From contig RQSC01000024.1 of NCBI GenBank assembly GCA_013416795.1, positions 225,982 to 289,981 of the forward strand: a DNA stretch of 64,000 nt. Direction: 5' to 3'. The position numbers and the translations under genes are program-made. Positions within the stretch are counted from its first letter, which is position 1; every line of letters starts with the position of its first letter. This document shows, piece by piece, positions 1-64,000 of this stretch. The notes below the pieces were generated by a model, which saw only the letters and a list, made by a program, of their open reading frames with translations, was not told the origin of the DNA and made no database searches. The stretch comes from Prasinococcaceae sp. CCMP 1430 (Eukaryota; Plantae; Prasinodermophyta).

Positions 1-1929
1 CTCGGCGCGCGCGCGTTCGACGCACTCGTCGGCGCCGCGGCCGCTGCGGACGCCGCGCTGCGCCCAAATGCCGCTGGCGGTGCGCCGCGCGCCTCAGAGG
101 GCTTCTCCCGCTTCGTGCGCTCGCCCTTGTGGGCGGCGCTGCACGAGTGGGCGCGCGCCCACGGCCCGGTCTTCCGCCTCGCGTTCGGACCAAAGGCCTT
201 CCTCGTCGTCTCCGACCCGGCGATGGCCAAGCACATCCTCGCGACCAACGCCAGGGCATACGACAAGGGCTTCCTTGCCGAGTTCGCGCGCGACTTCATG
301 GGCGACGGCCTCATCCCCGCAGACAACGCGACGTGGGCGCGGCGTTCGCCCGCCGTGCGTGCGGCGCTGCACGCGCGCTTCCTCGACGTCGCGCTCGGCG
401 TGCAGTGGGAGTGCGCGCGCGAGGCCGCTGCGGCGCTGCGCGCGCGCGCGAAAGCCGCAGCAGACGGAGGCGGGGAGGAGCTGGTGGTAGACCTCGAGGA
501 ATTCTACGCCACCGTTGCGCTGCGTACCGTCGCGCGGCTGCTCTTCAACGTGGATGTCGGGGTGGAGGGAGGAGGCAGCGCAGCCGCAGGCGGCGAGAAC
601 GGCATCGACGGCCAGGGCGGCCTCTCCGCGGTGCTGCGCGCTGTGACCGGCGTCATGCAAGAGGCCGAGCACCGCTCCACCTTCTTCGTAGAGTACTGGA
701 AGCTGCCCCTCGTGGCGGCGCTCGTCCCGCGCCAGAGGCGATTCCAGGAGAACCTCGCCACCCTCCGCCGTGTGCTCGGCGGGCTCGTCGACGAGGCCCT
801 CGCCGGCGACCGCGCCGAGCTTTCCGCCGAGGACCTCGCCGCGCGCGACTACTCATCGCTGCCAGACGTCAGTGTGCTGCGCTTTCTTGTCGACGTGCGC
901 GGCGAGGACGCCGGCGCCAAGCAGCTCCTCGACGACCTCATGACGCTGCTCATAGCCGGGCACGAGACCTCCGCGGCGGTGCTCACGTGGGGGACATTCC
1001 TGCTGCTGGGGGGTGGTGAGGCGGCGGGTGTTGACGGAAGCACCGAGCGCTGGTGGGAGCGCGTGCAGGCGGAGGCGGACGCCCTCGTCGACGCGGTGGA
1101 TGCGCGCGCTGCCAACACCGAACGCGGGGGTGCGGATGTGGGCGCAGACGGGGCACGGGTGCGCGCACCCTTTGGCGTCCCGCACCTTGAGGACCTCCTG
1201 CGCATGGAGGCGGCGCGGCTGTGCGTGGCCGAGACGCTGCGGCTGTACCCCCAGCCGCCGGTGCTCATCAGGCGGCCGCTCGAGGACGACGTGCTTCCGA
1301 AAGGGGGAGGCAGCGGGGGCAGGTGCGGGCGGCGCGCGTCGTCTTGCAATGCGTGCGTGCGCGTGTGTGTGTGTGTGTGTCGCACGAGCTCTCTTTCGCT
1401 CTCACCGCTGACAGCCCGGCGCTCGCGTGCACGCGCGCGCTGTTGTGCCTGCTCTCTGCGCGTGTACAGCGCCACTGGCGGCGGCTACGACCTGCCCGCG
1501 GGCACCGACATCCTCCTGTCCGCGTGGAGCCTGCAGCGCTCCGAAGAGGTGTGGGGCGCGGACGCGGCCGTCTTCGACCCCGAGCGCTGGCGCCGCGACG
1601 TGCGGGCGCGGCCAGAGCTCGGGTGGGGCGGCTACGACGCCACCGAGGGCGCCGCGCGCGGCCTCATCCCATCGGAGCGCGCGTCGGACTTCGCCTTTTT
1701 GCCCTTCGGCGGCGGCATGCGGCGGTGCGTGGGCGACCAGCTGGGCCTCTCGCAGGTGCTCCTCGCGCAGGCGGCCCTCGCGCGCGAGCTGGACGTCGAG
1801 CTGGTGGACCCGGCCGGCGTTGGCATGCGCGCGGGCGGGAGCATCCACACCGCCGCCGGCCTGATGGCACGGGTGCGCGCTCGCAGTGTGGTGCCGCCGC
1901 GAAGCCCCGCGCCCGCGGGCCCCGCGTGA
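1..1929 (+). CDS. CYP97B: Cytochrome P450, CYP97B-like carotenoid hydroxylase (5' end lies upstream of the window); intron 1323-1469
   Basis: Frame 1 is open from base 1. Motifs YDKG..A, EAEHRSTF, AGHETSAAVLTW, ETLRLYPQPPVLIRR and heme motif FLPFGGGMRRCVGDQ match the CYP97B pattern. GTGCGG...TACAG intron (147 nt, in frame) removes a TG-repeat stretch and restores GSATGGGYDLPAGTDI. Confidence 0.88.
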   Translation, partial: LGARAFDALVGAAAAADAALRPNAAGGAPRASEGFSRFVRSPLWAALHEWARAHGPVFRLAFGPKAFLVVSDPAMAKHILATNARAYDKGFLAEFARDFMGDGLIPADNATWARRSPAVRAALHARFLDVALGVQWECAREAAAALRARAKAAADGGGEELVVDLEEFYATVALRTVARLLFNVDVGVEGGGSAAAGGENGIDGQGGLSAVLRAVTGVMQEAEHRSTFFVEYWKLPLVAALVPRQRRFQENLATLRRVLGGLVDEALAGDRAELSAEDLAARDYSSLPDVSVLRFLVDVRGEDAGAKQLLDDLMTLLIAGHETSAAVLTWGTFLLLGGGEAAGVDGSTERWWERVQAEADALVDAVDARAANTERGGADVGADGARVRAPFGVPHLEDLLRMEAARLCVAETLRLYPQPPVLIRRPLEDDVLPKGGGSGGRCGRRASSCNACVRVCVCVCRTSSLSLSPLTARRSRARARCCACSLRVYSATGGGYDLPAGTDILLSAWSLQRSEEVWGADAAVFDPERWRRDVRARPELGWGGYDATEGAARGLIPSERASDFAFLPFGGGMRRCVGDQLGLSQVLLAQAALARELDVELVDPAGVGMRAGGSIHTAAGLMARVRARSVVPPRSPAPAGPA

Positions 1930-3302
1930 CTCCGCGTGACGCGTGCCCGTCCCCGCGCACCCGCCCGCGTTCCCGTTCCGTCCCGGCGCCCCGCGCACGG
2001 CCCGCGCCGGCACTCGGCAGCCCCTCATCGGAAGGCGTCCCGCCGCGGCTGCGGCTGGATCCCTGCCGGGGTTCCTCACGAACCCACCTGCGATACGCAC
2101 CTGCCTGAGTTGGGCCCATGATTGTCAATGATTCGTGGGTTGGAGGGCGGCGGCCGACGGGGTTGCTAACGAGCCTCCGATCATTCCGCCGCCTCGGCGC
2201 GGCGCTCGGCCTGCGAGGCAGCGTGGTGAGGGCGGGGGTGGAGACTGGCTGGGGATGTGACCTGAACCTGACTGATGGTGGTGGGGAGCTCGATCGAAAC
2301 GCGTGCGCGGCTCCACGTCGACGGCGCCGACGACGGCCTGACTGGCGCCCGCCCGCCAAAGGGCCGAAGTTTCGGTCGAATATTTGGAAGGCCCATCGGA
2401 TCGTCGGTCCGAGGCGCAAGTGTCGGGTCTCGGCATTTTCGCATTTCGGGGCGTTGGTTGGCTGGTTGGCGTTGGTTGGCGGTCGGATCGACGGGCGATT
2501 TGATCGGGCGTCCGGAAAATTTAGAGCTCGGGGCGGCGGGCGCAGTGTGGCAGGCGCACACAAACCCGCGCTTGGCGAAGCTCGCTCCGAAGCCAGCCCC
2601 CCACGTGCCGGCGAGGCGGCGTCGGCGGATGATGGATCGGCTCAGCGGCGCGCTGATGGGCGCGACGCGAGCGTCGCCCTCGTGGGAAATCTGATGAGTC
2701 TGGGTGCTGTCGTGTCAGGCGGGACGGGCGTCGCGTCGGGGGCGTCCGAGGCCGGGCGCGCTCCCTCCCCCCCGTGTTCTGAATGGTTCTCGCGGTCGTG
2801 CCCGCCGGCCCGTGGCGCTGCGCCGAGGCTCCGACCGGGCGAGATCATCCGGGGCCGCTCGAGGGGGGAAGCGCCGGCGCGCACTTCGCCGCCGCTCCCC
2901 GCCCCGCCCCCGTTCGAAGATCGAACCCGTTTCCATCGGAGTCTCCCGGTCTTTCGCACGGGTGCGACCCCGCATCACCCCGGACAGACCGGGGTTCCCA
3001 AGGGGCACGGAACGAGCCCCACCGCGGAAATTCGGAACGGCGGCGCGAAGGGGCGCGCTGAGTGGCGCACTGATTCGGAGGTCGGATGCATTCATTCGCG
3101 CCATCACATCACGCAATGCGAACAGCTGCGCGCAGGCGGGGGGCGCGCCGGCGGCTGGGGGTCGCCACTTGGAGCAGCGCGGCGGCGGGATCGGTCGCGC
3201 TGCCAGCGCCGTCGCGGGCGCGGCGCGCTACGCACTGGCGGCGGGCGACGAGGTGTGACCGGGATGGCGCGGTGAGTGTGACCTCTCGGCGTGTAACCCG
3301 CA

Positions 3303-6035
3303 ATGGCGGAGGGCGGCGCCGAGGGCGCCGGCGCTGCGGGGGGCGGTGCGCCAGCTTCGCAGGCGGCGGCCGCCGAGACGCAGGTGGATACTGCTGCCTG
3401 CGATGAGGTGCAGCCGCCCATGCCGCCGCCGCCTGCCGCGACGGGCGAGTCGCGGCCATCGAAGCCACGACGGTGCCGCCGACAGCAGTCGGAGCACATC
3501 GCGGCGCAGCTCGACGAGCACAGGCAGCTGCAAAGAGATCTCGTGGTCTTGCATCGGCAGCGGTCGCGGCGACGGCTCGCGAGCGAGGGCGGCGGCGGCA
3601 GTGAGAGCGGCGGCAGCGACAGCGGTCATAGCGGCAGCAGCGGCAGCAGCAGCAGCGGAGCGGAGAGCGACAGCAGCGATAGCTCTGCGCCGGGTACGCA
3701 CACCCCTCATGCGTCGACCAGTGACGACGAAGAAGAGGCGGCGAGCGCGCCAAGCATCGTCATCGGTCACGAGGTCCCACGGGAGCTTGGCGAGGTGGTT
3801 GTTCGACGCAAAGCGCGGTTGAGCGAGCGAGCGCGCAGCAGCGGTAGCAGCAGCTGCAGCGTTGGCACCAGCGGCGAGGCCAGCGAGGGGAGCGAGAGCG
3901 GCGAGGCCGGCAATGCGACCACGCCGACCGGGCACGCCGGCGCCGACGTGCGAGACGACGGCGGTGAGGATGGGCATGAGACCGCATGCGACGACGACGA
4001 CCAGGCCGAGACTGAGGAAGCCAAGAACAAGGCGCCCCGCAAAGCGAGCCAGCGGGGCATCGAGCTTTACTTCAAAGTCTGGACGACCTTTGCCGTGGTC
4101 GCCGCCGTTCTGAACGGCCTCAACGTCAAGTGGACGCACCTGAGTGCATGGTCCATTCCGCTCGCGGTCATCCTCTTCATCGTGCAGTGCGCGCTGCAGT
4201 GGTCCGCTTGCGAAATCCCGCTGATCTCCTTTGCCACGCTGCTCGTCACGCCCCCGGAGGATGAGAAAGCCGACGGCAGCAAGCTCACGGTCGCCATCAA
4301 CTACAACCTGCTGGCCAGTGACAAGCTCGAGGTCGAAGCCTGCTTGGGCAACGCATACGAGGCGTACATAGGCAATCTTGCACCCATCGTTTTGAGCATA
4401 TTGGTGAGCGCGACGGGCGACCCGGACCTCAAGAACTACGAGATGGAGTACCGGGACAGGTGTCGCGAACAGATACGCGAGCTGGTGATGACAGAGGGCG
4501 CGGCGGTGTGCGCAGGCGGCGAGGCGGCGGAGGCGGTGGACGTCGGGCGGCGCAAGCGGCTGTACGAGCCCGAGCTCGCCGCGGGCGCTGCGCTCGAGGA
4601 CATCGCCGAGCGCGCGGCGCTGGACTTCATGGTGGTGCAGCGCGTGACGCGCGTGCTGCGCAAGTGCGGACAATACCAGGATTTGATGATACTGTCCGAG
4701 CGCTCCAACGTGACGTACACCTACTGCGACCCGAAGCAGTACAACGAGGCTGCACGTGAGGGCGGCGGGCCCATGTTTCATCCCAGCGCGGACGTGAGCC
4801 GGGTTGAGGGCCGCCGCATCGACTACGTTCTCGTGTTGGACGGAGACACGGGCGTGGTGAAGGACTCGCTGGCCGAGCTCATGTCGGTTGCTGCCGCCAA
4901 CCCCGACCGCGCCATTGTGCAGCCTGCAATCAAGCTCTTCGCCAACCCAGACCAGCCGCTCTTCATGCACATTGACGCGATGCGGCAGGACCTGTGCGAG
5001 CCCATCTCGGCGGCGCTGACCACTCTGCTCGGGCGCTCGGGCTTCTTCGGAAAGGGGCTCATCAACAGCCGCCTGTACATAGACAAGCTGCTGGGAACTC
5101 CCGACAAGCTCATCGAGCAGGTGCCCATAGACGTCCTGTCGCACGATACGTTCGAGGCCGCGGCCACCGGCCCGTTGTACGTCAAGGGCGTGCATCTCCT
5201 GGAGGAACCTTGTGGTAACTACACCACCTGGGACATTCGCGAGTGCAGATGGAACCGAGGCGAGCTCGTGCTGTCGCATTACTTCTTCCCAGAGACCGCA
5301 GGCGTGTGGTTCACGCGGGCGATGAACTACGTGCGGCCGCTCATGGGCAAGAAGAAGCCGCCCGTGTTGCACCTGCGCACGGAGACGCACCTCGATGAGC
5401 CAGGCGCGTACATCGCGCACTCGGCGCTGCGGCAGATGCTGCTGAAGCCCTCGCTGCTGCTGTACATCGTGCTGCAAACGATGGTGCCCAATCTGCTGTG
5501 GTACCCATGGCAACCCATCTGCATCGTCATGTTTATGCTGCTCGTGCTACCCAAGTTCGCAATCGCGCGCTGGGGCAACCTGCATTTGCTCGTCTTGGAC
5601 ACCATTTGCTCGATCTTGCAGTTCACGCCGGAGCCCATCATGGGCACGCTGCGCGGCTACAACTCGTGCTACGCTCACATCACGGGCGTCTCGGGATGGG
5701 TGCCGCAATTCAAGGTGGAGCAGGAGTTTGCCAGCTGCAACGCACTGCTCGCGAGCTTTCGGTTCCTCTGGAAGGTGTGCTTGGTCGGCACGGTCAGCTC
5801 GGTGTGCGTCATTATCTTCCTCCCCAGCTCATGGCTGATGCTAATCACGCTCGGGTCGACCGCCTTGCTGCCGTTCTACTGCGCAATCACGGCCGTCTCG
5901 CCTGACGACTATGCGGCAATGGGGCAGCAGGCGGCTGAGCTCCCCGGTCGCATGGTCCAGCTGTTCATCGCAGGGGTCAAGCGGCTCGCGAAGACGTGTT
6001 ACAGTGGTGGCTCCGATGTGGAGCTCGCCGCATGA
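3303..6035 (+). CDS. Membrane GT2 glycosyltransferase, OpgH/MdoH (glucans biosynthesis glucosyltransferase H)-like, with Ser/acidic N-terminal extension; intronless
   Basis: 910-aa ORF. RKCG, YVLVLDGD, AIVQP, FFGKGLI, VLSHDTFEAA and LEEPCGNYTTWDIRECRWNRGEL parallel MdoH RKSG, YMVVLDAD, GIIQS, YWGHNAII, ILSHDFVEAA and [23 protein letters not shown]. Hydrophobic segments flank the catalytic domain. Confidence 0.8.
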   Translation: MAEGGAEGAGAAGGGAPASQAAAAETQVDTAACDEVQPPMPPPPAATGESRPSKPRRCRRQQSEHIAAQLDEHRQLQRDLVVLHRQRSRRRLASEGGGGSESGGSDSGHSGSSGSSSSGAESDSSDSSAPGTHTPHASTSDDEEEAASAPSIVIGHEVPRELGEVVVRRKARLSERARSSGSSSCSVGTSGEASEGSESGEAGNATTPTGHAGADVRDDGGEDGHETACDDDDQAETEEAKNKAPRKASQRGIELYFKVWTTFAVVAAVLNGLNVKWTHLSAWSIPLAVILFIVQCALQWSACEIPLISFATLLVTPPEDEKADGSKLTVAINYNLLASDKLEVEACLGNAYEAYIGNLAPIVLSILVSATGDPDLKNYEMEYRDRCREQIRELVMTEGAAVCAGGEAAEAVDVGRRKRLYEPELAAGAALEDIAERAALDFMVVQRVTRVLRKCGQYQDLMILSERSNVTYTYCDPKQYNEAAREGGGPMFHPSADVSRVEGRRIDYVLVLDGDTGVVKDSLAELMSVAAANPDRAIVQPAIKLFANPDQPLFMHIDAMRQDLCEPISAALTTLLGRSGFFGKGLINSRLYIDKLLGTPDKLIEQVPIDVLSHDTFEAAATGPLYVKGVHLLEEPCGNYTTWDIRECRWNRGELVLSHYFFPETAGVWFTRAMNYVRPLMGKKKPPVLHLRTETHLDEPGAYIAHSALRQMLLKPSLLLYIVLQTMVPNLLWYPWQPICIVMFMLLVLPKFAIARWGNLHLLVLDTICSILQFTPEPIMGTLRGYNSCYAHITGVSGWVPQFKVEQEFASCNALLASFRFLWKVCLVGTVSSVCVIIFLPSSWLMLITLGSTALLPFYCAITAVSPDDYAAMGQQAAELPGRMVQLFIAGVKRLAKTCYSGGSDVELAA

Positions 6036-6309
6036 CTCGGGCTCAAAACTAGCCATGCGCACCACGCAAGGCTCCAAAACTCCAAACTACCACTCCGCAC
6101 GGCGGACGTGCGTCCTAATACATCACGCCGTAGCCCACATTGAGCACGGCGGTGACACGAAACAATGCGCTCCCTAAAACACTAATAACGGCACCACGTA
6201 TACGGTGCCGCTGTAAGAGGAAAGACATTGGCGGATCTTCTCGATGAGCCAGAGCCGACGCAACGCAGACGTGCGCAGCATGTGGGCCCCAGGACCTTGC
6301 TCCCCGCTG

Positions 6310-6872
6310 CTAGTCGATCAGCGCAGCCACCGCGAACGTGCAAACGAGCGATCCCACGCAACGATCGAAAGCGGCCATAAGGACGACCACGGGCGGCCTA
6401 TGCTCCCAAAGGGCGCCATCCGAGGCGGACAGCACACAGAGCATCAGACACGCCGCCAACGGGGCCCACAGCTGCGCACGTGTGAAGTCAGCGGTGACAC
6501 GACGAGCACTCGCTAATCATGGCACATCGCGACAACGCCACCCACCGGCGGCAGGTGACATGGCGCCGTGCTTTGAGGAGCGGCGCATACGGGCCATGTC
6601 GCATGACGCACCTCTGCGCTGCCGGGCCCTGTGCGACCACCAAAAAGCATGATCAGGGTGGCAGCTGCAGCCGCCTGAAGGAGCGCCGACCCGATTGAGC
6701 CTGCAAAGCACAGCCAGGTCGGATACACGTTCCTCCACGCCGCCGGCTTGCGTCCGCCCTTGTCCTTGTTCATCTCCTCTTCTAACGTCGTGGACACGCA
6801 CTTCGTGTAGTAAAATGCCTGCAGCGCGAAGCGCGCCGCCGCCGCGACCGCGACGGCCGCCTCCCAGCGCAT
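6310..6872 (-). CDS. Small multi-pass membrane protein, DUF1761-like (exons 6872-6612, 6471-6310; about 140 aa)
   Basis: GAG|GTGCGT donor and GCGCAG| acceptor (140-nt intron) give MRWEAAVAVAAAARFALQAFYY...FAGSIGSALLQA...LWEHRPPVVVLMAAFDRCVGSLVCTFAVAALID*, with four hydrophobic stretches and a WE.RP motif like DUF1761. Confidence 0.55.
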
Positions 6873-7271
6873 CGCGTGACGCGAAGGACGGCACGAAAAG
6901 CCCCGGTCCTGACGCCCTACACCGCCCCGTGGCCCTCCGTTCGTCTGTTCGGCACGCGCGGTGCACACGCTCGCACCGGTGTACCCCTGGCGCAGCAGGC
7001 GCGCGGCGGTGCGGGCGAACAGTTTGGCACAGCTGGCGCTGCCCGCACTCCTTTTTTTTTTAATGGGCGTGACTTCAATTCGACCAATTTTATCCGAAAA
7101 AGGGGGCTGCAGTACACAAGCACGCCACGCATGCCATCAATCGCCTCGTGCGCGCCGCAGCACTGCCAGCCTCCATCGGGCGCTGCTAGGCTCGCGTGGG
7201 TCTGCGCCCGGTTTTGCGAGCGTTCGTTCGTTCGTTCCCCATCGCTCCGGCATCGGATCCACGACCCCTCC

Positions 7272-9832
7272 TCACTCGGGCCCATCCCCGTGCGTGCTGG
7301 CGGCACTGCTCGAGAAAGCCGACTGCACGAGGCGGAGTCTGCGTTGACTAGTGCTCTGCTCCTCCGCGTGCGGACCGAGACCCTCGCTTGAGGTCGCCGA
7401 CTGCACGCGGCGCAAGCTCGAAGTCTTGGTGATCACGCGCGATACCGCCTTGCTGCGTGCCGCCTTTCGCGCGTCGATCGCCTCCTGCGCGCAGGATTGC
7501 ACGACGGGGAATTGGGCGAGCAGCGGCGCGACCGCATCGCGGTGCAGCGTGAGCACCTCGCAGAGCTCGGTCGCAACCACTGTGGCCGTTCTTCTTTCTG
7601 AGAAGAGGCACGCGTTCTCCCCGAAGTTGCTTCCTTGGCCAAGCGTGGCCACCACAACACCGCCGTCCAGGACGATGGATACTTGGCCCTTGACGATGAA
7701 GAACATTTCGTCACCGATGTCACCTTTGCTCACGACCTGGTCGCCGGCCAAGATGAGCTGGGGTGTGACGCATCGAACGAGCGCCTTCACAAAGGAGAGG
7801 GTTTGCTGCTCGTCTCGCGCAAATGATGCGGACACAAATCCAACCTTCAGCAAGAACTTCGCGTACAAATGCATCGACACCTCGGTCTGCATGAATGACG
7901 GGAGGTCGCCGAGAGTGTCTTCCATGCTGCTTGACTGGAACCCTCCCAGCCGCTCGAACAGAGTGTTGTAGTAGGTGAAGAGCCGGTGACGCAGTTTCGC
8001 TGGCAGCTGGTTCGTGTGGCAAAAGCGCGTGACCTCATCCATGCGATTCCGATACCGGATGGCGCGCACGTCGCTGGCCTCGGTCAGCTGGCCCACAGCA
8101 TTCACAAGCTGCGCGAAGAGGAAGAGGCCGAGCACAGAGACGAGAAAGGTGAAAACGACTTCGAGCGTCGTCACCGGGGTCGAAACGTTGCCGCTCGTCA
8201 TCGCACTCCACGCCCACCAGAGCGCGCTCACGTACGCCGCCAAGGGGCCGTGGGATGCCTCAGTGATCCCATAGAACTCTTGGTACTGCCAGCGCTCCAC
8301 TGACGCGAGGAACAGAAATGCGCACGCCACAATATGCGTAAGCACAAAGCCGTAGTATGCAAGGGACAGAAAGTAGGTCGCGACAGGCCCGAGTGTCCGT
8401 TCCGCGAGGTGTTGCGTCCCGCGCGCCATCTTGCCAAGGTAGTGAGAGGACAGGAGGAGCCGGGGGATGCGCGCCAGAGCGCGCGTCTGCGACGCCGCCA
8501 GGCCGGGCATGGCGGGGTTCAGGCGCGCGAGGTTCAGCAGCAGCTGCCATGGCGTACAGGCCACCAGCCGCTGGGCCACCCCCCGGTACCACCACCAGGC
8601 CATGCCCCCATTCCCGGACGCCTCCCGCTCGCGTCGGTGCCACGCCTCGAAGTCGACGTTGTGCTCCGTCCGGTTTGCAGTCGCCGACGCAAGAGCGAGC
8701 TCCTCGATGTCCACCGCAACGGCGAGATAGCGCACGAGGTGAATCACAGTAAGAGTGTCGGCCAGCGCATCCACCCAGCCCAACGTCACGAGCAGCTCGT
8801 CCTCAAGCTCGAACGCGCGGAGCATGGGTCCGATGGCGGCCCCAGTCGTCACGACCAGCCAGTTGTATAGGAGCACAGCGCCATTGAGGAATGCCCACCA
8901 TGTATCATTGGCGGCGGCCGTACGGCGCAGCGCCACCACCGCATCATGCTCGTGCCACCTCTTGGCCGGGTGACCGGCCGCGAGCATCTGCGCGGCGCGT
9001 GACATGCCTATCAGCGCGGCAACGGCTTTCAGCCTGCCGCTGAGCGTGCGCCAGCGAGCCCTCGCCACCGCCTGGCGGCGCGCCTTGCGCGTTCCGATTT
9101 CATCGCTGTCCAGCTGGCGCGCGCGCGCGACGAACGAAGAGAATCTAGCGGCTGTCCCGCGCCTCATGTTTGTCTGCTTGCGCTGTAGAAGCCCCAGACC
9201 ATCGAGCGCTTCTGACGTCTGGGGAGAAAAGGAGGGACACGCATGGCAGAGGGAGTCGTCGGTGGTTGCGTGAGTGCCACACTCGCAGTCGACGCGCCAG
9301 CAACAATGCTCTGCATTGCACGCACACGCACCTTCTTCGCTTCGCTGGCCCACGCGCGTGCACCCGACCTGCGGCCAAGCATTCTTTGGGCCATGCGCGC
9401 CACGGAGAAGACCGAGCTGGTACCACCGGCCGGTGCGGAGTCATGTTCGTCCGTGGCAGCGTCTGCATCTGCGTTGCCACCAAAATTGCTGGTGGTGGCA
9501 CTGGTCGCAGTTCCCTGCGTGGGCTGCTCGCGCGCTTGCAAGGGCGTGGCCGCCTGCCTGCCGTTGCTGCGAACGCGCCCCGTGGCTTGGCTTTGAGGTG
9601 TGCCGCTGCCGGGAGCAGATACAGGCACCTCAGTGTTTGCTGCGGCTGTTGAGGCGCCCATGGGAGCGGCTGCGCGTTGCGCTAGCCGCTGCCACGGCCG
9701 GGACGGGGGCGCCTTAGTAGGAGGCGATGGGCGCGGTGACGATGGCGTTGGCGGTGCCGACGACCTGAGCCCGTTGATGCGCTTGCGAACCCATCGCTGC
9801 AATCTGCTCGCCGCAGAGACGTCAGAGCTCAT
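7272..9832 (-). CDS. Cyclic-nucleotide-binding-domain cation channel (KCNH/HCN/CNG superfamily); intron 9331-9219
   Basis: Six-TM region, pore helix SALWWAWSAMTSGNVSTP, C-linker (YRNRMDEVTRFCHTNQLPAKLRHRL...LPSFMQTEV) and CNBD (GDIGDEMFFI, FGE, RRTATV). AAG|GTGCGT...CCCCAG intron joins the two ORFs in phase 0. Confidence 0.85.
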
Positions 9833-10198
9833 CGCTCCTGACTGACGCCCACACCTCCCGCTCTGTGGGAGCAAGTCTGTCTACCTCGCCCCCTTTGAGG
9901 GTGCACGGCCGGCCGGCCGGCCGCCGTGGCCGGCGCCCCGCACAGCTCGGCGGCGCCGCGCGCGCGGTGTGTGGGACGCCTCCTCTCGCGGCCTCGCAGC
10001 GCGCGCGTGCCGCTCGAATGGTACCATCAGATGGTCGCTCTCATTGATTGATACAGCATTTTCCCTTGCTCATGTCAAGTGGTGATTTCTTTGTCGCACG
10101 TCGGTACGACACTCAGGTGCAGGAAAGACTGTGCACGCAGGCTTGCTGGAGCGACATAACGAGAGAAGGAGTGCAGTGCATTATGATGTGTTGTCTTA

Positions 10199-11641
10199 TT
10201 AAGTAGCCTCGCCCCCTCGCTGCTGCTCCAGCGGCGATCGCGCAGCCGAGCGCTTATGGTGCCGAAAGCTGAGGTACGCCGCGAGGCCCCAGCCGAGGCC
10301 GGCGGGGAGGAAGAGCAAGCACATGATGGACATGGTGCTTCGCCAGTCGTGGAGCCTGTCCTGCAGTACACCCGCGAGCGGGGGCATCGGCACGTCGCCG
10401 AGCAGATGGATTGCGTTCACGCATAGCGACATGGCCAGCCCCCTGAGCTCGGTGGGCACGATCCACATTTGCGCAGCATTGACGGCCGCTTGGGGCAGCA
10501 TAAGGGCCACGAAGGCCACGGAGAACAAAGACAAGAATCCGACGACGCTATCGCATGCAAATCCGCCAAGCAGCACAAGACCGCCCACGACCGTCGAGCA
10601 CCCGCACAGCGCGAACGCACGGTGCGCCGTACCACCCAGCTTGTCGAGGAGGAGTCCGCCGCTGAGGGTCCCCACGATGCCGCTGACGACTGTCGCACCC
10701 CCGATGGCGATGTTGGCATCGTCACCGAGGGAGCTGTACGCCTCGCGCGCCGCAGTCGGCCCCCACACCGACAGCGTGCCGAGCGCTCCCGTATATAGCC
10801 CGGAGGAGACAATGCTGGCTACGTACGGAGCGATGAGCAGCAGTGTACGCACGTCTGCGGCGAAGCTGGAGCAACCCACGCGGCTGCCCTCGTGCGATGG
10901 CTCGAGGCGTCTTCTACCGAGGGGAATGGGCCGCGACAGCGCGCAGAAAAGCACGAGCGGCAGGCCAATCATGGCCTCGACGCCGAAAACCCACCGCCAG
11001 CTGCCAGTGAGCCCCTCGACCACGCCGCCGAACACGTAGCCGAGCGCCGTGCCCGCCGCAATCCAAACGTAGAACAGCCCAAGCCAAATGGTCTTGCGCC
11101 GGCGCGGCGCGTAGTCGTCAATGAAAGGGGCCGCGAGGCAGACGATTGATGCTTCGCCCGCGCCGACGATGCAGCGGCAAGCGACCAGCTGTGCATATGA
11201 GCGCGCAATGGAGCATCCGGCGACGGCGAGGACCCACAGGCCGAGCCCACCCGCGATGCAGTGCAGCGCCGACCGCGCGTGCGCGAGCCGGGCGAAGACG
11301 GGAGAGCTCACCATCAGCCCGACCATGAACGCCGACTGAAGCATGCCCGCCTGAGCGCTGCTCAGGCCGAACTCGCCAATGATACCTTCGTCAGCGCCAG
11401 CGCCGCCATCGCCCTCTTTCCTTCCGAGGACGGCGGTCGAGGACAAAGTGCCTCTGTCCAGGTAGATGAGCGCGTTCAGCACGCAGAGCAGAGCGGTGAG
11501 TCGCCCGGGCGTTGCCCACGGGTGCCCCGCGAGCTGCGCCGCTGCCGACTCGGACGCTACGCCACTGCCCGCCTTGCTCCCACTGCTCGGAGGCAAGTGC
11601 GACAGCAGCGCATCAGACTCCATCCCCGCTGGCTCCGCCAT
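10199..11641 (-). CDS. MFS transporter, Spinster (SPNS)-like
   Basis: NALIYLDRG, QAGMLQSAFMVG, CRCIVGAGEAS, APFIDDYAP, GTALGY, WRWVF, IHLLGDVP motifs; about 12 hydrophobic segments; first in-frame ATG at 11641. Confidence 0.85.
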   Translation of the reverse strand: MAEPAGMESDALLSHLPPSSGSKAGSGVASESAAAQLAGHPWATPGRLTALLCVLNALIYLDRGTLSSTAVLGRKEGDGGAGADEGIIGEFGLSSAQAGMLQSAFMVGLMVSSPVFARLAHARSALHCIAGGLGLWVLAVAGCSIARSYAQLVACRCIVGAGEASIVCLAAPFIDDYAPRRRKTIWLGLFYVWIAAGTALGYVFGGVVEGLTGSWRWVFGVEAMIGLPLVLFCALSRPIPLGRRRLEPSHEGSRVGCSSFAADVRTLLLIAPYVASIVSSGLYTGALGTLSVWGPTAAREAYSSLGDDANIAIGGATVVSGIVGTLSGGLLLDKLGGTAHRAFALCGCSTVVGGLVLLGGFACDSVVGFLSLFSVAFVALMLPQAAVNAAQMWIVPTELRGLAMSLCVNAIHLLGDVPMPPLAGVLQDRLHDWRSTMSIMCLLFLPAGLGWGLAAYLSFRHHKRSAARSPLEQQRGGEAT

Positions 11642-12107
11642 GAACGCCCGCCCGGCCGCACGATCCGGCCCCCTCTCCTCCGCCACGGCCGAGCGCCCTC
11701 ACCCGGCTGCGGCTGCGGCGCGGCGCGGCGCGGCGCTCGCGCGTTGCGCAGCGCCACGCACCGCGCGCCGCGGCAGGCGGGGGCGCCTCTGATACGGCAG
11801 GCGGGCGCGCACGAGGGCGGGGACGGACCCCCGCACTGGCAACCCGCCCACCCCTTTCCCCCTTCCCACCGCACGGCCCCCGGCGCGCGCTGTGTCGCGC
11901 CCGCACGACGGGCGCCGCGTCAGCAGCGGGCGCGTTTTCCTCACACGTTCATTTTGATATACTATCAGAACAAGAGCATGACCGCGTTGAAACTTGAAAT
12001 TCGAGTTCAGCACCCCAGGTGTGTGCAGGTTGAGAAAAAAAGGCACGCCGAGGGCGCCACATGTGCGCAAGGCGGCGGCCGCCACGGCGCCCAGTCAGGC
12101 TGCGCAC

Positions 12108-13742
12108 ATGGGCAACGCGCATCCAGGCGGGCCGCCGATGCCCACGTCGTCGACGCAGTCGCCGCCGCCAGCCCTGCCCTCGCGGGCGGCGGGGACGGCG
12201 GCGGCCGCGGGCGGCGGCCGCGGCTGTGAAAGTGTCAGCGACGGCGTGCAGACATTGCAGGGAGGAGAAGACGAGGCTGCCGTGTCGGAGGGCAACGAGG
12301 AGCGCGAGGGCGCCGGCGATGGAGCGTCACTCCCTCGCAGTCACAGCGGATCGGGATGCCTTGGCACTGCTGGCTGTGTCGACGGTGGGAGCGGTGAGAT
12401 CAGACCCGGTGTCGGTGACGACTTCTGCCGCACCACTGCAGCGGCGCGCACTGGGGCACAAAAAGAGACCACCCAGCACCTACCCCCGCCGACTCGCAGT
12501 GAAACGATTGACGTGGACGCACGTTCAGCAGGAGGGACGCACTTGAATCCGAGAAAGAAAGAGTCAGCCAGACACGAGGAAGCGCCGACGCCCGCATCGT
12601 GCGTGCCTTCTCAGAAACAAGGCTACCCTCCGTCTGTCGAACCCGCTATCGCACCGGCCACCTGCCCTGCGAGCATCGCCAAAGGTGCCATGACTCCGCA
12701 CGACCGTGTCGCCGACCGTAGGCCGGCAGTTTCCCCCCCGACGGCTCCCCCATGCGAGAACCATGCGACGCTGTCCACGTGCGACGGTGCCTTTTCTCGT
12801 CCTAGCGCGCGCTGCTCTTCCATCGCGCTTCGCCCTCCGCTCTCCTCCGCGCCGGCCGCCTGCCCGTTCCAGGTGCTGTCCGACGTCGCACTCGACGAAG
12901 CAATCGCGTGGGCATCGCACCCGAATGTGCACGTCCGGCGGGCGACACACAGGGCTCTGGCTGACTTCCTCAGGCAAGCGAGTGTCATTGTACCCGCGCG
13001 ATGTTTTAGTGGCCTTCCACCTTTAGACTGCAGAAGCCTTGAGGCCAAGCAATGCGATGGCGGCTCAAAGGATCTTCCGTATGCCATCGACAGCGCCTGC
13101 AAGTGGATGGTCACAGGCGTTGAGTCGCTGGTGGCTCTGACCGACGAGCTATCTGCCACGTGCGACACCCTGGAGCGGCGCACAAGCATGGCCGTCCGCA
13201 CGATGCCCATACGCGCCCCGTCGCCGGCGCTTGCATCACCTGGGATCATCCTACGTGGCTCGGACTTGCCGTCATCACCCGCCACTCCCGCGGAGGTCGC
13301 AGATTCCGACCACGAGTCGGAGGAGCCTGCGAAGAGAGAATGGCCGACGCAAGTCACTCAGCACGCGCCGATGAAAAAGAACGTCCGCTGGCGTCATCCA
13401 CTGACCTCTCCCTCGCCTGCAGAGCGCAGCACTTGTGGACCGTCGGGGATGCGGTCGAACGTGTCACTTCGGCCGCCAAAGACAACACCACCGCCGTCGA
13501 TATTTGCGTCGGTTCCGACAGTGACCCTCTCGATGCCCCACGATTATCCAACAACGAGCCAGGGCACTCATCCTCAGCCATTTGCGCCAGGAGCGGATGC
13601 CTGGGCGGCGGCAATGCTAGGCGAGAGCAACGTGACCAGTGTCTATGGCCGCCGCCGCAGCGCTGCTGGGAATCTTCCGCTCTCGTCACGCATGAAGAAC
13701 AAACGCAGGCGGACGGACTGGACAGGTGACGATGACGGCTGA
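12108..13742 (+). CDS. Hypothetical Pro/Ser-rich protein with a central helical segment and a KKNVRW motif
   Basis: Long ORF between well-defined genes, ATG at 12108. No family recognised. Confidence 0.5.
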   Translation: MGNAHPGGPPMPTSSTQSPPPALPSRAAGTAAAAGGGRGCESVSDGVQTLQGGEDEAAVSEGNEEREGAGDGASLPRSHSGSGCLGTAGCVDGGSGEIRPGVGDDFCRTTAAARTGAQKETTQHLPPPTRSETIDVDARSAGGTHLNPRKKESARHEEAPTPASCVPSQKQGYPPSVEPAIAPATCPASIAKGAMTPHDRVADRRPAVSPPTAPPCENHATLSTCDGAFSRPSARCSSIALRPPLSSAPAACPFQVLSDVALDEAIAWASHPNVHVRRATHRALADFLRQASVIVPARCFSGLPPLDCRSLEAKQCDGGSKDLPYAIDSACKWMVTGVESLVALTDELSATCDTLERRTSMAVRTMPIRAPSPALASPGIILRGSDLPSSPATPAEVADSDHESEEPAKREWPTQVTQHAPMKKNVRWRHPLTSPSPAERSTCGPSGMRSNVSLRPPKTTPPPSIFASVPTVTLSMPHDYPTTSQGTHPQPFAPGADAWAAAMLGESNVTSVYGRRRSAAGNLPLSSRMKNKRRRTDWTGDDDG

Positions 13743-13999
13743 AGATACGGCACATCGCCCACACTCACGCACCTTGCCATACATCGTGGTGGACTCTGCT
13801 TTCAACGATTTTCGGTAGCACTCGCATTTGCGAGCCCAATGCGCAAGGGCCACTCTCACATGACGAGTCACATCGCAGCAGACGCCAGAGCTACTTCCAA
13901 CCGACGCAGCTGGCTATGAATTCATAGATGCATCCAAGCTTCACAGACGCACTGCTACTCCTCTGCTCACAATGTACAAAAATTGATACTGTACAAGAT

Positions 14000-16900
14000 T
14001 TACAACAGATCCGGCGCGTTGCCGCCCGCGGGCCTGCGCGTGAGCAGCCGCGCGTCCTTCCAGGCTGACAGGGAACACCAGCTCTGCTCTTTGGGTGGAA
14101 TCGCGGTGCGCGGGGCCTCTTCAAGCCAGTAGTGAGCGCGCGAGCTCTGTCCAGGGTCGTACACCCCAAAGGGATTTTCCTCCGTGACGCGCGTGAGCGG
14201 GCGCCATCGCGTTGGCCGCGCCTCGCGCGTGACCAGCGTGAGGTTGCTCGCCTCGAGCGGTATTTCCACCACCACCTCTTCACTGGTCGAAACCAACGCA
14301 TCCCAGGCCAGCACGCCATCCACGTACACCTCAAAGCGCGCGCCGCATTGCGGCACGGTGGCGTTGCACTCACCGCAGCTCGCGTCGTCCTGCACAATGC
14401 CTGCCTTGGCCGCGAAGCCGCTGAATTCGAGCCCCAGCGCGCGGATGGCGTCCAGGCGGAACGCAATGGCCGTACCGGGCGGGGCGCCCACCCCACGCCC
14501 CCGTGGTCGGCGCGCTGACTCTGGGAAGAGCAAGTTGCCCTCCGGATCCGCCCCGGGTGGCTTGGGGGCGATCGGATGCGACACATCGATCTCTCGATAC
14601 AGGGGGTCGGGCGAGCCGCTGCAGTCTGGGCAGGGCCGCCCGCTCAGCACTTGCAGGTGGGTTGATGTGCAGTCGCCGCCATTCCCTGCTCCTTTCACGC
14701 CATCGTATGTGCTGGATGGTCCCGCGCTCGCTTGTGAGAGCGACCCATCGCCGCAAGCCAGGGGCACGCCAAGCGGGGCGCCCATGTAGCAGCTCAGGAA
14801 GAGTGACACCTGCGAGTCCAGGGCCTCGTCCTCGCAAAGCGTCGAGGCGAGGCCCAGCACGCGGCGCGCGCATCCGCGCGTGGGATGCGCGTCGTAGAAG
14901 TCGTCGCATTCACACTCGCCAGTCTCGTAGCGGCACTTGCCGTGGCCAGAACACTGCTCAGGGCAATGAGTGAACTCGCATGCGACCCCAAAGTGTGGCC
15001 AAGCACACATGCACTCGCCGGCATGGTAGTCGCACGCGCCCCGGCCGTTGCAGGTCATAGGCACGCGTCCGAAGCGCGCGAGCAGCGCGTTTTCCTGCCG
15101 CTCGAGTGCAGCAGCCTCTTGCGCGAAAAGGCGCGCACGGCTGGGAACGCCGCGGCTGGGCAGCGAGCCGAGCTCTTCGTACAGGTCTGCACGGGCGCGC
15201 TCCGCATCTGCGGCATCGTAGAATTGCAGGTACAGCACGGCCTGATCGACAGGCAGCGAGGGGTCTCGACCTCCAATGGGGTCGGCATTAGGGACCTCGC
15301 CAAGTCGCGCCAGTAGCTCACTGTTCCCAGAATTTGGCACCCCATCGCCAGTGTCGAGATACGCCAGCTGCGCGGGGTCGCCATAATATGGCGCCTCGAG
15401 CAGGCCGCCGCCGAAATTCTCCGAGCGCAGCGTTCCACCGCCAAGGAATGGCTTCGGGATGAGGGGCAGAAGCTTTACTTCCACGAGCCTGCCATACGTC
15501 TTCCCGTACATCTCCTCATAGTATGCCTCGCCTGCTGAAAAATTGGCGTCTGGCACCACCATGCGATTGCGTGGGCACGCGCGCAGGCTGCAGTCGCCTC
15601 CGAAAAACGGGGCATAGCACGCGCACTTGCCGGTGCCACCAACGCAGCGACGTTCACCAGTCTCAGGGTTAGACTCACATTGGCGCTGGTCGTCGCACGC
15701 GCCGTTGCCCGTGCAGTTCGCTGGACAAAGCACGTGTGAGCAGTCGTCGAATGTGTACCCTTCGTAGCACTCACATGCCGGTGGAAATACTGCGGTATTG
15801 CACCATCCATGCCCTGCGCAGTCGTTGAGACAGCGACTCGCGCGCTCGGAAACTAACACTCCCAGCTCGCGCAAGCGATGCTCAAGAGGGCCATGCCCGC
15901 GCTCTGTGAGCTCCTCACTCATGGCCGCCAGGCCGTCTTCCAGGTGGTGCGCAAGGCCATCCGCACGCACCACGCGCATGCGCGTGGCGTAAGAATGGGG
16001 CGGCGTCGGATACGGAAATGAGTGGTCAATGTCGAGCGTCACTGCCACCAGCTGCTCGTCGTCCACTTCCGTGTACCCAAAGCCGTTTGGCAATCCCGCC
16101 TCGGCAAGGGCGAGCTCTACTTGCGAGTGCAGCCGTGGCAGGTGCACCACTAGAAGCGACGTGCCAGGCGTCCACTCTGGCGCGTACTCTTCAGGCAGCC
16201 CTGCGTACTCTTCGTAGCGCCTCGCGTACTGCGAGCACCTATCCGAGGCCGCGCGCATCAGGTCAACAATATCGTCGGACGCCACCGCCCGCCGGGCGAG
16301 GTCTTCGTAGGGCACATCGGCAGGTTCGAGCACGACGCTCTCGATGCTGATGCCTCCTCGGCCGAATCGCACGTCCAAGACGTGCTCGCTGTTGTACGCA
16401 TCGAAATCGCATGAGACTGTGTAGTTGGACGGTTTCGTCGAGCAGAGCGTCTCGATGAGCACGCGCAGCCGTGTGCCGGTGTGCTCGAGCACACGAGAAC
16501 CCTTCATCGCGCCGCTGGAGAGCGCGTCCTCCAGCTGTGCGAACCAGCCGCCCAGGCTCTTGCCGCGGGCCACGGGGCCGCCCACACGCACAGCAAGCAC
16601 GCGCGCATGCTGCGCGGCTATCGCCGAGCGCGCACGCACACCCAGGTCACGTACGGCCAAACCCATGCCCGCAACTTCGGCCGCGTCAAGCACGCGCTCA
16701 ATCTCGGCCTCCCTCAGCCACGGCTCGGCCAACAGGCCCGTCAGCAGCGTCCTGAGCGCAGATTCGGCCTTGCTGCGCCCATCCACGAGTGCGATGCCGG
16801 CGGCATCCTCAGGCAGCATGCCCACAGAGCCCGGCGCAGGCACGTGCTGATGATAACCGAGCGCCTTCGCTCGCAGCTGCGCCGCCTCGTGTTCTTGCCT

Positions 16901-19114
16901 CGTGGGGAAGAGCATTTGCCCCTCCGTCTCAGACAACAAGCTTGGCAGGGGAGCGACCTCGACGAAGAACGTCTGACGCACCACATAGATATGGTCGGTG
17001 GCCTCGAGCACAACACGGTGCCTGCCGGGCCTCGCGGCTTCCATTGCCGACTCCGGCACCTCCACGTCCGAGCGAAGCGGAATCCCGGATAGCACTTGCG
17101 CAAAGTCATCGTACACAAGCCAGACGGGCAACTCAATGGCCGAGATGGTCACGCCGGCCTGCTCGAAGGCAGCATCCGCGTCGCGCGCCACTGGCGTGTA
17201 CATGTACAGGCTGTCTTCCGCAATCTCAAGCGGCGGCGAGGACACGAACACCGGCGGGTCTGCGTAAGTGAAGCCACGCAGGGGTACGCCCCAGCGCGGG
17301 TCGACCTCGCCTGGCGCGCAGTCCGTAAACGGGTACTCCTGGCTCTCCGCACCGCAGTGGCCGGACTGATGCCCACCGAAGGGCCCATGCTTGAGGTTGC
17401 GATCGTAGTCTCCCACTACGACGCTCACGGTGACGCCCACGCCCTCGCCTGGCGGCGTGAGGCACACCAGCGAGCCGCGCTGCGTCATTCTAAGCTCGGT
17501 GCATTCTTGCTCGCCGACGAAGACCGTGAGGCCGTCCACGCTCGAACCAAAGTTCTTGCCGGTAATCTCAATAAGCGTGCCGCCCGAGCGTGGCCCCGCG
17601 AAGGGCTCGACGGAGAGAACCTGCACCCACGCGCGTGGCACGACGAAGCTGTCCAAAGCCATCCATCCGAAGTCGCAGCAGCGGTAGTCGATGATGTCAA
17701 GCACGTACTTCTCGCCGACGGCATTGAGCTCGCGCAGCTGCTCTGCGCTGAGCTGCTCGGCCATCCAGAATCGCCGCGAGCGCACAGGCACCGTCGCCAC
17801 GCGATAGTTGTCTCGAAGACGCGTCAGCGCCACACCCAGTGAGCCCTCACCCACCGCCGCCAGGTCCAATGTCGCACGCGGCATGGCTGGGACGCTCACA
17901 TCCCCGCCGTTGGACCTGAAGGTGAGGTCACCGTCACCGAGCACGAAGGGCACCGAGCGCACGTGCAGCAGGCCGTGAGTGAGCTCGCGACGCTCCAGCG
18001 GGTACGCTGAGCACAGCTGGAAGTGGCCGGACTGTGGAGGCCGGAAGCAGTCCCGCCGGACGGCAAAATTAGGCATGCCAGATGACTGAACGCATGCGCG
18101 TGCGCGTGGGTGCAGAGGGTCAGCAGTGCGCAGCTTGCCTCGATCCTCACCCTGCAAGCGCTCTCGGGCGCACACGGACCTTGAGGAACCAGAACGGCTC
18201 GAATGTGCCCTCCTCGAAGCCCCATCTGAGCGGCTCAACGGTGTAGTACCTGCGCGCGTACGGTGGTACGTTGTGCGGCTGCGAGTGGCCGTATCCGACG
18301 GGATCGTGAGAGTAAAGCCAATCCTCGGGAACGCCGGCGCCCTTAAGACCATATACCTCACGCAATGGCATCCCTGCGCGCCCAGCTCGCGCAGCGAGCT
18401 CCCGCTCCATGATGTGCCGCGCGCCAAAGCCCGCGGCCATCGCAAGCACGAGGTCTGCGTCAACCTCACCCGCCTTGTTCGCCGCATCGGGATTGATGGG
18501 CGCGAAGACGCCGCGCTCGTGCGGGCCGTAGAGCTCCGGGTCCAGGGGCCGATCCCCGACGTAAGGCCCGCTATCCTCTCGAGGCAGCCGGTCGCCGGGG
18601 TAAGCTGCGCGCCTACAGCTCACCCACATGTTGTCGCGATAGCCCTGGGTGTCGGGATCGAGGTCGGGTAGCTTGGAAAATGGCAGCGGCTGGGGTTCGT
18701 GGCCCCCGCTGTAGTGCCCCTGATCCCTCACGCGATCGCCGTCCACTGCGACGCCACACTCGTCGTCCCACACCTCGTACTCCGTGCCACTCATGAGCTT
18801 CCGAGGGCGGTACACGCGGGTGCGCTTCTCCGGGTTGGGCGAGTCCGGGTCGTACGTGTAGTAGCCGTACCGCTCGGGGAGCCCGTTGGACGCGCTTGTG
18901 CGCCACGCATACGTGTGCACGTAACCGGGCGACTCGAGGAATACCTCGTCCTCGCGGTTCTCCTTGCGGAAGAACGCGGCATCGAGGCCCTCGCGGTCGT
19001 CGTCCCAGTGCTCCTCGAGGTCCCATGCGGCGCGCACGGCGCGAGGCGCATGCGAGAGGGCCAGCAGCGCGCACAGCGCTGCTGCGCCGCACGCCGCGCG
19101 CCGCCCGCCCCCAT
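14000..19114 (-). CDS. Large secreted multidomain protein: signal peptide, IPT/TIG, cadherin/He_PIG-like Ig repeat, tenascin-type EGF repeats, C-terminal NPCBM/NEW2-like module; intron 18179-18032
   Basis: AALCALLALSHAPRAVRA signal; SVEPFAGPRSGGTLIEITGKNFG (IPT); PPVFVSSP...YMYTPVARDAD...LPVWL..D....LSGIP (Ig-like); CLNDCAGHGWC, CPANCTGNGAC, CNGRGAC, CPEQCSGHGKC (EGF); FAAKAGI...ARFEVYVDG (NPCBM). Phase-0 intron joins FWFLK to SGHFQ. The start codon is one base out of frame (see findings). Confidence 0.75.
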
Positions 19115-19572
19115 GCGCCTGCGCCTGCTCCGCGCGGCTTCTTTTGCGGCGTAAAAAAAGGGGATAAAAAAACGGATGCGCCACAGCGCGCGCGCGGCGC
19201 GCCCTGTGCCCCCCTCCTCCTCCCCTCCCCACACCGCACGCTACACACCCGCGGGTTGGACACCTGTCCCTCTGGCCCGTCCCCCCCCAACGAGGCAACC
19301 TGGTTCAATCTCGCAACAACGACAAGACACCCTAATACATCCTACCGCAATCCCGGTCCTCCCGCCGATAGACCGGGTCATCGAGCGCGCGGGGGCCTTC
19401 TCGGGACCGGCGACGACCTCATTTCTCCTTGCTTGACCGTTGCACAACGGAATCGTAGGTACAAAAAGGCACCGTACTAGGTACCAGGCCAGCACAGCTT
19501 TTAGGTGTAGGTGCGGCGCACGCGCAGCTGCGCCGACGGCGTGCTGCGCAGCTAATTCAGCGTGCTGCGCAG

Positions 19573-21794
19573 CTAATTCAGCGAGGCGTACATTGCAGCG
19601 ATCTCCTTGCTATACTTCTCCTTGAGCTGCGGACGCTTCGCCTTAAAAGTGGGCGTCGTGAGGCCGTTGTCCACGCTCCAAAGCTCCCAGTCGAGCATGA
19701 CAGCCTTTGGCAGCTCGAAGCCCTGCAGGCGCGACTTGGCGCCCTCCTTGAGCATGGAAGCGAGCACCGCCTCGCGCGCCTCGGGCAGCCGCGAGAGCGC
19801 CTCGGGCGTGCGCTCACCACCGATGCCGTTCTCGTCCGCCCAGGCGACGATGGCCTCTGGGTCGACGACGACCACCGACACGAGGCACGGCTGCAACGAG
19901 TCGCCGTGCACGAAGACCTGGGCGGCAAGCGGAGAGCGGCCGAAAACGCCCTCGAGCTTCTCAGGGGCGACGTACTCGCCTTGTGCAAGCTTGAAAATAT
20001 TCTTCTTTCGGTCGATAACCTTGAGGCGCCCGCCGGGGATCCACGTGCCAATGTCCCCTGTGTGCAGCCAGCCGTCCCCATCGATTGTCTCGCGGGTCTT
20101 TTTCTCGTCCTTGAGATACCCGCGGAAGACGCTCGGGCCGCGCACGCAGATCTCACCTCGCGCAAATGGCTTATCGCTCGTCGTGTAATTCATCTCGGGC
20201 ACCGACACGAGCTTGATTTCGTTGACGACGGCCGGCGGCCCGACGTTGCCACCCTCCGTCTCCCCGGGCGCCGTCGAAGACATCACGCCGCCCTCGGTCA
20301 TGCCATAGCCCTCTACTACCTCGCAGCTGAAAGCAGCGCGCAGGAAGTCGAGCACTTCAGCGCTGATGGGCGCCGAGCCGGTGGTCATCACACGCACCCG
20401 CCCGCCGAGCTTTGCCTTAATCTTGTTGAAGACCAGCCGCTCCCAAATCGGGTTGGGCTTCTTGCCCGCCTTGTATGCCGCGCGGTTGGATGCCATGGCC
20501 ATTGCGAACAGCCGCTGCTTCACGGCACCGCCCTCGCGTACCTGCTGGTGGACCTGGCGGAGGCACCAAGGTGGCGCCAGGCGCGCGGCAGTCGCGACGG
20601 GTGTCAGCTTTTGAAGCCAATGCAGCACACGAGCGAGGGCGCAGCGGAGGGGACGAATCCAACGTCCACATGCACGCGCGCGTTCGCGCGGGTACTCACC
20701 CCATCGTAGATGCGGTTGAACAGGCGCGGCACAGAAGAAAAACACGTAGGCCTGAGTTCGGCGATGTCATCCAGTAGCTTGAGCATGTCACCGCGGAAGA
20801 AACCACAGCGCACACCACGGTGCAGGTTGGACACCAGGGCGAGGCGCTCGTAGATGTGCGCCAGCGGTAGGTACGAGATGTGTGTGTCAATGGTGTCAGG
20901 GTCCGTCTTGCCGACCATCATGCGGCGCTCACACGAGGCCGCGTTGGACACCAGATTGCGGTGGGTGATGAGCGCGCCCTTAGGCAGACCCGTCGTGCCG
21001 CTCGTGTAGCAGACGGTCGCGACGTCGTCCGCATCGCCGGGCGTAAACTCCCGCGGATTCTGTGCGCCCTCGCTCAGCATCACCGAGTAGTGCACCACGT
21101 CTGCGCTCGGGCACACTGGCAGCGCCTTGTCCGACATGAGCGTGTGCTCGGGCGCCACCACCACCAACTTAACATTGGTCTTGGGCACGACGGGCATGAG
21201 CTTGGCGAGCTCATTTGTGGAGCACACGACCGCCTTGAGGTTCGCGTGGTTGCAGATATACTCCACCACGTCCGCACCGAGAGTGTCGTATAGCGGCACA
21301 GACACGATCCCCATCGCGGAGCACGCGAGCTCGGCGACGGCCCACTCCAAGCGATTCACCATGTACAGGCCGACTGCATCTCCCTTGAAGATGCCGCGGC
21401 CGCGCAGCGCAGAACCGAGGTTCGCGCGCGCTTCAGCCACCTGCTTGTAGGTGTGCCACACGTACGGCTCGCGGCCCGGCGGGGGCGCGCGTGTACCCAT
21501 GCACTCGCGGTCAGCGTACCTCTTCAGCCCCGCCTCGAAGCTGTCGTGGGTCGTGCGCACGAGGGGGTCGTCCTCGTAGAAGTCGATCAGCGCCCGCGGC
21601 GACTGGGCGCTGCGGTAGACGTCCCAGTTGGAGTCGTTCAGGCGCTCGGGTAACACGGCTGCCAGACCGGCCGGCGACGCGCCGATCGCCACGCTCGCCT
21701 CGAGTGCTCCAGCCTCATCCCTGCTGGCCTGTGTGCCCCTCCCTGCGCACACATGGCACGCGACCGCCGCGGCACGGCGCCGCGCGGCGTCCAT
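19573..21794 (-). CDS. LACS6: Long-chain acyl-CoA synthetase, LACS6/7 (peroxisomal)-like; intron 20699-20554
   Basis: YTSGTTGLPKG, SYLPLAHIYER, VEGYGMTE, GWLHTGDIG, IDRKKNIFKLAQGEYVAPEKLE. GGG|GTGAGT...CCGCCAG intron. PTS2-like RAAAVACHV near the N-terminus. Confidence 0.92.
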
Positions 21795-22490
21795 CGCGCT
21801 GAGCGAGGCGCGCGCGGGCCGTGAGGATGGTGAGGTCAGCGCGAGTTGCGGGCGCGCTCGTCGATGCTCGTCTGATACTCACGTGCGCGATGGGGGCCGC
21901 GCGGCGCAAGCCGGCAGCGCCAAGACGCGCCAGCCTGCGCGCGGCGCCTCCTCAGCCCTCTGCGCTCGCCTAGATCCCCCCGTTTACCGCCTCCTCTACC
22001 ACTTCCTCCCTCCCACCCACATCAACACCCCTGGCGCGCCGCGCAGGCCCCGACCGACCTGGTCCACGCCGCGAGCGCGAATCGGAAGTGCCGCGGCTGC
22101 CCCCGCGCGGCGCGGCGCGCAGGCGCGCGAAGGCGCGCCCGCCTCCGCACCGCCGCTCGCACGAGGCGCGCGCGCGCGTGACAGGAGGCTCCTTGACCAA
22201 TCCCAGCCCCTCGCGCCCTCACCTGCCCTCGCCCCGACGCAGCGCGTACGCGCTGTGGGGGTGCTGCGGAGCAGAAAAGCGTCGTCTCGAGAGAGCGAGA
22301 GGGAAAAAAACAGAGCTGCAATATAAAAACGGGAGAGTAATAGCATATGTCGAAATGAATTGGATTCTTCACGCGCGAACGCAGATGCGGATCTTTTTTT
22401 TTTTTTTTTACGCGGGGGCGCCACGNNNNNNNNNNNNNNNNNNNNNNNNNNNNNNNNNNNNNNNNNNNNNNNNNNNNNNNNNNNNNNNNN

Positions 22491-23379
22491 CGGCGTCCGC
22501 CGCCGCCGGGCCGCGAGTCGCGCGAATGTGTACGTCAGCGGCCGCGCGGCGGCCGCGCGGCGCGCGAGCGCAGCGGCACGACGCGTGTCAGTGCGAACCC
22601 TAAGTGGTGCACCGGTGCGGCGCCCTCTCTCTCTCGTGCTGACTCGTGCGCGCCGCCGCTGGCCTTATGCCCCACCACACGTCGTCCCACTCAACCTCGC
22701 ATCGCCTGTCTCACAGATGCTGCCGCCGCTGATACCGCCGAAGAGTCCTCCAAGGCCGCGCTCGATGCGCTCATGGCCGAGTCGTGGAAGGACGGAGTGT
22801 ACCCGGCGATGCACTACAAGGTGCGCGCGTGGCTGCGGCGCAGGGCCGCGGCGCGGTTGCCGCGCCCCGCCTGGCCACTCTCGCTCGCCTGCCTGCGATT
22901 GACACCACGCCGCCGTCTCTGACGCCGCGCGCCGCTGCCGCTCGCCTCCCCTGCAGATCGACGCGGCGTACAAGAAGGCCCCCGAGGGCGAGACCAAGGA
23001 CAAGCTCTTCGCGGCGATGAAGAGCGCCGAGGCGGTCACGGACTTCGGTGCCATCATCGACCACTTCCGCACGGAGGTGGACGAGCAGACCGGCGGCAAG
23101 TTCGGCGACAGCACCGCGAAAGAGCTGAGCGACGAGCACGCGGCGACGCTGCATCTCATCCTGGAGCGCTACGAGGAGTATCTCGGCTCGTTCGGCGAGG
23201 ACGAGGCCGAGCTGAGCAAGAAGGTGGAGCAGGAGCTGGGATGGAGCATGCTGCAGCTGAAGCAGCGCGTGACGGGCAACCTGGGCACTTCGTGGTCGGC
23301 GATGCCCGTCTTCGGCACCAGCGGCATGGCGGGCTCCATCGTCGACAAGCGCTCGCTCGGCGGCCAGAAGGCGTTGTGA
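22491..23379 (+). CDS. SDH5: Plant-type succinate dehydrogenase subunit 5 (5' end in gap); introns 22530-22716 and 22821-22956
   Basis: Spliced product ...RVARMYAAA (mitochondrial presequence-like R-X-Y/A site)...AAMKSAEAVTDFGAII...RYEEYLGSFGEDEAELSKKVEQELG...FGTSGMAGSIVDKR matches plant SDH5 RAAEAVEEFGGIL...RYAEYLDSFEPEEVYLKKKVEMELG...LGTSGLSGSYVEQR. Confidence 0.78.
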
Positions 23380-24146
23380 GCGCCCGACGCACATCGCGTC
23401 CCCACGCGGCGCGCGGGCGCTGCGCATGTACCATTTTTCCTTGTTTCCAGTCGCCGCCGCGGCCCGTGCGCGCGCGAGCGTTCCCCTCCCCCCCCGCCAG
23501 TCGACCCAAACCTTCCCACCTGCTGCGCCCCTCCCCGCCCCCGCCCCCCACTTGGCGTGCGCGTCCGCGCCCGGTGCCCCGCCCCCGCCGCCGCGCTCGC
23601 ACGCGACGCGGTTCGGGTCACACGCGCTTTTTAGGGCACGGATCACGCTCCAACAGGGTTTACAATTCGAATCCCAATTGCCCAATCCCACGTACCCTCC
23701 AATTCGCGACCCAAACCAAGCCTGCGCTTCGATGGAAGGGTTTTTTTTTTTTTTCGACGCGCGCGCGCGCGCGCGAGCGCCGCGGTTGCCGTTGTGATGG
23801 CCCGCGGGCCCGCGCCGCTTTTTTTTTTTTCAATTCCTCGCGGGCGCCGCCGGAAGAGGCGGGTGCGGTTTGATGGCGCGCGCCCGAAGCGGAAGCAGCC
23901 AAGGAAGGGGCCCGCTCGCGCGCGCGCGCGCGCGCGCGCACCCTAATTTCTTCGCGGGAGGAGGTTTCGGCGGCGCACGGCGCGGGGAGCCGCCCAGGGG
24001 GAATGCGGGTGAATGTGGACGCGCCGACGGCGCCGCGGAACGGAGCGCGGGCAAAAGCGGAAAACGCGCGTGCGCGCGCGCGCGCNGCGCGCGCGCGTTG
24101 ACCGGGCCCGCGGGCGCTGCCCTCTCCCGCCCTCGGCGGCCGCTGA

Positions 24147-25445
<1,299 letters not shown>

Positions 25446-25943
25446 GCGTCTCGCACCCATCTCACGCCGCGCCGCTCGATGTACAATATCTTGTAGCGCG
25501 CAACCCCAACCTTCACGCACAAAATCTCAAGCATGTAACAGCTCTCAGTTGCTACACAACATGGTGCAGCACATGCGAGGCGTGCTGGGTGAGGCGGAAG
25601 CGCGCCAATGCGCAGGCCCGCACTTCGTGGCACACCACGACCTGTACGGCGTCGGCCGCGATGCCATCTGCACCATGGGATGAGTATGTGTGTGTGTGCA
25701 CGCGCGCGCGCGCGCGCGCGTGGCGTAGATGTGTGTAAGTGGATCTTTTCTGTGTCTGAGTCACCCGAGGCCAGGGCCTGCGCCGGCGCGACGTGCGCGC
25801 TCTGTCCCCACCGAGCGCGTTCGAGCAGCGGCTGTTTTCGCGCGCGAACTCGCGAGGCTGCCACAGGTGGTGCCACAGAGCGCGCGTGGGAGAGAGCCCG
25901 CCCGCGCGCCCGGTGGGTCGGGCCGTTTGCGGCAGCTGGCACT

Positions 25944-27665
25944 ATGGTGCCAACGCCAGCGTGCGGGCTGCCGCGGGCCCGCCCGCTCTCCCGCGTACCG
26001 GGCGGCGCACGCGCCGTCGCGCCCGCTGGTGCTGGCGGCGTGCGCACGCGCGTACGCCCGTGTGCGAGGGCGGGCGCCGGCGCCAGCGCTGGCAGCAGGC
26101 GGGATGGCGCCGACGTTGGCGCCGCTGGCGTCGGCACCGAGGTCGGGGCTGACGGCGATGGCGTGGACGTTGTGCTCATCACGAATGGCCCGGGCGAGCT
26201 CACGTCGTGGGTACAGCCTGTTGCCGCCGCACTTCGGGCGCGCGGGTGCGCGGATGCGGCGGCGCGCACGCGCGTGAGCGTCGTGCTCACGCCGTGCCCA
26301 CACGCGAGCGGCGCCGAGCCGGAGGCCGCCATGCGCATCGCAGACTCTGGCCGTGTCTGCGTCGCGGGCGACTTCTTCCGCCTGCTTCTGTTCCTGCGCG
26401 GCGCCGGCTGGCGGCGCTGGGGCTTCCGGAGGCGCGGCGTCGTGGTCTTCCTTGGTGGCGACCAGCTGCACGCGGTGCTGCTCGCGTGGCGACTCGGATA
26501 TGCGTGCGTGATCTACGCCGAAGAGGAGGCGCGCTGGCCGCGACTCGCGCGATACGCGTTGCGCTCGCCGGAGCTGCTCGTGAAAGTGCCGCAGAACGCA
26601 CGCGAACGCGGGTCGGCAAGGGTCGTCGGTGACCTTTTCGCGGACGCCGTGCGCGGGGGCAGCGCGGACGGCAGCGCCGGCGCCAAGTTCGACGCCAGTG
26701 TGCTGCCGCTCGCCAATGCGCGCGCAGGTGTCACGGATACGGATGCGCCAGCCGTCGCGGACGCCGTCGGGCACGTGAATTCAGACGCGAACGTGCTGAC
26801 AGTAGGCCTGCTGCCGGGTTCCAAGCTCGCGAAGCTGCTCATCGCCGTGCCCTTCATGCTAGCCACCGCCGACGCGCTGGTGAAAATCCTCGCACTCGCG
26901 AGCGCTGGAGACAACGCCGCATCCAGGAACGTGCGCTTCGTGCTGCCGCTGGCGCCGACAGCTGACGTGGACACCCTCGCACGCTGCGCACGCGCCGAGT
27001 CGAACGAGTACGTGCGCCGCCTCGGCTGGGCGGAGGCAGACCTGGAGGACCCCGCTGGCGAGCTCGAAGTGTGCGCCATCCGCACGCGTGCAGGCACGCG
27101 CGCGAGCGTTGTGCGCGCGAGCTTGCACAGACACGCGGCACCCTACGAAGTGTACACCGAGTGCGACCTGGTGCTCACGACCATTGGAACCAATACTGCC
27201 GAGCTAGGCGTGCTGGGCGTGCCCATGGTGGTCGTGCTGCCCACGCAAGCGCTGGAGGTCTTCAAGGGCGGCGCCGGGGGGATCGCCGGCCTCTTGTGCC
27301 GCCTCCCAGGCGCGCTGGGAGACTTCTTTACACGTCGCGTCAATGCTGCCCTTCTCGCTGCGGCGGGTGCGTTGGCATGGCCGAACCGATGGGCAGGTCG
27401 CGAGGTGGTACCGGAGCTCGTGGGCGCGCTCACACCCGAGACTGTCGCGCGAGCGTGTGCGAGTCTGCTCCTGGAGCCAGCGCGGCTGAGAGCCATGCGC
27501 GCAGAATTGAGAGCGGCGTCGGGTTCGCAGGGCGCCGCGCATGCCGGCGGCGCCGCGCACGCGCTCGTAGAGATGGCCGCGGAGGCGGTGGTGGAGAGGT
27601 GGCCACAGGGGAGCGGGTCGGGAGACGGACGAGGGCCCAACGAGGCCGCCTTCGCGCACGCATGA
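25944..27665 (+). CDS. Cyanobacterial-type lipid-A-disaccharide synthase (LpxB)-related glycosyltransferase with transit-peptide-like N-terminus; intronless
   Basis: LITNGPGELTSWVQPV, VLTPCPHASG, VFLGGDQ, YAEEEARW, VVGDL, GLLPGSKLAKL, LTTIGTNTAELGVLGVPMVVVLPTQ and AWPNRWAGREVVPELVG match the cyanobacterial LpxB-like family. About 70 aa Ala/Arg/Gly/Pro-rich leader precedes it. Confidence 0.8.
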   Translation: MVPTPACGLPRARPLSRVPGGARAVAPAGAGGVRTRVRPCARAGAGASAGSRRDGADVGAAGVGTEVGADGDGVDVVLITNGPGELTSWVQPVAAALRARGCADAAARTRVSVVLTPCPHASGAEPEAAMRIADSGRVCVAGDFFRLLLFLRGAGWRRWGFRRRGVVVFLGGDQLHAVLLAWRLGYACVIYAEEEARWPRLARYALRSPELLVKVPQNARERGSARVVGDLFADAVRGGSADGSAGAKFDASVLPLANARAGVTDTDAPAVADAVGHVNSDANVLTVGLLPGSKLAKLLIAVPFMLATADALVKILALASAGDNAASRNVRFVLPLAPTADVDTLARCARAESNEYVRRLGWAEADLEDPAGELEVCAIRTRAGTRASVVRASLHRHAAPYEVYTECDLVLTTIGTNTAELGVLGVPMVVVLPTQALEVFKGGAGGIAGLLCRLPGALGDFFTRRVNAALLAAAGALAWPNRWAGREVVPELVGALTPETVARACASLLLEPARLRAMRAELRAASGSQGAAHAGGAAHALVEMAAEAVVERWPQGSGSGDGRGPNEAAFAHA

Positions 27666-27748
27666 CGCGAGCTGCGCGAGCGTGCTCGGCTAATGTGGAC
27701 CATGTATTATGACGACGCAGCAATAGATATGCGTGCGTCATCAGTGTG

Positions 27749-28456
27749 CTATTCTGAGTCGCCCTCGCCACCTGGCGTCGCTATGTCACACGCGGCCATC
27801 CCCGCTGTGACTGCGTCGGCCGGCGTCGCTGCCATCGTAGGCACGAACGTCTGCGTCGGAGGTTCGCGCACCTCGCCCCCCATTTCCGCAGCCCCCTCGC
27901 TCCCGGCCGCGTCGGCACTCTGTGGCCCGATGCCCGCGCACATCTCGTCTCTGAACGAGCTCGTCAGCTTGCTGAGGCCCTCCTTAAACTTCTGCATGTC
28001 GCCAGCGTCCTGCGTTGCAAAGAATTCCATGAGCCGCTCCTTTTGGGCCTGCCACGCCGCTACCACCTCTGGGCTTTCATCCTGCAGGTAGAGCGCGTCT
28101 AGCTGGTCGAAGCCGCCAGCAAGCTTGGCGGCTACGCGACCTGTGCGCCGCGCGGGACCGTGCAACAGCCCACGAGCGTGCGGGCACGAAGGGATGCACC
28201 GCTTTGGTCAACAGCCAGCGCAAGCAAGCACAGGCGAAGGCGAGTCTACTCGCGTGCAATACGCGCGCGCGTGCCCGCACGCACCCCGGATAGCAGTTTG
28301 TGACATGCCGGCAGCGTCAGCCGCGGCCTCGGCCTCAGCGCCTGCGCTGTGCCTCGCAGGAGGCAGAGGCGGAGGCGGAGGCGCCGGCGGTGCTGCCGCT
28401 GCCTCCGCCGCGGGCGGGCCGTCCTCTGCGGCGGCGCGGTCATCGCTGCCGTCCAT
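27749..28456 (-). CDS. Hypothetical protein (exons 28456-28285, 28140-27749)
   Basis: ATG 28456; G|GTGCGT donor and CACAG acceptor join in frame to GRVAAKLAGGFDQLDALYLQDESPEVVAAW...; no family recognised. Confidence 0.5.
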
Positions 28457-28779
28457 CGCCTCAGCGCGCGCCTCCAAGACCCGCGCGGCGACACGCGGCG
28501 GCGCGTGCAGCGGCCACCAAGTGCCCCTTTCCCTTGCCCCCTCTCACCTCACGTGCGCGCGGCGAGCCTCAGTCGGCACTGCGGGCGCGCGCTTGCGCGA
28601 CCGCGGCGCTCGCGCTCTCGGGGAACCAGTTCCGGGTGAACGCAATTCAGTATCTCCCAGGTGGAGCACTAACCCGAATGGCTGCGTGGACGAGCAGGCC
28701 GAGGACAACGACATCGAGGCGGCGATCGTCACGATCGAGGGCGGCACGAGCTGAGAGTCTAAGTTACCCACGCTTACTA

Positions 28780-29644
28780 TTAGTCATCGGCATCGCCACC
28801 GCCGAGCGCGTCGACCACGAGCGGGGCAGCAGCGCCCACCAGAGCGAGCGCTGCGACTGCGAGCCGGCGTCGCGCGCGACGGCGGCGCGGCAGCGGTCGG
28901 CGCCGGCGTGGGCCTGCGCCGCCCCCCACTACGAACACGACGGTCCCCTGCGCGCACACGAGCGTCTCAGAGTCAGCGATTGCAAGGCGAAGATGCACGG
29001 ATGCACTGCTGCGCAACGGGGAAGGTGGGGAACGAGTGCGCGCGTCGCAAGGCCTGGGCACGTACTGGTAGCATTGCCGCCCAAGAACAGAGCGCGAAGG
29101 TCGGCAGTGGCACATCCTCGCATAGGCCGAAGGCGTAGTTGGAGAGCTCGTAAGGCAGCACTGGCGTCAGGCGTGCGAGAACGACCGCACGCGCTGCGCC
29201 GACGCGCTCGACGCTGCGCTCAAGCCGCTCGAGCGCGCCGCCAGCCACCCTCGCGGCGAATGGTCTCAAAGCGGAGCGTGCTGCAACGAAGGCGACGCAC
29301 GCAGCGAGTGTGGAGGACACGCTCACGGCAGCGACGCCCTTTGTGGGACCCCACAGCGCGCCAGCACCGACGCTGAGCACGGCTGTCGGCGGAAAGAAGA
29401 CGAGCGCCGACGAGCAGTAGAGCGCCGCGAACGCGCCATAGCGCGCCGCCGCGGGCAGCTCGCCGAGGGCGTCCGCAAACGTCGACGCATCACCCGCGAG
29501 CGCATCACCAAGTGCGCCCACGTCAAGTGCCACCGCTTGTCTCCTTCGCCGCCGCGCGCCCAGCCGCTGCCCCGCGCGGCTGGCGCGCGGCTGTAGCGTG
29601 CGCCTGCCGGCCGGCCGGGCAAGCGCCTGCTGCGCAGCAGCCAT
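28780..29644 (-). CDS. TVP38/TMEM64 (SNARE-associated Golgi, VTT/DedA domain) membrane protein; intron 29065-28948
   Basis: FFPPTAVLSVGAGALWG, SSTLAACVAFVAAR, LARLTPVLPYELSNYAFG, MLP|GTVVFV. Confidence 0.82.
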
Positions 29645-29674
29645 CGGCCTGAGGCCCGGCGCGCGGTGCAGCCG

Positions 29675-29708
<34 letters not shown>
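29675..29708. repeat. C34 homopolymer (G34 on the TVP38-like sense strand, just upstream of ATG 29644)
   Basis: Directly visible run. Confidence 0.95.
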
Positions 29709-29711
<3 letters not shown>

Positions 29712-29980
29712 CCCTCGAGCATGCAGCGGTGTGGCAAGCACACGCACATGAGCGTTATCCAACCCTGCCAATGCCCGGCGTTAGGGTTGGGACTGTGCCC
29801 GCAAGCTTGAGCACGCGATTATTGATCCAGAGTGATGGGTGATTTCCAGGTCGGATTTAGGGATAAACGACAAGGGTTTACGTACACGTGGCGCTATCCA
29901 GCGGGTTCCCGCGGGGTGTCGTCTGAGGTGCGAGTGGGGGGCGGCACAGGCGCGGTCCTTGGCGAGGCGCGCCGTCGAAG

Positions 29981-31598
29981 ATGGCGGCAGGCGGCGGTCC
30001 CGCGGCCTCCGTGGTGCCGCCGCACATCGCCGTTGTCGGGGGTGGCGTCGCCGGCTGCGCGGCAAGCGCTCCGCGCGTGAAGTTCTCACGCTGCACACGC
30101 GGTGAGCCTCGCCGCCGACAGTGTATTCCCGCGCGCTCGCGCGCGCGGGCGCGGCGCGCGTGACAGTGCTCGACTACGGCTCAAGAGGCGTGGGAGGCCG
30201 CGCGTCCCACCGGGAGCGGCGAGGGGCCACGGACGGTCCGCCTGACTCGCGGCACGATCATGGGTGCCAGCACGTGTGTGTGCGCGCGGACGCATCGCGG
30301 GTGTGGCGCGACACGGTTGCCGAGTGGGTGGCGGCCGGCGCCCTCGAGTCCTGGACGCCGCGAGTGGCTGCGGTCGGCGCCGGTGCCGACGCCAGCTTCT
30401 TCGGTGCATCAGCCACGCTCGCTGCACGCGACGGCGGGGCGCTCGAGGCGCTGAGCGTTGAAGAGCGCCCACCCACGGCCGAGAGACTGTACACTGCGCG
30501 AGGTGGACAGCGCAACCTTTGCGAGGCGCTGCTGCGTGGGCTTGACGGCGTGTGCGTGCGGCGCGGCGTGCGCGTGCGTGCTATTGAGCGCGTCGAGAGC
30601 GCGCAGCGGTGGGTGCTGCGTGGCAATCCGGGCAACGATGCTCACCACGAGGCCAGCGAGGCGCGCGTGGGCACCGTCGACGAGGTTGAGCTGCTCACCG
30701 CCGATGGCGTCGTATTTACCGATTCCATGTGCGCCTTCCCGGACTGGCACCGCGCGGCAGTGCTAGGGCTGCATGCTGAGGCGCCCGCGCTTGCGGCCGC
30801 CATGAGCGCGCGCCGCATGGCGCCCCTCTTCGCGTGCATGCTATCTTTCGAGTCCGCACCGGTGCTGCCGCTCAGGTTTGACGCATGCGTCATGGGCGCG
30901 CCCGGCGGCGAGGACGTCGAAGAGAGCGTGCTGCAGTGGGCGTGCAATAACGGCAGCAAGCCGGGGGGCGAGGGGACGCACGAGCAGTGCTGGACGCTGG
31001 TGTCCACGCGCACTTTTGCAGAGTCGTGCCTTCGCGATGAGCCCATGTCGGCACCCACGGCGGAGGGTGGCGCATCAGGAGAACATCAGGGCGCGTCGCG
31101 CGTGTACCGGCCCCAGGAGCAGTGGTACCTGAAATCAGCGCCCGCCGAGGCGATGGTGATCGCCTTCAAGCGCGCCTGTGAGGGGGCGGGTCTCGTGCCC
31201 ACCGGCTTCCAGTGGCCGCGCGTGGCACACAGCGTGTGCCAGCGCTGGGGTGCCGCGTACGTCGACATGGACGCGAGCGAATATGTCGAGAGAGGGCTCT
31301 GGCGCGGTGAGGCTGCAGGCGACGGTAGTGGCGCTGGCACGCACACCGCGCCGTACCTTCTCGACGAGGAGCTAGGTGAGTGCACACCCCCAGCCACCAC
31401 CGCACCTCATGGCGCCGCACCCACGTGCTGACGCGCGCGCCCGCGCGCCGTCGACTTGCTCCGCTCCCAGGGCTGGCGGCGGGTGGCGACTTCTGCGGTA
31501 GCGGCCGCGGAGTCGAGGACGCCGCGCTGAGCGGGGCAGCCGCAGCGACGGCGCTGGCCAAGGCTCTCTCAAGAGCGCCACATCGAGGTGCCATTTAG
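29981..31598 (+). CDS. FAD/NAD(P)-dependent oxidoreductase, renalase-like; last intron 31376-31470, first junction unresolved
   Basis: IAVVGGGVAGC dinucleotide-binding motif, GGRASHR, DHGCQH, WACNNGSKPG, QRWGAA, GGDFC...VEDAALSG. Confidence 0.8.
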
Positions 31599-31764
31599 TA
31601 ATTTGTTAATTTTGCCCCGCCCAGCTGCACATTTGCAACGCTTCGCACCGGGCGAGGACGCATCTGACACACGGCTGCGCGGCTCAGCTTGGACGCGCGC
31701 AACCCCAGCGCGCGCCTGAAGAGAGCGCACGAGCCGCACATACGCACGATCGTGTACCCGCACA

Positions 31765-33731
31765 TCACGCATACGCCTGCTGGGCATCGGAGAGATACTC
31801 GCCGCACGCCTCCTCCCGGTCCGCGCCGTCCGTGGCGCCCTCGGCTTCTTCCGGCTCGGGCTCGGGGAAAGCACCCTTGTGCTTGAGCCAAACCTTGGGG
31901 CGCGCGTGTGGGTCGAAGCCACCGGTGTCATCAGGGCGCTTGGCGTGGCGCGTGACGACAGCACCTTCGACCGCCACGCGCTTCACGCGCTCGACAGGCG
32001 CGTCGGACTTCTCACGCTCAGCCGCTTTCACGAGCACCAGCCGCCGCGCGAAGGCCGTGTGGTCCGTGCCGCGCTTGAACGGCGAATCAAAGGTCTTGCC
32101 GCCCTTGTGCCGGTCGATGGACTCGCAGAGCGACACCTCAACCTCGTCGCCCACCCCGAGCTCGGCATCGCCCATGACCTCGTGCACATGGAAGCGGATG
32201 TTCATGAGACGATGCTCATTCGTGATGTCCACGTCGAGGATCCCGAAGCTGCCGCCCACCGACTTCACCAGCGCCTTGAAGCGGCGGAGTGTCACGTTCG
32301 TAGCACGCCGCGCCTTGGGGTCGCGCTTCGCCGCCGCTGACTGGAATGACACCCAGTCGCCCGGGCGCGGATACGCCTCGCCTTTCGACAGATCGCCGCG
32401 GCCGAAAGGCAACCGCTCGATCAGCCGACCGGTGTCGTCCTCGAAGGGCTCACCGACGGGATCGCGCGGGCGGTTAGGCTCTTCGCTCTTCGCCTTGGAT
32501 GGCGTAGTCTCAGCAGGTGCCTCGGTATCCTCAGCCTCGGCGCCGGCGGCGGTCTCTGCCTCCGTGACGTCGCCCTCAGCCGCGACGGCAGTCTCCTCTG
32601 CGGGCTTCTCCTCAGGCTCCTTGGGCTTCATGCGCCAGTCCTTGAAGTCAGCCTTGGTGCCCGCCTTGATGACGCGCTCGAGCAGGCCGTCGGGAGACGC
32701 GCCGCCGCGGCCGCCCCGGCCACCGCGCCCGCCACCACGACCGCCCGGGCCGCTCCCATCCCCAGCACGCCGCACGATGGTGCCGAAAAGCACCTCCTCG
32801 TCGATGGTGTCGAAGACGGCCGATCCCTTCGGCGCGGCCTTCACGCGCACCGCCACAGTGCGCTTGGAGCGCGGGTCGAGCTTGACGCTGAAGCGCAGGT
32901 CGATGCCGACCGACAGTTGGTCCGGCGACAGGTCCTGCAGCTCGCTGAAGTGGAAGAAAACGTCAGCGGCAGTTTCGCATCGCTTGATGAATCCGTACGA
33001 CTCCGCCAAGCGCGCGACGACACCGAGTTCGGTCTCATCCTCCTTGCGCTCGACCACCTTCACGGCGGTGGCCATGCGCTCGTTCGACTGCTTGTGCACG
33101 CTGACCTGGAAGGACACCGTGTCCCCCGTGGCCGCGGCCTCACGCGGGTTGTCCATGTCGTAGAGGGTGTAGGTCGCGCGGTGCTCCTTCGCCTCGTCCC
33201 CGTCACCTTCGGTGTAGACAATGATGCCAGCATTGCGAGCCTCGCGGCCCGAGGTGGCATCCTTCTCGACCACGCCAGTGAATGTGCCCGAGAGAGACTC
33301 GTCAAACTTCACGGTGCCATGCGGGAGTTTCTCCAGGCGGCTCGCTACTGGCTTGCCCGAGCGCGGGTCTGTCACCACCATGAAGCTGACCTCGTCCTCG
33401 CGCTTGACCCGGCGGACGCCGCTCTCGCCGAAGCAGCACTCGGAGAAGTGGAACCAGAGGCGCGCCTCCGGGCGGTCAGCGCAACGGATGTGCCCGAAGT
33501 TGTCACCCACGGAGGTCACCAAGCCTGTCTCTCTTTCTTGCGTCGGCACGCCCAGAAGCTTCAAGTTGGTCGCGCGCGCGCGGCCACGGTCCGCCCGCTG
33601 CGGCACCATGATGGAGAACTCCACGAGGTCGCCCACGTGCAATCGCTCCGGCGACTTGGTGCTGCCCTCCGCGGCCTCCGCGTCATCGGCTTCCAGGTCA
33701 AAACCCACCGACATTGGCACACGCGACTCCC

Positions 33732-33769
<38 letters not shown>

Positions 33770-34424
33770 CCGCCGCCAGCGCGCGGGGCATCCTGCTCGC
33801 TCCCAGCGGCGGGTGGCACCCCGCCATCGCCCTCTCCCCCGCCGGGAGCAGCGGCCTCGTCGGCAGCGCCCGCGTCGACGTCCAGCTTCTGCACCTCCTC
33901 TGCCGCGGCCGCGGCCGCAGCGTCAGCGGCAGCGCGCTTGTCCTGATCGGGCTGATCGACGCCCTTGAGGGAGACGTTGCCGCGCCTGTTTGCGCCGAAG
34001 AAGCTCACGATGCCGCGGAACACGCCCGGGAGCGGCTCCTCGAACTTAACCGAGCCACGCGGCAGGAAGGTCACGTGCTGCGCCGCCGGCCTGCCCTTGT
34101 TGCCGCCGCTGCCCTGGCCGACGGTGAACTCGACCTCCTGGCCCTGCCTGATGAGCTCGTACATTGTCGGCCGCATGCCGTACGCTGCCGCGCCCTCCGG
34201 GGAGTCCTGTGGCGGCACGATCTGGCTCACGTGCGCGAAGACCTGCTCGTCGCGGCCAACGCACTTGATGAAGCCGAAGGACTCGCGCACGGACACCACC
34301 ACACCACGCTCGCGCGGCCCGGGAGGGGGCCCGGCCTCGTGCGACGCGCGCCCGCCGCCGCCGCCCAGGGGGGCTTCGCTACCTCCGGGCGCGCCAAGGT
34401 GCACACGTCGACCGTGGCGCTCAT
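31765..34424 (-). CDS. UNR/CSDE1-like multi-cold-shock-domain RNA-binding protein with SUZ-C-like tail (start codon unresolved)
   Basis: Repeated CSDs: RGVVVSVRESFGFIKC..VFAHVS, TGLVTSVGDNFGHIRC..LWFHFSE, LGVVARLAESYGFIK..VFFHFSE, ALVKSVGGSFGIL..RFHVHE, alternating with non-canonical CSDs; C-terminal VTRHAKRPDDTGGF; Q10 tract. Confidence 0.8.
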
Positions 34425-35206
34425 CCCCCCGGACTGCGCATGGGAGCGCGTGCAGGCCGCGCGCTACGCCGTGCGCGACAGGGGGCTCTGGAGGTGGCCG
34501 CCGCACGTGGTGCGTGGCGTGACGTGGGGCGGGGCGCACCGTTTGCCGCGCGCCCCAGCTCGCGCGTGCCAGCGCGTTGCAGCGCGGAGCGCTGACTCGC
34601 GCGCTCGCCACGCCGCCGCGCTCTGCGGCTGAGCAGAACCTCCTGTACCCCTTCGCACCCCTGTGCGACGTCGGGGCGCACGTGGACGCGCTCGCCCGCG
34701 CCGCCGCTGAGGTGGAGCCCTTCGATGTGACCCTTGGAGCATTTCGCACCTTCGCCCACCGCCACTCCGCGACGCTGTGGCTCGACCCGGCGTGCGAGCC
34801 GGCCGGCGCCCTCGACGAGCTCCAGGCGGCGCTCATGCGAGCCGCTCCGCTCTTCGACGACCAGCGGAGCCTGCACGGCGGCGTGTTCACGCCGCACATG
34901 TCGATCGCGCACTTCCCTTCGATCAACGCCGCGCGCCGTGCGGAGGAGGAGCTCGCGCGCGAGTGGGAGCCCGTCGCGTGGAGGTGCACAGAGGTCCACG
35001 TGATGGCGCGCGAAGGCGCCGCGGGCCAGTTCAGGCGAGTTTACCGCATCCCGGTCGGCAGCGGCGGGCCGGCCGGCGCCGCGGCGGCGCTGGCGGACGA
35101 GCCGCCGCATTCGTACCCGCACATGCCCGCCGAGCCGCCCGAGTGGTGCGAGCACGCGGCGCGCGGCCGCCGGTACGGCGCGCGCGGGGTCGCATCGTCG
35201 ACGTGA
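34381..35206 (+). CDS. 2H phosphoesterase (2'-5' RNA ligase superfamily); intron 34510-34636; start codon unresolved
   Basis: Spliced KVHTSTVALIPP...RWPPHV|NLLYPF and FTPHMSIAHF give the two His motifs of the 2H fold. Confidence 0.78.
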
Positions 35207-35347
35207 CGGAGCGCCGCCGCGCGCGCGGCGGCCCTCGCCGCGGACGGACCGCCCTCCCCCTAACACTCCCGACAACCCCCTCACACACACACACACACAG
35301 ACCGCACAAAAAGACACACCCGCACTCCCCCCCCCCCCGCGGGCAAG

Positions 35348-37246
35348 ATGAATTCCCTCGCGGCGTACCAGAAGGACCGCCTGCGCGAGGGCACCATCAT
35401 GCAGCCCGTCGGCGGCATGCAGCGCCTGCGCAAGTCGGTGACGCGCAAGACCATCGACGCCGCCACGTCGGTGCTCAACCAGCGCTCGGCACACGCGCAC
35501 CGCGCCGACGCCGAGCGCGACGCCGAGTGGCTGCAGGCCCGCACGGAGGACGTGTTCCGAATGGAGCCCCCGAGCTCCTACCCGCACCTCCCCGCGACCA
35601 GCATCTGCTCGAGGTTCGTGCACAGCGCGGTGAACGTCAAGGCGAAGACGCCCATTTACCAGGCGGCTTGGACGCCAGACGGCCGCCGCGTGGTCGCCGC
35701 GTCGCAGAGCGGCGAGTTCACGCTGTGGTCGGGGTCGGCGTTCCACTTCGAGTCGATCCTGCAGGCGCACGAGTGCGCCGTGCGCACGCTGTGCTGGAGC
35801 CGAAGCGGCAACTGGCTGCTCGCCGGCGACGACAGCGGCACCGTCAAGTACTGGGAGCCCAACCTGAGGAACGCGCGCGCCATCCAGGCGCACAAGGAGC
35901 CGTGCCGCTGCGTGGACTTCGCGCCGAGCGACCTCAAGTACGTCACGGGCAGCGACGACACCACCGCCAAAATCTGGGACTTCGCGAGCGGAAAGGAGGA
36001 GATGACGCTCGCCGGGCACGGTTGGGACGTCAAGGCGACGGGGTGGCACCCCCACAAGGCGATGGTCGCCACGGGCGGCAAGGACAACCTCGTGAAGCTG
36101 TGGGACGTGCACTCGGGCAAGGAGCTCGCGACCATGCACGGCCATAAGAACACCGTCATGAATGTGAAGTGGAACGACAACGGCAACTGGCTGCTCACGT
36201 GCTCGCGTGACTCGCTGGCAAAGGTGATGGATGTGCGCATGATGAAGGAGCTGCAGACATTCCGTGGTCACAAGCGCGACGTGACGTGCTGCACCTGGCA
36301 CCCCATCCACAACGAGTACTTCGTCACCGGCGGGTTCGACGGCAGCTTGAATCACTGGATAGTCGGCGAGAAGGACCCCGTGCAAGAGAGCAATGCCGGG
36401 CAGGACCAGGCCGTCTGGTCGGCCTCCTTCAACCCGCAGGGCCACATCCTCGCAACGGGCTCGCAGGATCACACGACCAAGTTCTGGAGCAGGAACCGCC
36501 CGGGCGAGAACCTCGTCGAGGACTCGCACGCCGCCGCGGTGCACGCGCGCGACGACGAGGACATGCGCGCCCCGCGATATGCGCGCGATGGCGGCAGGGA
36601 AACCGACGCGCGCGGCGGCGGCGCGTACGACCGCAGTGGCGGTGGTGCCGAGCCTGCCCACGCCACTCGCAGCAGCGGATCGGGCTCGGCCATTCCGGGC
36701 CTGGCAGGGGCCGGCGGTGGCATGCCCGGCATACCTGGCGTGGGCGGCGGTGGCATTCCTGGGCTCGGTGGCGGCGGCGCCATTCCCGGACTCGCGGTCG
36801 GAGCCGCGGCGGTGCCTGCCGCCGCAGGAGCGACGGCCCTGCTCGGCGCGTCTGTATCGGCCTCATCCAAGCCGATCGACCGCGAGGCGCTGCTCGCTGG
36901 CTCGAAGCGACAGGCAGACTCGCGAGGGGGCGCGGGCAGCAACAAACGCGCGCGCGGCGGCCCGCCTCCCTTCGGCATGCCGCCCCCGATGATGGGGCCC
37001 GGCGGCATGCCACACATGATGCCCCCGGGCGGGCCGGGCTTTGGCGGTCCGCCCGGCATGGGCCCCCCTCCGCCTGGCATGCCGCCGCCACCTGGCTTCC
37101 CCGGCGGCCCGCCTGGGCCGCCTGGCCAAATGGGCCAGATGGGCGGGCCTCCCGGCCCGCATGGGCAGCAGCAGTGGCGGCCCGGCATGCCGCCTCCGAT
37201 GGGCGGCCCCCCGCCGCCCGGGTACCCTCCTCCGCCCCGCGGCTGA
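35348..37246 (+). CDS. FY: Pre-mRNA 3'-end processing WD40 protein FY/WDR33/Pfs2
   Basis: RKSVTRKTID, FVHSAVN, WTPDGRR, SQSGEFTLWSG..FHFE.ILQAHE, WD40 repeats ending TKFWSRNRPG, Pro/Gly-rich tail. Confidence 0.93.
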   Translation: MNSLAAYQKDRLREGTIMQPVGGMQRLRKSVTRKTIDAATSVLNQRSAHAHRADAERDAEWLQARTEDVFRMEPPSSYPHLPATSICSRFVHSAVNVKAKTPIYQAAWTPDGRRVVAASQSGEFTLWSGSAFHFESILQAHECAVRTLCWSRSGNWLLAGDDSGTVKYWEPNLRNARAIQAHKEPCRCVDFAPSDLKYVTGSDDTTAKIWDFASGKEEMTLAGHGWDVKATGWHPHKAMVATGGKDNLVKLWDVHSGKELATMHGHKNTVMNVKWNDNGNWLLTCSRDSLAKVMDVRMMKELQTFRGHKRDVTCCTWHPIHNEYFVTGGFDGSLNHWIVGEKDPVQESNAGQDQAVWSASFNPQGHILATGSQDHTTKFWSRNRPGENLVEDSHAAAVHARDDEDMRAPRYARDGGRETDARGGGAYDRSGGGAEPAHATRSSGSGSAIPGLAGAGGGMPGIPGVGGGGIPGLGGGGAIPGLAVGAAAVPAAAGATALLGASVSASSKPIDREALLAGSKRQADSRGGAGSNKRARGGPPPFGMPPPMMGPGGMPHMMPPGGPGFGGPPGMGPPPPGMPPPPGFPGGPPGPPGQMGQMGGPPGPHGQQQWRPGMPPPMGGPPPPGYPPPPRG

Positions 37247-37489
37247 TAATAATGATGGTGAAAGACGCGCCCCATTGAGCTCGCGCGACCCGCCCGGCCT
37301 CGCCCACCCCCGCCGAGCGCGCGTCGTGTGCGTGCGCGTCGTGTGCGTGCGCGCGCGTGTGTGCGTGTGCCGCGCGTCAAGGACGGGGTGAGCTCGCACG
37401 CGCCGTGAAGCTTTGGAGAAAAATCATGCGCTATCTTTTTTAATGGAAAAAAGGCTTGCACGCGAGCTCAGCTGTACGCACCCTCGTCG

Positions 37490-39817
37490 CTACGGCCCCC
37501 ATGGACTGCGCGGCGGAAGCCCCGTCACGTCCACAGGCGGCGTCGCCACGGCGACGCCATGCATGGTCGGCCCGTGCGGTGGCGCGCTCGTGATCATGCG
37601 AGGCTGCATGCCGGCCCCCAGCGTCCCGTGGGGTGGAGGCGGCACAATTGGTGCCTGGCCGCCCGCCGCGGGTGCTCCGCCCACCACCGCTCCCGCCGCC
37701 GCCAGCGGTACCTGCAGCATCGGCGCGACCGTCCGTTTCGCGGCGGCTTCGTTTCCCTGCCTGATGAGCAGCGTAGGATCGTTTGCGGCCGAGTCGCGGC
37801 CCCAGCTCGCCTGCCCTGGCGGCCCCGCCGAGCTCTGCGGCGTCAGGTGCACGGTGGACGTGGTGACCGCCGCGGCGCCACTCTGCGCGGAGCCCAGGCT
37901 CGTGAGGCGATAGTAAGGCTCCTTGAGATCGAGCTTTGCGGTGGCGACCATCGGGCGGCCGTGGTGGAGTGGGTTGGAGCTGCCGCTCCGCTCGACCTGC
38001 AGGCTGATCTCGATGTCGTACGACTGCCGCGAGTGCGCGGTGAGCTTCAGGTAGCCCGAGAGCACCTGGCCGGCGACGAGCACGAGCGGCGTCGACATGA
38101 GGCACCGCAACTGGTGCCAGTGCGTCGTGGGCAGGCCGGGCGCCGTCGAGAGCCAGCGAGCGGCCTTGGAGCCGTTGAAGAGCACGTCGAACCAGCACGC
38201 CAGCCCGTGGCAGCGCCCCACCGAGGTGGAGACGTAGTGCAGCGGCATGACGATCTCCTGCAGGTCCTTCTCGTCGGCCGTGGTGAAGTCGATGACGTGC
38301 GAGACGGGCGCCGCCAGCAGCAGGTTGGGCGAGAAGGAGTCAATCACCGGCTGCTCGAGGTAGGCCTTCGTGGCCGTCTCGTACAGGGCCTCCATGTCGA
38401 CGCCGTAGTAGTTGCTCTGCTGCCAGAAACCCGCGCGGTTCAGGACCTCGGTGTAGAGGAACTCGTCGGAGAAGGGCGACACGTGGATGCGCCCCAGCAT
38501 GGGGTACATGCGGCCGTTGGGCTTCATGAAGCGCTTGCGCGCGATGATGTACGTCTCGAGCATGCGCTCGTTCACCAGCAGCGTGCCCATGGGCTCGGAG
38601 ATGAGCACGTCGGCCTGCTCGGGCAGCTCGATCTCTTCGACCTTGCCGCGGATGATCTCGATGCGGCTCGCGTACACCGGGTTGGACTCGACCAGCCGCC
38701 GCGCGTGCTCGCACACGCTCGACGCCTCGATGGCGTACACCTTGCGAGCACCCGCCTGCACGGCGAAGATGCCCAGGATGGCCGTGCCCGCGCCCACGTC
38801 GACCACCACCGCGTCCTCGAAGTCGACGTGGTTCTCCAGGATGGCGGCGTAGTACGTCGACGTGCGCACCATGTCCTGGAGCATGTTTTGCTGGTGCAGC
38901 AGCTGGCCGTAGTAGTGGAAGTAGAGCTCGGCGCTCGCCCTGTCGGTCTTCTGGTAAAAGAGGGAGTCCTCCGCCGCCCCTTGCTCGCCGCCGCTGCCGT
39001 TCCCCCCGAGCGCGAGGGTGTCGAAGCTGTTCTTGCCGTCGCTGCCGCCGTTGACGCCCGCGGCCGCGCCGCCGCCGCCGAGGCCGCGGCACCTCTCCAC
39101 GATCTCGGCGAAGCGCTTCGTCGACTCCGAGCTCGGCAGCTGCACGAGGAACGTGCGCCGCACGCGCGCGCGCTTGCTCGCCTTGCGCCTGCCCCCGCGC
39201 CTGGCCTCGCCGTTGCCGGCGCTCCCGTTGCGCTTGCGCGTGCCCGCGCCGCCGCCGCTGTCGCCCGCCGAGTCGAAGGCCTGGCCAGCCTCCTCGTCGC
39301 TCTCGTCGGTGGGCAGGCCCTCCGAGCTCTGCGCGTCGGGCGAGCTGTTGTTGAACGAGCACGACGTGAGCGCGCGCGTGGCGCCGCCCTCGTCGCCGCC
39401 GCCCGCGCGGCGCGCGACCTCGAGCGACCACAGGAAGCGCTGGCCGCCCATCGCGCACCATTGCAGCCGCGAGTCGGCCGCCGCGCGCACCTCCACGCCG
39501 TCGGCCGTGTTGAGCGTGATGTACGTGTTTCCGTCGCCGTGCTCCTCGAGCCACAGGATGGCGGGGATGGCCTCGCCCACCTCGACGGGCGGCGCCGCGT
39601 GCGCGCCCGTGGGCGCCTTGTCGAAGAGCTCCGAGGCCGTCACGCCCTCGAGCACGACCGTCGGGAAGGTGGTGCTTGGGCCGTTGGCGATGTCGCCCGC
39701 GCCGCCCGCGTCGTGGACGGTGCCGTTGCCGTTGCCCGCGCTCAGGCCGCCGGTCAGCGCGCCGCCCTCGCCGAGCGGGCAGCCGGCCGCGCCGCCGCCG
39801 TCTCCCAGGCCTTGCAT
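37490..39817 (-). CDS. PRMT4: Protein arginine methyltransferase 4 / CARM1; intronless
   Basis: YFHYYGQLLHQQNMLQDMVRT, VVVDVGAGTAIL, VYAIEAS, DVLISEPMGTLLVNERMLE, THWHQ loop, LDLKEPYYR; PH-like N-terminal domain; ATG 39817. Confidence 0.95.
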   Translation of the reverse strand: MQGLGDGGGAAGCPLGEGGALTGGLSAGNGNGTVHDAGGAGDIANGPSTTFPTVVLEGVTASELFDKAPTGAHAAPPVEVGEAIPAILWLEEHGDGNTYITLNTADGVEVRAAADSRLQWCAMGGQRFLWSLEVARRAGGGDEGGATRALTSCSFNNSSPDAQSSEGLPTDESDEEAGQAFDSAGDSGGGAGTRKRNGSAGNGEARRGGRRKASKRARVRRTFLVQLPSSESTKRFAEIVERCRGLGGGGAAAGVNGGSDGKNSFDTLALGGNGSGGEQGAAEDSLFYQKTDRASAELYFHYYGQLLHQQNMLQDMVRTSTYYAAILENHVDFEDAVVVDVGAGTAILGIFAVQAGARKVYAIEASSVCEHARRLVESNPVYASRIEIIRGKVEEIELPEQADVLISEPMGTLLVNERMLETYIIARKRFMKPNGRMYPMLGRIHVSPFSDEFLYTEVLNRAGFWQQSNYYGVDMEALYETATKAYLEQPVIDSFSPNLLLAAPVSHVIDFTTADEKDLQEIVMPLHYVSTSVGRCHGLACWFDVLFNGSKAARWLSTAPGLPTTHWHQLRCLMSTPLVLVAGQVLSGYLKLTAHSRQSYDIEISLQVERSGSSNPLHHGRPMVATAKLDLKEPYYRLTSLGSAQSGAAAVTTSTVHLTPQSSAGPPGQASWGRDSAANDPTLLIRQGNEAAAKRTVAPMLQVPLAAAGAVVGGAPAAGGQAPIVPPPPHGTLGAGMQPRMITSAPPHGPTMHGVAVATPPVDVTGLPPRSPWGP

Positions 39818-41156
39818 GGCGACCCGCCGGGGGAAGGGGGTGGGGGCGCGGGCGCCGAGGGCAGCGCACTCCCCACCCGCTCCCGCGACCGACCCTCCCA
39901 CCACCACCCGACCACTCCCTTCTTCCCCTCCGAGCCCTCGCACCGCGCGCCGAGGGCGGCAGGGGTGGGGAGGGCGCGGACCCAGGCGCGGATGGGGGNC
40001 CGCATCCGCAAAAGTCTCCCCCCCCGCCAGGCTGGCCCGGCCGGGACCTCGCGGCTTCCGAGCGCGGCGCGCGCGGCCATCAAAACGCACCCGCGCGCGC
40101 GTATCTCCCCGCCGGCCCCCCTTCCATCCCGGCCGGACCGCGCGCCGCCTTTTGATACGCACGCGCGCGCGCGCGGCGGCCCGCGCGCGCGACACTCCCG
40201 AAATACGAACCGCGAAAACGGCCGGCCGGGGCCGGCCGCGCATCTCGCGCCCGTCTCGCGGAAAGTGCCAGGGGGATCCCCCCGGAATGAGGGGCGACAC
40301 CCGATGCATTCCTCGAGGATGAGACCGGGTGAGAGCGTCGACAGACCGGGGTCGGACGCGCGGGGGAGTTCGCGGAAGCGCCCCGCGCGCCGCTCCGCGA
40401 AAAGCGCGCGGCGCCGCGCCGCGCCCGCGGGAGCCGGCCGGCCGGCCGTGCGCGAGAGAGAGATTTGTGCGGCCCCGGATTTTCGGTGCCGCGGGGAGGC
40501 CCCACGCCCACACGACGGATATATGTGCATCGGAAGGGGCGAGATACATCAGCGCTGCTTCGATTCGATCACGGGCGCGCGCGCGCGCGCGCGTTTCCCG
40601 GATCCGAATCCGCGCACGCCACCGAGTCCCCTTTTCTTTCCCGGTACCCCGTCGTTTCGTGCGCGTCGTCCGCGTGCGCCCCCTTCCGCTCTTTCCCTTT
40701 CTTTGCCGTCTTTTTTCGCGCGCCCGTCTGTGGCCTCCGGCTGCGGTGTTTTGCCGCTCTTCCAACGCTTTTTCTTTTCGGGTGCGTGTGTGTGTTCGCC
40801 TGGGCGTTCCGCCGTTTCTTTCCTTTTTCGTTTGTGTTTTCCGGTGTGCATGTGTTTTTTTGTTGCGGAGTGGAAAAGGGGCGTTTTTTCCCGCGGCGTC
40901 GATCGATCGATTCCACGTGGGGCGCGCGCGGGGCGCTTCCGGCCGCGCGCGGAACTATCCCGCGCCGCGAAAAGATCCTCGGGCGGCGGCCGCGCGGCGC
41001 CGTGGCGCGGCTGCGGCACGTGCGGCCTCGCCTGCGTTTCGATGGGGGATCGGACGGGACGCGCGCGCGCGCGCGCGCGCGCGCGGGGCCGCGGCCCCCC
41101 CAACCCAAACCCGACGCGCGGAGGCCAAAATTAAAAAACAAAAAAAACGGATCTGC

Positions 41157-41205
41157 AATTCCAATTCCAATCCCAATCCCAATCCCAATCCTCCAATCCG
41201 CAATC
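41157..41205. repeat. Degenerate (CCAATY)n hexamer repeat
   Basis: CAATTCCAATTCCAATCCCAATCCCAATCCCAATCCTCCAATCCGCAAT in intergenic DNA. Confidence 0.8.
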
Positions 41206-41511
41206 CGCCGCCGTCGATGTGTTTTCTGTAGTGTTGCCCGTGCTGGTTGGGTGTGACCGTGACCACCACCACCCAACAAACAAACCAAAGTAAAAAGTTT
41301 TTTTTTTCGCGCGCGGCGCGGGCGCTTTGGTGCGCGCGCGGCCGCGGCCGGGGGCTGCGGGGTGGGGAGCCGCCTGCACCCTCTCTCCCACCACCACCAC
41401 CACCACCACCACGCGGACAGACAGACAGAAAAGCGCTCTCCGCTCCGCGCTGCTCTGCGCCGAAACCCGCGCACATGGAAATGCACAAAGAACCAATCCT
41501 CAGGAAGCTGA

Positions 41512-41780
41512 GAGCTGGTGACACACGATCTCATAGGTGTGCATTTGGCTTCAACTTTTCATGTGAGCTGGTGACACACGATCTCATAGGTGTGCATTTG
41601 GCTTCAACTTTTCATGTGAGCTGGTGACACACGATCTCATATGTGTGCATTTGGCTTCAACTTTAACTTTTCATGTGAGCTGGTGACACACGATCTCATA
41701 GGTGTGCATTTGGCTTCAACTTTTCATGTGAGCTGGTGACACACGATCTCATAGGTGTGCATTTGGCTTCAACTTTTCAT
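41512..41780. repeat. Minisatellite, about 5 tandem copies of a 53-bp unit GAGCTGGTGACACACGATCTCATAGGTGTGCATTTGGCTTCAACTTTTCATGT
   Basis: Units start at 41512, 41565, 41618 (59 bp; one G>T change and a 6-nt AACTTT insertion), 41677 and 41730 (51 bp). No unique spacers. Confidence 0.97.
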
Positions 41781-42077
41781 TGGTCGACATGAACCATCAA
41801 GGCGTAGTTCTGCATGCGCCCCGCGTCCGGCGCCGCGCGTTCGCGCGACGTGGTATCGCGCTTCTGAGCGCGCCGCGTGCGACGTTCGAACGAGCGGAGC
41901 GAGCGAGCGAGCGAGCGCGCGGGCGCCCGGGCGCCGGCGCGGGTGGGTGGTGGGTGGGNNNNNNNNNNNNNNNNNNNNNNNNNNNNNNNNNNNNNNNNNN
42001 NNNNNNNNNNNNNNNNNNNNNNNNNNNNNNNNNNNNNNNNNNNNNNNNNNNNNNNNNNNNNNNNNNNNNNNNNNNNN

Positions 42078-42516
42078 GGCGCGCGGCGCGGCGGCGGGGT
42101 CCCGCGCCGCGTTCGAGGCCAGCCCGTACGCGACCGGCGCCGAAGGCGGCGGTGGCGTCGACGTCGCGCTCACGCCGTGCGCGCTCTACGTGCGCGCGCG
42201 AGACTCGGGCGGCGTTGGCGCGAGCATGCGGCCGTACGAGCGCAGGGTGGCGCTCGCGGCGGTGGGCGGCGTCGCGATCAGCCCACTCGAGGACGGCTTC
42301 ATCTGCGTGCGCGTCCCCGAGGAGACGACCGACGAGCTGCTGGTCGTCTCCGACAAGCGCGCATTCGCGCGCGCCCTCGCGGCGGCATCGGGGAGGCGCC
42401 TCCCGCTGGAGACGGCCGAGACCTTCGAGTACCGGCCTGCGCCGCGCGAGCGCGCGCAGGCGAGCTTCGCCGCCAACGGCGGCGGCGTCTGGGCTCGTTT
42501 GCGCGCCGTACCGTAG
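42078..42516 (+). CDS. C-terminal part of a Myosin_TH1 (class I myosin tail homology 1)-like domain protein; 5' part in gap
   Basis: RRVALAAVGGVAISPLEDGFICVRVP...ELLVVSDKRAF...RLPLETAETFEYR resembles the TH1 pattern RRI.L..I.GVS.S.L.DGF...H...D.L....K...........L...F...FEY. Confidence 0.6.
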
Positions 42517-42658
42517 CTGGCCGCGCGGGACGTGGACACTGTAATGTATGATGAATTGTACACGTACTGCGCGCGCGGGCAGAGCCGCCACCGCGGCAGT
42601 GCAAAGCGAGCGCATCTTGCTACACGCGAAGGGGGAAGGGGGGGGGGGGGCGCCGCGT

Positions 42659-44983
42659 TCAGCGCGGCTTGCGCCACGAAGATGAGCCTCTGGGCTTGGG
42701 CGCATCCTTCTTCGGCGCGCGATCGACGTCCCCAGGATGCTGCCAATGTGTCTTGGCACCGCTGCCGGTCGCTGCCCCGAAGCGATACTTGGCCTTGAGC
42801 GCATCGCACGCCTTCTGCGCCTCGGCGTCGCTGCGCATGTTGACGAACGCGTACGCCATGGCCTCTCCCGCGTGCGTCAACTTGTACTTCACAAGTACCC
42901 TCTCGACGACGCCAAAGCGCTCGAATTCCTGCGCGAGCGACTTCTGCGTGCTGCCGCTGGCAACGTTGCCAACCCACAAGTTCCTGGTAGCGATGAAGGC
43001 ATCCCCAGCAGTCCCTTCCGTCTGCATCGTCGAAGACTGGGGCGCCTCGCCACCCGCGCACGCACCAGCCTCGACACGGCGGCTCCGGTTGCCGTTGCTC
43101 GACGACGCGCCAGAGCTTCCCGATCCCAAGCGCTTGAGCTGCCGAGCGACGTGCTGCGGCTTCTCCCGGTGCCGCCTGATGCCCACGCTCTCGTGCTCGA
43201 AGAAGCATTCGTAGCGCACAACCTCTCCCTCCAACACGCGCTGGCGCATCTCGAGGTCCGTCCACTCCACGAACTCGACGATCGCGAAAAACGTGTCGGG
43301 CGCGTGACGGTTCTCGCGCACGATCGTGCGGGAAACGGTGCCCCACGCAGCGAAGAAATCGGACACGTAGTCCTCGGCAGCTCGGTAGGACTCGGCGATC
43401 TCGCCCTTGCGACCTCCCCTGTCTTTGCCGCGGCGGCCATCGGAAACGTCGGCGAGAAACTGCTCCACGAATATCAGTGGGAGCGCCGGGATGTTGAGCT
43501 TTGGGCAGTTGTCGTCGCCAACGATGTAGCCATCCTCGTCAACCTCAAGGTTGTCCAGGCCAGCTGTCGCGAACTCACGCCTCGCGCTGCTGCCCTTAGC
43601 GGATGTGACCGCCGCCACGGGGCTGGCGCCCTCCGACTCCACTTCCTTCGCGGTGCCGTTTGCGACGGACCCAGCGAGTGGAGGCTGCGTCGGTTCGGGC
43701 GTTGGGGGGGAGGCGAGCTTATCGTCGCCGTGCACGCTCGTATCCACGCACTGGAGCTTCGAACCGAAGCCCGGCGGCGCATTCGGCGCCTCCGCCTCCG
43801 CATGGTTGTGCGAACGTGCCTGCTGCTGCTGCTGCTGCTGGGCCTGCGGCTGCACTCTCATGCGCGAGGGTGTCACGCATTCACTGAGCCATGCTTGGTC
43901 AATCGGGAGTACGGCGCGCGCCGACGGATACGCGTCCTGAAGCGCAACGACAGCCACCGCCCTGAAGGCCCTCGCACCGCGACGAGTGGACAAGGTGTCG
44001 ACTGCCAGTGCAACGTGTGTATCCGCCGCGTCCGCGTCGAGCTTGAGCGGGAACAAAAGCTGCAGTGCGCGCCGCCGCGCGTCGTAGCGCGGGACGGCGA
44101 GGCGCGGGTTGGCGAGCACCTCACGCTGCGCGCGGTGAACTGCCTCATCGAGGGCATGCTTGCGGCCCTGCGGCGCCAGCGCCGCCAGTGGCACGTTCGC
44201 CGCGCGCGCCGCGACGTCGAGAGCAGCGCCCGGCGCAAGGGCCGCAGGCCAAAAGCTCGGGTCGTAGTCGAGCGGGAGCGAGCGCACCGGCGGGCGATAC
44301 AGGAGGTCGAGTGGGTCGTCGAAGAACGTGGCGCGCTCGGGCACTCGCACGAGAGCTTCTGTCGCGTTCCACGGAGACGCGGGGTCGCGCAGCTCCTCAG
44401 CGGTACAGAGGGCGTACATCTGCCACGGGCGCTGCGCCAGCGAAGACTGGCTGGAGCTGCTGTGCAGCACGGCATAGATGGGGTCCTCACTCGTGCGAGT
44501 GAGGAGAGACGTGCAGAAGCACGCCCATGTTGGCACGCCGTGCTCGTCGAACGATTGGAGCACCAAGCCCTGCGCCACCAGGCACACGAAGTGAAGGTCG
44601 AGATACTCGGCCAGAACGTCGGAGCTCTCGCTCCCTGCGATGCCCCACTGCTCTGCCTTGGCCATGCCCTCAAGCTGGTCCAGCAGGCTGGGGTCGACGT
44701 TCGCAAATGTGAAAAGGCCAGGGGCATCCGGACGCCAGCCTTGCAGCAGAAGGCCGGCGGTGTTCAGCTCGCTCCACATGCCGCGCTCGCCCATGAGCTG
44801 ATTTCCAGCAATCGCGGGCTCGCACCATCCCGGCTCTGGGCCAATCTCAGGGAAGAGCATCGGCAGCACCCCTTTGGAGACGGCGGTGCCCCGGCGCAAT
44901 GACTCGTGGCCGTTGGCGTGCGCGGTGCCGTTGGCCGCAGCGCATTGCTGGTGAAACTGGTGGTGGTGCACGACCATCGCCAT
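42659..44983 (-). CDS. DUF3825-domain protein fused to two C-terminal RRM-like domains; intronless (774 aa)
   Basis: LFTFAN...LEGMAKAEQW, LAEYLDLHF, WACFCTSLLTR, PERATFFDDPLDLLY, NPRLAVPRY, LQLLFPL, AYPSARAV...AWL match DUF3825. NLWVGNV...EFERFGVV...YAFVNM is an RRM; a degenerate RRM precedes it. Confidence 0.78.
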   Translation of the reverse strand: MAMVVHHHQFHQQCAAANGTAHANGHESLRRGTAVSKGVLPMLFPEIGPEPGWCEPAIAGNQLMGERGMWSELNTAGLLLQGWRPDAPGLFTFANVDPSLLDQLEGMAKAEQWGIAGSESSDVLAEYLDLHFVCLVAQGLVLQSFDEHGVPTWACFCTSLLTRTSEDPIYAVLHSSSSQSSLAQRPWQMYALCTAEELRDPASPWNATEALVRVPERATFFDDPLDLLYRPPVRSLPLDYDPSFWPAALAPGAALDVAARAANVPLAALAPQGRKHALDEAVHRAQREVLANPRLAVPRYDARRRALQLLFPLKLDADAADTHVALAVDTLSTRRGARAFRAVAVVALQDAYPSARAVLPIDQAWLSECVTPSRMRVQPQAQQQQQQQARSHNHAEAEAPNAPPGFGSKLQCVDTSVHGDDKLASPPTPEPTQPPLAGSVANGTAKEVESEGASPVAAVTSAKGSSARREFATAGLDNLEVDEDGYIVGDDNCPKLNIPALPLIFVEQFLADVSDGRRGKDRGGRKGEIAESYRAAEDYVSDFFAAWGTVSRTIVRENRHAPDTFFAIVEFVEWTDLEMRQRVLEGEVVRYECFFEHESVGIRRHREKPQHVARQLKRLGSGSSGASSSNGNRSRRVEAGACAGGEAPQSSTMQTEGTAGDAFIATRNLWVGNVASGSTQKSLAQEFERFGVVERVLVKYKLTHAGEAMAYAFVNMRSDAEAQKACDALKAKYRFGAATGSGAKTHWQHPGDVDRAPKKDAPKPRGSSSWRKPR

Positions 44984-45410
44984 GTCCACCGCGGCGACGC
45001 ACCGGCCGGGCGAACGTGCGCCACGCAGCCAAGGGCCGCGCGTGCGCCAGCGACGCCACGAGGCGCGCCCTCGGCTCGGCGGTCGGCGCCCGCTCCGCGC
45101 GGCGGCGGCGCAGTGNNNNNNNNNNNNNNNNNNNNNNNNNNNNNNNNNNNNNNNNNNNNNNNNNNNNNNNNNNNNNNNNNNNNNNNNNNNNNNNNNNNNN
45201 NNNNNNNNNNNNNNNNNNNNNNNNNNNNNNNNNNNNNNNNNNNNNNNNNNNNNNNNNNNNNNNNNNNNNNNNNNNNNNNNNNNNNNNNNNNNNNNNNNNN
45301 NNNNNNNNNNNNNNNNNNNNNNNNNNNNNNNNNNNNNNNNNNNNNNNNNNNNNNNNNNNNNNNNNNNNNNNNNNNNNNNNNNNNNNNNNNNNNNNNNNNN
45401 NNNNNNNNNC

Positions 45411-45683
45411 ATGCACACCGGCGACTTCCGGCTCGAGGCGCTCGGGGACGGCGATGCGCGCTCCGCGCTCCCCGAAGCCGTGACGCGTGCTCCCGTGGAT
45501 GAGCTGTGGCTTGACGACACCTACCTGCGCTCAGGCGCAGAGTTCCCTGCGCGCGTGGTCGTGCTCAAGGCGGGGGGCGGCGATGGCTGCGTCGGGTGGC
45601 GGATCGGACGCGGCATCGGCCGGGGCATCGGCGAGCGACGCGACGGCGGCCATCGATCCTTCCGTCTCGGGCCTACTGACTGA
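45411..45683 (+). CDS. Fragment of SNM1/Artemis/Apollo (DCLRE1) metallo-beta-lactamase nuclease, truncated on both sides
   Basis: HTGDFR...VDELWLDDTYL....FPAR directly after the N gap; no beta-CASP region follows. Confidence 0.6.
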   Translation: MHTGDFRLEALGDGDARSALPEAVTRAPVDELWLDDTYLRSGAEFPARVVVLKAGGGDGCVGWRIGRGIGRGIGERRDGGHRSFRLGPTD

Positions 45684-48600
45684 GGTCGAGGCCGAGGCGC
45701 CCGCGCGCCACAGGGAGAGCGGCGCGGAGCCGGGTGCCGACGGAAGCGAGGGCTACGCTGCAGGCGCCGAGAGCGAAGGCGTCGAGGCAGGGGGCAGCAG
45801 CGGCAACGATGGGAGCACCGACGCCGATGAGTGGCTGGCAGAGAGTACGACGCCGCGGAGCGTGACCGCCACCCTGACCGAAGCTGAGGACTTCATCGCG
45901 AGCGGCCCCAGTGGGGACATCAGCGATCCAGTCGACGATGCCGACGCGACCGCGGGCGATCGTGGCGAGGACCCGATTCACAGTGAGCACGAGCGTGGCG
46001 AGGCTGGCGTTGGTGTCGAGGCAGACGCAGGGGGGACTACCGGCTGGGACACCGACGAAGTTGCGTGCGCCGACGTGCCACTCAAAGATGATGCAAGCGC
46101 GGCCCTTGATCCTGCCGCGGAAGGCTGCGTCGCGAGCGCCGCGACTGCCAACGGTCCGATGTTTGAAGGCGGTGCGAGCTCGCCGGAGGGGCAGCATCAG
46201 CCGCCTGCAGCGGAAGCCGAACCGGTGATCGCTGTCGCAGCTATGGCGGCAGGCCCAATGTTCGGTGCCCCACGCACCGGCAGCGGCGATGCATTCTTCG
46301 GCTCTCTCGGCGGCTGCGCGGACCCGTCGCCATCCGGACGAGCAGCGGGTGCCTCCGCCGTCGAAGCGCCCGCAGCTGCCCAGGTTCGAGCGGCAAGTAC
46401 CACCGCCCCGATCGCGTTCTCATCGTCGACGGATGATCTCGCTGGCACGGGCTCTTTCGATGCGCTTTTCGGAGGTGGCGCGACAGACCCGCAATACCAG
46501 CAGCAGCAGCAGCAACAGGAGCCAGGTGGTGGCCTGCCCCAGGATTGGATCGAGCAAATCGATCCCTCCTCGGGGTACCCCTACTACCTCAACACAGCTA
46601 CAGGCGAGTCGTCGTGGGAGGTGCCCTCTTTGCCGCAGACGCAACAGCAGTCCGAGATGAGCGCGGCGCAGCCAATCTCAGCGGGCGCACAACACGGGCA
46701 AACGCAGGTGGAGACCACGGTCGCCGCCGACGAGAAAGCGCACCAGGCGCAGCAGCAAGAAGCCAGCGCGCCAGGTGCGGACGCTGCTGCAGGGCACCAT
46801 GAAGGCCTCCCTGAGGGCTGGATTGAGCAAATTGACCCTTCGAGTGGGTACCCGTATTTTCTCAACACGATCACCGGCGAGAGCAGCTGGGAGAGGCCGA
46901 GTTCGACGCCACAGCTGGACGCGCAATCGTGCCCGCCCGTGATGTCGTCGGAGCTGGGCGCGCCTGACGACGGTGGCGCGTCATTCTTTGACAAAATTGG
47001 TGAGTCCACGGCCGCTTCGGAGCCTGCGCCTGCATCTCCCGCCCCGGAGCCCGCGCCTGCCCCGCCCGCCCCTACGGAGGAGTCCAATGGCGACGACGGT
47101 TCACTCTTTGAGGGTCTGCCACCGCCAGAGGAACCCTCTGCGACTTTGCAGTGCGCACCTGGCGCGGATGGCCAGGTTGCACTAGAATCGGCAGCCGAGG
47201 AGACACCAGCCGTGGCGGCCGTCGAGCCATCTACTGAGACAGCAGCTGCTGAGGCTCACGCCGTCGCCGGCACGCAGAGCGCCGCGCAGAGCTCCGAGGC
47301 AGATGGAACGAGCGCCGAGGACGTCACGTTTGCCGGCGCCGATGTGGATCAAGAGCAGAGTGCCGAGGCCGGCGAAGAGACGCCCGCTGCTTGTGCAGCC
47401 GACTCTATCTCAGGCTCGGACGACCTTCCGGACGGGTGGACCGCGCAAACCGATCCGGCCACAGGGCACACATACTACCTGAACACCACAACGGGGGAAT
47501 CCTCTTGGGAGCGACCTGCTCCAGCAGCTGGTCCAGTCGCTGCCACACCCGACGCTACTGCAACAGCTGCCACCGGTCATGTCGACAGCCTCGCATATCC
47601 GCATGTGGGGCAGCACGAGCAAGCGCATGCTCAGCAAGAGCATGCGTCAGCCAGCCATGCCGAAACTCATGGCGAGCTCCCGGACGGGTGGGTGTCGGCT
47701 GTGGATGAGTCGTCAGGATACACATACTACACAAACACACACACGGGCGAGTCTTCGTGGGAACCTCCGGTCGAGTCCCCAGCACCGATGGTGCCAGCGA
47801 TGCCAGCGGCGCCAGCGGCGCCGGAAGCGCCAGCGGCGCCGGAAGCGCCAGCGGCGCCGGCGGCACCAGCGCCGTTCACGCCCGTCAAACCCGCTGCCGA
47901 CGCTACGTCCGCGCCCTCACCCGTCGCCTTCACTCCTGTGATGCCTTCGCAGCAGCAAGCTGCGGCACCTGTTCCATTTGTTTCGGCGATGGCAGATGAC
48001 GCCCAACTTCAGCGGTATTCAGCACAGCAACAGCAACAGCCATTTGCTCCCACCGCGTGGCAACCGCCCGGCTCGTCCGCTGGATTCGGATTTCCGCAGA
48101 CCTCGTCGCTTCAGCAGCAGCAACAGCCAAGGCAGCTTCCGCCGCCGCCCCGCACGCGCGACGAGGCGCTGCGGTGCCCGGCCGGACGGCCGCCGTGCCC
48201 CGCGGTGGCATTCGGATCGAATGGTCTCATGGTTGTGGCTGGTGCCGGTTCAGGAACCATCTCGGACTGTGGCATTGGATCTGTCGACATGTATCCCCTC
48301 GGGCCATTCCTCAAAGACGGCGGTGTGGATCCCGACTGCGAGTTCCTGGAGCATGCGGCGGCGGTCGGCCCAGCGCGCGGGGGAAGTTGCAACGATAAGT
48401 TTGCCGCCGTGGGCCAGGAGCTGGCGGCACACCGCGAGCAGCAGGACCAGGCGTCACTCTGGCGCTTCCTGGGGACATATGCGCGGCGCAAGGGTGACAT
48501 GGGGGTGGCAGGGCTCAGCAGCGGGGCAGGTGGCGCCGCCGAGCTCGCTGCGGTGCTCAATGTGGAATCAGCGCAGACGGCGGGCGCTCTCATCTCGTCG

Positions 48601-50532
48601 GCGTCGAATGGCACCACGGGCCCACACGCAGAAGCGACGGCAGCAGCCGATGTCGAAGCCAAGCTCGCAATCGGTGACCTTGCTGGTGCCCACAGCACTT
48701 GCATGGCTGCCGGCGGCGCGCTGTCGGCACTAGGCTTGCTTATCGCGCTCAGCGGGCGGCTTGGTCCAGACGTTCTGGGCCGCGCCGCCGCCGAGTACAC
48801 CTCTGCGACGTTCACAGCAGGAACGCCACTGTCGAGTGCCGCGGCAGTGCTCGCGCGCAATGCCAGTGCCATCTTCACCTCCGCCGCTGCAGACAACGGC
48901 GCGGCGCTCCTGGGCACCTGGCGCCGACATCTCGCATCGATGGTGTGTGCGGGTGCAGAGCCTGTAGCTGTTGGCACGCTCGGAGACCGGCTGTGGGACG
49001 TCCGTGGCGATTTGGTGGGTGCGCACCTCTGCTATGTGCTGGCGGGCTCGACACCCGAAGCCTTTGCACCTGGTGCCCGCCTGTGCCTCGTGGGCGGCGA
49101 TCACAAGCGCTTCCCGCGCACATTCGCACGCGCTGAGACCGTGCTGGCCACCGAGTGCATCGAAGCCGCAGTCATGTCCGCTGCTGGGGCCGCAGGCTCG
49201 GGCGCCAGCGCGCACCCTGCCTCGATGGCACACTTCGCGCCGTACAAGGTGTACATGGCCTCCCTATTGGCAGAGCACGGCAAGGGCAAGGCGGCAGCTG
49301 CGTACGCCGCCGACGCGGCCAAGGCACTGCGCGCTCATTCACCGTCGCCTGACCGCCCGACGGCGGCGATGGTGGCAGCGATTGCCATGGAAGATCGCCT
49401 CAAGGGAGGCGCGGGTGGTTTTCTCGCGGGCATTGGCGGCAACGTCGGCGCTACAGCCAGCAAGATGTTCGGTGGTATTTTCCGCGCGCTCGACAAGGTC
49501 ATCGGCGACGCCGAGCCTGAAATGCAGCAGCAGCAGCAGCAGCAACACATGCAAATGCATCAGGGTGGAGGGGAGGCGAACGGACACGCGCACGCCACGC
49601 CACCAAGGCACGCGAGGGGCGCAGGAATAGGCGGGCAAGCGCAAGCGCCCGTGGCGCCGGCGAATACGCCCGTCGCGCAGGGGAGCACGGGCGCAAATGG
49701 TATGACAGGGGGCGAGTCTGATACATCCAAGAGCGAGAGCGTGGACGAGAACAAGACCCCGAATAAGGCTGAGGGTGCGGGAGTGATGGGGCGCATGCTC
49801 AGTGGGCTCTTCGGCGCATCCAAGTCCAAGCAAGCCAAGCTCGGTGCGGAGGAGAACAAATTTTTCTACGACGACAAATTGAAGATGTGGCGCGTGGAAG
49901 GCGAAGACATCCCCGACGAGTTCAAGCCACCGCCGCCGCCGCCGAAGACGAGCTTCCATTCTGATCTCAAGAAGGCCGACGGCGCTCAAGCGGTGGAACG
50001 TGGTATCGGCGGTGGCGCAGGCGCAGGCGCTGCTGGAGGTGGTGCTGGTGGAGGCGGCACTGGTGCCGCATCAGCGGGGGGGGAGGGCGACCCGCTGTGC
50101 GCCCCGCCGCCCCGGCGTGCAACTACACGCGCAGGCCGCCGCGCCAACGTGCGCTCGCGCTACGTCGACACGATGGGTGGGAGCGGTGCCTCTGCTAGCG
50201 CAAACGCTGGCGGGGGCTTCGCAACTCCGCCCACACCTGCAGCCTTCATGCCGGTCACACCCCCGGCGCCGAATGGGGGCGGCGGAGGCGGCGCCTCGCC
50301 CTCGCCCGCGGCTTTCATGGTGCCTGGCCCGGCGCCCGTGGCGCAGGCCGAGGCACCCACGGCTGAAACGAGTGCTGCTACCCCGCCGCCAATGGATGCC
50401 ATGGCAGCGTTCGTCGCCGAGCAGCAGGCCCAGGCCGCAGCTGCGCCCGTCTCCGCGCCTGCGGCGCCTGTGCCCGCGGAGCCGTCCAGCGGCGCGTTTG
50501 ACGACAGCGGCTTCGAGGACGTTTCGCTCTGA
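45583..50532 (+). CDS. SEC16: COPII scaffold Sec16-like protein with four WW domains; intronless
   Basis: PPCPAVAFGSNG, LWRFLG, GTWRRHLASM, LGDRLW....AHLCY.LAG, LCLVGGDH, PYKVYMASLLAEHG, AKLGAEENKFFYDDKLKMWRVEG, RSRYVDT, terminal FEDVSL. WW repeats at 46534-46626, 46807-46899, 47425-47517, 47677-47769. Confidence 0.88.
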   Translation: MAASGGGSDAASAGASASDATAAIDPSVSGLLTEVEAEAPARHRESGAEPGADGSEGYAAGAESEGVEAGGSSGNDGSTDADEWLAESTTPRSVTATLTEAEDFIASGPSGDISDPVDDADATAGDRGEDPIHSEHERGEAGVGVEADAGGTTGWDTDEVACADVPLKDDASAALDPAAEGCVASAATANGPMFEGGASSPEGQHQPPAAEAEPVIAVAAMAAGPMFGAPRTGSGDAFFGSLGGCADPSPSGRAAGASAVEAPAAAQVRAASTTAPIAFSSSTDDLAGTGSFDALFGGGATDPQYQQQQQQQEPGGGLPQDWIEQIDPSSGYPYYLNTATGESSWEVPSLPQTQQQSEMSAAQPISAGAQHGQTQVETTVAADEKAHQAQQQEASAPGADAAAGHHEGLPEGWIEQIDPSSGYPYFLNTITGESSWERPSSTPQLDAQSCPPVMSSELGAPDDGGASFFDKIGESTAASEPAPASPAPEPAPAPPAPTEESNGDDGSLFEGLPPPEEPSATLQCAPGADGQVALESAAEETPAVAAVEPSTETAAAEAHAVAGTQSAAQSSEADGTSAEDVTFAGADVDQEQSAEAGEETPAACAADSISGSDDLPDGWTAQTDPATGHTYYLNTTTGESSWERPAPAAGPVAATPDATATAATGHVDSLAYPHVGQHEQAHAQQEHASASHAETHGELPDGWVSAVDESSGYTYYTNTHTGESSWEPPVESPAPMVPAMPAAPAAPEAPAAPEAPAAPAAPAPFTPVKPAADATSAPSPVAFTPVMPSQQQAAAPVPFVSAMADDAQLQRYSAQQQQQPFAPTAWQPPGSSAGFGFPQTSSLQQQQQPRQLPPPPRTRDEALRCPAGRPPCPAVAFGSNGLMVVAGAGSGTISDCGIGSVDMYPLGPFLKDGGVDPDCEFLEHAAAVGPARGGSCNDKFAAVGQELAAHREQQDQASLWRFLGTYARRKGDMGVAGLSSGAGGAAELAAVLNVESAQTAGALISSASNGTTGPHAEATAAADVEAKLAIGDLAGAHSTCMAAGGALSALGLLIALSGRLGPDVLGRAAAEYTSATFTAGTPLSSAAAVLARNASAIFTSAAADNGAALLGTWRRHLASMVCAGAEPVAVGTLGDRLWDVRGDLVGAHLCYVLAGSTPEAFAPGARLCLVGGDHKRFPRTFARAETVLATECIEAAVMSAAGAAGSGASAHPASMAHFAPYKVYMASLLAEHGKGKAAAAYAADAAKALRAHSPSPDRPTAAMVAAIAMEDRLKGGAGGFLAGIGGNVGATASKMFGGIFRALDKVIGDAEPEMQQQQQQQHMQMHQGGGEANGHAHATPPRHARGAGIGGQAQAPVAPANTPVAQGSTGANGMTGGESDTSKSESVDENKTPNKAEGAGVMGRMLSGLFGASKSKQAKLGAEENKFFYDDKLKMWRVEGEDIPDEFKPPPPPPKTSFHSDLKKADGAQAVERGIGGGAGAGAAGGGAGGGGTGAASAGGEGDPLCAPPPRRATTRAGRRANVRSRYVDTMGGSGASASANAGGGFATPPTPAAFMPVTPPAPNGGGGGGASPSPAAFMVPGPAPVAQAEAPTAETSAATPPPMDAMAAFVAEQQAQAAAAPVSAPAAPVPAEPSSGAFDDSGFEDVSL

Positions 50533-50694
50533 GACACGCGCGCGCCCGACGCGCAGGTAATGACGCGGTTTCATGTTTCACGCGCGCACGCGCGCATGGA
50601 CACCTCGACGAAAGGCTTCGTGGGCATACGTGTGAGACAGAAAGTCCTGAGAAGTAGATCAAACGTTGTTGCGATGCGGCGGTCGTTGACCTAC

Positions 50695-51477
50695 TCACGC
50701 GGCAGCCTCCACGCCCTTGATGATGCTCTTGAGACCCGCAAGACGAATCTTTGCCTCCTGGCGCGCCTTGACCATGTTGAGCATGTCCTCGAATTCCTCC
50801 CTGTTTTCGCCCGCGGTGCCCTCCTGGATGGCCTTGTTAATGTCAGCTTCCTGCGCCTCCATCATTTCAAGGAGTCCATCAACCGCCAGCATGGCCTCCT
50901 CGCTCGAGACTTGCTCGGTATCGAAAGCCGCCTGCAGGTTCTTCGCAATCTCCTCCTCGCCGCCGTTGGGGTCGATCTGCAGCAGCTGGTCAATGAGCTG
51001 CATCGCCGGAGGCATTTGCATCTGACCCAGCGTGGCAACCAACAGCTGGCCAACCTGCTGAAGGCTCTGCGCGATTCGTGGGTCCTCACCCTCGCGACCC
51101 ATCGCCTGCGTGTGCACCTGATGAAGCGCAGCGAGCGTCTTCTCGCTGAGCTTGCCCTCGACGGCAGCTGCGCGGACCTTGCCCTGGAGCGTCTCCCAGT
51201 CCTGCGACTCGAGGATATCGTTGAGCAAGCGGAAGTCTGCCTCGCCTGGGGTTGGCAGCCCTGCCGCCGACGCCTCCGCCTGGGCGCTCACCACACCCGC
51301 CGCCTCGGGCGACAGCTGCGGCGTGGACTCGTCGGCGTCCGGGCCGGCAAACTCCTCCACGGCGCGCGCGCGCGCGCGCCGCGGGCTGCCACACGGGGGG
51401 AAGGGAGCCGCGGCGGGCAGGCGCCGATGGCGCCGCGAGTGGCCGCCGCCCGGCGGACGGCCAGAAGACCCTCCCAC
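50695..51477 (-). CDS. Hypothetical helical protein, possibly plastid-targeted (start unresolved)
   Basis: Acidic helical ORF (FRLLNDILES...PPAMQLIDQLLQIDP...RQEAKIRL) preceded by an Arg/Ala-rich segment; no in-frame ATG found before the body. Confidence 0.55.
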   Translation of the reverse strand: MGGSSGRPPGGGHSRRHRRLPAAAPFPPCGSPRRARARAVEEFAGPDADESTPQLSPEAAGVVSAQAEASAAGLPTPGEADFRLLNDILESQDWETLQGKVRAAAVEGKLSEKTLAALHQVHTQAMGREGEDPRIAQSLQQVGQLLVATLGQMQMPPAMQLIDQLLQIDPNGGEEEIAKNLQAAFDTEQVSSEEAMLAVDGLLEMMEAQEADINKAIQEGTAGENREEFEDMLNMVKARQEAKIRLAGLKSIIKGVEAAA

Positions 51478-51496
51478 ACCGGAACAGAAGAAGCCC

Positions 51497-51499
<3 letters not shown>

Positions 51500-51541
<42 letters not shown>
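51500..51541. repeat. A42 homopolymer
   Basis: Directly visible run. Confidence 0.95.
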
Positions 51542-51542
<1 letters not shown>

Positions 51543-51620
51543 CGTGCTCACACTGCGGGCTGCGTTCAGTTCTGCCTGCGAGAGGAAAAGAAAAAGAAAA
51601 AAATGCACGGCGAAACTTTG

Positions 51621-51682
51621 GGTTAGGGTTGAATTTAGGGTAATAATTAGGGTTTATATACGATGCTTGGGCCGAACCCTAA
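51621..51682. promoter_or_regulatory. Telo-box-like cluster, site II-like TGGGCC and minus-strand TATATAAA in the divergent promoter upstream of CDC5
   Basis: TTAGGG 51623, TTTAGGG 51634, TTAGGGTTT 51647, AACCCTAA 51675, TGGGCC 51668, TTTATATA 51653-51660. Confidence 0.5.
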
Positions 51683-51914
51683 CTTCCACGGCGGAAATTT
51701 GGGCGCGTGTCGCGGCGGCATTTCAGATGTGTGTGAATGTGTTTGGGAGCACAATTCGGAGTGCCGCGGTTGCGGGCGTCTGTCGCGTGGCGGCTGCGGG
51801 CGTGTGCGGACCACACCGCGCGCCGCGCGGTGTGCCCCTCCCCCCCCACACACACACCACACACACCTTCCTGACCTTGACCCCAGCGTCGCGCCCTCCC
51901 CCCCACCGGGCGCC

Positions 51915-54925
<3,011 letters not shown>

Positions 54926-54976
54926 ACCACACACGCAACAAGGCAGCGCAAAGGACGAGCTGTCTCGCCCATGTGA

Positions 54977-54981
54977 TGTAA
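54977..54981 (+). terminator. TGTAA chlorophyte-type polyadenylation signal candidate after CDC5 (also at 6212, 25534 and 42540 after other plus-strand stops)
   Basis: TGTAA occurs shortly downstream of four plus-strand stop codons; UGUAA is the established near-upstream element in chlorophytes. Confidence 0.55.
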
Positions 54982-55000
54982 GAAAATGTATAGTACATTG

Positions 55001-58000
55001 TCAATGGAGCCCCTTCTCTAGCTCTTCGAGCCGCCGCCTGAGCGCGGCATTCTCCTCGCGCAGCGCCGCGACATCACCGCTGTCGGGCGCAGCCACGGAG
55101 GCCCTCTTTTGGGCAGGCTGAGCATGGGCGGGCTCATCAGAGCCGCCATCGCAGGGGCGCGCGCGCTTGCGCTCGCCATCTCTCAAACCGTCGCCAGGCC
55201 TGGCCCTCTCGGTCCCGTTACTATCGGTCACCTCCAGTCGCACCAGTCCGGGCAGTTCGTCAGTACCAGGCACCTCGCCCAGGGCAGCCGCATGTACGAT
55301 GCTCTCCAAGCTGCCAAGGAGCGTCCTGACGGGGATCGGCTTCGCGCACAAGAAGTCTACGCCCTTGCGCGCGTACGTGCGTGCGTCGTCGGGCATTGAG
55401 TTGGCCGTCACGAGCACAACCGGCAGACGGCGAGGGGGGTCAAAACTGCTGACGTTGAGTACTTCTTGGTGTGCCCGAGCCTCCGCCTCGACTGCCCGCA
55501 GCTTCTGCGTCACGTCTGTGCCGTACAGCCCGGGCATGACCTCGTCCAGCAAGGCGATGTCGAATGATGACGTGCGAAGCAGCTTCAGAGCGTCTTTGCC
55601 GTTCATGGCGGTCTCTATGTGTGGCGAAGGACTTCCCTGACTCTTGGCCGCCTTGCGCAATGCCATCTGCAGAATTCGCACGTTGGTGTGTTCGTCGTCG
55701 CAGATTAGCACGCGCAAGGCTTCCTTTGGCACTGCGCCGGCCTTCCCGCTCGCAGCACCATCCGTCGACTGTTCACCGCGCGCGGGCGCAATGACGTTCG
55801 CCGGCGCGGAGGCTCCCTCAGGTGTGCTCAATTCCGGTGGTGCGCGCGCCGAGGCCGACGGCGCCTGCGCGCGCGCACTTGCGCCACTGACGATTGACTT
55901 CGCGGTGCTTTCGCTGGCCGCTGCGCGCGCATTTGCAGTGCCGTCGCCGCCGCGAATTGTGTGCACGGCCGACTCCATGCGGCACTCGGAGGGCACGCCT
56001 GTTGCCATGAACTCAAACAGACCGCGCGGAATTGGCGATGAGGGCCTCTCAGAGCGGACAAGTGCATCGCCACGAGCGCTAGGGGCAATCCTGAAGGGAA
56101 CGGTGCACGTGAAGATCGAGCCCGCGCCCAGCACGCTCTCGACGGAGATATCGCCACCCAAGCAGCGCGCGATCGTGCGCGCGTAGTACAAGCCTAGGCC
56201 AGTCGACCCAAACTTGGAAACGTTGCTCGAGGCAAGTTCGAAACGCTTGAAGAGCTTCTCACAGTCCTCAGGAGCAATGCCCACGCCAGTGTCGACCACG
56301 GCAATTGACACGAGCACGCGGCTGCCACCACCATCACGGCTATTCGAATCGTTGCTCCCTCCAGCGATGTCCAAGCCTTGCGTGTCTGCAAGGCTCAGAT
56401 CTCCAAACGCAGGCCCTGCGACTTGGCCCTGGCCACGGTCACCAGAGGCACCGCCGCTGCGGTGCCGAGCGCTGGGCGTCCCAGCCGGCGCGTCGTGAGG
56501 CAGCGTCGCTCGCGTGCACTCGGCATGGAGTTCAATTTGCCCCGCCGGCGTGTACTTCACGGCATTCCACACTATGTTCGAGATCATCTGCGTCAGGCGG
56601 ACGTTGTCGCCCACAACGTGGCGAAGTCCGCGCAGCCCCCCCACGTCAAGACCCAGCCGTAGGCCCTTGGCGCTTGCTGCGGGGCGCACTCCCTGGAGGC
56701 AGTCCGAAATTGCAGCTTGCAGGTCGAAGGCCTGCGAGTTCAGCTTGAACTTGCCTTGCTCTATGGCCGTCGCGTCCAACACGTCGTCCACCACACGCCG
56801 CAGTTGCCTAGTGCAGGACTCAGTTGTCTGCAAAAGCTCGCCCATCTCTTCGCCGAGCATCGAGGAGCCCGAACGCATGAACTCGGTGGCGGCCACGATT
56901 CCGTTGAGAGGGTTGCGGATCTCGTGGCAGAGGAAGGAGATGGTGTTGGACTTTGCGCGTACTGCGGCCTCGGCAGCCATGCGCACCGCCTCTGCCTTCT
57001 CAAGAGCGCGTAGCATCGACTGGTCCTGCAGGTAGATGAGGCAACCGCCCTCACCTGGAGCGCCATCTCTCTCGGCGGCGGGGCGCACGCTCAGAACACA
57101 CTCCAGCGCGCGCCCGCGGCACATCACGGTGGTCCGCACGTCGGCTTCAGCGAGCGCGCCCGAGGCAGCCTGCGAGCTTCCTTCTGCGCGCGTGGCACGA
57201 ATGAGCGCTAGCTCCAGAGGGAAGAGCTGCTTGGTAGCCACCTGCATGCAACTTGCACCGCCCGCGCCTGTCCCTATCACCTCCTCAAGGAAAAGCTTGC
57301 CCACAACCTCGCGTGATGCTATCCCGCCTGTGACGACCTCCATCGCGTGATTCCAGAGAGTCACGCGCAGGTTGCGATCCAGGCAGAGGACTGGCGACTG
57401 CATGTTTTCGAGGAATCCAGGCTGCTCAGTCGAGGCAATGGCCGCGGAAATCTCCTTGGCGAGGACGACTGCGCTCGCTTGAGCGGGGGTGTTGCGCGCG
57501 GAGCGCACACCGGCAGGCGCTGCCACTACATCGCCGATGAGGCGCAGAATGCAACTTTCGCCAGATGCGGTCGTGCCCATGATGGCGAAGGCAACCCCGT
57601 GCGCCTCAGCGGTACCAACTCCCTCACCGTCGGATGCACTGTCGAGCGTGCTGCTCAGCGCTGCAGCCAGGGGTGACGCTGGTCCACCCTCCAGGCACGA
57701 GACCAGGGGCGTCCCGATGACTGCGTCAGCGTATAACCCTGTGCTCTGCTGTAGCCACCGATTCCACGTGCAGATCTCGCCGTTCGCGCTGACAGTCATG
57801 CATGCCATCGGGGCTCGATCGATGAGAAGGGAAAGCTCCGCTGCGACTTTCTCCAGCTCGCCCATGTCGCTCAATCTCGAGCGGTTGAGCACCGAAGCAA
57901 TGCCTGCGCGCAGCAACGATCCTGTGGCCGCTTCGACTGCGTCACGCAAGACGGCCACTAGCGCACCCGCACCACGCGCGGCAATACGGGGCCAAAGCTC

Positions 58001-60088
58001 GCATGTGCCGCGCAGCTGCTCCAGCACGACTGCAAAAGATGAGCGCGGTCCAAGGCGAGGTGCGCCCTTTACATCATCGTCACCAGCGCCATCGTCGTGA
58101 TCGATGACAACAACGTCCCTGCTATCCCCACGTGCTCCGGCCCACTTGATGTCCTGCAGCAGTTCTGCTCGCGTCCAGATGATCATGCCACCAATGGCGC
58201 GGCGCCCCTTTGGGCTGCCGACGGCACTGCCGCCACTCTCTGCGATTTCAGGATCAGAGCAGGCTCCTTCTTCAAGAGCGCTCGCTCCATTGTGCCCGTC
58301 GGTGCCTGTCACGCCCGCGGGTAGTTCGATGGCAACCACGCCAGCGATGCCTCCGGCGACCGCCTGTGCGGCGGCCAGAGCGGCGTAGCCCGCGACCTCA
58401 AGCGAGTCGCACACAAACACGCCCGGGTGCTGCGCGTCCTCGTGAAGCTTGCCCGAAGACTTAATCCAGCGAGCCACGCGCGCAGCCTCGATGCGCCCGG
58501 ATTCCGCTGCGCCCTCGCATGCAATGACAGTGCAACTGCTGTCGAGCACGAAGACCCCATCGGCGTCAAAGGGAACAGCCTCACGCAGTGTGTGTAGGGA
58601 CCCTGACAGCACTTCGGTTGCTTTCTGCCTCGGATTGTCCGCGATGATGAGCTCCACCAACCGCGAGTTGGCGCGCGCGTTGCGGTCAGCTGTGGACAGC
58701 CGGGCGATCTCGAGCTCGTGCTCCAGGCGCTGTGTGAAGATCTGTGCAATCATCGACAGACAAACGCGCGTGTGCAGGGGCACGAAGCGCGGCGAGATGT
58801 TGTGGCAAACCACCATTCCCCACATGCGCAGCGCGGGCTTGCCACCGCCAGCGCTCGACGAGCCGCCGATGTCTTCGTGTGCGTCATCGGCCGAGTCCGC
58901 CGCAGCGGCGGCAATGATGAGTGGAACGACAAGAGTGCCACGCACACCCATGTTGTTGAGATATTCTTTGTGACACCCGATCGTCCCGCGGATCTGTGAG
59001 CCGGCCAAAAGGGCCTGCCGGCAACCAAATGCTGAGGCGAGGTCGCCCTCCGCGCACTGCAGCACAGGCGATGGCGTGTCGTTGACGTCCGCCAGCAACC
59101 GCGGCGCTGGGTGCTTGGTCAAGAGCCTCCGATTGACCTGGGGAAGGTCGGTCGCCGGCCAATGCAGGTGCAGGAAGGACGGGACTGACTCGGCGCGGCG
59201 TGCTTCGGCGCACACCTCGCCGTGCATGTCCGCGTGCAGGCGGTACACCATGCAGCGGTCGAAGCCAGATATCTCCCGCACCTCGCAAGCGAGCGCCTCG
59301 CAGAGCGTGGCCTCGCCGCGCAGGGCGCGCAGCCGCATCGCCGCGCCCGCCGCCGCGCGGTGACATTGCGACACGCCCGGTGGTAGGTCGCGCACGTCAT
59401 CTGCTGAACTGTCTGAGTCAGAGTCAGAGTCGGAGCCACAGCCACCAAATGTAGCGCCGACAGCCGCACCGGTATGACTCCCGTCAGCGTTTGCTTCGCA
59501 CCCGGGGAGCGGGGCCAACGGGCTCGTATGTGTCGATTCAAGGTCTATCACAACTCCTTCCTCAGTCACGTGTACAGCAGCAGCGAGCGCTCCACCGTGC
59601 TCCTTCGACCGCCGCCGCGCGTCGGCCTCGCGTGGCGCGATAGCGATCGGCGTGCGTGCTTCAGGCGCTCCCGATGCCGCAGCGGCGCAGATTTTGCGCA
59701 ACGAGCGCGACGTCAGGGCGCGGGACGCTGGCGCTCCGAGCAGCTCGGACGCGCCCACGCCGAGCATCGGCGCGCACGTCTCCGACGCTGCGATGACGCG
59801 TGGCGCAGGCGGGCGTGCCGTAGGCCCCGCACGGCCGCCGCTCTGGCCCTTGCCGCCCTTAGGCGCGGCTGCCAGCGTGTGAGCGCCAAATGCGAGCGCG
59901 TGCGCCCGCTCGAGGATGAGCACGGCGCCATGTCCTTGGACGACGCCAGGACGATAAATTCGCTCCGTCACCTTCTCCACAAGCCGCGCACGCTCGGCCG
60001 CGTCGGCGCCGTCCGCGGCGCGCGCGGCAATCACATCCGCGTCGGCCGCGTCGAGCTCGTCGGCTGTGCGCACCGCGGCGCGCGCCAT
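55001..60088 (-). CDS. PHY: Phytochrome, PAS-GAF-PHY-PAS-PAS-HisKA-HATPase-REC; intronless (1695 aa)
   Basis: GVVIDLE, SGFDRCMVY, WPATDLPQ, GCHKEYLNNMGV (bilin Cys codon 58975-58973), PRSSF tongue, CHEIRNPLNG (His 56926-56924), NAVKYT, DTGVG, GLGL, REC with DD, D(55546-55544)EVMP and KP. Confidence 0.95.
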   Translation of the reverse strand: MARAAVRTADELDAADADVIAARAADGADAAERARLVEKVTERIYRPGVVQGHGAVLILERAHALAFGAHTLAAAPKGGKGQSGGRAGPTARPPAPRVIAASETCAPMLGVGASELLGAPASRALTSRSLRKICAAAASGAPEARTPIAIAPREADARRRSKEHGGALAAAVHVTEEGVVIDLESTHTSPLAPLPGCEANADGSHTGAAVGATFGGCGSDSDSDSDSSADDVRDLPPGVSQCHRAAAGAAMRLRALRGEATLCEALACEVREISGFDRCMVYRLHADMHGEVCAEARRAESVPSFLHLHWPATDLPQVNRRLLTKHPAPRLLADVNDTPSPVLQCAEGDLASAFGCRQALLAGSQIRGTIGCHKEYLNNMGVRGTLVVPLIIAAAAADSADDAHEDIGGSSSAGGGKPALRMWGMVVCHNISPRFVPLHTRVCLSMIAQIFTQRLEHELEIARLSTADRNARANSRLVELIIADNPRQKATEVLSGSLHTLREAVPFDADGVFVLDSSCTVIACEGAAESGRIEAARVARWIKSSGKLHEDAQHPGVFVCDSLEVAGYAALAAAQAVAGGIAGVVAIELPAGVTGTDGHNGASALEEGACSDPEIAESGGSAVGSPKGRRAIGGMIIWTRAELLQDIKWAGARGDSRDVVVIDHDDGAGDDDVKGAPRLGPRSSFAVVLEQLRGTCELWPRIAARGAGALVAVLRDAVEAATGSLLRAGIASVLNRSRLSDMGELEKVAAELSLLIDRAPMACMTVSANGEICTWNRWLQQSTGLYADAVIGTPLVSCLEGGPASPLAAALSSTLDSASDGEGVGTAEAHGVAFAIMGTTASGESCILRLIGDVVAAPAGVRSARNTPAQASAVVLAKEISAAIASTEQPGFLENMQSPVLCLDRNLRVTLWNHAMEVVTGGIASREVVGKLFLEEVIGTGAGGASCMQVATKQLFPLELALIRATRAEGSSQAASGALAEADVRTTVMCRGRALECVLSVRPAAERDGAPGEGGCLIYLQDQSMLRALEKAEAVRMAAEAAVRAKSNTISFLCHEIRNPLNGIVAATEFMRSGSSMLGEEMGELLQTTESCTRQLRRVVDDVLDATAIEQGKFKLNSQAFDLQAAISDCLQGVRPAASAKGLRLGLDVGGLRGLRHVVGDNVRLTQMISNIVWNAVKYTPAGQIELHAECTRATLPHDAPAGTPSARHRSGGASGDRGQGQVAGPAFGDLSLADTQGLDIAGGSNDSNSRDGGGSRVLVSIAVVDTGVGIAPEDCEKLFKRFELASSNVSKFGSTGLGLYYARTIARCLGGDISVESVLGAGSIFTCTVPFRIAPSARGDALVRSERPSSPIPRGLFEFMATGVPSECRMESAVHTIRGGDGTANARAAASESTAKSIVSGASARAQAPSASARAPPELSTPEGASAPANVIAPARGEQSTDGAASGKAGAVPKEALRVLICDDEHTNVRILQMALRKAAKSQGSPSPHIETAMNGKDALKLLRTSSFDIALLDEVMPGLYGTDVTQKLRAVEAEARAHQEVLNVSSFDPPRRLPVVLVTANSMPDDARTYARKGVDFLCAKPIPVRTLLGSLESIVHAAALGEVPGTDELPGLVRLEVTDSNGTERARPGDGLRDGERKRARPCDGGSDEPAHAQPAQKRASVAAPDSGDVAALREENAALRRRLEELEKGLH

Positions 60089-60435
60089 CCCCCGGCCCCC
60101 CGCCGACTGCCACGCAGCGCCGCCGCCGCCGCGCGGATAAATATGCCCTTCGCGCTCGCGCGCGCGTGGCGCATAAAAAACGCCAAAAAGTGACTCCGCG
60201 CAATCCACGTTGGACCGAAAAAGCACACAGCATACCTTGGTACCATCCGGATGGTAAAGGAGACCACCGCCCTCGCCTCGTTACAACCCCCATCCGAAAT
60301 TCCCGCCGTGGTTTTCCGCGGTGGGCGTCAAACGCAATTCGAAACGCGCCCCCAGCGGCGCGCGTATCTCACGCAACGCGTCGTCGAAATTGGTAAACCG
60401 CCGTGGTACGTACTACGTAACGTACGGTGCACTCT

Positions 60436-60468
60436 AGATTTTTAGATTTTTTAGATTTTTAGATTTTT
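60436..60468. repeat. Four copies of AGA(T)5-6 between PHY and the secreted-protein gene
   Basis: AGATTTTT AGATTTTTT AGATTTTT AGATTTTT. Confidence 0.85.
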
Positions 60469-60536
60469 GGCGGTGGGCGCCCGCGCACTGTCCGCGCTCG
60501 CCGCCATGCACGCGCTCGCGAGTTGGCTGCCAGGTG

Positions 60537-62215
60537 TCAGTCCTCAACAAAGTTCGCGCGGCAATTGAAACGGTCGATCTTGCTCAGACACGCCTTGTTG
60601 CCCAGCTCGAAGCCGCCCATGACCTTGATGTGCGGCGCGTCGCCGCAGTGCGTGTAACCCACGCCCTCGAAGACGCTGCCCACATGCAAGGTCGACGTCG
60701 TATTGAGGTTGTAGCCGGCCGGCTTGCAGCAGCGAAATCCGGTTATGTAGTCCACATTCATTGACCCGCTCGCCTTGTACATGCCTGTGAGGTAGTACCC
60801 ATCGTCGCATGTCTTGAACTTATGTCTATATCCAGTGGACCATGAACTGGTGACACACTCGGGGTTATCGTTGTTGTCAACGGGCACGCACTTGTATCGT
60901 TGGAGGAGACCCAGCTTGTCGCAGCCATCTCTGTACAAAGCCGCGCCAAGGCGGGCAGTGTGGGCGCGCGGTAGCTGTCAGTGCCGCGCATTGCATGCAC
61001 TCGCGGGTCTGGCGGGCCAGCGCGACACGCTTCGCAGACATGCATCCGCGCGCATCACACGTGCGCATGCGGCACGCGCGCGCGCACGCTCGCGTGCATG
61101 CATTCAAGCATGCGCGGATGAGGTGCGCTCCGAGCATCCTAGTCCTACTGGCAGACAGTCAGGCGTCAGTTGTCTAATGTCCGAGCCGGCGCGCATGACG
61201 TACTCGTTATCGCGATAGAACCCGGCGATGGCGTCCGAGTCGCTGTCGCAGTTTCTCCAGCCCGCGTCTCCCGAGAAATCGACAGTCTTCTCGTATTCGT
61301 CCGTGGCGGTGAACGAGGGAGGATCCGGCGGTGGCGGCAGCGGCGACGGGCTCGGTGGCGGGCTCGGTGGCGGGCTCGGCGGCGGCGACGGGCAGTCCAG
61401 CACGGCGTTCGCCTTGCGCGCCGCCTCCTCCACGTCACGGATGCGCTGCCGCAACGCCTCGATGCGCGAACCCACGTCCTGCCAGAGAGCGCGAGCGGGC
61501 GGGCGGGGGCGGGCGGGCGACAAGAGAAGAGACAACGCGCCACGACGACCCGCGACGGAGACGCCACGCGTCAGATGCGCACGCGCGCTCGCGCGCGTGC
61601 GCGCGCACACGCGCGCGCAAACAACGCTAACAGCAAGCTGCACGCGCAAAGGCACTCGCGCACGCCCATGCGCCGCACACGCACCTGGCCGTTCACCTCG
61701 AGCTGACCGTGCACCGACACCGTGTGCTCGTACCTGCCCGCCCTGAAGTTGTACACCGAGCCGATGTCGGCGATGGGCACTCCGCCCACGCTCCAAAGCG
61801 TGCCTGCGCCGTCCGCCTGGCACGAGGTGGACCCGCCTTCGCCCCCCGCTTCGTCGCCATGGTCCTGCCAATAATAGTCTTCGTGCTCAGGCGAGCCCGG
61901 GGAGTAGAAGCGAGGCGGTGGCGCGTACAGAGGGGGCTGCTCACCCTCCTCATGCAGCAACAGCTCGCGACGGCGCGGCCGCGCGCCGCGCGCCGCTGTG
62001 GTTGGCGCTTCAGCGTCGCCCGAGACGCGCGACCGCGACGCACGAGCGAGCGTCTCGCCCACAGAGCGCGCCAGCACGTCAATCTCGCTCCGGGGGGCCG
62101 CCTCGGCGCGCGCGCGGTGGCCGCCCTGAGCCACCGCCGCGTTCGCGGTCGGCGGGGCGGACAGAGCCAGACACAGCGCTACGGCCAGTGCCAGCCACGC
62201 GCTCCGCACCGCCAT
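60537..62215 (-). CDS. Secreted protein: signal peptide, coiled segment, Ser-Pro3 hydroxyproline-rich linker, three-repeat Cys-rich module; exons 62215-61685, 61478-61204, 60930-60537
   Basis: MAVRSAWLALAVALCLALSAPPTANA signal; CPSPPPSPPPSPPPSPSPLPPPP; spliced repeats AIAGFYRDNEDGCDKLGLLQRYKC, YLTGMYKASGSMNVDYITGFRCC, VMGGFELGNKACLSKIDRFNC. Confidence 0.7.
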
Positions 62216-62299
62216 GCCTCGCGCGCTTCTGCGAGTCGACGCGCGCGCTTCCACCATGCCTCCCCCCTCATCCTCCCCTCCCGCCCTGGCGAGCCTCAC

Positions 62300-63480
62300 C
62301 TTCGAGCGCCGCTCCGCCTGCATGCGGCTCTTGATTAGCTGCACCGGGTAGGTGATGAGAGTGGCGCCCACCTTCGCCAGGGCGCCCTGCGAGAATGTCT
62401 CCAGCGGCGTGAGCATCAGTTTGGCGTCCGAGCGCACGCCCTTGGCCTTGCGCACCCGCGCGCTCAGCTGCTCGATCAGCACGAATTGCACTGCCGGATT
62501 GGACACCATCACCAAATTGGGAATCAGCCTGTGTGCGTTGCGCACGCGCGCGGGATGTGGGACGGAAGCCGCGTCAGTCGCAATGCACCCATCGACGCGA
62601 GTGGCGCGCCCCCGACTATCCCTCTCTCCCACACGCTCGCTCGCTCCCGCGCCCGTGCCCGCCGGGCGCGCGTACCCGCGGTAGAACGCCTTGATCCCCC
62701 CTTCGTCCAGGAGCGCCTGGCACTCCGCGATCATGCCACCGTCGCCGTCCGAGCTGACGTCCACGCCGCTACGGCGCTTCGTCTGCAGGCGGGTCACAAC
62801 CGTCCAGATGGGCTGCGTGATGCACACGTTCACCGCACCCGCGACCATCGAGACGTAGAGAGACTCGAGCGCAGAGACGTCCTGGTTTTTGCGCCTGCTG
62901 ACGATGGCGTGGCGCAGCTTCTGGTACATGAAGAAGTAGATGCCCTGCGAAGCGGCGGTTCCAATGAGCGCGGGCTTGATGCCGCCGAAGAGCGCTTGCC
63001 ATCCCTCGGCCTTTGCGAGTGCCACCACCTCGGAGAAGCCGGGGCGGACTTTGCGCGCGGACTGCGCGTGGGGGGCGAGGCACGGCGGTCAGCACGTTGC
63101 GGGCGGGCGAGCGGGGGGCGGCGGGGAGGGAGAGATGGATGGCGACTCGCGCTCGCTCGCCCGCTCACGTGGATCGCTGTGGCACGCGCGCGCGCAAATG
63201 GCAGCGGCAGGCCGGGCCGAGGGCGGCAGCCATGCGTGAGAGTGGCATCCACCGGACCGCTTCATCCCACGGCCACCGGCCTTCCGAGATGTCCAACAGA
63301 TGCCCTCGCACGCCAGCGCTGCGCCGCGCGGCGCGTGCGTACCACGTCCACGCTCCCTGTCTTCCTGCTGTGCACCGCCTGCCTCGTGGAGACGGTCATC
63401 AGCGGGAAGGTGGCCGTGAGGGCCATCATGCCGCCGAGGGCGCCCGCGATAGCATGGAGGCCCGCCTCCGAATCCGACAT
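62300..63480 (-). CDS. PXN: Mitochondrial carrier family protein, peroxisomal PXN/PMP34 (SLC25A17)-like; exons 63480-63343, 63061-62676, 62528-62300; final exon not found
   Basis: HAIAGALGG..ALTATFPL.TVSTRQ, ALIGTAASQGIYFFMY, TQPIWTVVTRLQ, FYRGLIPNLVMVSNPAVQF, TYPVQLIKSRMQ. Confidence 0.85.
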
Positions 63481-64000
63481 GGCTGCAGGCGCAAGGCGGC
63501 GAGAGAGAGGGGAAAGGGGGAAGGGGAAAGGGGGGGAGAAGAGTGAGCGATTCGAGCTGGGGGGGCGGCAGCTCCCACCGCACGCGCGCCACAGCCCGCC
63601 GCGCGTCGAGCCCTCCCTCCCTCACCCCCGCCGTGGCCCTCCCAGCCGTTTCGAAAGCCCCTCCCTCCCTCCTCCTCCCCGGTGCTGCACGCGCCCCGCG
63701 CCCGGCCTCGCTTCTTCCGCGCACCTGTCCCCTGCCCCTCGCCCCCCCGCCCCTCCCCCGCTGTCTTCCCCCTTCCTTCACCTCCCACCCCTCTTCCCGG
63801 CACCGCGCCGCCCTCGCCGCCCTTGCCGCCCCCCTCCGCACCGCGGGGCGTGTCCTGCGCGCGGCGGGTGGCGCCCCCTCACCCTCCTCTCCCCCCCTCC
63901 ACTCCATCTCTCTCTCATCAGTCCCAGTCTCTCCTTTCAATGCGACCACATCCCGAATGCGAATGCGCGTGTGCACGTCGCGAGGTTTTGCGCCAGCGAG

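What the first reader, a model, noticed from the sequence alone, without database searches (positions are those of the whole stretch)
3303..6035. Bacterial OpgH/MdoH-type glucan synthase encoded in an algal nuclear genome
Seen: an intronless 910-aa GT2 retaining MdoH-like catalytic signatures (RKCG, VLDGD, SHD, RECRW in place of the QxxRW of cellulose synthases). Known: OpgH makes the beta-1,2-glucan backbone of osmoregulated periplasmic glucans in proteobacteria and is not a standard green-plant enzyme. Inference: horizontally or endosymbiotically acquired synthase making an undescribed glucan (wall, mucilage or osmolyte), with a new eukaryotic Ser/acidic N-terminal arm that could be phospho-regulated.
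Basis: partly seen in the sequence, partly recalled or inferred. Interest (0 to 1): 0.75.

Follow-up and report, generated by a model that had tools for sequence, protein, structure and literature searches.

The report
OpgH-like glycan synthase, eukaryote-virus family
This green alga expresses an intact membrane sugar-polymer synthase that is only distantly like the bacterial OpgH enzyme and belongs to a so far undescribed, highly conserved family shared by diatom-type algae, dinoflagellates, giant viruses, molluscs, ribbon worms and acorn worms, so it is not a simple bacterial import.

Summary
ORF 3303-6035 (+) encodes 910 aa with RKCG, VLDGD, SHD and RECRW at residues 453, 511, 613 and 646. 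RNA contigs tile it without joints, and it is linked to a spliced neighbour gene.

The protein is homologous to OpgH, but only at superfamily level:
- hhalign gives 97% probability to E. coli OpgH.
- Predicted-fold TM-score to OpgH clusters is 0.66-0.71.
- It fails every curated OpgH and GT2 cut-off.

It belongs to a compact family (112 clusters at E<=1e-30 among 1.84 billion). I found no prokaryotic member within the limits of the two searches. Members occur in:
- diatom-type nuclear contigs (54-60% identity);
- molluscs, a nemertean and hemichordates (40-47%);
- dinoflagellates;
- marine giant viruses.

Codon usage is host-like (GC3 0.85), so recent bacterial transfer is not supported.

Most likely it is a processive beta-glycan synthase, plausibly beta-1,2-glucan. 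The product is inferred only. The position expected to hold the first UDP-binding Asp is Ala or Val in all 140 members (tentative mapping). I found no paper describing this family.

The parts
3246..3302 (+). 5' untranslated leader; RNA contig cover begins at 3246
   Evidence: X15 record 3 spans 3246-3568. There are stop codons in frame just upstream of the ATG.
3303..6035 (+). Complete intronless coding sequence, 910 aa plus stop
   Evidence: RNA contigs tile it without joints. Strain variants of 907 and 910 aa exist.
3303..4040 (+). N-terminal low-complexity arm, aa 1-246 (Ser 38, Ala 36, Gly 32, Glu 26, Asp 17 of the first 250). No hydrophobic signal; predicted cytosolic.
   Evidence: It is not alignable to relatives, but arms of the same composition occur across the clade.
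4056..4244 (+). Two N-terminal membrane helices, aa about 252-314, preceded by a Lys/Arg-rich stretch
   Evidence: hydropathy scan; model helices H2-24 and H35-64 in alignment numbering, which is protein numbering minus 250
4290..5342 (+). Cytosolic GT-A catalytic domain with interface helices, aa about 330-680
   Evidence: model at pLDDT 90.7. Matches: Cgs Z 20-24, BcsA Z 16-17; OpgH clusters TM 0.66-0.71. tblastn with E. coli OpgH hits 4668-5162.
4407..4415 (+). S369-A370-T371, at the place where OpgH has S-D-S and Cgs has S-D527. Position 370 is Ala 128, Val 11, Ile 1 and never Asp in 140 members.
   Evidence: The mapping rests on motif order and spacing only, not on a significant alignment.
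4659..4679 (+). R453-K-C-G-Q-Y-Q459 motif (OpgH has R-K-S-G-N-I-D); K-C-G-Q-Y-Q is invariant in 140 members
4839..4847 (+). D513-G-D515, the DxD metal and nucleotide-sugar binding motif
   Evidence: It aligns with the Cgs D624 region and with OpgH D-A-D.
5139..5147 (+). S613-H614-D615; D615 aligns with the catalytic base (Cgs D739, BcsA D343)
5238..5252 (+). R646-E-C-R649-W650, the counterpart of QxxRW (Cgs R773)
5397..6002 (+). C-terminal membrane domain of about six helices plus a final long helix, aa about 699-900. It aligns with the C-terminal membrane part of OpgH.
2338..3245 (.). Spacer between the P450 gene and the synthase with no RNA cover. It holds most of the chance ORF 2118-3275.
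6310..6872 (-). Convergent neighbour gene encoding a 140-aa small membrane protein, with one 140-nt GT..AG intron at 6472-6611. It is the spliced gene that proves nuclear linkage.

Best explanation
Shown: a single-copy (in this window), intronless, transcribed nuclear gene of a deep-branching green alga encodes an integral-membrane GT-A glycosyltransferase. It has a disordered Ser/acidic cytosolic arm, two membrane helices, a cytosolic catalytic domain with intact DxD, SHD (catalytic base) and R..RW motifs, and a C-terminal bundle of about six membrane helices. It is a remote homologue of the two known beta-1,2-glucan synthases, OpgH and the membrane-plus-GT module of Cgs. It belongs to a distinct, strongly conserved family confined, as far as sampled, to marine eukaryotes and giant viruses. 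Inferred: it works as a processive inverting synthase. It takes an activated sugar (most likely UDP-glucose) at the cytosolic face and builds a beta-linked glycan, most plausibly a beta-1,2-glucan. The glycan is either threaded through the enzyme's own membrane domain, as proposed for OpgH, or released and exported by a separate transporter, as with Cgs. Relatives fused to ABC or MFS exporters hint at the second route. Inferred: the patchy distribution and the high cross-kingdom identity point to gene transfer among marine eukaryotes, possibly through giant viruses, rather than to a recent bacterial donor. My estimates: family placement and enzyme class about 0.9; beta-1,2-glucan as product about 0.4.
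For: Gene reality and linkage. Homology to OpgH: hhalign 97.4%, E 1.6e-11 over 332 columns; family profile against E. coli OpgH 41.9 bits; tblastn E 4e-6; MdoH models hit by 26 of 27 members. Homology to Cgs: profile E 4e-5; Foldseek E 3e-16, TM 0.60; Z 20-24 against 16-17 for BcsA. Fold match to bacterial OpgH clusters over the whole length, TM 0.66-0.71. Catalytic residues invariant in 140 members. Compact separate family: 532 hits at E<=1e-3 and 112 at E<=1e-30 among 1.84 billion representatives. Only one weak hit by signature peptides across 185,579 prokaryotic species genomes. Distribution: molluscs and hemichordates, nemertean and dinoflagellates, giant-virus contigs, diatom-type nuclear contigs. 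Trees. Host is a green alga. Host-like GC3 of 0.85. Link to beta-1,2-glucan in remote relatives: an OpgH-like gene overlapping a GH144-type beta-1,2-glucanase gene and a cluster of GT plus PF10091 fusions. Exporter fusions. Cyclic beta-1,2-glucans are reported from a green microalga (PMC11842490).
Against: No biochemical data exist for any member. Sequence similarity to OpgH starts only at the DxD motif. Every curated OpgH, GT2 and Pfam threshold is missed by the window's protein. The position expected to hold the first UDP-coordinating Asp is Ala or Val throughout the family (tentative mapping), so the donor or its binding mode may differ. No OpgG, GH144 or other beta-1,2-glucan partner lies in the window. 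The fused ABC part is a generic exporter, not specifically the glucan exporter type. The root of the family tree and hence the direction of transfers are unknown, and the sister relation to the animal clade has only 88/98 support. Most close relatives are unnamed metagenomic proteins.
Confidence: 0.62

Rival explanations
1. One reading: a bona fide bacterial OpgH/MdoH gene acquired recently by horizontal or endosymbiotic transfer, making osmoregulated-periplasmic-glucan-type backbone. This would resemble the OpgH gene that Verticillium and Fusarium took from Rhizobiales.
For: Shared catalytic motifs and homology to OpgH. The gene is intronless. There is precedent for true OpgH transfer into fungi (PMC3145793).
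Against: The window's protein scores 13 bits against MdoH equivalog cut-offs of 419-1037. No close prokaryotic relative appeared in an exhaustive profile search or in a signature-peptide scan of 185,579 species genomes. The nearest kin are eukaryotic nuclear genes and animals. GC3 of 0.85 equals that of host genes. The OpgH N-terminal region and OpgG partner are absent.
Confidence: 0.06
2. Same enzyme class but a different product: a non-glucan or differently linked polymer, an oligosaccharide, or a glycoconjugate. The family would have diverged in donor or acceptor specificity from OpgH and Cgs.
For: The first Asp position is Ala or Val family-wide, and the motif K-C-G-Q-Y-Q is family-specific and invariant. 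Identity to OpgH is only about 25%, and only from the DxD motif onward. Some relatives carry a second, ordinary GT2 domain, which suggests a two-sugar product (P0186). Exporter fusions fit small exported products. As far as I know, beta-1,2-glucan has not been reported from molluscs or hemichordates.
Against: Both closest characterised homologues make beta-1,2-glucan. The SHD..E and R..RW signatures are shared specifically with them. Remote relatives are paired or fused with GH144-type beta-1,2-glucan enzymes.
Confidence: 0.28
3. The algal gene is a giant-virus gene captured by the host, either as an endogenous viral element or as an old virus-to-host transfer.
For: Full-length family members lie on giant-virus contigs beside the major capsid, topoisomerase II and DVNP genes, and on mimivirid-like contigs. 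The patchy host range fits viral shuttling.
Against: The viral sequences form their own long-branched clade (100/100), only 27-30% identical to the window's protein. The neighbours are cellular genes: P450, cNMP-binding protein, MFS transporter and a spliced small membrane protein gene. GC is 63-72% against 23-25% in the viral contigs, and GC3 is host-like. No viral hallmark gene was seen among the window's ORFs that I scanned.
Confidence: 0.1
4. Assembly artefact: a contaminant or chimeric segment that is not part of the alga's nuclear genome.
For: None beyond the gene's unusual affinities and its lack of introns.
Against: The stretch is held at 0.99 of sampled words in 14 runs from 12 studies. 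A 16.3-kb DNA contig spans it and the neighbours. RNA contigs join its 3' part to the spliced neighbour. Seawater metatranscriptome contigs match at about 99%. Composition is host-like.
Confidence: 0.01

Closest known systems
OpgH / MdoH (GT2), the bacterial synthase of the linear beta-1,2-glucan backbone of osmoregulated periplasmic glucans
   Same: It is homologous from the DxD motif to the C-terminal membrane helices. It shares R-K-x-G, ANP..GIIQ, LSHD..EAA and R..RW..G. The predicted whole-length fold matches OpgH clusters at TM 0.66-0.71. The catalytic domain lies between N- and C-terminal membrane helices.
   Different: Identity is about 25% and scores are tens of bits against equivalog cut-offs of 419-1037. 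The N-terminal half is not detectably similar by sequence. S-A-T stands where OpgH has S-D-S (tentative mapping). Here the region upstream of the first membrane helix is a low-complexity arm. No OpgG is nearby. The hosts are eukaryotes and giant viruses rather than bacteria.
[quoted passage not shown]
   Same: It is the best solved-structure match over the membrane plus GT module: Z 20-24 with 495-537 aligned residues and Foldseek E 3e-16. It is the only PDB hit of the family profile. The DxD, SHD and RW residues correspond to D624, D739 and R773.
   Different: The NTD, GH189 cyclase and GH94 phosphorylase domains are absent; this protein ends after its membrane helices. The self-priming Tyr694 loop of Cgs falls in an insertion relative to the family. 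The model predicts a regular 24-residue helix there, whereas Cgs has an unwound loop and no export channel.
Bacterial cellulose synthase BcsA and other membrane-integrated processive GT2 synthases (hyaluronan, chitin and plant cellulose synthases)
   Same: The overall GT-A plus membrane-channel architecture is shared, with interface helices and an RW motif.
   Different: The matches are weaker (TM 0.44-0.48, Z 16-17). SHD replaces TED, R-E-x-R-W replaces Q-x-x-R-W, and there is no PilZ domain.
Fungal OpgH homologues of Verticillium, Fusarium oxysporum and Metarhizium (Klosterman et al. 2011, PMC3145793)
   Same: They are eukaryotic nuclear genes related to OpgH that lack wide eukaryotic distribution.
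   Different: The paper describes them as closely related to Rhizobiales OpgH and as a recent bacterial transfer. The present family has no close bacterial kin, and no fungus appears among the named hits I saw.

Membership tests
OpgH / MdoH (NCBIfam equivalogs NF003955-NF003963) | Whole-protein score at or above the curated equivalog cut-off | tested here: not met
   The window's protein scores 13.4 bits, E 0.012, against a cut-off of 1037. The best family member reaches E 3e-13, still tens of bits against cut-offs of 328-1037.
OpgH / MdoH | Catalytic signatures DxD, LSHD..EAA and R..RW..G, with homology extending into the C-terminal membrane helices | tested here: met
   hhalign 97.4%, E 1.6e-11, 332 columns, OpgH 329-704. 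The residues are invariant in 140 members.
OpgH / MdoH | First nucleotide-binding Asp (L-S-D-S in E. coli OpgH) | tested here: inconclusive
   The family has S-A/V-T at the matching place by motif order and spacing, 35 against 33 residues after the beta-1 motif. No significant alignment covers this region.
OpgH / MdoH | Whole-length fold like OpgH | tested here: met
   ESM Atlas OpgH/MdoH clusters match at TM 0.66-0.71 with 480-530 aligned residues spanning model residues 1-625. Both sides are predicted models.
OpgH / MdoH | Works with periplasmic OpgG, usually as an adjacent opgGH operon | tested here: not met
   tblastn with E. coli OpgG finds nothing in the 64-kb window. The rest of the genome was not searchable.
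OpgH / MdoH | Synthesises beta-1,2-glucan from UDP-glucose | not testable with these tools
   This needs an enzyme assay and linkage analysis.
CAZy GT2 as represented by Pfam PF13632 and PF00535 | Pfam gathering score reached | tested here: not met
   PF13632 scores 14.9 bits against 27 on the trimmed protein, and nothing hits the full protein. PF13632 appears in 4 of 27 relatives when scanned at E<=1, best E 5.6e-07.
Membrane-integrated processive GT-A synthases (fold class) | GT-A domain docked under a membrane helix bundle, with interface helices and an RW motif | tested here: met
   Model pLDDT 90.7, pTM 0.87. Matches include Cgs, BcsA, HAS, CesA and Chs.
[quoted passage not shown] | Multidomain protein of about 2,800 aa with a GH189 cyclase and a GH94 phosphorylase after the GT module | tested here: not met
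   The protein ends at residue 910, after the membrane helices. Only Cgs residues 402-1017 are matched.
[quoted passage not shown] | Self-priming tyrosine (Y694) on an unwound IF1 loop | tested here: not met
   Y694 lies in an insertion relative to the family profile. The model has a continuous helix at alignment positions 303-326. The Cgs features come from PMC10901819.
Eukaryote plus giant-virus OpgH-like family (defined here by alignment A1) | Full-length match with invariant K-C-G-Q-Y-Q, Q-P, G-K, S-H-D and R-E-x-R-W | tested here: met
   54-60% identity to diatom-type members and 40-47% to animal members over 94% of the core. Clade support is 100/100.

The most novel reading that the evidence does not exclude
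This family is the missing eukaryotic beta-1,2-glucan synthase. It would be a lineage separate from bacterial OpgH and Cgs that has been passed among marine algae, dinoflagellates, giant viruses and some marine invertebrates (molluscs, nemerteans, hemichordates). It would account for beta-1,2-glucans such as those isolated from Chlorella. In giant viruses it would remodel the infected cell's surface or osmolyte pool.
Probability: 0.3. Interest if true: 0.8.

Novelty: new variant of a known kind. Interest (0 to 1): 0.62.

Why it matters
Beta-1,2-glucans are regarded as rare, essentially bacterial polymers with roles in osmoadaptation, symbiosis and virulence. As far as I know, no eukaryotic synthase has been assigned for them, although a green microalga has been reported to contain cyclic beta-1,2-glucans (PMC11842490).

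This family is a concrete, testable candidate. It keeps 40-60% identity across a green alga, diatom-type algae and animals, and it is carried by marine giant viruses. It is also a striking case of patchy, probably horizontal, distribution among eukaryotes.

In practical terms, the label 'glucans biosynthesis glucosyltransferase H-like' carried by some mollusc proteins overstates what is known, and the 'bacterial import' reading should not be propagated. If the product proves different, the family-wide loss of the first nucleotide-binding Asp would be of interest for donor recognition in GT-A enzymes.

Tried and rejected
- Single-sequence Pfam, NCBIfam and PDB searches of the window's protein gave nothing usable. 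Only profiles and the fold gave signal.
- The in-frame upstream ORF 2118-3275 as an extra exon or readthrough: rejected. It is junk sequence with three stops and no RNA cover.
- Synteny or conserved partner genes: the neighbours of the GT in the diatom-type contigs, the viral contigs and L015 have no counterpart in the window.
- The fused ABC exporter as a specific relative of the NdvA/ChvA glucan exporter: rejected. MRP and MsbA models score higher.
- The MFS gene at 10199-11686 as a functional partner: no evidence beyond proximity, and it is not of the same MFS subfamily as the fused one.
- Aligning the N-terminal half of the GT domain to OpgH by hhalign recovered only the R-K-x-G motif, without significance. 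The first-Asp substitution therefore stays tentative.
- Literature searches for a description of the eukaryotic family found none. The library is incomplete, so this is not proof of absence.
- Species name: the tools hide names for the window's own proteins. I could show only a deep green-lineage host. Prasinoderma coloniale comes from an earlier scan note.
Full report
**1. Observation**

ORF 3303-6035 (+) starts with ATG and encodes 910 aa.

The first 246 residues are a Ser/Ala/Gly/Glu/Asp-rich arm without a signal-like hydrophobic core. Then come two membrane helices, a soluble domain, and a C-terminal set of membrane helices.

The ORF just upstream (2118-3275) is in the same frame. It translates to Arg/Gly-rich junk with three stops before the ATG, has no Pfam hit, and has no RNA cover over 2338-3245. 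It is a chance ORF in 70% GC DNA.

**2. Is it a real, expressed, nuclear gene?**

- The locus is held at 0.99 of sampled words in 14 runs from 12 studies.
- Laid on 1500-7400, two runs behave as RNA. They carry a 140-nt joint (6471 to 6612) whose ends, CT..AC on the + strand, are GT..AG on the minus strand. This is an intron of a convergent neighbour gene.
- A DNA run carries that stretch unspliced on a 16.3-kb contig spanning 3163-7400.
- The RNA contigs tile the synthase ORF from 3246 to beyond the stop with no joint. The gene is therefore transcribed, intronless, and physically joined to a spliced gene.
- Short seawater metatranscriptome contigs match at about 99%.
- Flanking genes are cellular: a P450 upstream, a cNMP-binding protein and an MFS transporter downstream, and further on a CDC5 splicing factor, a phytochrome-histidine-kinase-receiver protein and a mitochondrial carrier.
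- The CDC5 protein has only Viridiplantae among its named relatives, at 40-45% with no preference for chlorophytes or streptophytes. This fits a deep-branching green alga and agrees with an earlier scan note naming Prasinoderma coloniale. I could not confirm the species name.
- GC3 of the conserved core is 0.85, within the 0.70-0.87 range of neighbouring genes. Its lower total GC comes from GC2 of 0.42, as expected for a membrane protein.
- Contamination or chimerism is excluded for practical purposes. Recent arrival from a compositionally different donor is unlikely.

**3. What family is it?**

Single-sequence searches fail. There is no Pfam or NCBIfam family at E<=0.01, only a faint PF13632 signal (14.9 bits against 27), and no PDB hit.

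The word-indexed search found a large family:
- a 99% identical strain variant;
- unnamed proteins at 54-60% identity;
- many mollusc (bivalve, gastropod, cephalopod) and hemichordate proteins at 40-47% identity over 94% of the core.

Later look-ups added a nemertean, several dinoflagellates, and multidomain forms.

A 27-sequence alignment (A1) gave these results:
- **Curated families:** 26 of 27 members hit only MdoH/OpgH models in NCBIfam, best E 3e-13, at tens of bits against equivalog cut-offs of 328-1037.
- **E. coli OpgH:** hhalign gives 97.4% probability, E 1.6e-11, over 332 columns covering OpgH residues 329-704, including the C-terminal membrane helices. Plain tblastn with E. coli OpgH also finds window 4668-5162 at E 4e-6.

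The AlphaFold model is confident (pLDDT 90.7, pTM 0.87).
- **Solved structures by fold:** it matches Cgs best (Foldseek E 3e-16, TM 0.60; Z 20-24 over 495-537 residues). BcsA follows (TM 0.44-0.48, Z 16-17), then hyaluronan, cellulose and chitin synthases.
- **ESM Atlas models:** it matches a mostly molluscan cluster at TM 0.87 and bacterial OpgH/MdoH clusters at 0.66-0.71 over the whole length.

The OpgH-like reading of the motifs is therefore right at superfamily level, but every membership threshold for OpgH or GT2 models is missed.

**4. How separate is it from bacterial enzymes?**

An exhaustive profile search of 1.84 billion cluster representatives found only 532 proteins at E<=1e-3 and 112 at E<=1e-30. 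I would expect the many bacterial OpgH clusters to have swelled that list had they scored, so they appear to lie below significance.

A scan of one genome for each of 185,579 prokaryotic species with the family's signature peptides returned a single weak relative, 25% identical over 173 residues. This scan sees only exact signature patterns.

The full-length relatives at 400-490 bits that sit on long contigs are not bacterial. They lie beside an NCLDV major capsid gene, an intein-bearing topoisomerase II and DVNP. Others lie on mimivirid-like contigs with HSP70, NAD-ligase and SNF2-RING genes. Giant-virus MAGs in IMG/VR also carry it. These contigs have 23-25% GC.

**5. Phylogeny**

I built a quick tree of 67 non-redundant full-length members and a careful LG+C20 tree of 42.
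- The window's protein is the earliest branch of a 9-member clade (100/100).
- An animal clade of molluscs plus hemichordates is well supported (100/99).
- These two clades together get 88/98, which is suggestive but not firm.
- Outside them lie protist clades, including the transporter fusions and dinoflagellates, and a long-branched giant-virus clade (100/100).
- The root is not known.

One member of the window's clade lies on a contig whose TCP-1 alpha chaperonin is 70-74% identical to diatom proteins. That contig and a related one carry ordinary eukaryotic genes such as PPR, UCH and GT34.

The nearest relatives of this green-algal gene are thus nuclear genes of an unrelated algal lineage. 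The synthase is 54-60% identical to them, whereas the alga's own CDC5 is only about 44% identical to other green plants. Together with the absence of land plants and named chlorophytes among the hits, this argues for transfer among marine eukaryotes. Direction and vector are open. Giant viruses are a plausible vehicle, but the sampled viral sequences are not the donors.

**6. Catalytic anatomy**

In 140 full-length members the following are invariant or nearly so: K-C-G-Q-Y-Q (454-459), D513 and D515, Q540-P541, G583-K584, S613-H614-D615, and R646-E647-x-R649-W650.

By alignment to Cgs, these correspond to the DxD (D624), the catalytic base (D739) and the RW arginine (R773) described in PMC10901819. 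This pattern indicates an active enzyme under strong constraint.

Two departures stand out.
- **First Asp.** At the place where OpgH reads L-S-D-S and Cgs V-S-D527 (the first UDP-coordinating Asp), the family reads V-S-A-T. Position 370 is Ala 128, Val 11, Ile 1, and never Asp. The mapping rests on motif order, spacing (35 against 33 residues after the beta-1 N-Y-N / C-N-E motif) and the predicted strand end, not on a significant alignment. I treat it as tentative.
- **Priming loop.** The Cgs self-priming tyrosine loop (Y694) falls in an insertion relative to the family. The model predicts a regular helix there. Cgs-style protein priming is therefore unlikely.

**7. Function**

Shown: the enzyme class, its topology, intact catalytic residues, and expression. 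The product is inferred.

Both characterised homologues make beta-1,2-glucan. A remote prokaryotic-type relative (P0280) overlaps a downstream gene that matches GH144 endo-beta-1,2-glucanase (PDB 5gzh, E 6e-34). One bacterial cluster with the same fold has members that carry that domain (PF10091 in 34% of members). Cyclic beta-1,2-glucans have been isolated from a green microalga (Suarez 2008, cited in PMC11842490).

Several protist members are fused in one ORF to a half-size ABC exporter or to an efflux-type MFS transporter. One contig has tandem synthase units followed by an ABC ATPase. This suggests that export of the product can depend on a separate transporter, as for Cgs. The ABC part is generic, not specifically NdvA-like.

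I therefore favour a processive beta-glycan synthase, with beta-1,2-glucan as the product at about 0.4. A different sugar or linkage is the main rival.

The N-terminal arm is transcribed, varies by a 3-residue indel between strains, and is matched in composition but not sequence by arms of about 70-430 aa throughout the clade. Regulation by phosphorylation is possible but untested.

**8. Comparison with what is known, and novelty**

The fungal OpgH genes of Verticillium, Fusarium and Metarhizium are close to Rhizobiales OpgH and are a true recent bacterial transfer (PMC3145793). This family is different.

I found no paper describing it in the held library. Some mollusc entries carry the name 'glucans biosynthesis glucosyltransferase H-like'.

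I rate it a new variant of a known kind: a eukaryote plus giant-virus branch of the OpgH/Cgs-type synthases with its own signature, architecture and fusions.

Noticed in passing
window 6310-6872 (-), intron 6472-6611: A small convergent gene for a 140-aa membrane protein, with one 140-nt GT..AG intron and a weak DUF1761 match (E 4e-4, below threshold). Its RNA contig has the highest depth figure on the stretch in one RNA run (544). Its transcript abuts or overlaps the 3' end of the synthase transcript, since one RNA contig spans both.
   Followed up: partly
L002/L003 10001-11803; L004/L005 10001-11950; L006-L008: Marine giant-virus contigs (capsid, intein-bearing topoisomerase II, DVNP; or HSP70, NAD-ligase, SNF2-RING) encode full-length members of this synthase family. 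L002/L003 also carry a separate ordinary GT2 gene nearby.
   Followed up: partly
P0078, P0025, P0109, P0186, P0160; L013 1-11930: Protist relatives occur as single-ORF fusions: synthase plus ABC half-transporter, MFS plus synthase, an extra N-terminal GT2 plus synthase, and synthase plus a formin FH2 domain. One 12-kb contig shows tandem synthase units followed by an ABC ATPase. Proteins of 2,200-3,300 aa hold two or three synthase units.
   Followed up: partly
P0019, P0021, P0031, P0036 (Sinanodonta) and other molluscs, P0170 (Tubulanus), P0106/P0110/P0111 (hemichordates): The family is expanded in molluscs. In one bivalve the locus tags run nearly consecutively, which suggests a tandem array. 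It is also present in a nemertean and three hemichordates on chromosome-scale contigs. No vertebrate or arthropod appeared among the named hits I saw.
   Followed up: no
L015 547-3722: A short metagenomic contig carries an OpgH-like gene overlapping a GH144-type endo-beta-1,2-glucanase homologue on the same strand. It looks like a two-gene counterpart of the GT and cyclase parts of Cgs.
   Followed up: partly
window 55001-60226 (-): A long ORF with PAS-GAF-PHY, histidine kinase and receiver domains. As far as I recall, this is the phytochrome architecture known from prasinophyte algae.
   Followed up: no
window 52679-54925 (+): The CDC5/Cef1 ORF as listed starts after the Myb domains that all relatives have (Myb_Cef only, 748 aa, against relatives of 800 aa or more with PF00249). 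The N-terminal Myb exon or exons probably lie upstream across an intron.
   Followed up: no

What the first reader, a model, noticed from the sequence alone, without database searches (positions are those of the whole stretch)
25944..27665. Cyanobacterial-type LpxB-like glycosyltransferase with a plastid-transit-peptide-like leader
Seen: block-by-block match to the cyanobacterial lipid-A-disaccharide-synthase-related family plus a 70-aa leader. Known: the land-plant lipid-A-like pathway (LpxA/B/C/D/K) is mitochondrial and of proteobacterial type. Inference: an endosymbiont-derived enzyme still sent to the plastid, implying a lipid-A-like or other unknown glycolipid in this alga's chloroplast envelope. 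With the OpgH-like gene, the window holds two bacterial-envelope glycosyltransferases.
Basis: partly seen in the sequence, partly recalled or inferred. Interest (0 to 1): 0.7.

Follow-up and report, generated by a model that had tools for sequence, protein, structure and literature searches.

The report
Algal LpxB-like glycosyltransferase of cyanobacterial origin
A nuclear gene of the green alga Prasinoderma coloniale encodes a sugar-transferring enzyme inherited from the cyanobacterial ancestor of chloroplasts; it is not the lipid-A enzyme LpxB itself but an unstudied sister family that in other bacteria sits between lpxB and the lipid-A exporter gene, so some chloroplasts may still make a bacterial-type envelope glycolipid.

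Summary
Window 25944-27665(+) is an intact 573-codon ORF. Its last 500 residues match hundreds of cyanobacterial proteins (35-42% identity, E to 1e-77). Its first ~73 residues are an arginine-rich, acid-poor, disordered extension that cyanobacterial homologues lack. The window is Prasinoderma coloniale nuclear DNA.

The protein is not LpxB. It fails the curated models for LpxB (Pfam 17.5 vs 22.6 bits; TIGR00215 no hit) and for TIGR03492. It belongs to a third, unnamed family that is the sister paralogue of LpxB.

Eukaryotic members form one clade (100/99) nested in cyanobacteria. They come from streptophyte algae, bryophytes, a lycophyte, conifers, Cymbomonas and Prasinoderma. No angiosperm or core chlorophyte was listed.

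In non-cyanobacterial bacteria the family gene lies in lipid-A operons, typically lpxC-fabZ-lpxA-lpxI-lpxB-[family]-msbA-TIGR03492. No lpxK or waaA was found nearby. In 81 cyanobacterial loci it is unlinked from lpx genes.

The catalytic Asp and the UDP-binding motifs are kept. My best reading is an organelle-imported, probably plastid, UDP-sugar glycosyltransferase acting on a lipid-A-type or related lipid acceptor. The location and the substrate are inferred, not shown. No paper on the family was found.

The parts
25944..27665 (+). Complete single-exon coding sequence (573 codons plus stop) of the LpxB-like glycosyltransferase. It corresponds to PRCOL_00004316 of Prasinoderma coloniale.
   Evidence: ORF list and translation. 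A 99%-identical protein clusters with the EukProt P. coloniale entry. It aligns colinearly with homologues over the whole core.
25944..26162 (+). N-terminal extension of 73 aa, presumed to be an organelle (plastid) targeting peptide. Residues 1-53 hold 10 Arg and no acidic residue, are rich in Ala, Gly and Pro, and are predicted disordered.
   Evidence: The extension is absent from cyanobacterial homologues, which have 4-11 aa there, and present in most eukaryotic ones at 35-150 aa. pLDDT is below 50 for aa 1-66 with no secondary structure. The upstream part of the ORF (25608-25943) lacks the coding-type GC3 excess of the mature region (GC3 0.63 below GC2 0.76) and holds a (GT)n(GC)n repeat, so 25944 is the likely start.
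25961..26095 (+). Segment that the public gene model removes as an intron (GT..AG, 135 nt, in frame, no stop). If it is spliced out, the leader shrinks to 29 acidic residues. Its status is unresolved.
   Evidence: P0121 (528 aa) compared with the ORF. Codon-position GC is uninformative. All other copies found are genomic contigs. The related alga's orthologue P0002 has a similar 63-aa basic leader.
26163..26678 (+). N-terminal Rossmann-like domain of the GT-B fold, the presumed acceptor side. It holds NGPGE (26184-26198), the presumed catalytic base Asp173 within GGDQ (26454-26465), and YAE (26514-26522).
   Evidence: AlphaFold2 model. hhalign against E. coli LpxB aligns Asp173 with the LpxB catalytic base D98 (D98 per PMC5785501). 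Conservation across 100 sequences: N81, P83, G84 and E85 at 100%, D173 at 96%.
26679..26792 (+). Variable, low-confidence linker or insertion between the two domains (aa 246-283).
   Evidence: pLDDT drops here, below 50 at aa 274-279. The region is gapped in cyanobacterial homologues.
26793..27608 (+). C-terminal Rossmann-like domain, the nucleotide-sugar side. It holds LPGSK (26811-26825, the pyrophosphate loop), TTIGTNTAE (27177-27203, with the ribose-binding Glu420) and AWPNRWAGREVVPE (27375-27416, an LpxB-type signature).
   Evidence: A profile search of PDB hits only E. coli LpxB (E 1e-10, C-terminal part). hhalign gives 96.5-96.7% probability. The motifs map onto LpxB P198-R201, T277/E281 and the PNLLAGRELVKEL motif.

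Best explanation
The gene encodes a nucleus-encoded member of an unnamed GT-B glycosyltransferase family that is the sister paralogue of LpxB (GT19-like). The green lineage acquired it from the cyanobacterial ancestor of the plastid.

The protein is made with an N-terminal presequence of about 73 aa and is imported into an organelle, most likely the plastid. There it probably works as a peripheral-membrane, inverting, UDP-sugar-dependent transferase. It would bind the nucleotide sugar in its C-terminal domain (PGSK loop, GTNTAE glutamate) and use Asp173 as the base to activate a hydroxyl of a lipid-anchored acceptor.

In other bacteria the family gene is wedged between lpxB and msbA, in lipid A operons that also carry a TIGR03492 gene and show no lpxK or waaA. 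The ancestral job is therefore most likely a glycosyl transfer on the lipid A disaccharide or a close precursor, after LpxB and before MsbA flips the product. One candidate reaction is adding the first sugar of a Kdo-free core.

The algal enzyme would then build a lipid-A-type or derived glycolipid of the plastid envelope.

What is shown: the homology, the family separation, the cyanobacterial origin, the motif conservation, the operon linkage in bacteria and the presence of a leader. What is inferred: catalytic activity, the compartment, and the substrate in cyanobacteria and in the alga.
For: Family and origin:
- The protein has strong full-length similarity to cyanobacterial proteins.
- The eukaryotic sequences form one clade (100/99) nested in cyanobacteria, near Gloeomargarita and the picocyanobacteria.
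- In a tree with canonical LpxB as outgroup, LpxB is one clade (SH-aLRT 100). The family, including cyanobacteria plus eukaryotes (100), is on the other side. Its subtree mirrors the LpxB subtree from the same loci.

The protein is not LpxB and not TIGR03492:
- Pfam LpxB scores 17.5 bits against a cutoff of 22.6, and NCBIfam gives no hit for the window protein.
- Cyanobacterial members score at most 25 bits to TIGR00215 (cutoff 190) and at most 22 bits to TIGR03492 (cutoff 219).
- As a control, E. coli LpxB scores 642 bits. Operon neighbours score 327 bits to TIGR00215 and 358 and 339 bits to TIGR03492.

Fold and active site:
- The AlphaFold2 model has pLDDT 79.6 and shows two Rossmann-like domains.
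- The top structural hits are LpxB entries 5w8n and 5w8s.
- Asp173 aligns with the LpxB base D98, PGSK with PGSR, and GTNTAE with GTAALE. The motifs are 86-100% conserved.

Pathway link, from 85 non-cyanobacterial loci:
- 40 have a canonical LpxB directly upstream and 50 have an MsbA-like exporter directly downstream.
- 20 have LpxA, 18 LpxI and 15 LpxC.
- Where the contig leaves room, the figures are 28/59, 33/51, and 30/41 for either neighbour.
- A TIGR03492-like gene lies nearby in 33 loci.
- No LpxK, WaaA or LpxH hit was found even at E of 1 or less.
- Example operons are L089 and L170.
- Cyanobacteria have only lpxA, C, D and B and make Kdo-free LPS (PMC3087551).

Leader:
- The related orthologues P0002 and P0013 and the land-plant orthologues also carry basic or hydroxylated extensions.
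Against: - In 81 cyanobacterial loci (1.19 Mb) the gene has no lpx, fabZ, msbA or TIGR03492 neighbour. The operon argument therefore comes from kin that score only 154-201 bits against the cyanobacterial members.
- No lipid A or cyanobacterial-type lpxA/C/D has been shown in this alga. The plant Lpx enzymes are reported as mitochondrial.
- The N-terminal loop (NGPGE) differs from the LpxB loop (GETSGD with E15 and S17), so the acceptor may differ.
- Glu420 is Gln in 14% of members.
- The public gene model splices out most of the basic leader. No targeting predictor or RNA data were available. Green-algal plastid and mitochondrial presequences look alike.
- The eukaryotic distribution also fits a tie to plastid peptidoglycan rather than to lipid A.
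Confidence: 0.55

Rival explanations
1. It is a genuine lipid-A-disaccharide synthase (an LpxB isozyme) of the plastid. It would condense UDP-2,3-diacylglucosamine with lipid X.
For: The nearest solved structure and the only PDB sequence hit is LpxB. The catalytic Asp, the pyrophosphate loop, the ribose Glu and the C-terminal PN..AG.E.V.E motif are shared. Many databases label its kin 'lipid-A-disaccharide synthase'.
Against: It fails the curated cutoffs of PF02684 and TIGR00215, while true LpxBs pass them easily. It sits next to a canonical LpxB in the same operon in 40 loci, as an old paralogue pair, which argues for a different step. Cyanobacteria have a separate canonical lpxB in the lpxD-lpxC-fabZ-lpxA-lpxB cluster (PMC3087551). 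The N-terminal acceptor-side loop differs.
Confidence: 0.1
2. In plastids the enzyme has left lipid A chemistry. It serves the peptidoglycan-bearing envelope or another plastid glycolipid or lipid-linked glycan, for example by using UDP-GlcNAc on an undecaprenyl-linked or glycerolipid acceptor.
For: Named eukaryotic holders are Prasinoderma, streptophyte algae, bryophytes, a lycophyte, conifers and Cymbomonas. These come mostly from groups reported to keep the full plastid peptidoglycan pathway. No angiosperm or core chlorophyte was listed (PMC7455551; PMC10784329). In cyanobacteria the gene is unlinked from lpx genes, and in Nostocales an M23 peptidase lies two genes away. MurG is a close structural match (TM 0.63).
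Against: Micromonas pusilla and Cyanophora, both reported to have the full peptidoglycan gene set, were not among the named hits. There is no conserved peptidoglycan gene neighbour. The bacterial kin point to lipid A.
Confidence: 0.2
3. The leader is a mitochondrial presequence. The enzyme joins the mitochondrial plant-type Lpx pathway.
For: The leader is Arg- and Ala-rich and acid-poor, which in green algae fits either organelle. The known plant Lpx enzymes are mitochondrial.
Against: The origin is cyanobacterial. The leader is rich in Pro and Gly (7 Pro and 16 Gly in 74 aa) and is predicted as coil rather than an amphipathic helix. Bryophyte orthologues have Ser/Thr-rich leaders of the plastid type. 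Angiosperms keep the mitochondrial Lpx pathway, yet no angiosperm orthologue of this gene was listed.
Confidence: 0.12
4. It is not a transferase to a lipid acceptor. It could be a UDP-sugar hydrolase, with water as acceptor as in the GT-B enzyme PseG, or a non-catalytic partner of LpxB.
For: One cyanobacterial member has a weak PseG hit. Cyanobacteria lack LpxH, I and G yet need an acceptor for LpxB (PMC3087551). E. coli LpxB is an intertwined dimer, and the two paralogue trees mirror each other.
Against: Operons with the family gene often also carry lpxI (18 loci), so a hydrolase substitute is not needed there. The catalytic and nucleotide-binding residues are near-invariant, which argues against a pseudoenzyme.
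Confidence: 0.08
5. The public spliced model is right. The protein then has only a short acidic N-terminus and stays in the cytosol or at an outer membrane surface.
For: PRCOL_00004316-RA removes 25961-26095, which has GT..AG ends. That segment shows no codon-position GC signal.
Against: The segment is in frame and free of stops. Its only length difference from the other copies is a 6-nt in-frame one. The 54%-identical orthologue P0002 and P0013 have continuous basic leaders of 63 and 35 aa, and nearly all full-length eukaryotic orthologues carry long extensions. An Ala/Arg/Gly/Pro-rich peptide would erase the GC3 signal anyway.
Confidence: 0.1

Closest known systems
LpxB, lipid-A-disaccharide synthase (CAZy GT19 from my own knowledge; Pfam PF02684; NCBIfam TIGR00215; E. 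coli structures 5W8N, 5W8S, 5W8X)
   Same: Both have the GT-B fold. LpxB is the only PDB sequence match and the top structural match. The shared features are the presumed catalytic Asp (D98 with D173), the PGS(R/K) pyrophosphate loop, the G-T-x-x-x-E ribose motif and the C-terminal PN..AG.E.V.EL motif. Bacterial members lie in the same operon as lpxB.
   Different: The protein scores below both curated cutoffs. It forms a separate clade across a long branch. Its N-terminal loop is NGPGE rather than GETSGD. Its core is 40-120 aa longer, with insertions. It coexists with LpxB rather than replacing it, so it presumably carries out another step.
TIGR03492, 'lipid-A-disaccharide synthase-related protein' (a hypothetical equivalog of unknown function)
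   Same: It is another LpxB-like GT-B family. It is found in the same bacterial lipid A operons, usually just after msbA.
   Different: It is a different family. The window protein gives no hit to it, and cyanobacterial and plant kin score 13-22 bits against a cutoff of 219. True members score 339-358 bits. Its N-terminal motif is SNGHGED.
Plant mitochondrial LpxB (Arabidopsis At2g04560) and the plant Lpx pathway
   Same: Both are nucleus-encoded, organelle-targeted relatives of a bacterial lipid A enzyme in the green lineage.
   Different: The plant Lpx set is reported to be mitochondrial and at least partly non-cyanobacterial, and it is present in angiosperms. The gene here is of cyanobacterial origin, and no angiosperm protein was among its hits.
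WaaA (KdtA), the Kdo transferase, as a functional analogy only
   Same: WaaA is a GT-B enzyme (PMC5785501). From my own knowledge, it glycosylates the lipid A disaccharide on the cytoplasmic face before MsbA flips it. The proposed step for the family occupies the same place in the pathway, and no waaA was found near the operons that hold the family gene.
   Different: No sequence relationship was shown. The donor would be a UDP-sugar rather than CMP-Kdo. The analogy is an inference from gene order.
MurG (CAZy GT28 from my own knowledge), the lipid II synthase of peptidoglycan
   Same: It is a peripheral-membrane GT-B enzyme that uses UDP-GlcNAc on a lipid-linked acceptor, and it is a good structural match (3s2u, TM 0.63). 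It also belongs to a cyanobacterial pathway kept in the same plant lineages.
   Different: There is no sequence-level match. The catalytic residue and signature motifs differ.

Membership tests
LpxB proper (TIGR00215 / PF02684) | Scores at or above the curated whole-protein cutoffs of the family models | tested here: not met
   PF02684 gives 17.5 bits against a cutoff of 22.6, on aa 398-438 only. NCBIfam gives no hit for the full protein or for the core. As controls, E. coli LpxB scores 642 bits and an operon LpxB scores 327 bits.
LpxB proper (TIGR00215 / PF02684) | Catalytic base Asp and UDP-binding residues (D98, P198-R201, T277, E281 of E. coli LpxB) | tested here: met
   hhalign maps D173, P291-K294, T416 and E420 onto them. 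Conservation in 100 family members is 86-100%. The residue list comes from PMC5785501.
LpxB proper (TIGR00215 / PF02684) | N-terminal G-E-T-S-G-D loop with E15 and S17 | tested here: not met
   The family has an invariant N-G-P-G-E at that position. hhalign did not align this loop reliably, so the mapping was made by eye.
LpxB proper (TIGR00215 / PF02684) | Groups with canonical LpxB in a tree | tested here: not met
   The 19 canonical LpxBs, including E. coli, form one clade (SH-aLRT 100). The window protein lies on the other side with the family.
LpxB proper (TIGR00215 / PF02684) | Makes lipid A disaccharide-1-phosphate from UDP-2,3-diacyl-GlcN and lipid X | not testable with these tools
   This needs an enzyme assay or lpxB complementation.
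TIGR03492 (lipid-A-disaccharide synthase-related protein) | Scores at or above the curated cutoff of 219.2 bits | tested here: not met
   The window protein gives no hit, and its kin score 13-22 bits. True members score 339-358 bits.
Unnamed LpxB-sister family (cyanobacteria, Viridiplantae and lipid-A-operon bacteria) | Full-length colinear similarity and the invariant motifs N-[GS]-P-G-E, G-G-D, P-G-S-[KR], [TP]-G-[TA]-N-T-A-E and P-N..A...V-P-E | tested here: met
   The profile search found 446 representatives at E of 1e-30 or better.
Unnamed LpxB-sister family (cyanobacteria, Viridiplantae and lipid-A-operon bacteria) | Falls inside the family clade, within the cyanobacteria-plus-eukaryote subclade | tested here: met
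   The eukaryote clade has 100/99 support. The cyanobacteria-plus-eukaryote clade has SH-aLRT 100 and is nested among operon-linked members (quick tree).
Unnamed LpxB-sister family (cyanobacteria, Viridiplantae and lipid-A-operon bacteria) | Gene lies between lpxB and msbA in a lipid A operon | tested here: not met
   This cannot apply to a eukaryotic nuclear gene. It is also not met in 81 cyanobacterial loci. It is met in 30 of 41 other bacterial loci that have room on both sides.
Plastid transit peptide | N-terminal extension relative to bacterial homologues that is basic, acid-poor and unstructured | tested here: met
   The extension is 73-74 aa with 10 Arg, the first acidic residue at position 54, and coil with pLDDT below 50.
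Plastid transit peptide | The extension is part of the mature mRNA | tested here: inconclusive
   The public model splices out 45 of its codons. The contigs found are all genomic, and codon statistics are uninformative.
Plastid transit peptide | Directs import into plastids and is cleaved | not testable with these tools

The most novel reading that the evidence does not exclude
The family is a missing enzyme of Kdo-free lipopolysaccharide synthesis. Working after LpxB, with the TIGR03492 protein as a further step, it would extend the lipid A disaccharide with a sugar in place of the LpxK and WaaA steps, before MsbA export. Cyanobacteria would use this route. The plastids of Prasinoderma, streptophyte algae, bryophytes, lycophytes and conifers would still make such a lipid-A-derived glycolipid in their envelope. 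That relic would have been lost, in parallel with peptidoglycan, in angiosperms and core chlorophytes.
Probability: 0.2. Interest if true: 0.85.

Novelty: new variant of a known kind. Interest (0 to 1): 0.62.

Why it matters
Two old questions become testable.

1. How do cyanobacteria, and other bacteria with only lpxA, C, D and B, finish and decorate a Kdo-free lipid A? A conserved, uncharacterised glycosyltransferase encoded between lpxB and msbA, together with a TIGR03492 gene, is an obvious candidate step.

2. Do chloroplasts retain any lipid-A-like or other bacterial envelope glycolipid? Histochemical hints date from 2006 (cited in PMC3087551). This gene is of cyanobacterial origin, carries a presequence, and is kept in tractable models (Physcomitrium LOC112285494, Marchantia Mp4g15230). 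No angiosperm orthologue was listed.

The result also corrects a widespread database label: these proteins are annotated 'lipid-A-disaccharide synthase' but fail the LpxB models.

Tried and rejected
- Bacterial contamination or a chance ORF is rejected. The gene lies 500 bp from an alpha-tubulin gene, the window GC content is uniform, and two TARA scaffolds show the same tubulin neighbour.
- Membership in TIGR03492, my first guess from memory, is rejected by score.
- Cyanobacterial gene neighbourhoods gave no functional hint. The neighbours are chlH, a 128-aa ORF, an M23 peptidase, ankyrin and DUF4351 genes.
- Contigs that might have been transcripts, which could have settled the leader intron, turned out to be genomic. 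Logan L086 breaks at the GC microsatellite and runs into the neighbouring gene. P0127 had no DNA held.
- Codon-position GC and substitutions between strains are too few or uninformative for the leader.
- Literature searches for the family, its locus tags, and 'LpxB-like', 'LpxB2' or 'paralog' terms found nothing relevant. The LpxB2 hits were papers on Leptospira.
- The first metagenome scan, with 60 diverse sequences, failed for lack of a conserved stretch. It was repeated with 14 closer ones.
- I could not show directly that a single cyanobacterium holds both canonical LpxB and this family. That rests on PMC3087551 and on the failing model scores.
- The third word search was not spent. It cannot be aimed at one organism, so it would not have answered whether P. 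coloniale has lpxA, C, D, B or K.
- The OpgH-like gene was not found among ORFs of 330 aa or more and was not pursued further.
Full report
**What is there.** The window is GC-rich (60-74%) eukaryotic nuclear DNA. Its genes are ordinary nuclear ones. They include a P450, a cNMP-binding protein, an MFS transporter, alpha-tubulin, a cold-shock-domain protein, a WD40 protein, PRMT, Sec16, CDC5 and a phytochrome-type histidine kinase. The finding's coordinates, 25944-27665(+), are an uninterrupted 573-codon ORF. The ORF continues upstream to 25608. That upstream part contains a (GT)n(GC)n repeat and lacks the coding-type GC3 excess of the mature region, so 25944 is the likely start. A 99%-identical protein clusters with the EukProt entry EP00793_Prasinoderma_coloniale_P005842 / PRCOL_00004316-RA. 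The organism is therefore Prasinoderma coloniale or a very close strain. Two TARA Oceans scaffolds show the same tubulin-then-gene arrangement.

The word search returned 321 relatives. After the alga's own copies and a 54%-identical orthologue from an unnamed alga come green-lineage proteins from Mesostigma, Physcomitrium, Cymbomonas, Marchantia, Closterium, Chlorokybus and Cryptomeria. After those come hundreds of cyanobacterial proteins of 410-450 aa at 35-42% identity over about 80% of the query. A scan of species-representative genomes found more than 546 relatives, and the best 80 were all cyanobacteria or unnamed metagenome bins. In alignment the conserved core begins at aa 74 (VDVVLITNGPGE). 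Cyanobacterial proteins begin 4-11 residues before that point, while nearly all full-length eukaryotic ones carry 35-150 extra residues. The alga's extension has 10 Arg and no acidic residue in its first 53 positions. It is rich in Ala, Gly and Pro. AlphaFold2 predicts it as disordered coil, with pLDDT below 50 for aa 1-66.

**A caveat on the leader.** The public model (P0121, 528 aa) removes 25961-26095 as an intron (GT..AG, 135 nt, in frame). That would leave a 29-aa acidic N-terminus. I could not settle this. Every other copy I could fetch is genomic, codon-position GC is uninformative for an Ala/Arg/Gly/Pro-rich peptide, and strain differences are too few. Three things favour the long leader. 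The segment is stop-free. Its only length difference from the other copies is a 6-nt in-frame one. The orthologues P0002 and P0013 have continuous basic leaders of 63 and 35 aa.

**It is not LpxB, nor TIGR03492.** Pfam LpxB matches only aa 398-438, at 17.5 bits against a gathering score of 22.6. NCBIfam gives no hit. Cyanobacterial and plant members score at most 25 bits to TIGR00215 (cutoff 190) and at most 22 bits to TIGR03492 (cutoff 219). E. coli LpxB scores 642 bits as a control. The relationship to LpxB is nevertheless real:
- A family profile hits only LpxB in the PDB (E 1e-10).
- hhalign gives 96.5-96.7% probability.
- The AlphaFold2 model (pLDDT 79.6, pTM 0.81) is a two-Rossmann-domain GT-B protein. 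Its best structural matches are the LpxB entries, narrowly ahead of UDP-GlcNAc 2-epimerases and MurG.

The residues that Bohl et al. list for the LpxB active site (PMC5785501) have counterparts here. D98 maps to D173, which is 96% Asp with 3% Glu. P198-G-S-R201 maps to P291-G-S-K294, with S and K at 100%. T277/E281 map to T416/E420, where E is 86% and Q is 14%. The C-terminal PNLLAGRELVKEL maps to PNRWAGREVVPEL. The N-terminal loop differs: an invariant NGPGE stands in place of GETSGD.

**Origin.** I built a maximum-likelihood tree (64 rows, LG+C20, ultrafast bootstrap/SH-aLRT). The 24 eukaryotic or eukaryote-like rows form one clade (100/99). Rooted on Thermostichus, that clade is nested in cyanobacteria near Gloeomargarita and the picocyanobacteria. 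The window protein is sister to P0002 (100/100), and land plants group together. This is the pattern of a single endosymbiotic gene transfer. A profile made from eukaryotic members listed the following above all cyanobacteria:
- bryophytes: Physcomitrium, Ceratodon, Marchantia, Riccia
- a lycophyte: Diphasiastrum
- conifers: Cryptomeria, Taxus
- streptophyte algae: Mesostigma, Chlorokybus, Klebsormidium, Chara, Closterium
- Cymbomonas, Prasinoderma, and some unnamed sequences

No angiosperm, core chlorophyte, Micromonas, red alga or Cyanophora appeared. The positive set comes mostly from groups reported to keep the full plastid peptidoglycan pathway (PMC7455551; PMC10784329). The match is imperfect, because M. 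pusilla and Cyanophora, which are reported to keep that pathway, are missing.

**The functional lead.** Cyanobacterial neighbourhoods were uninformative. The neighbours are chlH, a small ORF and an M23 peptidase. No lpx, fabZ, msbA or TIGR03492 gene occurs in 81 loci covering 1.19 Mb. Because the word search and family scans left the protein open, I ran the exhaustive profile search. It returned 446 representatives at E of 1e-30 or better. After the cyanobacteria and plant group at 380-660 bits, there is a plateau of full-length relatives at 230-340 bits from other bacteria. The named ones are a Bacillota MAG, an Acidobacteriota genome and unclassified MAGs. All of them also fail the LpxB and TIGR03492 cutoffs.

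Their context is striking. On contig L089 the order is LpxC, FabZ, LpxA, a PEMT/ICMT-like gene, LpxI, a canonical LpxB, the family gene (whose start overlaps the lpxB stop), then an MsbA-like ABC exporter. A metagenome scan gave 80 more loci. I used E. coli and operon proteins as phmmer queries against the 85 non-cyanobacterial loci:
- 40 loci have a canonical LpxB directly upstream.
- 50 have an MsbA-like exporter directly downstream.
- 20 have LpxA, 18 LpxI, 15 LpxC and 12 FabZ.

Counting only contigs with room, the figures are 28/59 for LpxB, 33/51 for MsbA-like, and 30/41 for either. No LpxK, WaaA or LpxH was detected, even at E of 1 or less. The gene after msbA proved to be a true TIGR03492 member (358 and 339 bits), and such a gene is present in 33 of the 85 loci. 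These operons therefore hold three LpxB-type enzymes, in the order lpxB, the family gene, msbA, TIGR03492. They also hold sugar-nucleotide enzymes, a GT2 gene and lptB/F/G. In a tree with canonical LpxB as outgroup, LpxB is one clade (SH-aLRT 100). The family is on the other side. The cyanobacteria-plus-eukaryote clade (100) is nested in it, and the family subtree mirrors the LpxB subtree from the same loci. That is the signature of an old paralogue pair inherited together (quick tree).

**Interpretation.** The following is shown:
- The protein is an intact member of a distinct sister family of LpxB.
- It is of cyanobacterial origin and carries an N-terminal extension.
- Its active-site motifs are conserved.
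- In many bacteria the family is genetically coupled to lipid A synthesis and export.

The following is inferred:
- The protein is an active, inverting, UDP-sugar-dependent transferase.
- The ancestral reaction is a glycosyl transfer on the lipid A disaccharide or a near precursor, after LpxB and before MsbA. This fits Kdo-free LPS and the four-gene lpx set of cyanobacteria (PMC3087551).
- The algal protein is imported into the plastid and makes a lipid-A-type or derived envelope glycolipid.

The weak points are these. The operon link is absent in cyanobacteria. Nothing is known about lipid A in this alga. The plant Lpx pathway is reported as mitochondrial. The gene model of the leader is unresolved. 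The main rivals are a shift to a peptidoglycan-related or other plastid acceptor, mitochondrial targeting, a hydrolase or partner role, and true LpxB activity.

Plastid localisation and any product remain untested.

**Novelty.** I found no paper on this family in eight literature searches that bore on it. Databases call its members 'hypothetical', 'glycosyl transferase' or, misleadingly, 'lipid-A-disaccharide synthase'. I rate it a new variant of a known kind and moderately interesting. It gives a concrete, genetically tractable handle, in cyanobacteria, Physcomitrium and Marchantia, on Kdo-free LPS assembly and on the long-standing claim of lipid-A-like material in chloroplasts.

Noticed in passing
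L170:7539-12942 and L088/L089 (metagenome and MAG contigs): Bacterial lipid A operons with three LpxB-type genes in a row. The order is canonical LpxB, the family of this finding, an MsbA-like exporter, then a true TIGR03492 member. A TIGR03492-like gene is present in 33 of 85 such loci. No LpxK, WaaA or LpxH was detected nearby.
   Followed up: partly
L089:2653-3216: A PEMT/ICMT-type methyltransferase gene sits between lpxA and lpxI in a Bacillota MAG lipid A operon. It is a possible lipid A modification enzyme.
   Followed up: no
window 26025-26030: The window carries a 6-nt in-frame insertion in the leader relative to the two other copies that I aligned (TARA scaffold L001 and Logan contig L086). 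The 571-aa length of the other full-length copies fits the same difference. Otherwise the gene differs from them by about 0.5%.
   Followed up: yes
window 25683-25729: A (GT)n(GC)n microsatellite lies in the 500-bp spacer between alpha-tubulin and the gene. A Logan assembly contig breaks exactly there. Similar GC repeats occur around 23900-24100.
   Followed up: partly
window 24195-25445 (+): The main exon of alpha-tubulin starts at about residue 36 of the protein, so at least one intron and exon lie upstream. The tubulin and LpxB-like adjacency is conserved in TARA scaffolds.
   Followed up: partly
window 22426 onward: The window holds 480 N bases; the first run starts at 22426. They look like assembly gaps. 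Ambiguous bases also give an X in ORF translations near 24000.
   Followed up: no
window 28973-29749 (-): A VTT/DedA-type membrane protein (PF09335) with a poly-Gly and Arg-rich N-terminal extension lies 1.3 kb downstream of the gene. From my own knowledge, bacterial DedA proteins have been linked to recycling of lipid carriers. The adjacency in a nuclear genome may be coincidence.
   Followed up: no
window 55001-60226 (-): A large phytochrome-type hybrid histidine kinase with PAS_2, GAF, PHY, PAS, HisKA and HATPase domains and a receiver domain.
   Followed up: no
window 19573-21794 (-): An AMP-binding (acyl-CoA synthetase-like) enzyme is split over two overlapping ORFs. The cause is an intron or a frameshift.
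   Followed up: no
It may be multi-exon or shorter.
   Followed up: partly
L009-L083 (Nostocales loci): In many Nostocales the cyanobacterial orthologue is flanked by a divergent chlH (Mg-chelatase H). Downstream are a convergent 128-aa ORF with no Pfam hit, then an M23 peptidase. The 128-aa ORF also recurs in some Leptolyngbya-like genomes.
   Followed up: partly
P0290 cluster (Physcomitrium LOC112285494): The moss orthologue has four annotated isoforms. It appears on 183 contigs, and the Logan contigs listed for cluster members are about 2 kb. If those are RNA-seq assemblies the gene is expressed; I did not check their origin.
   Followed up: no
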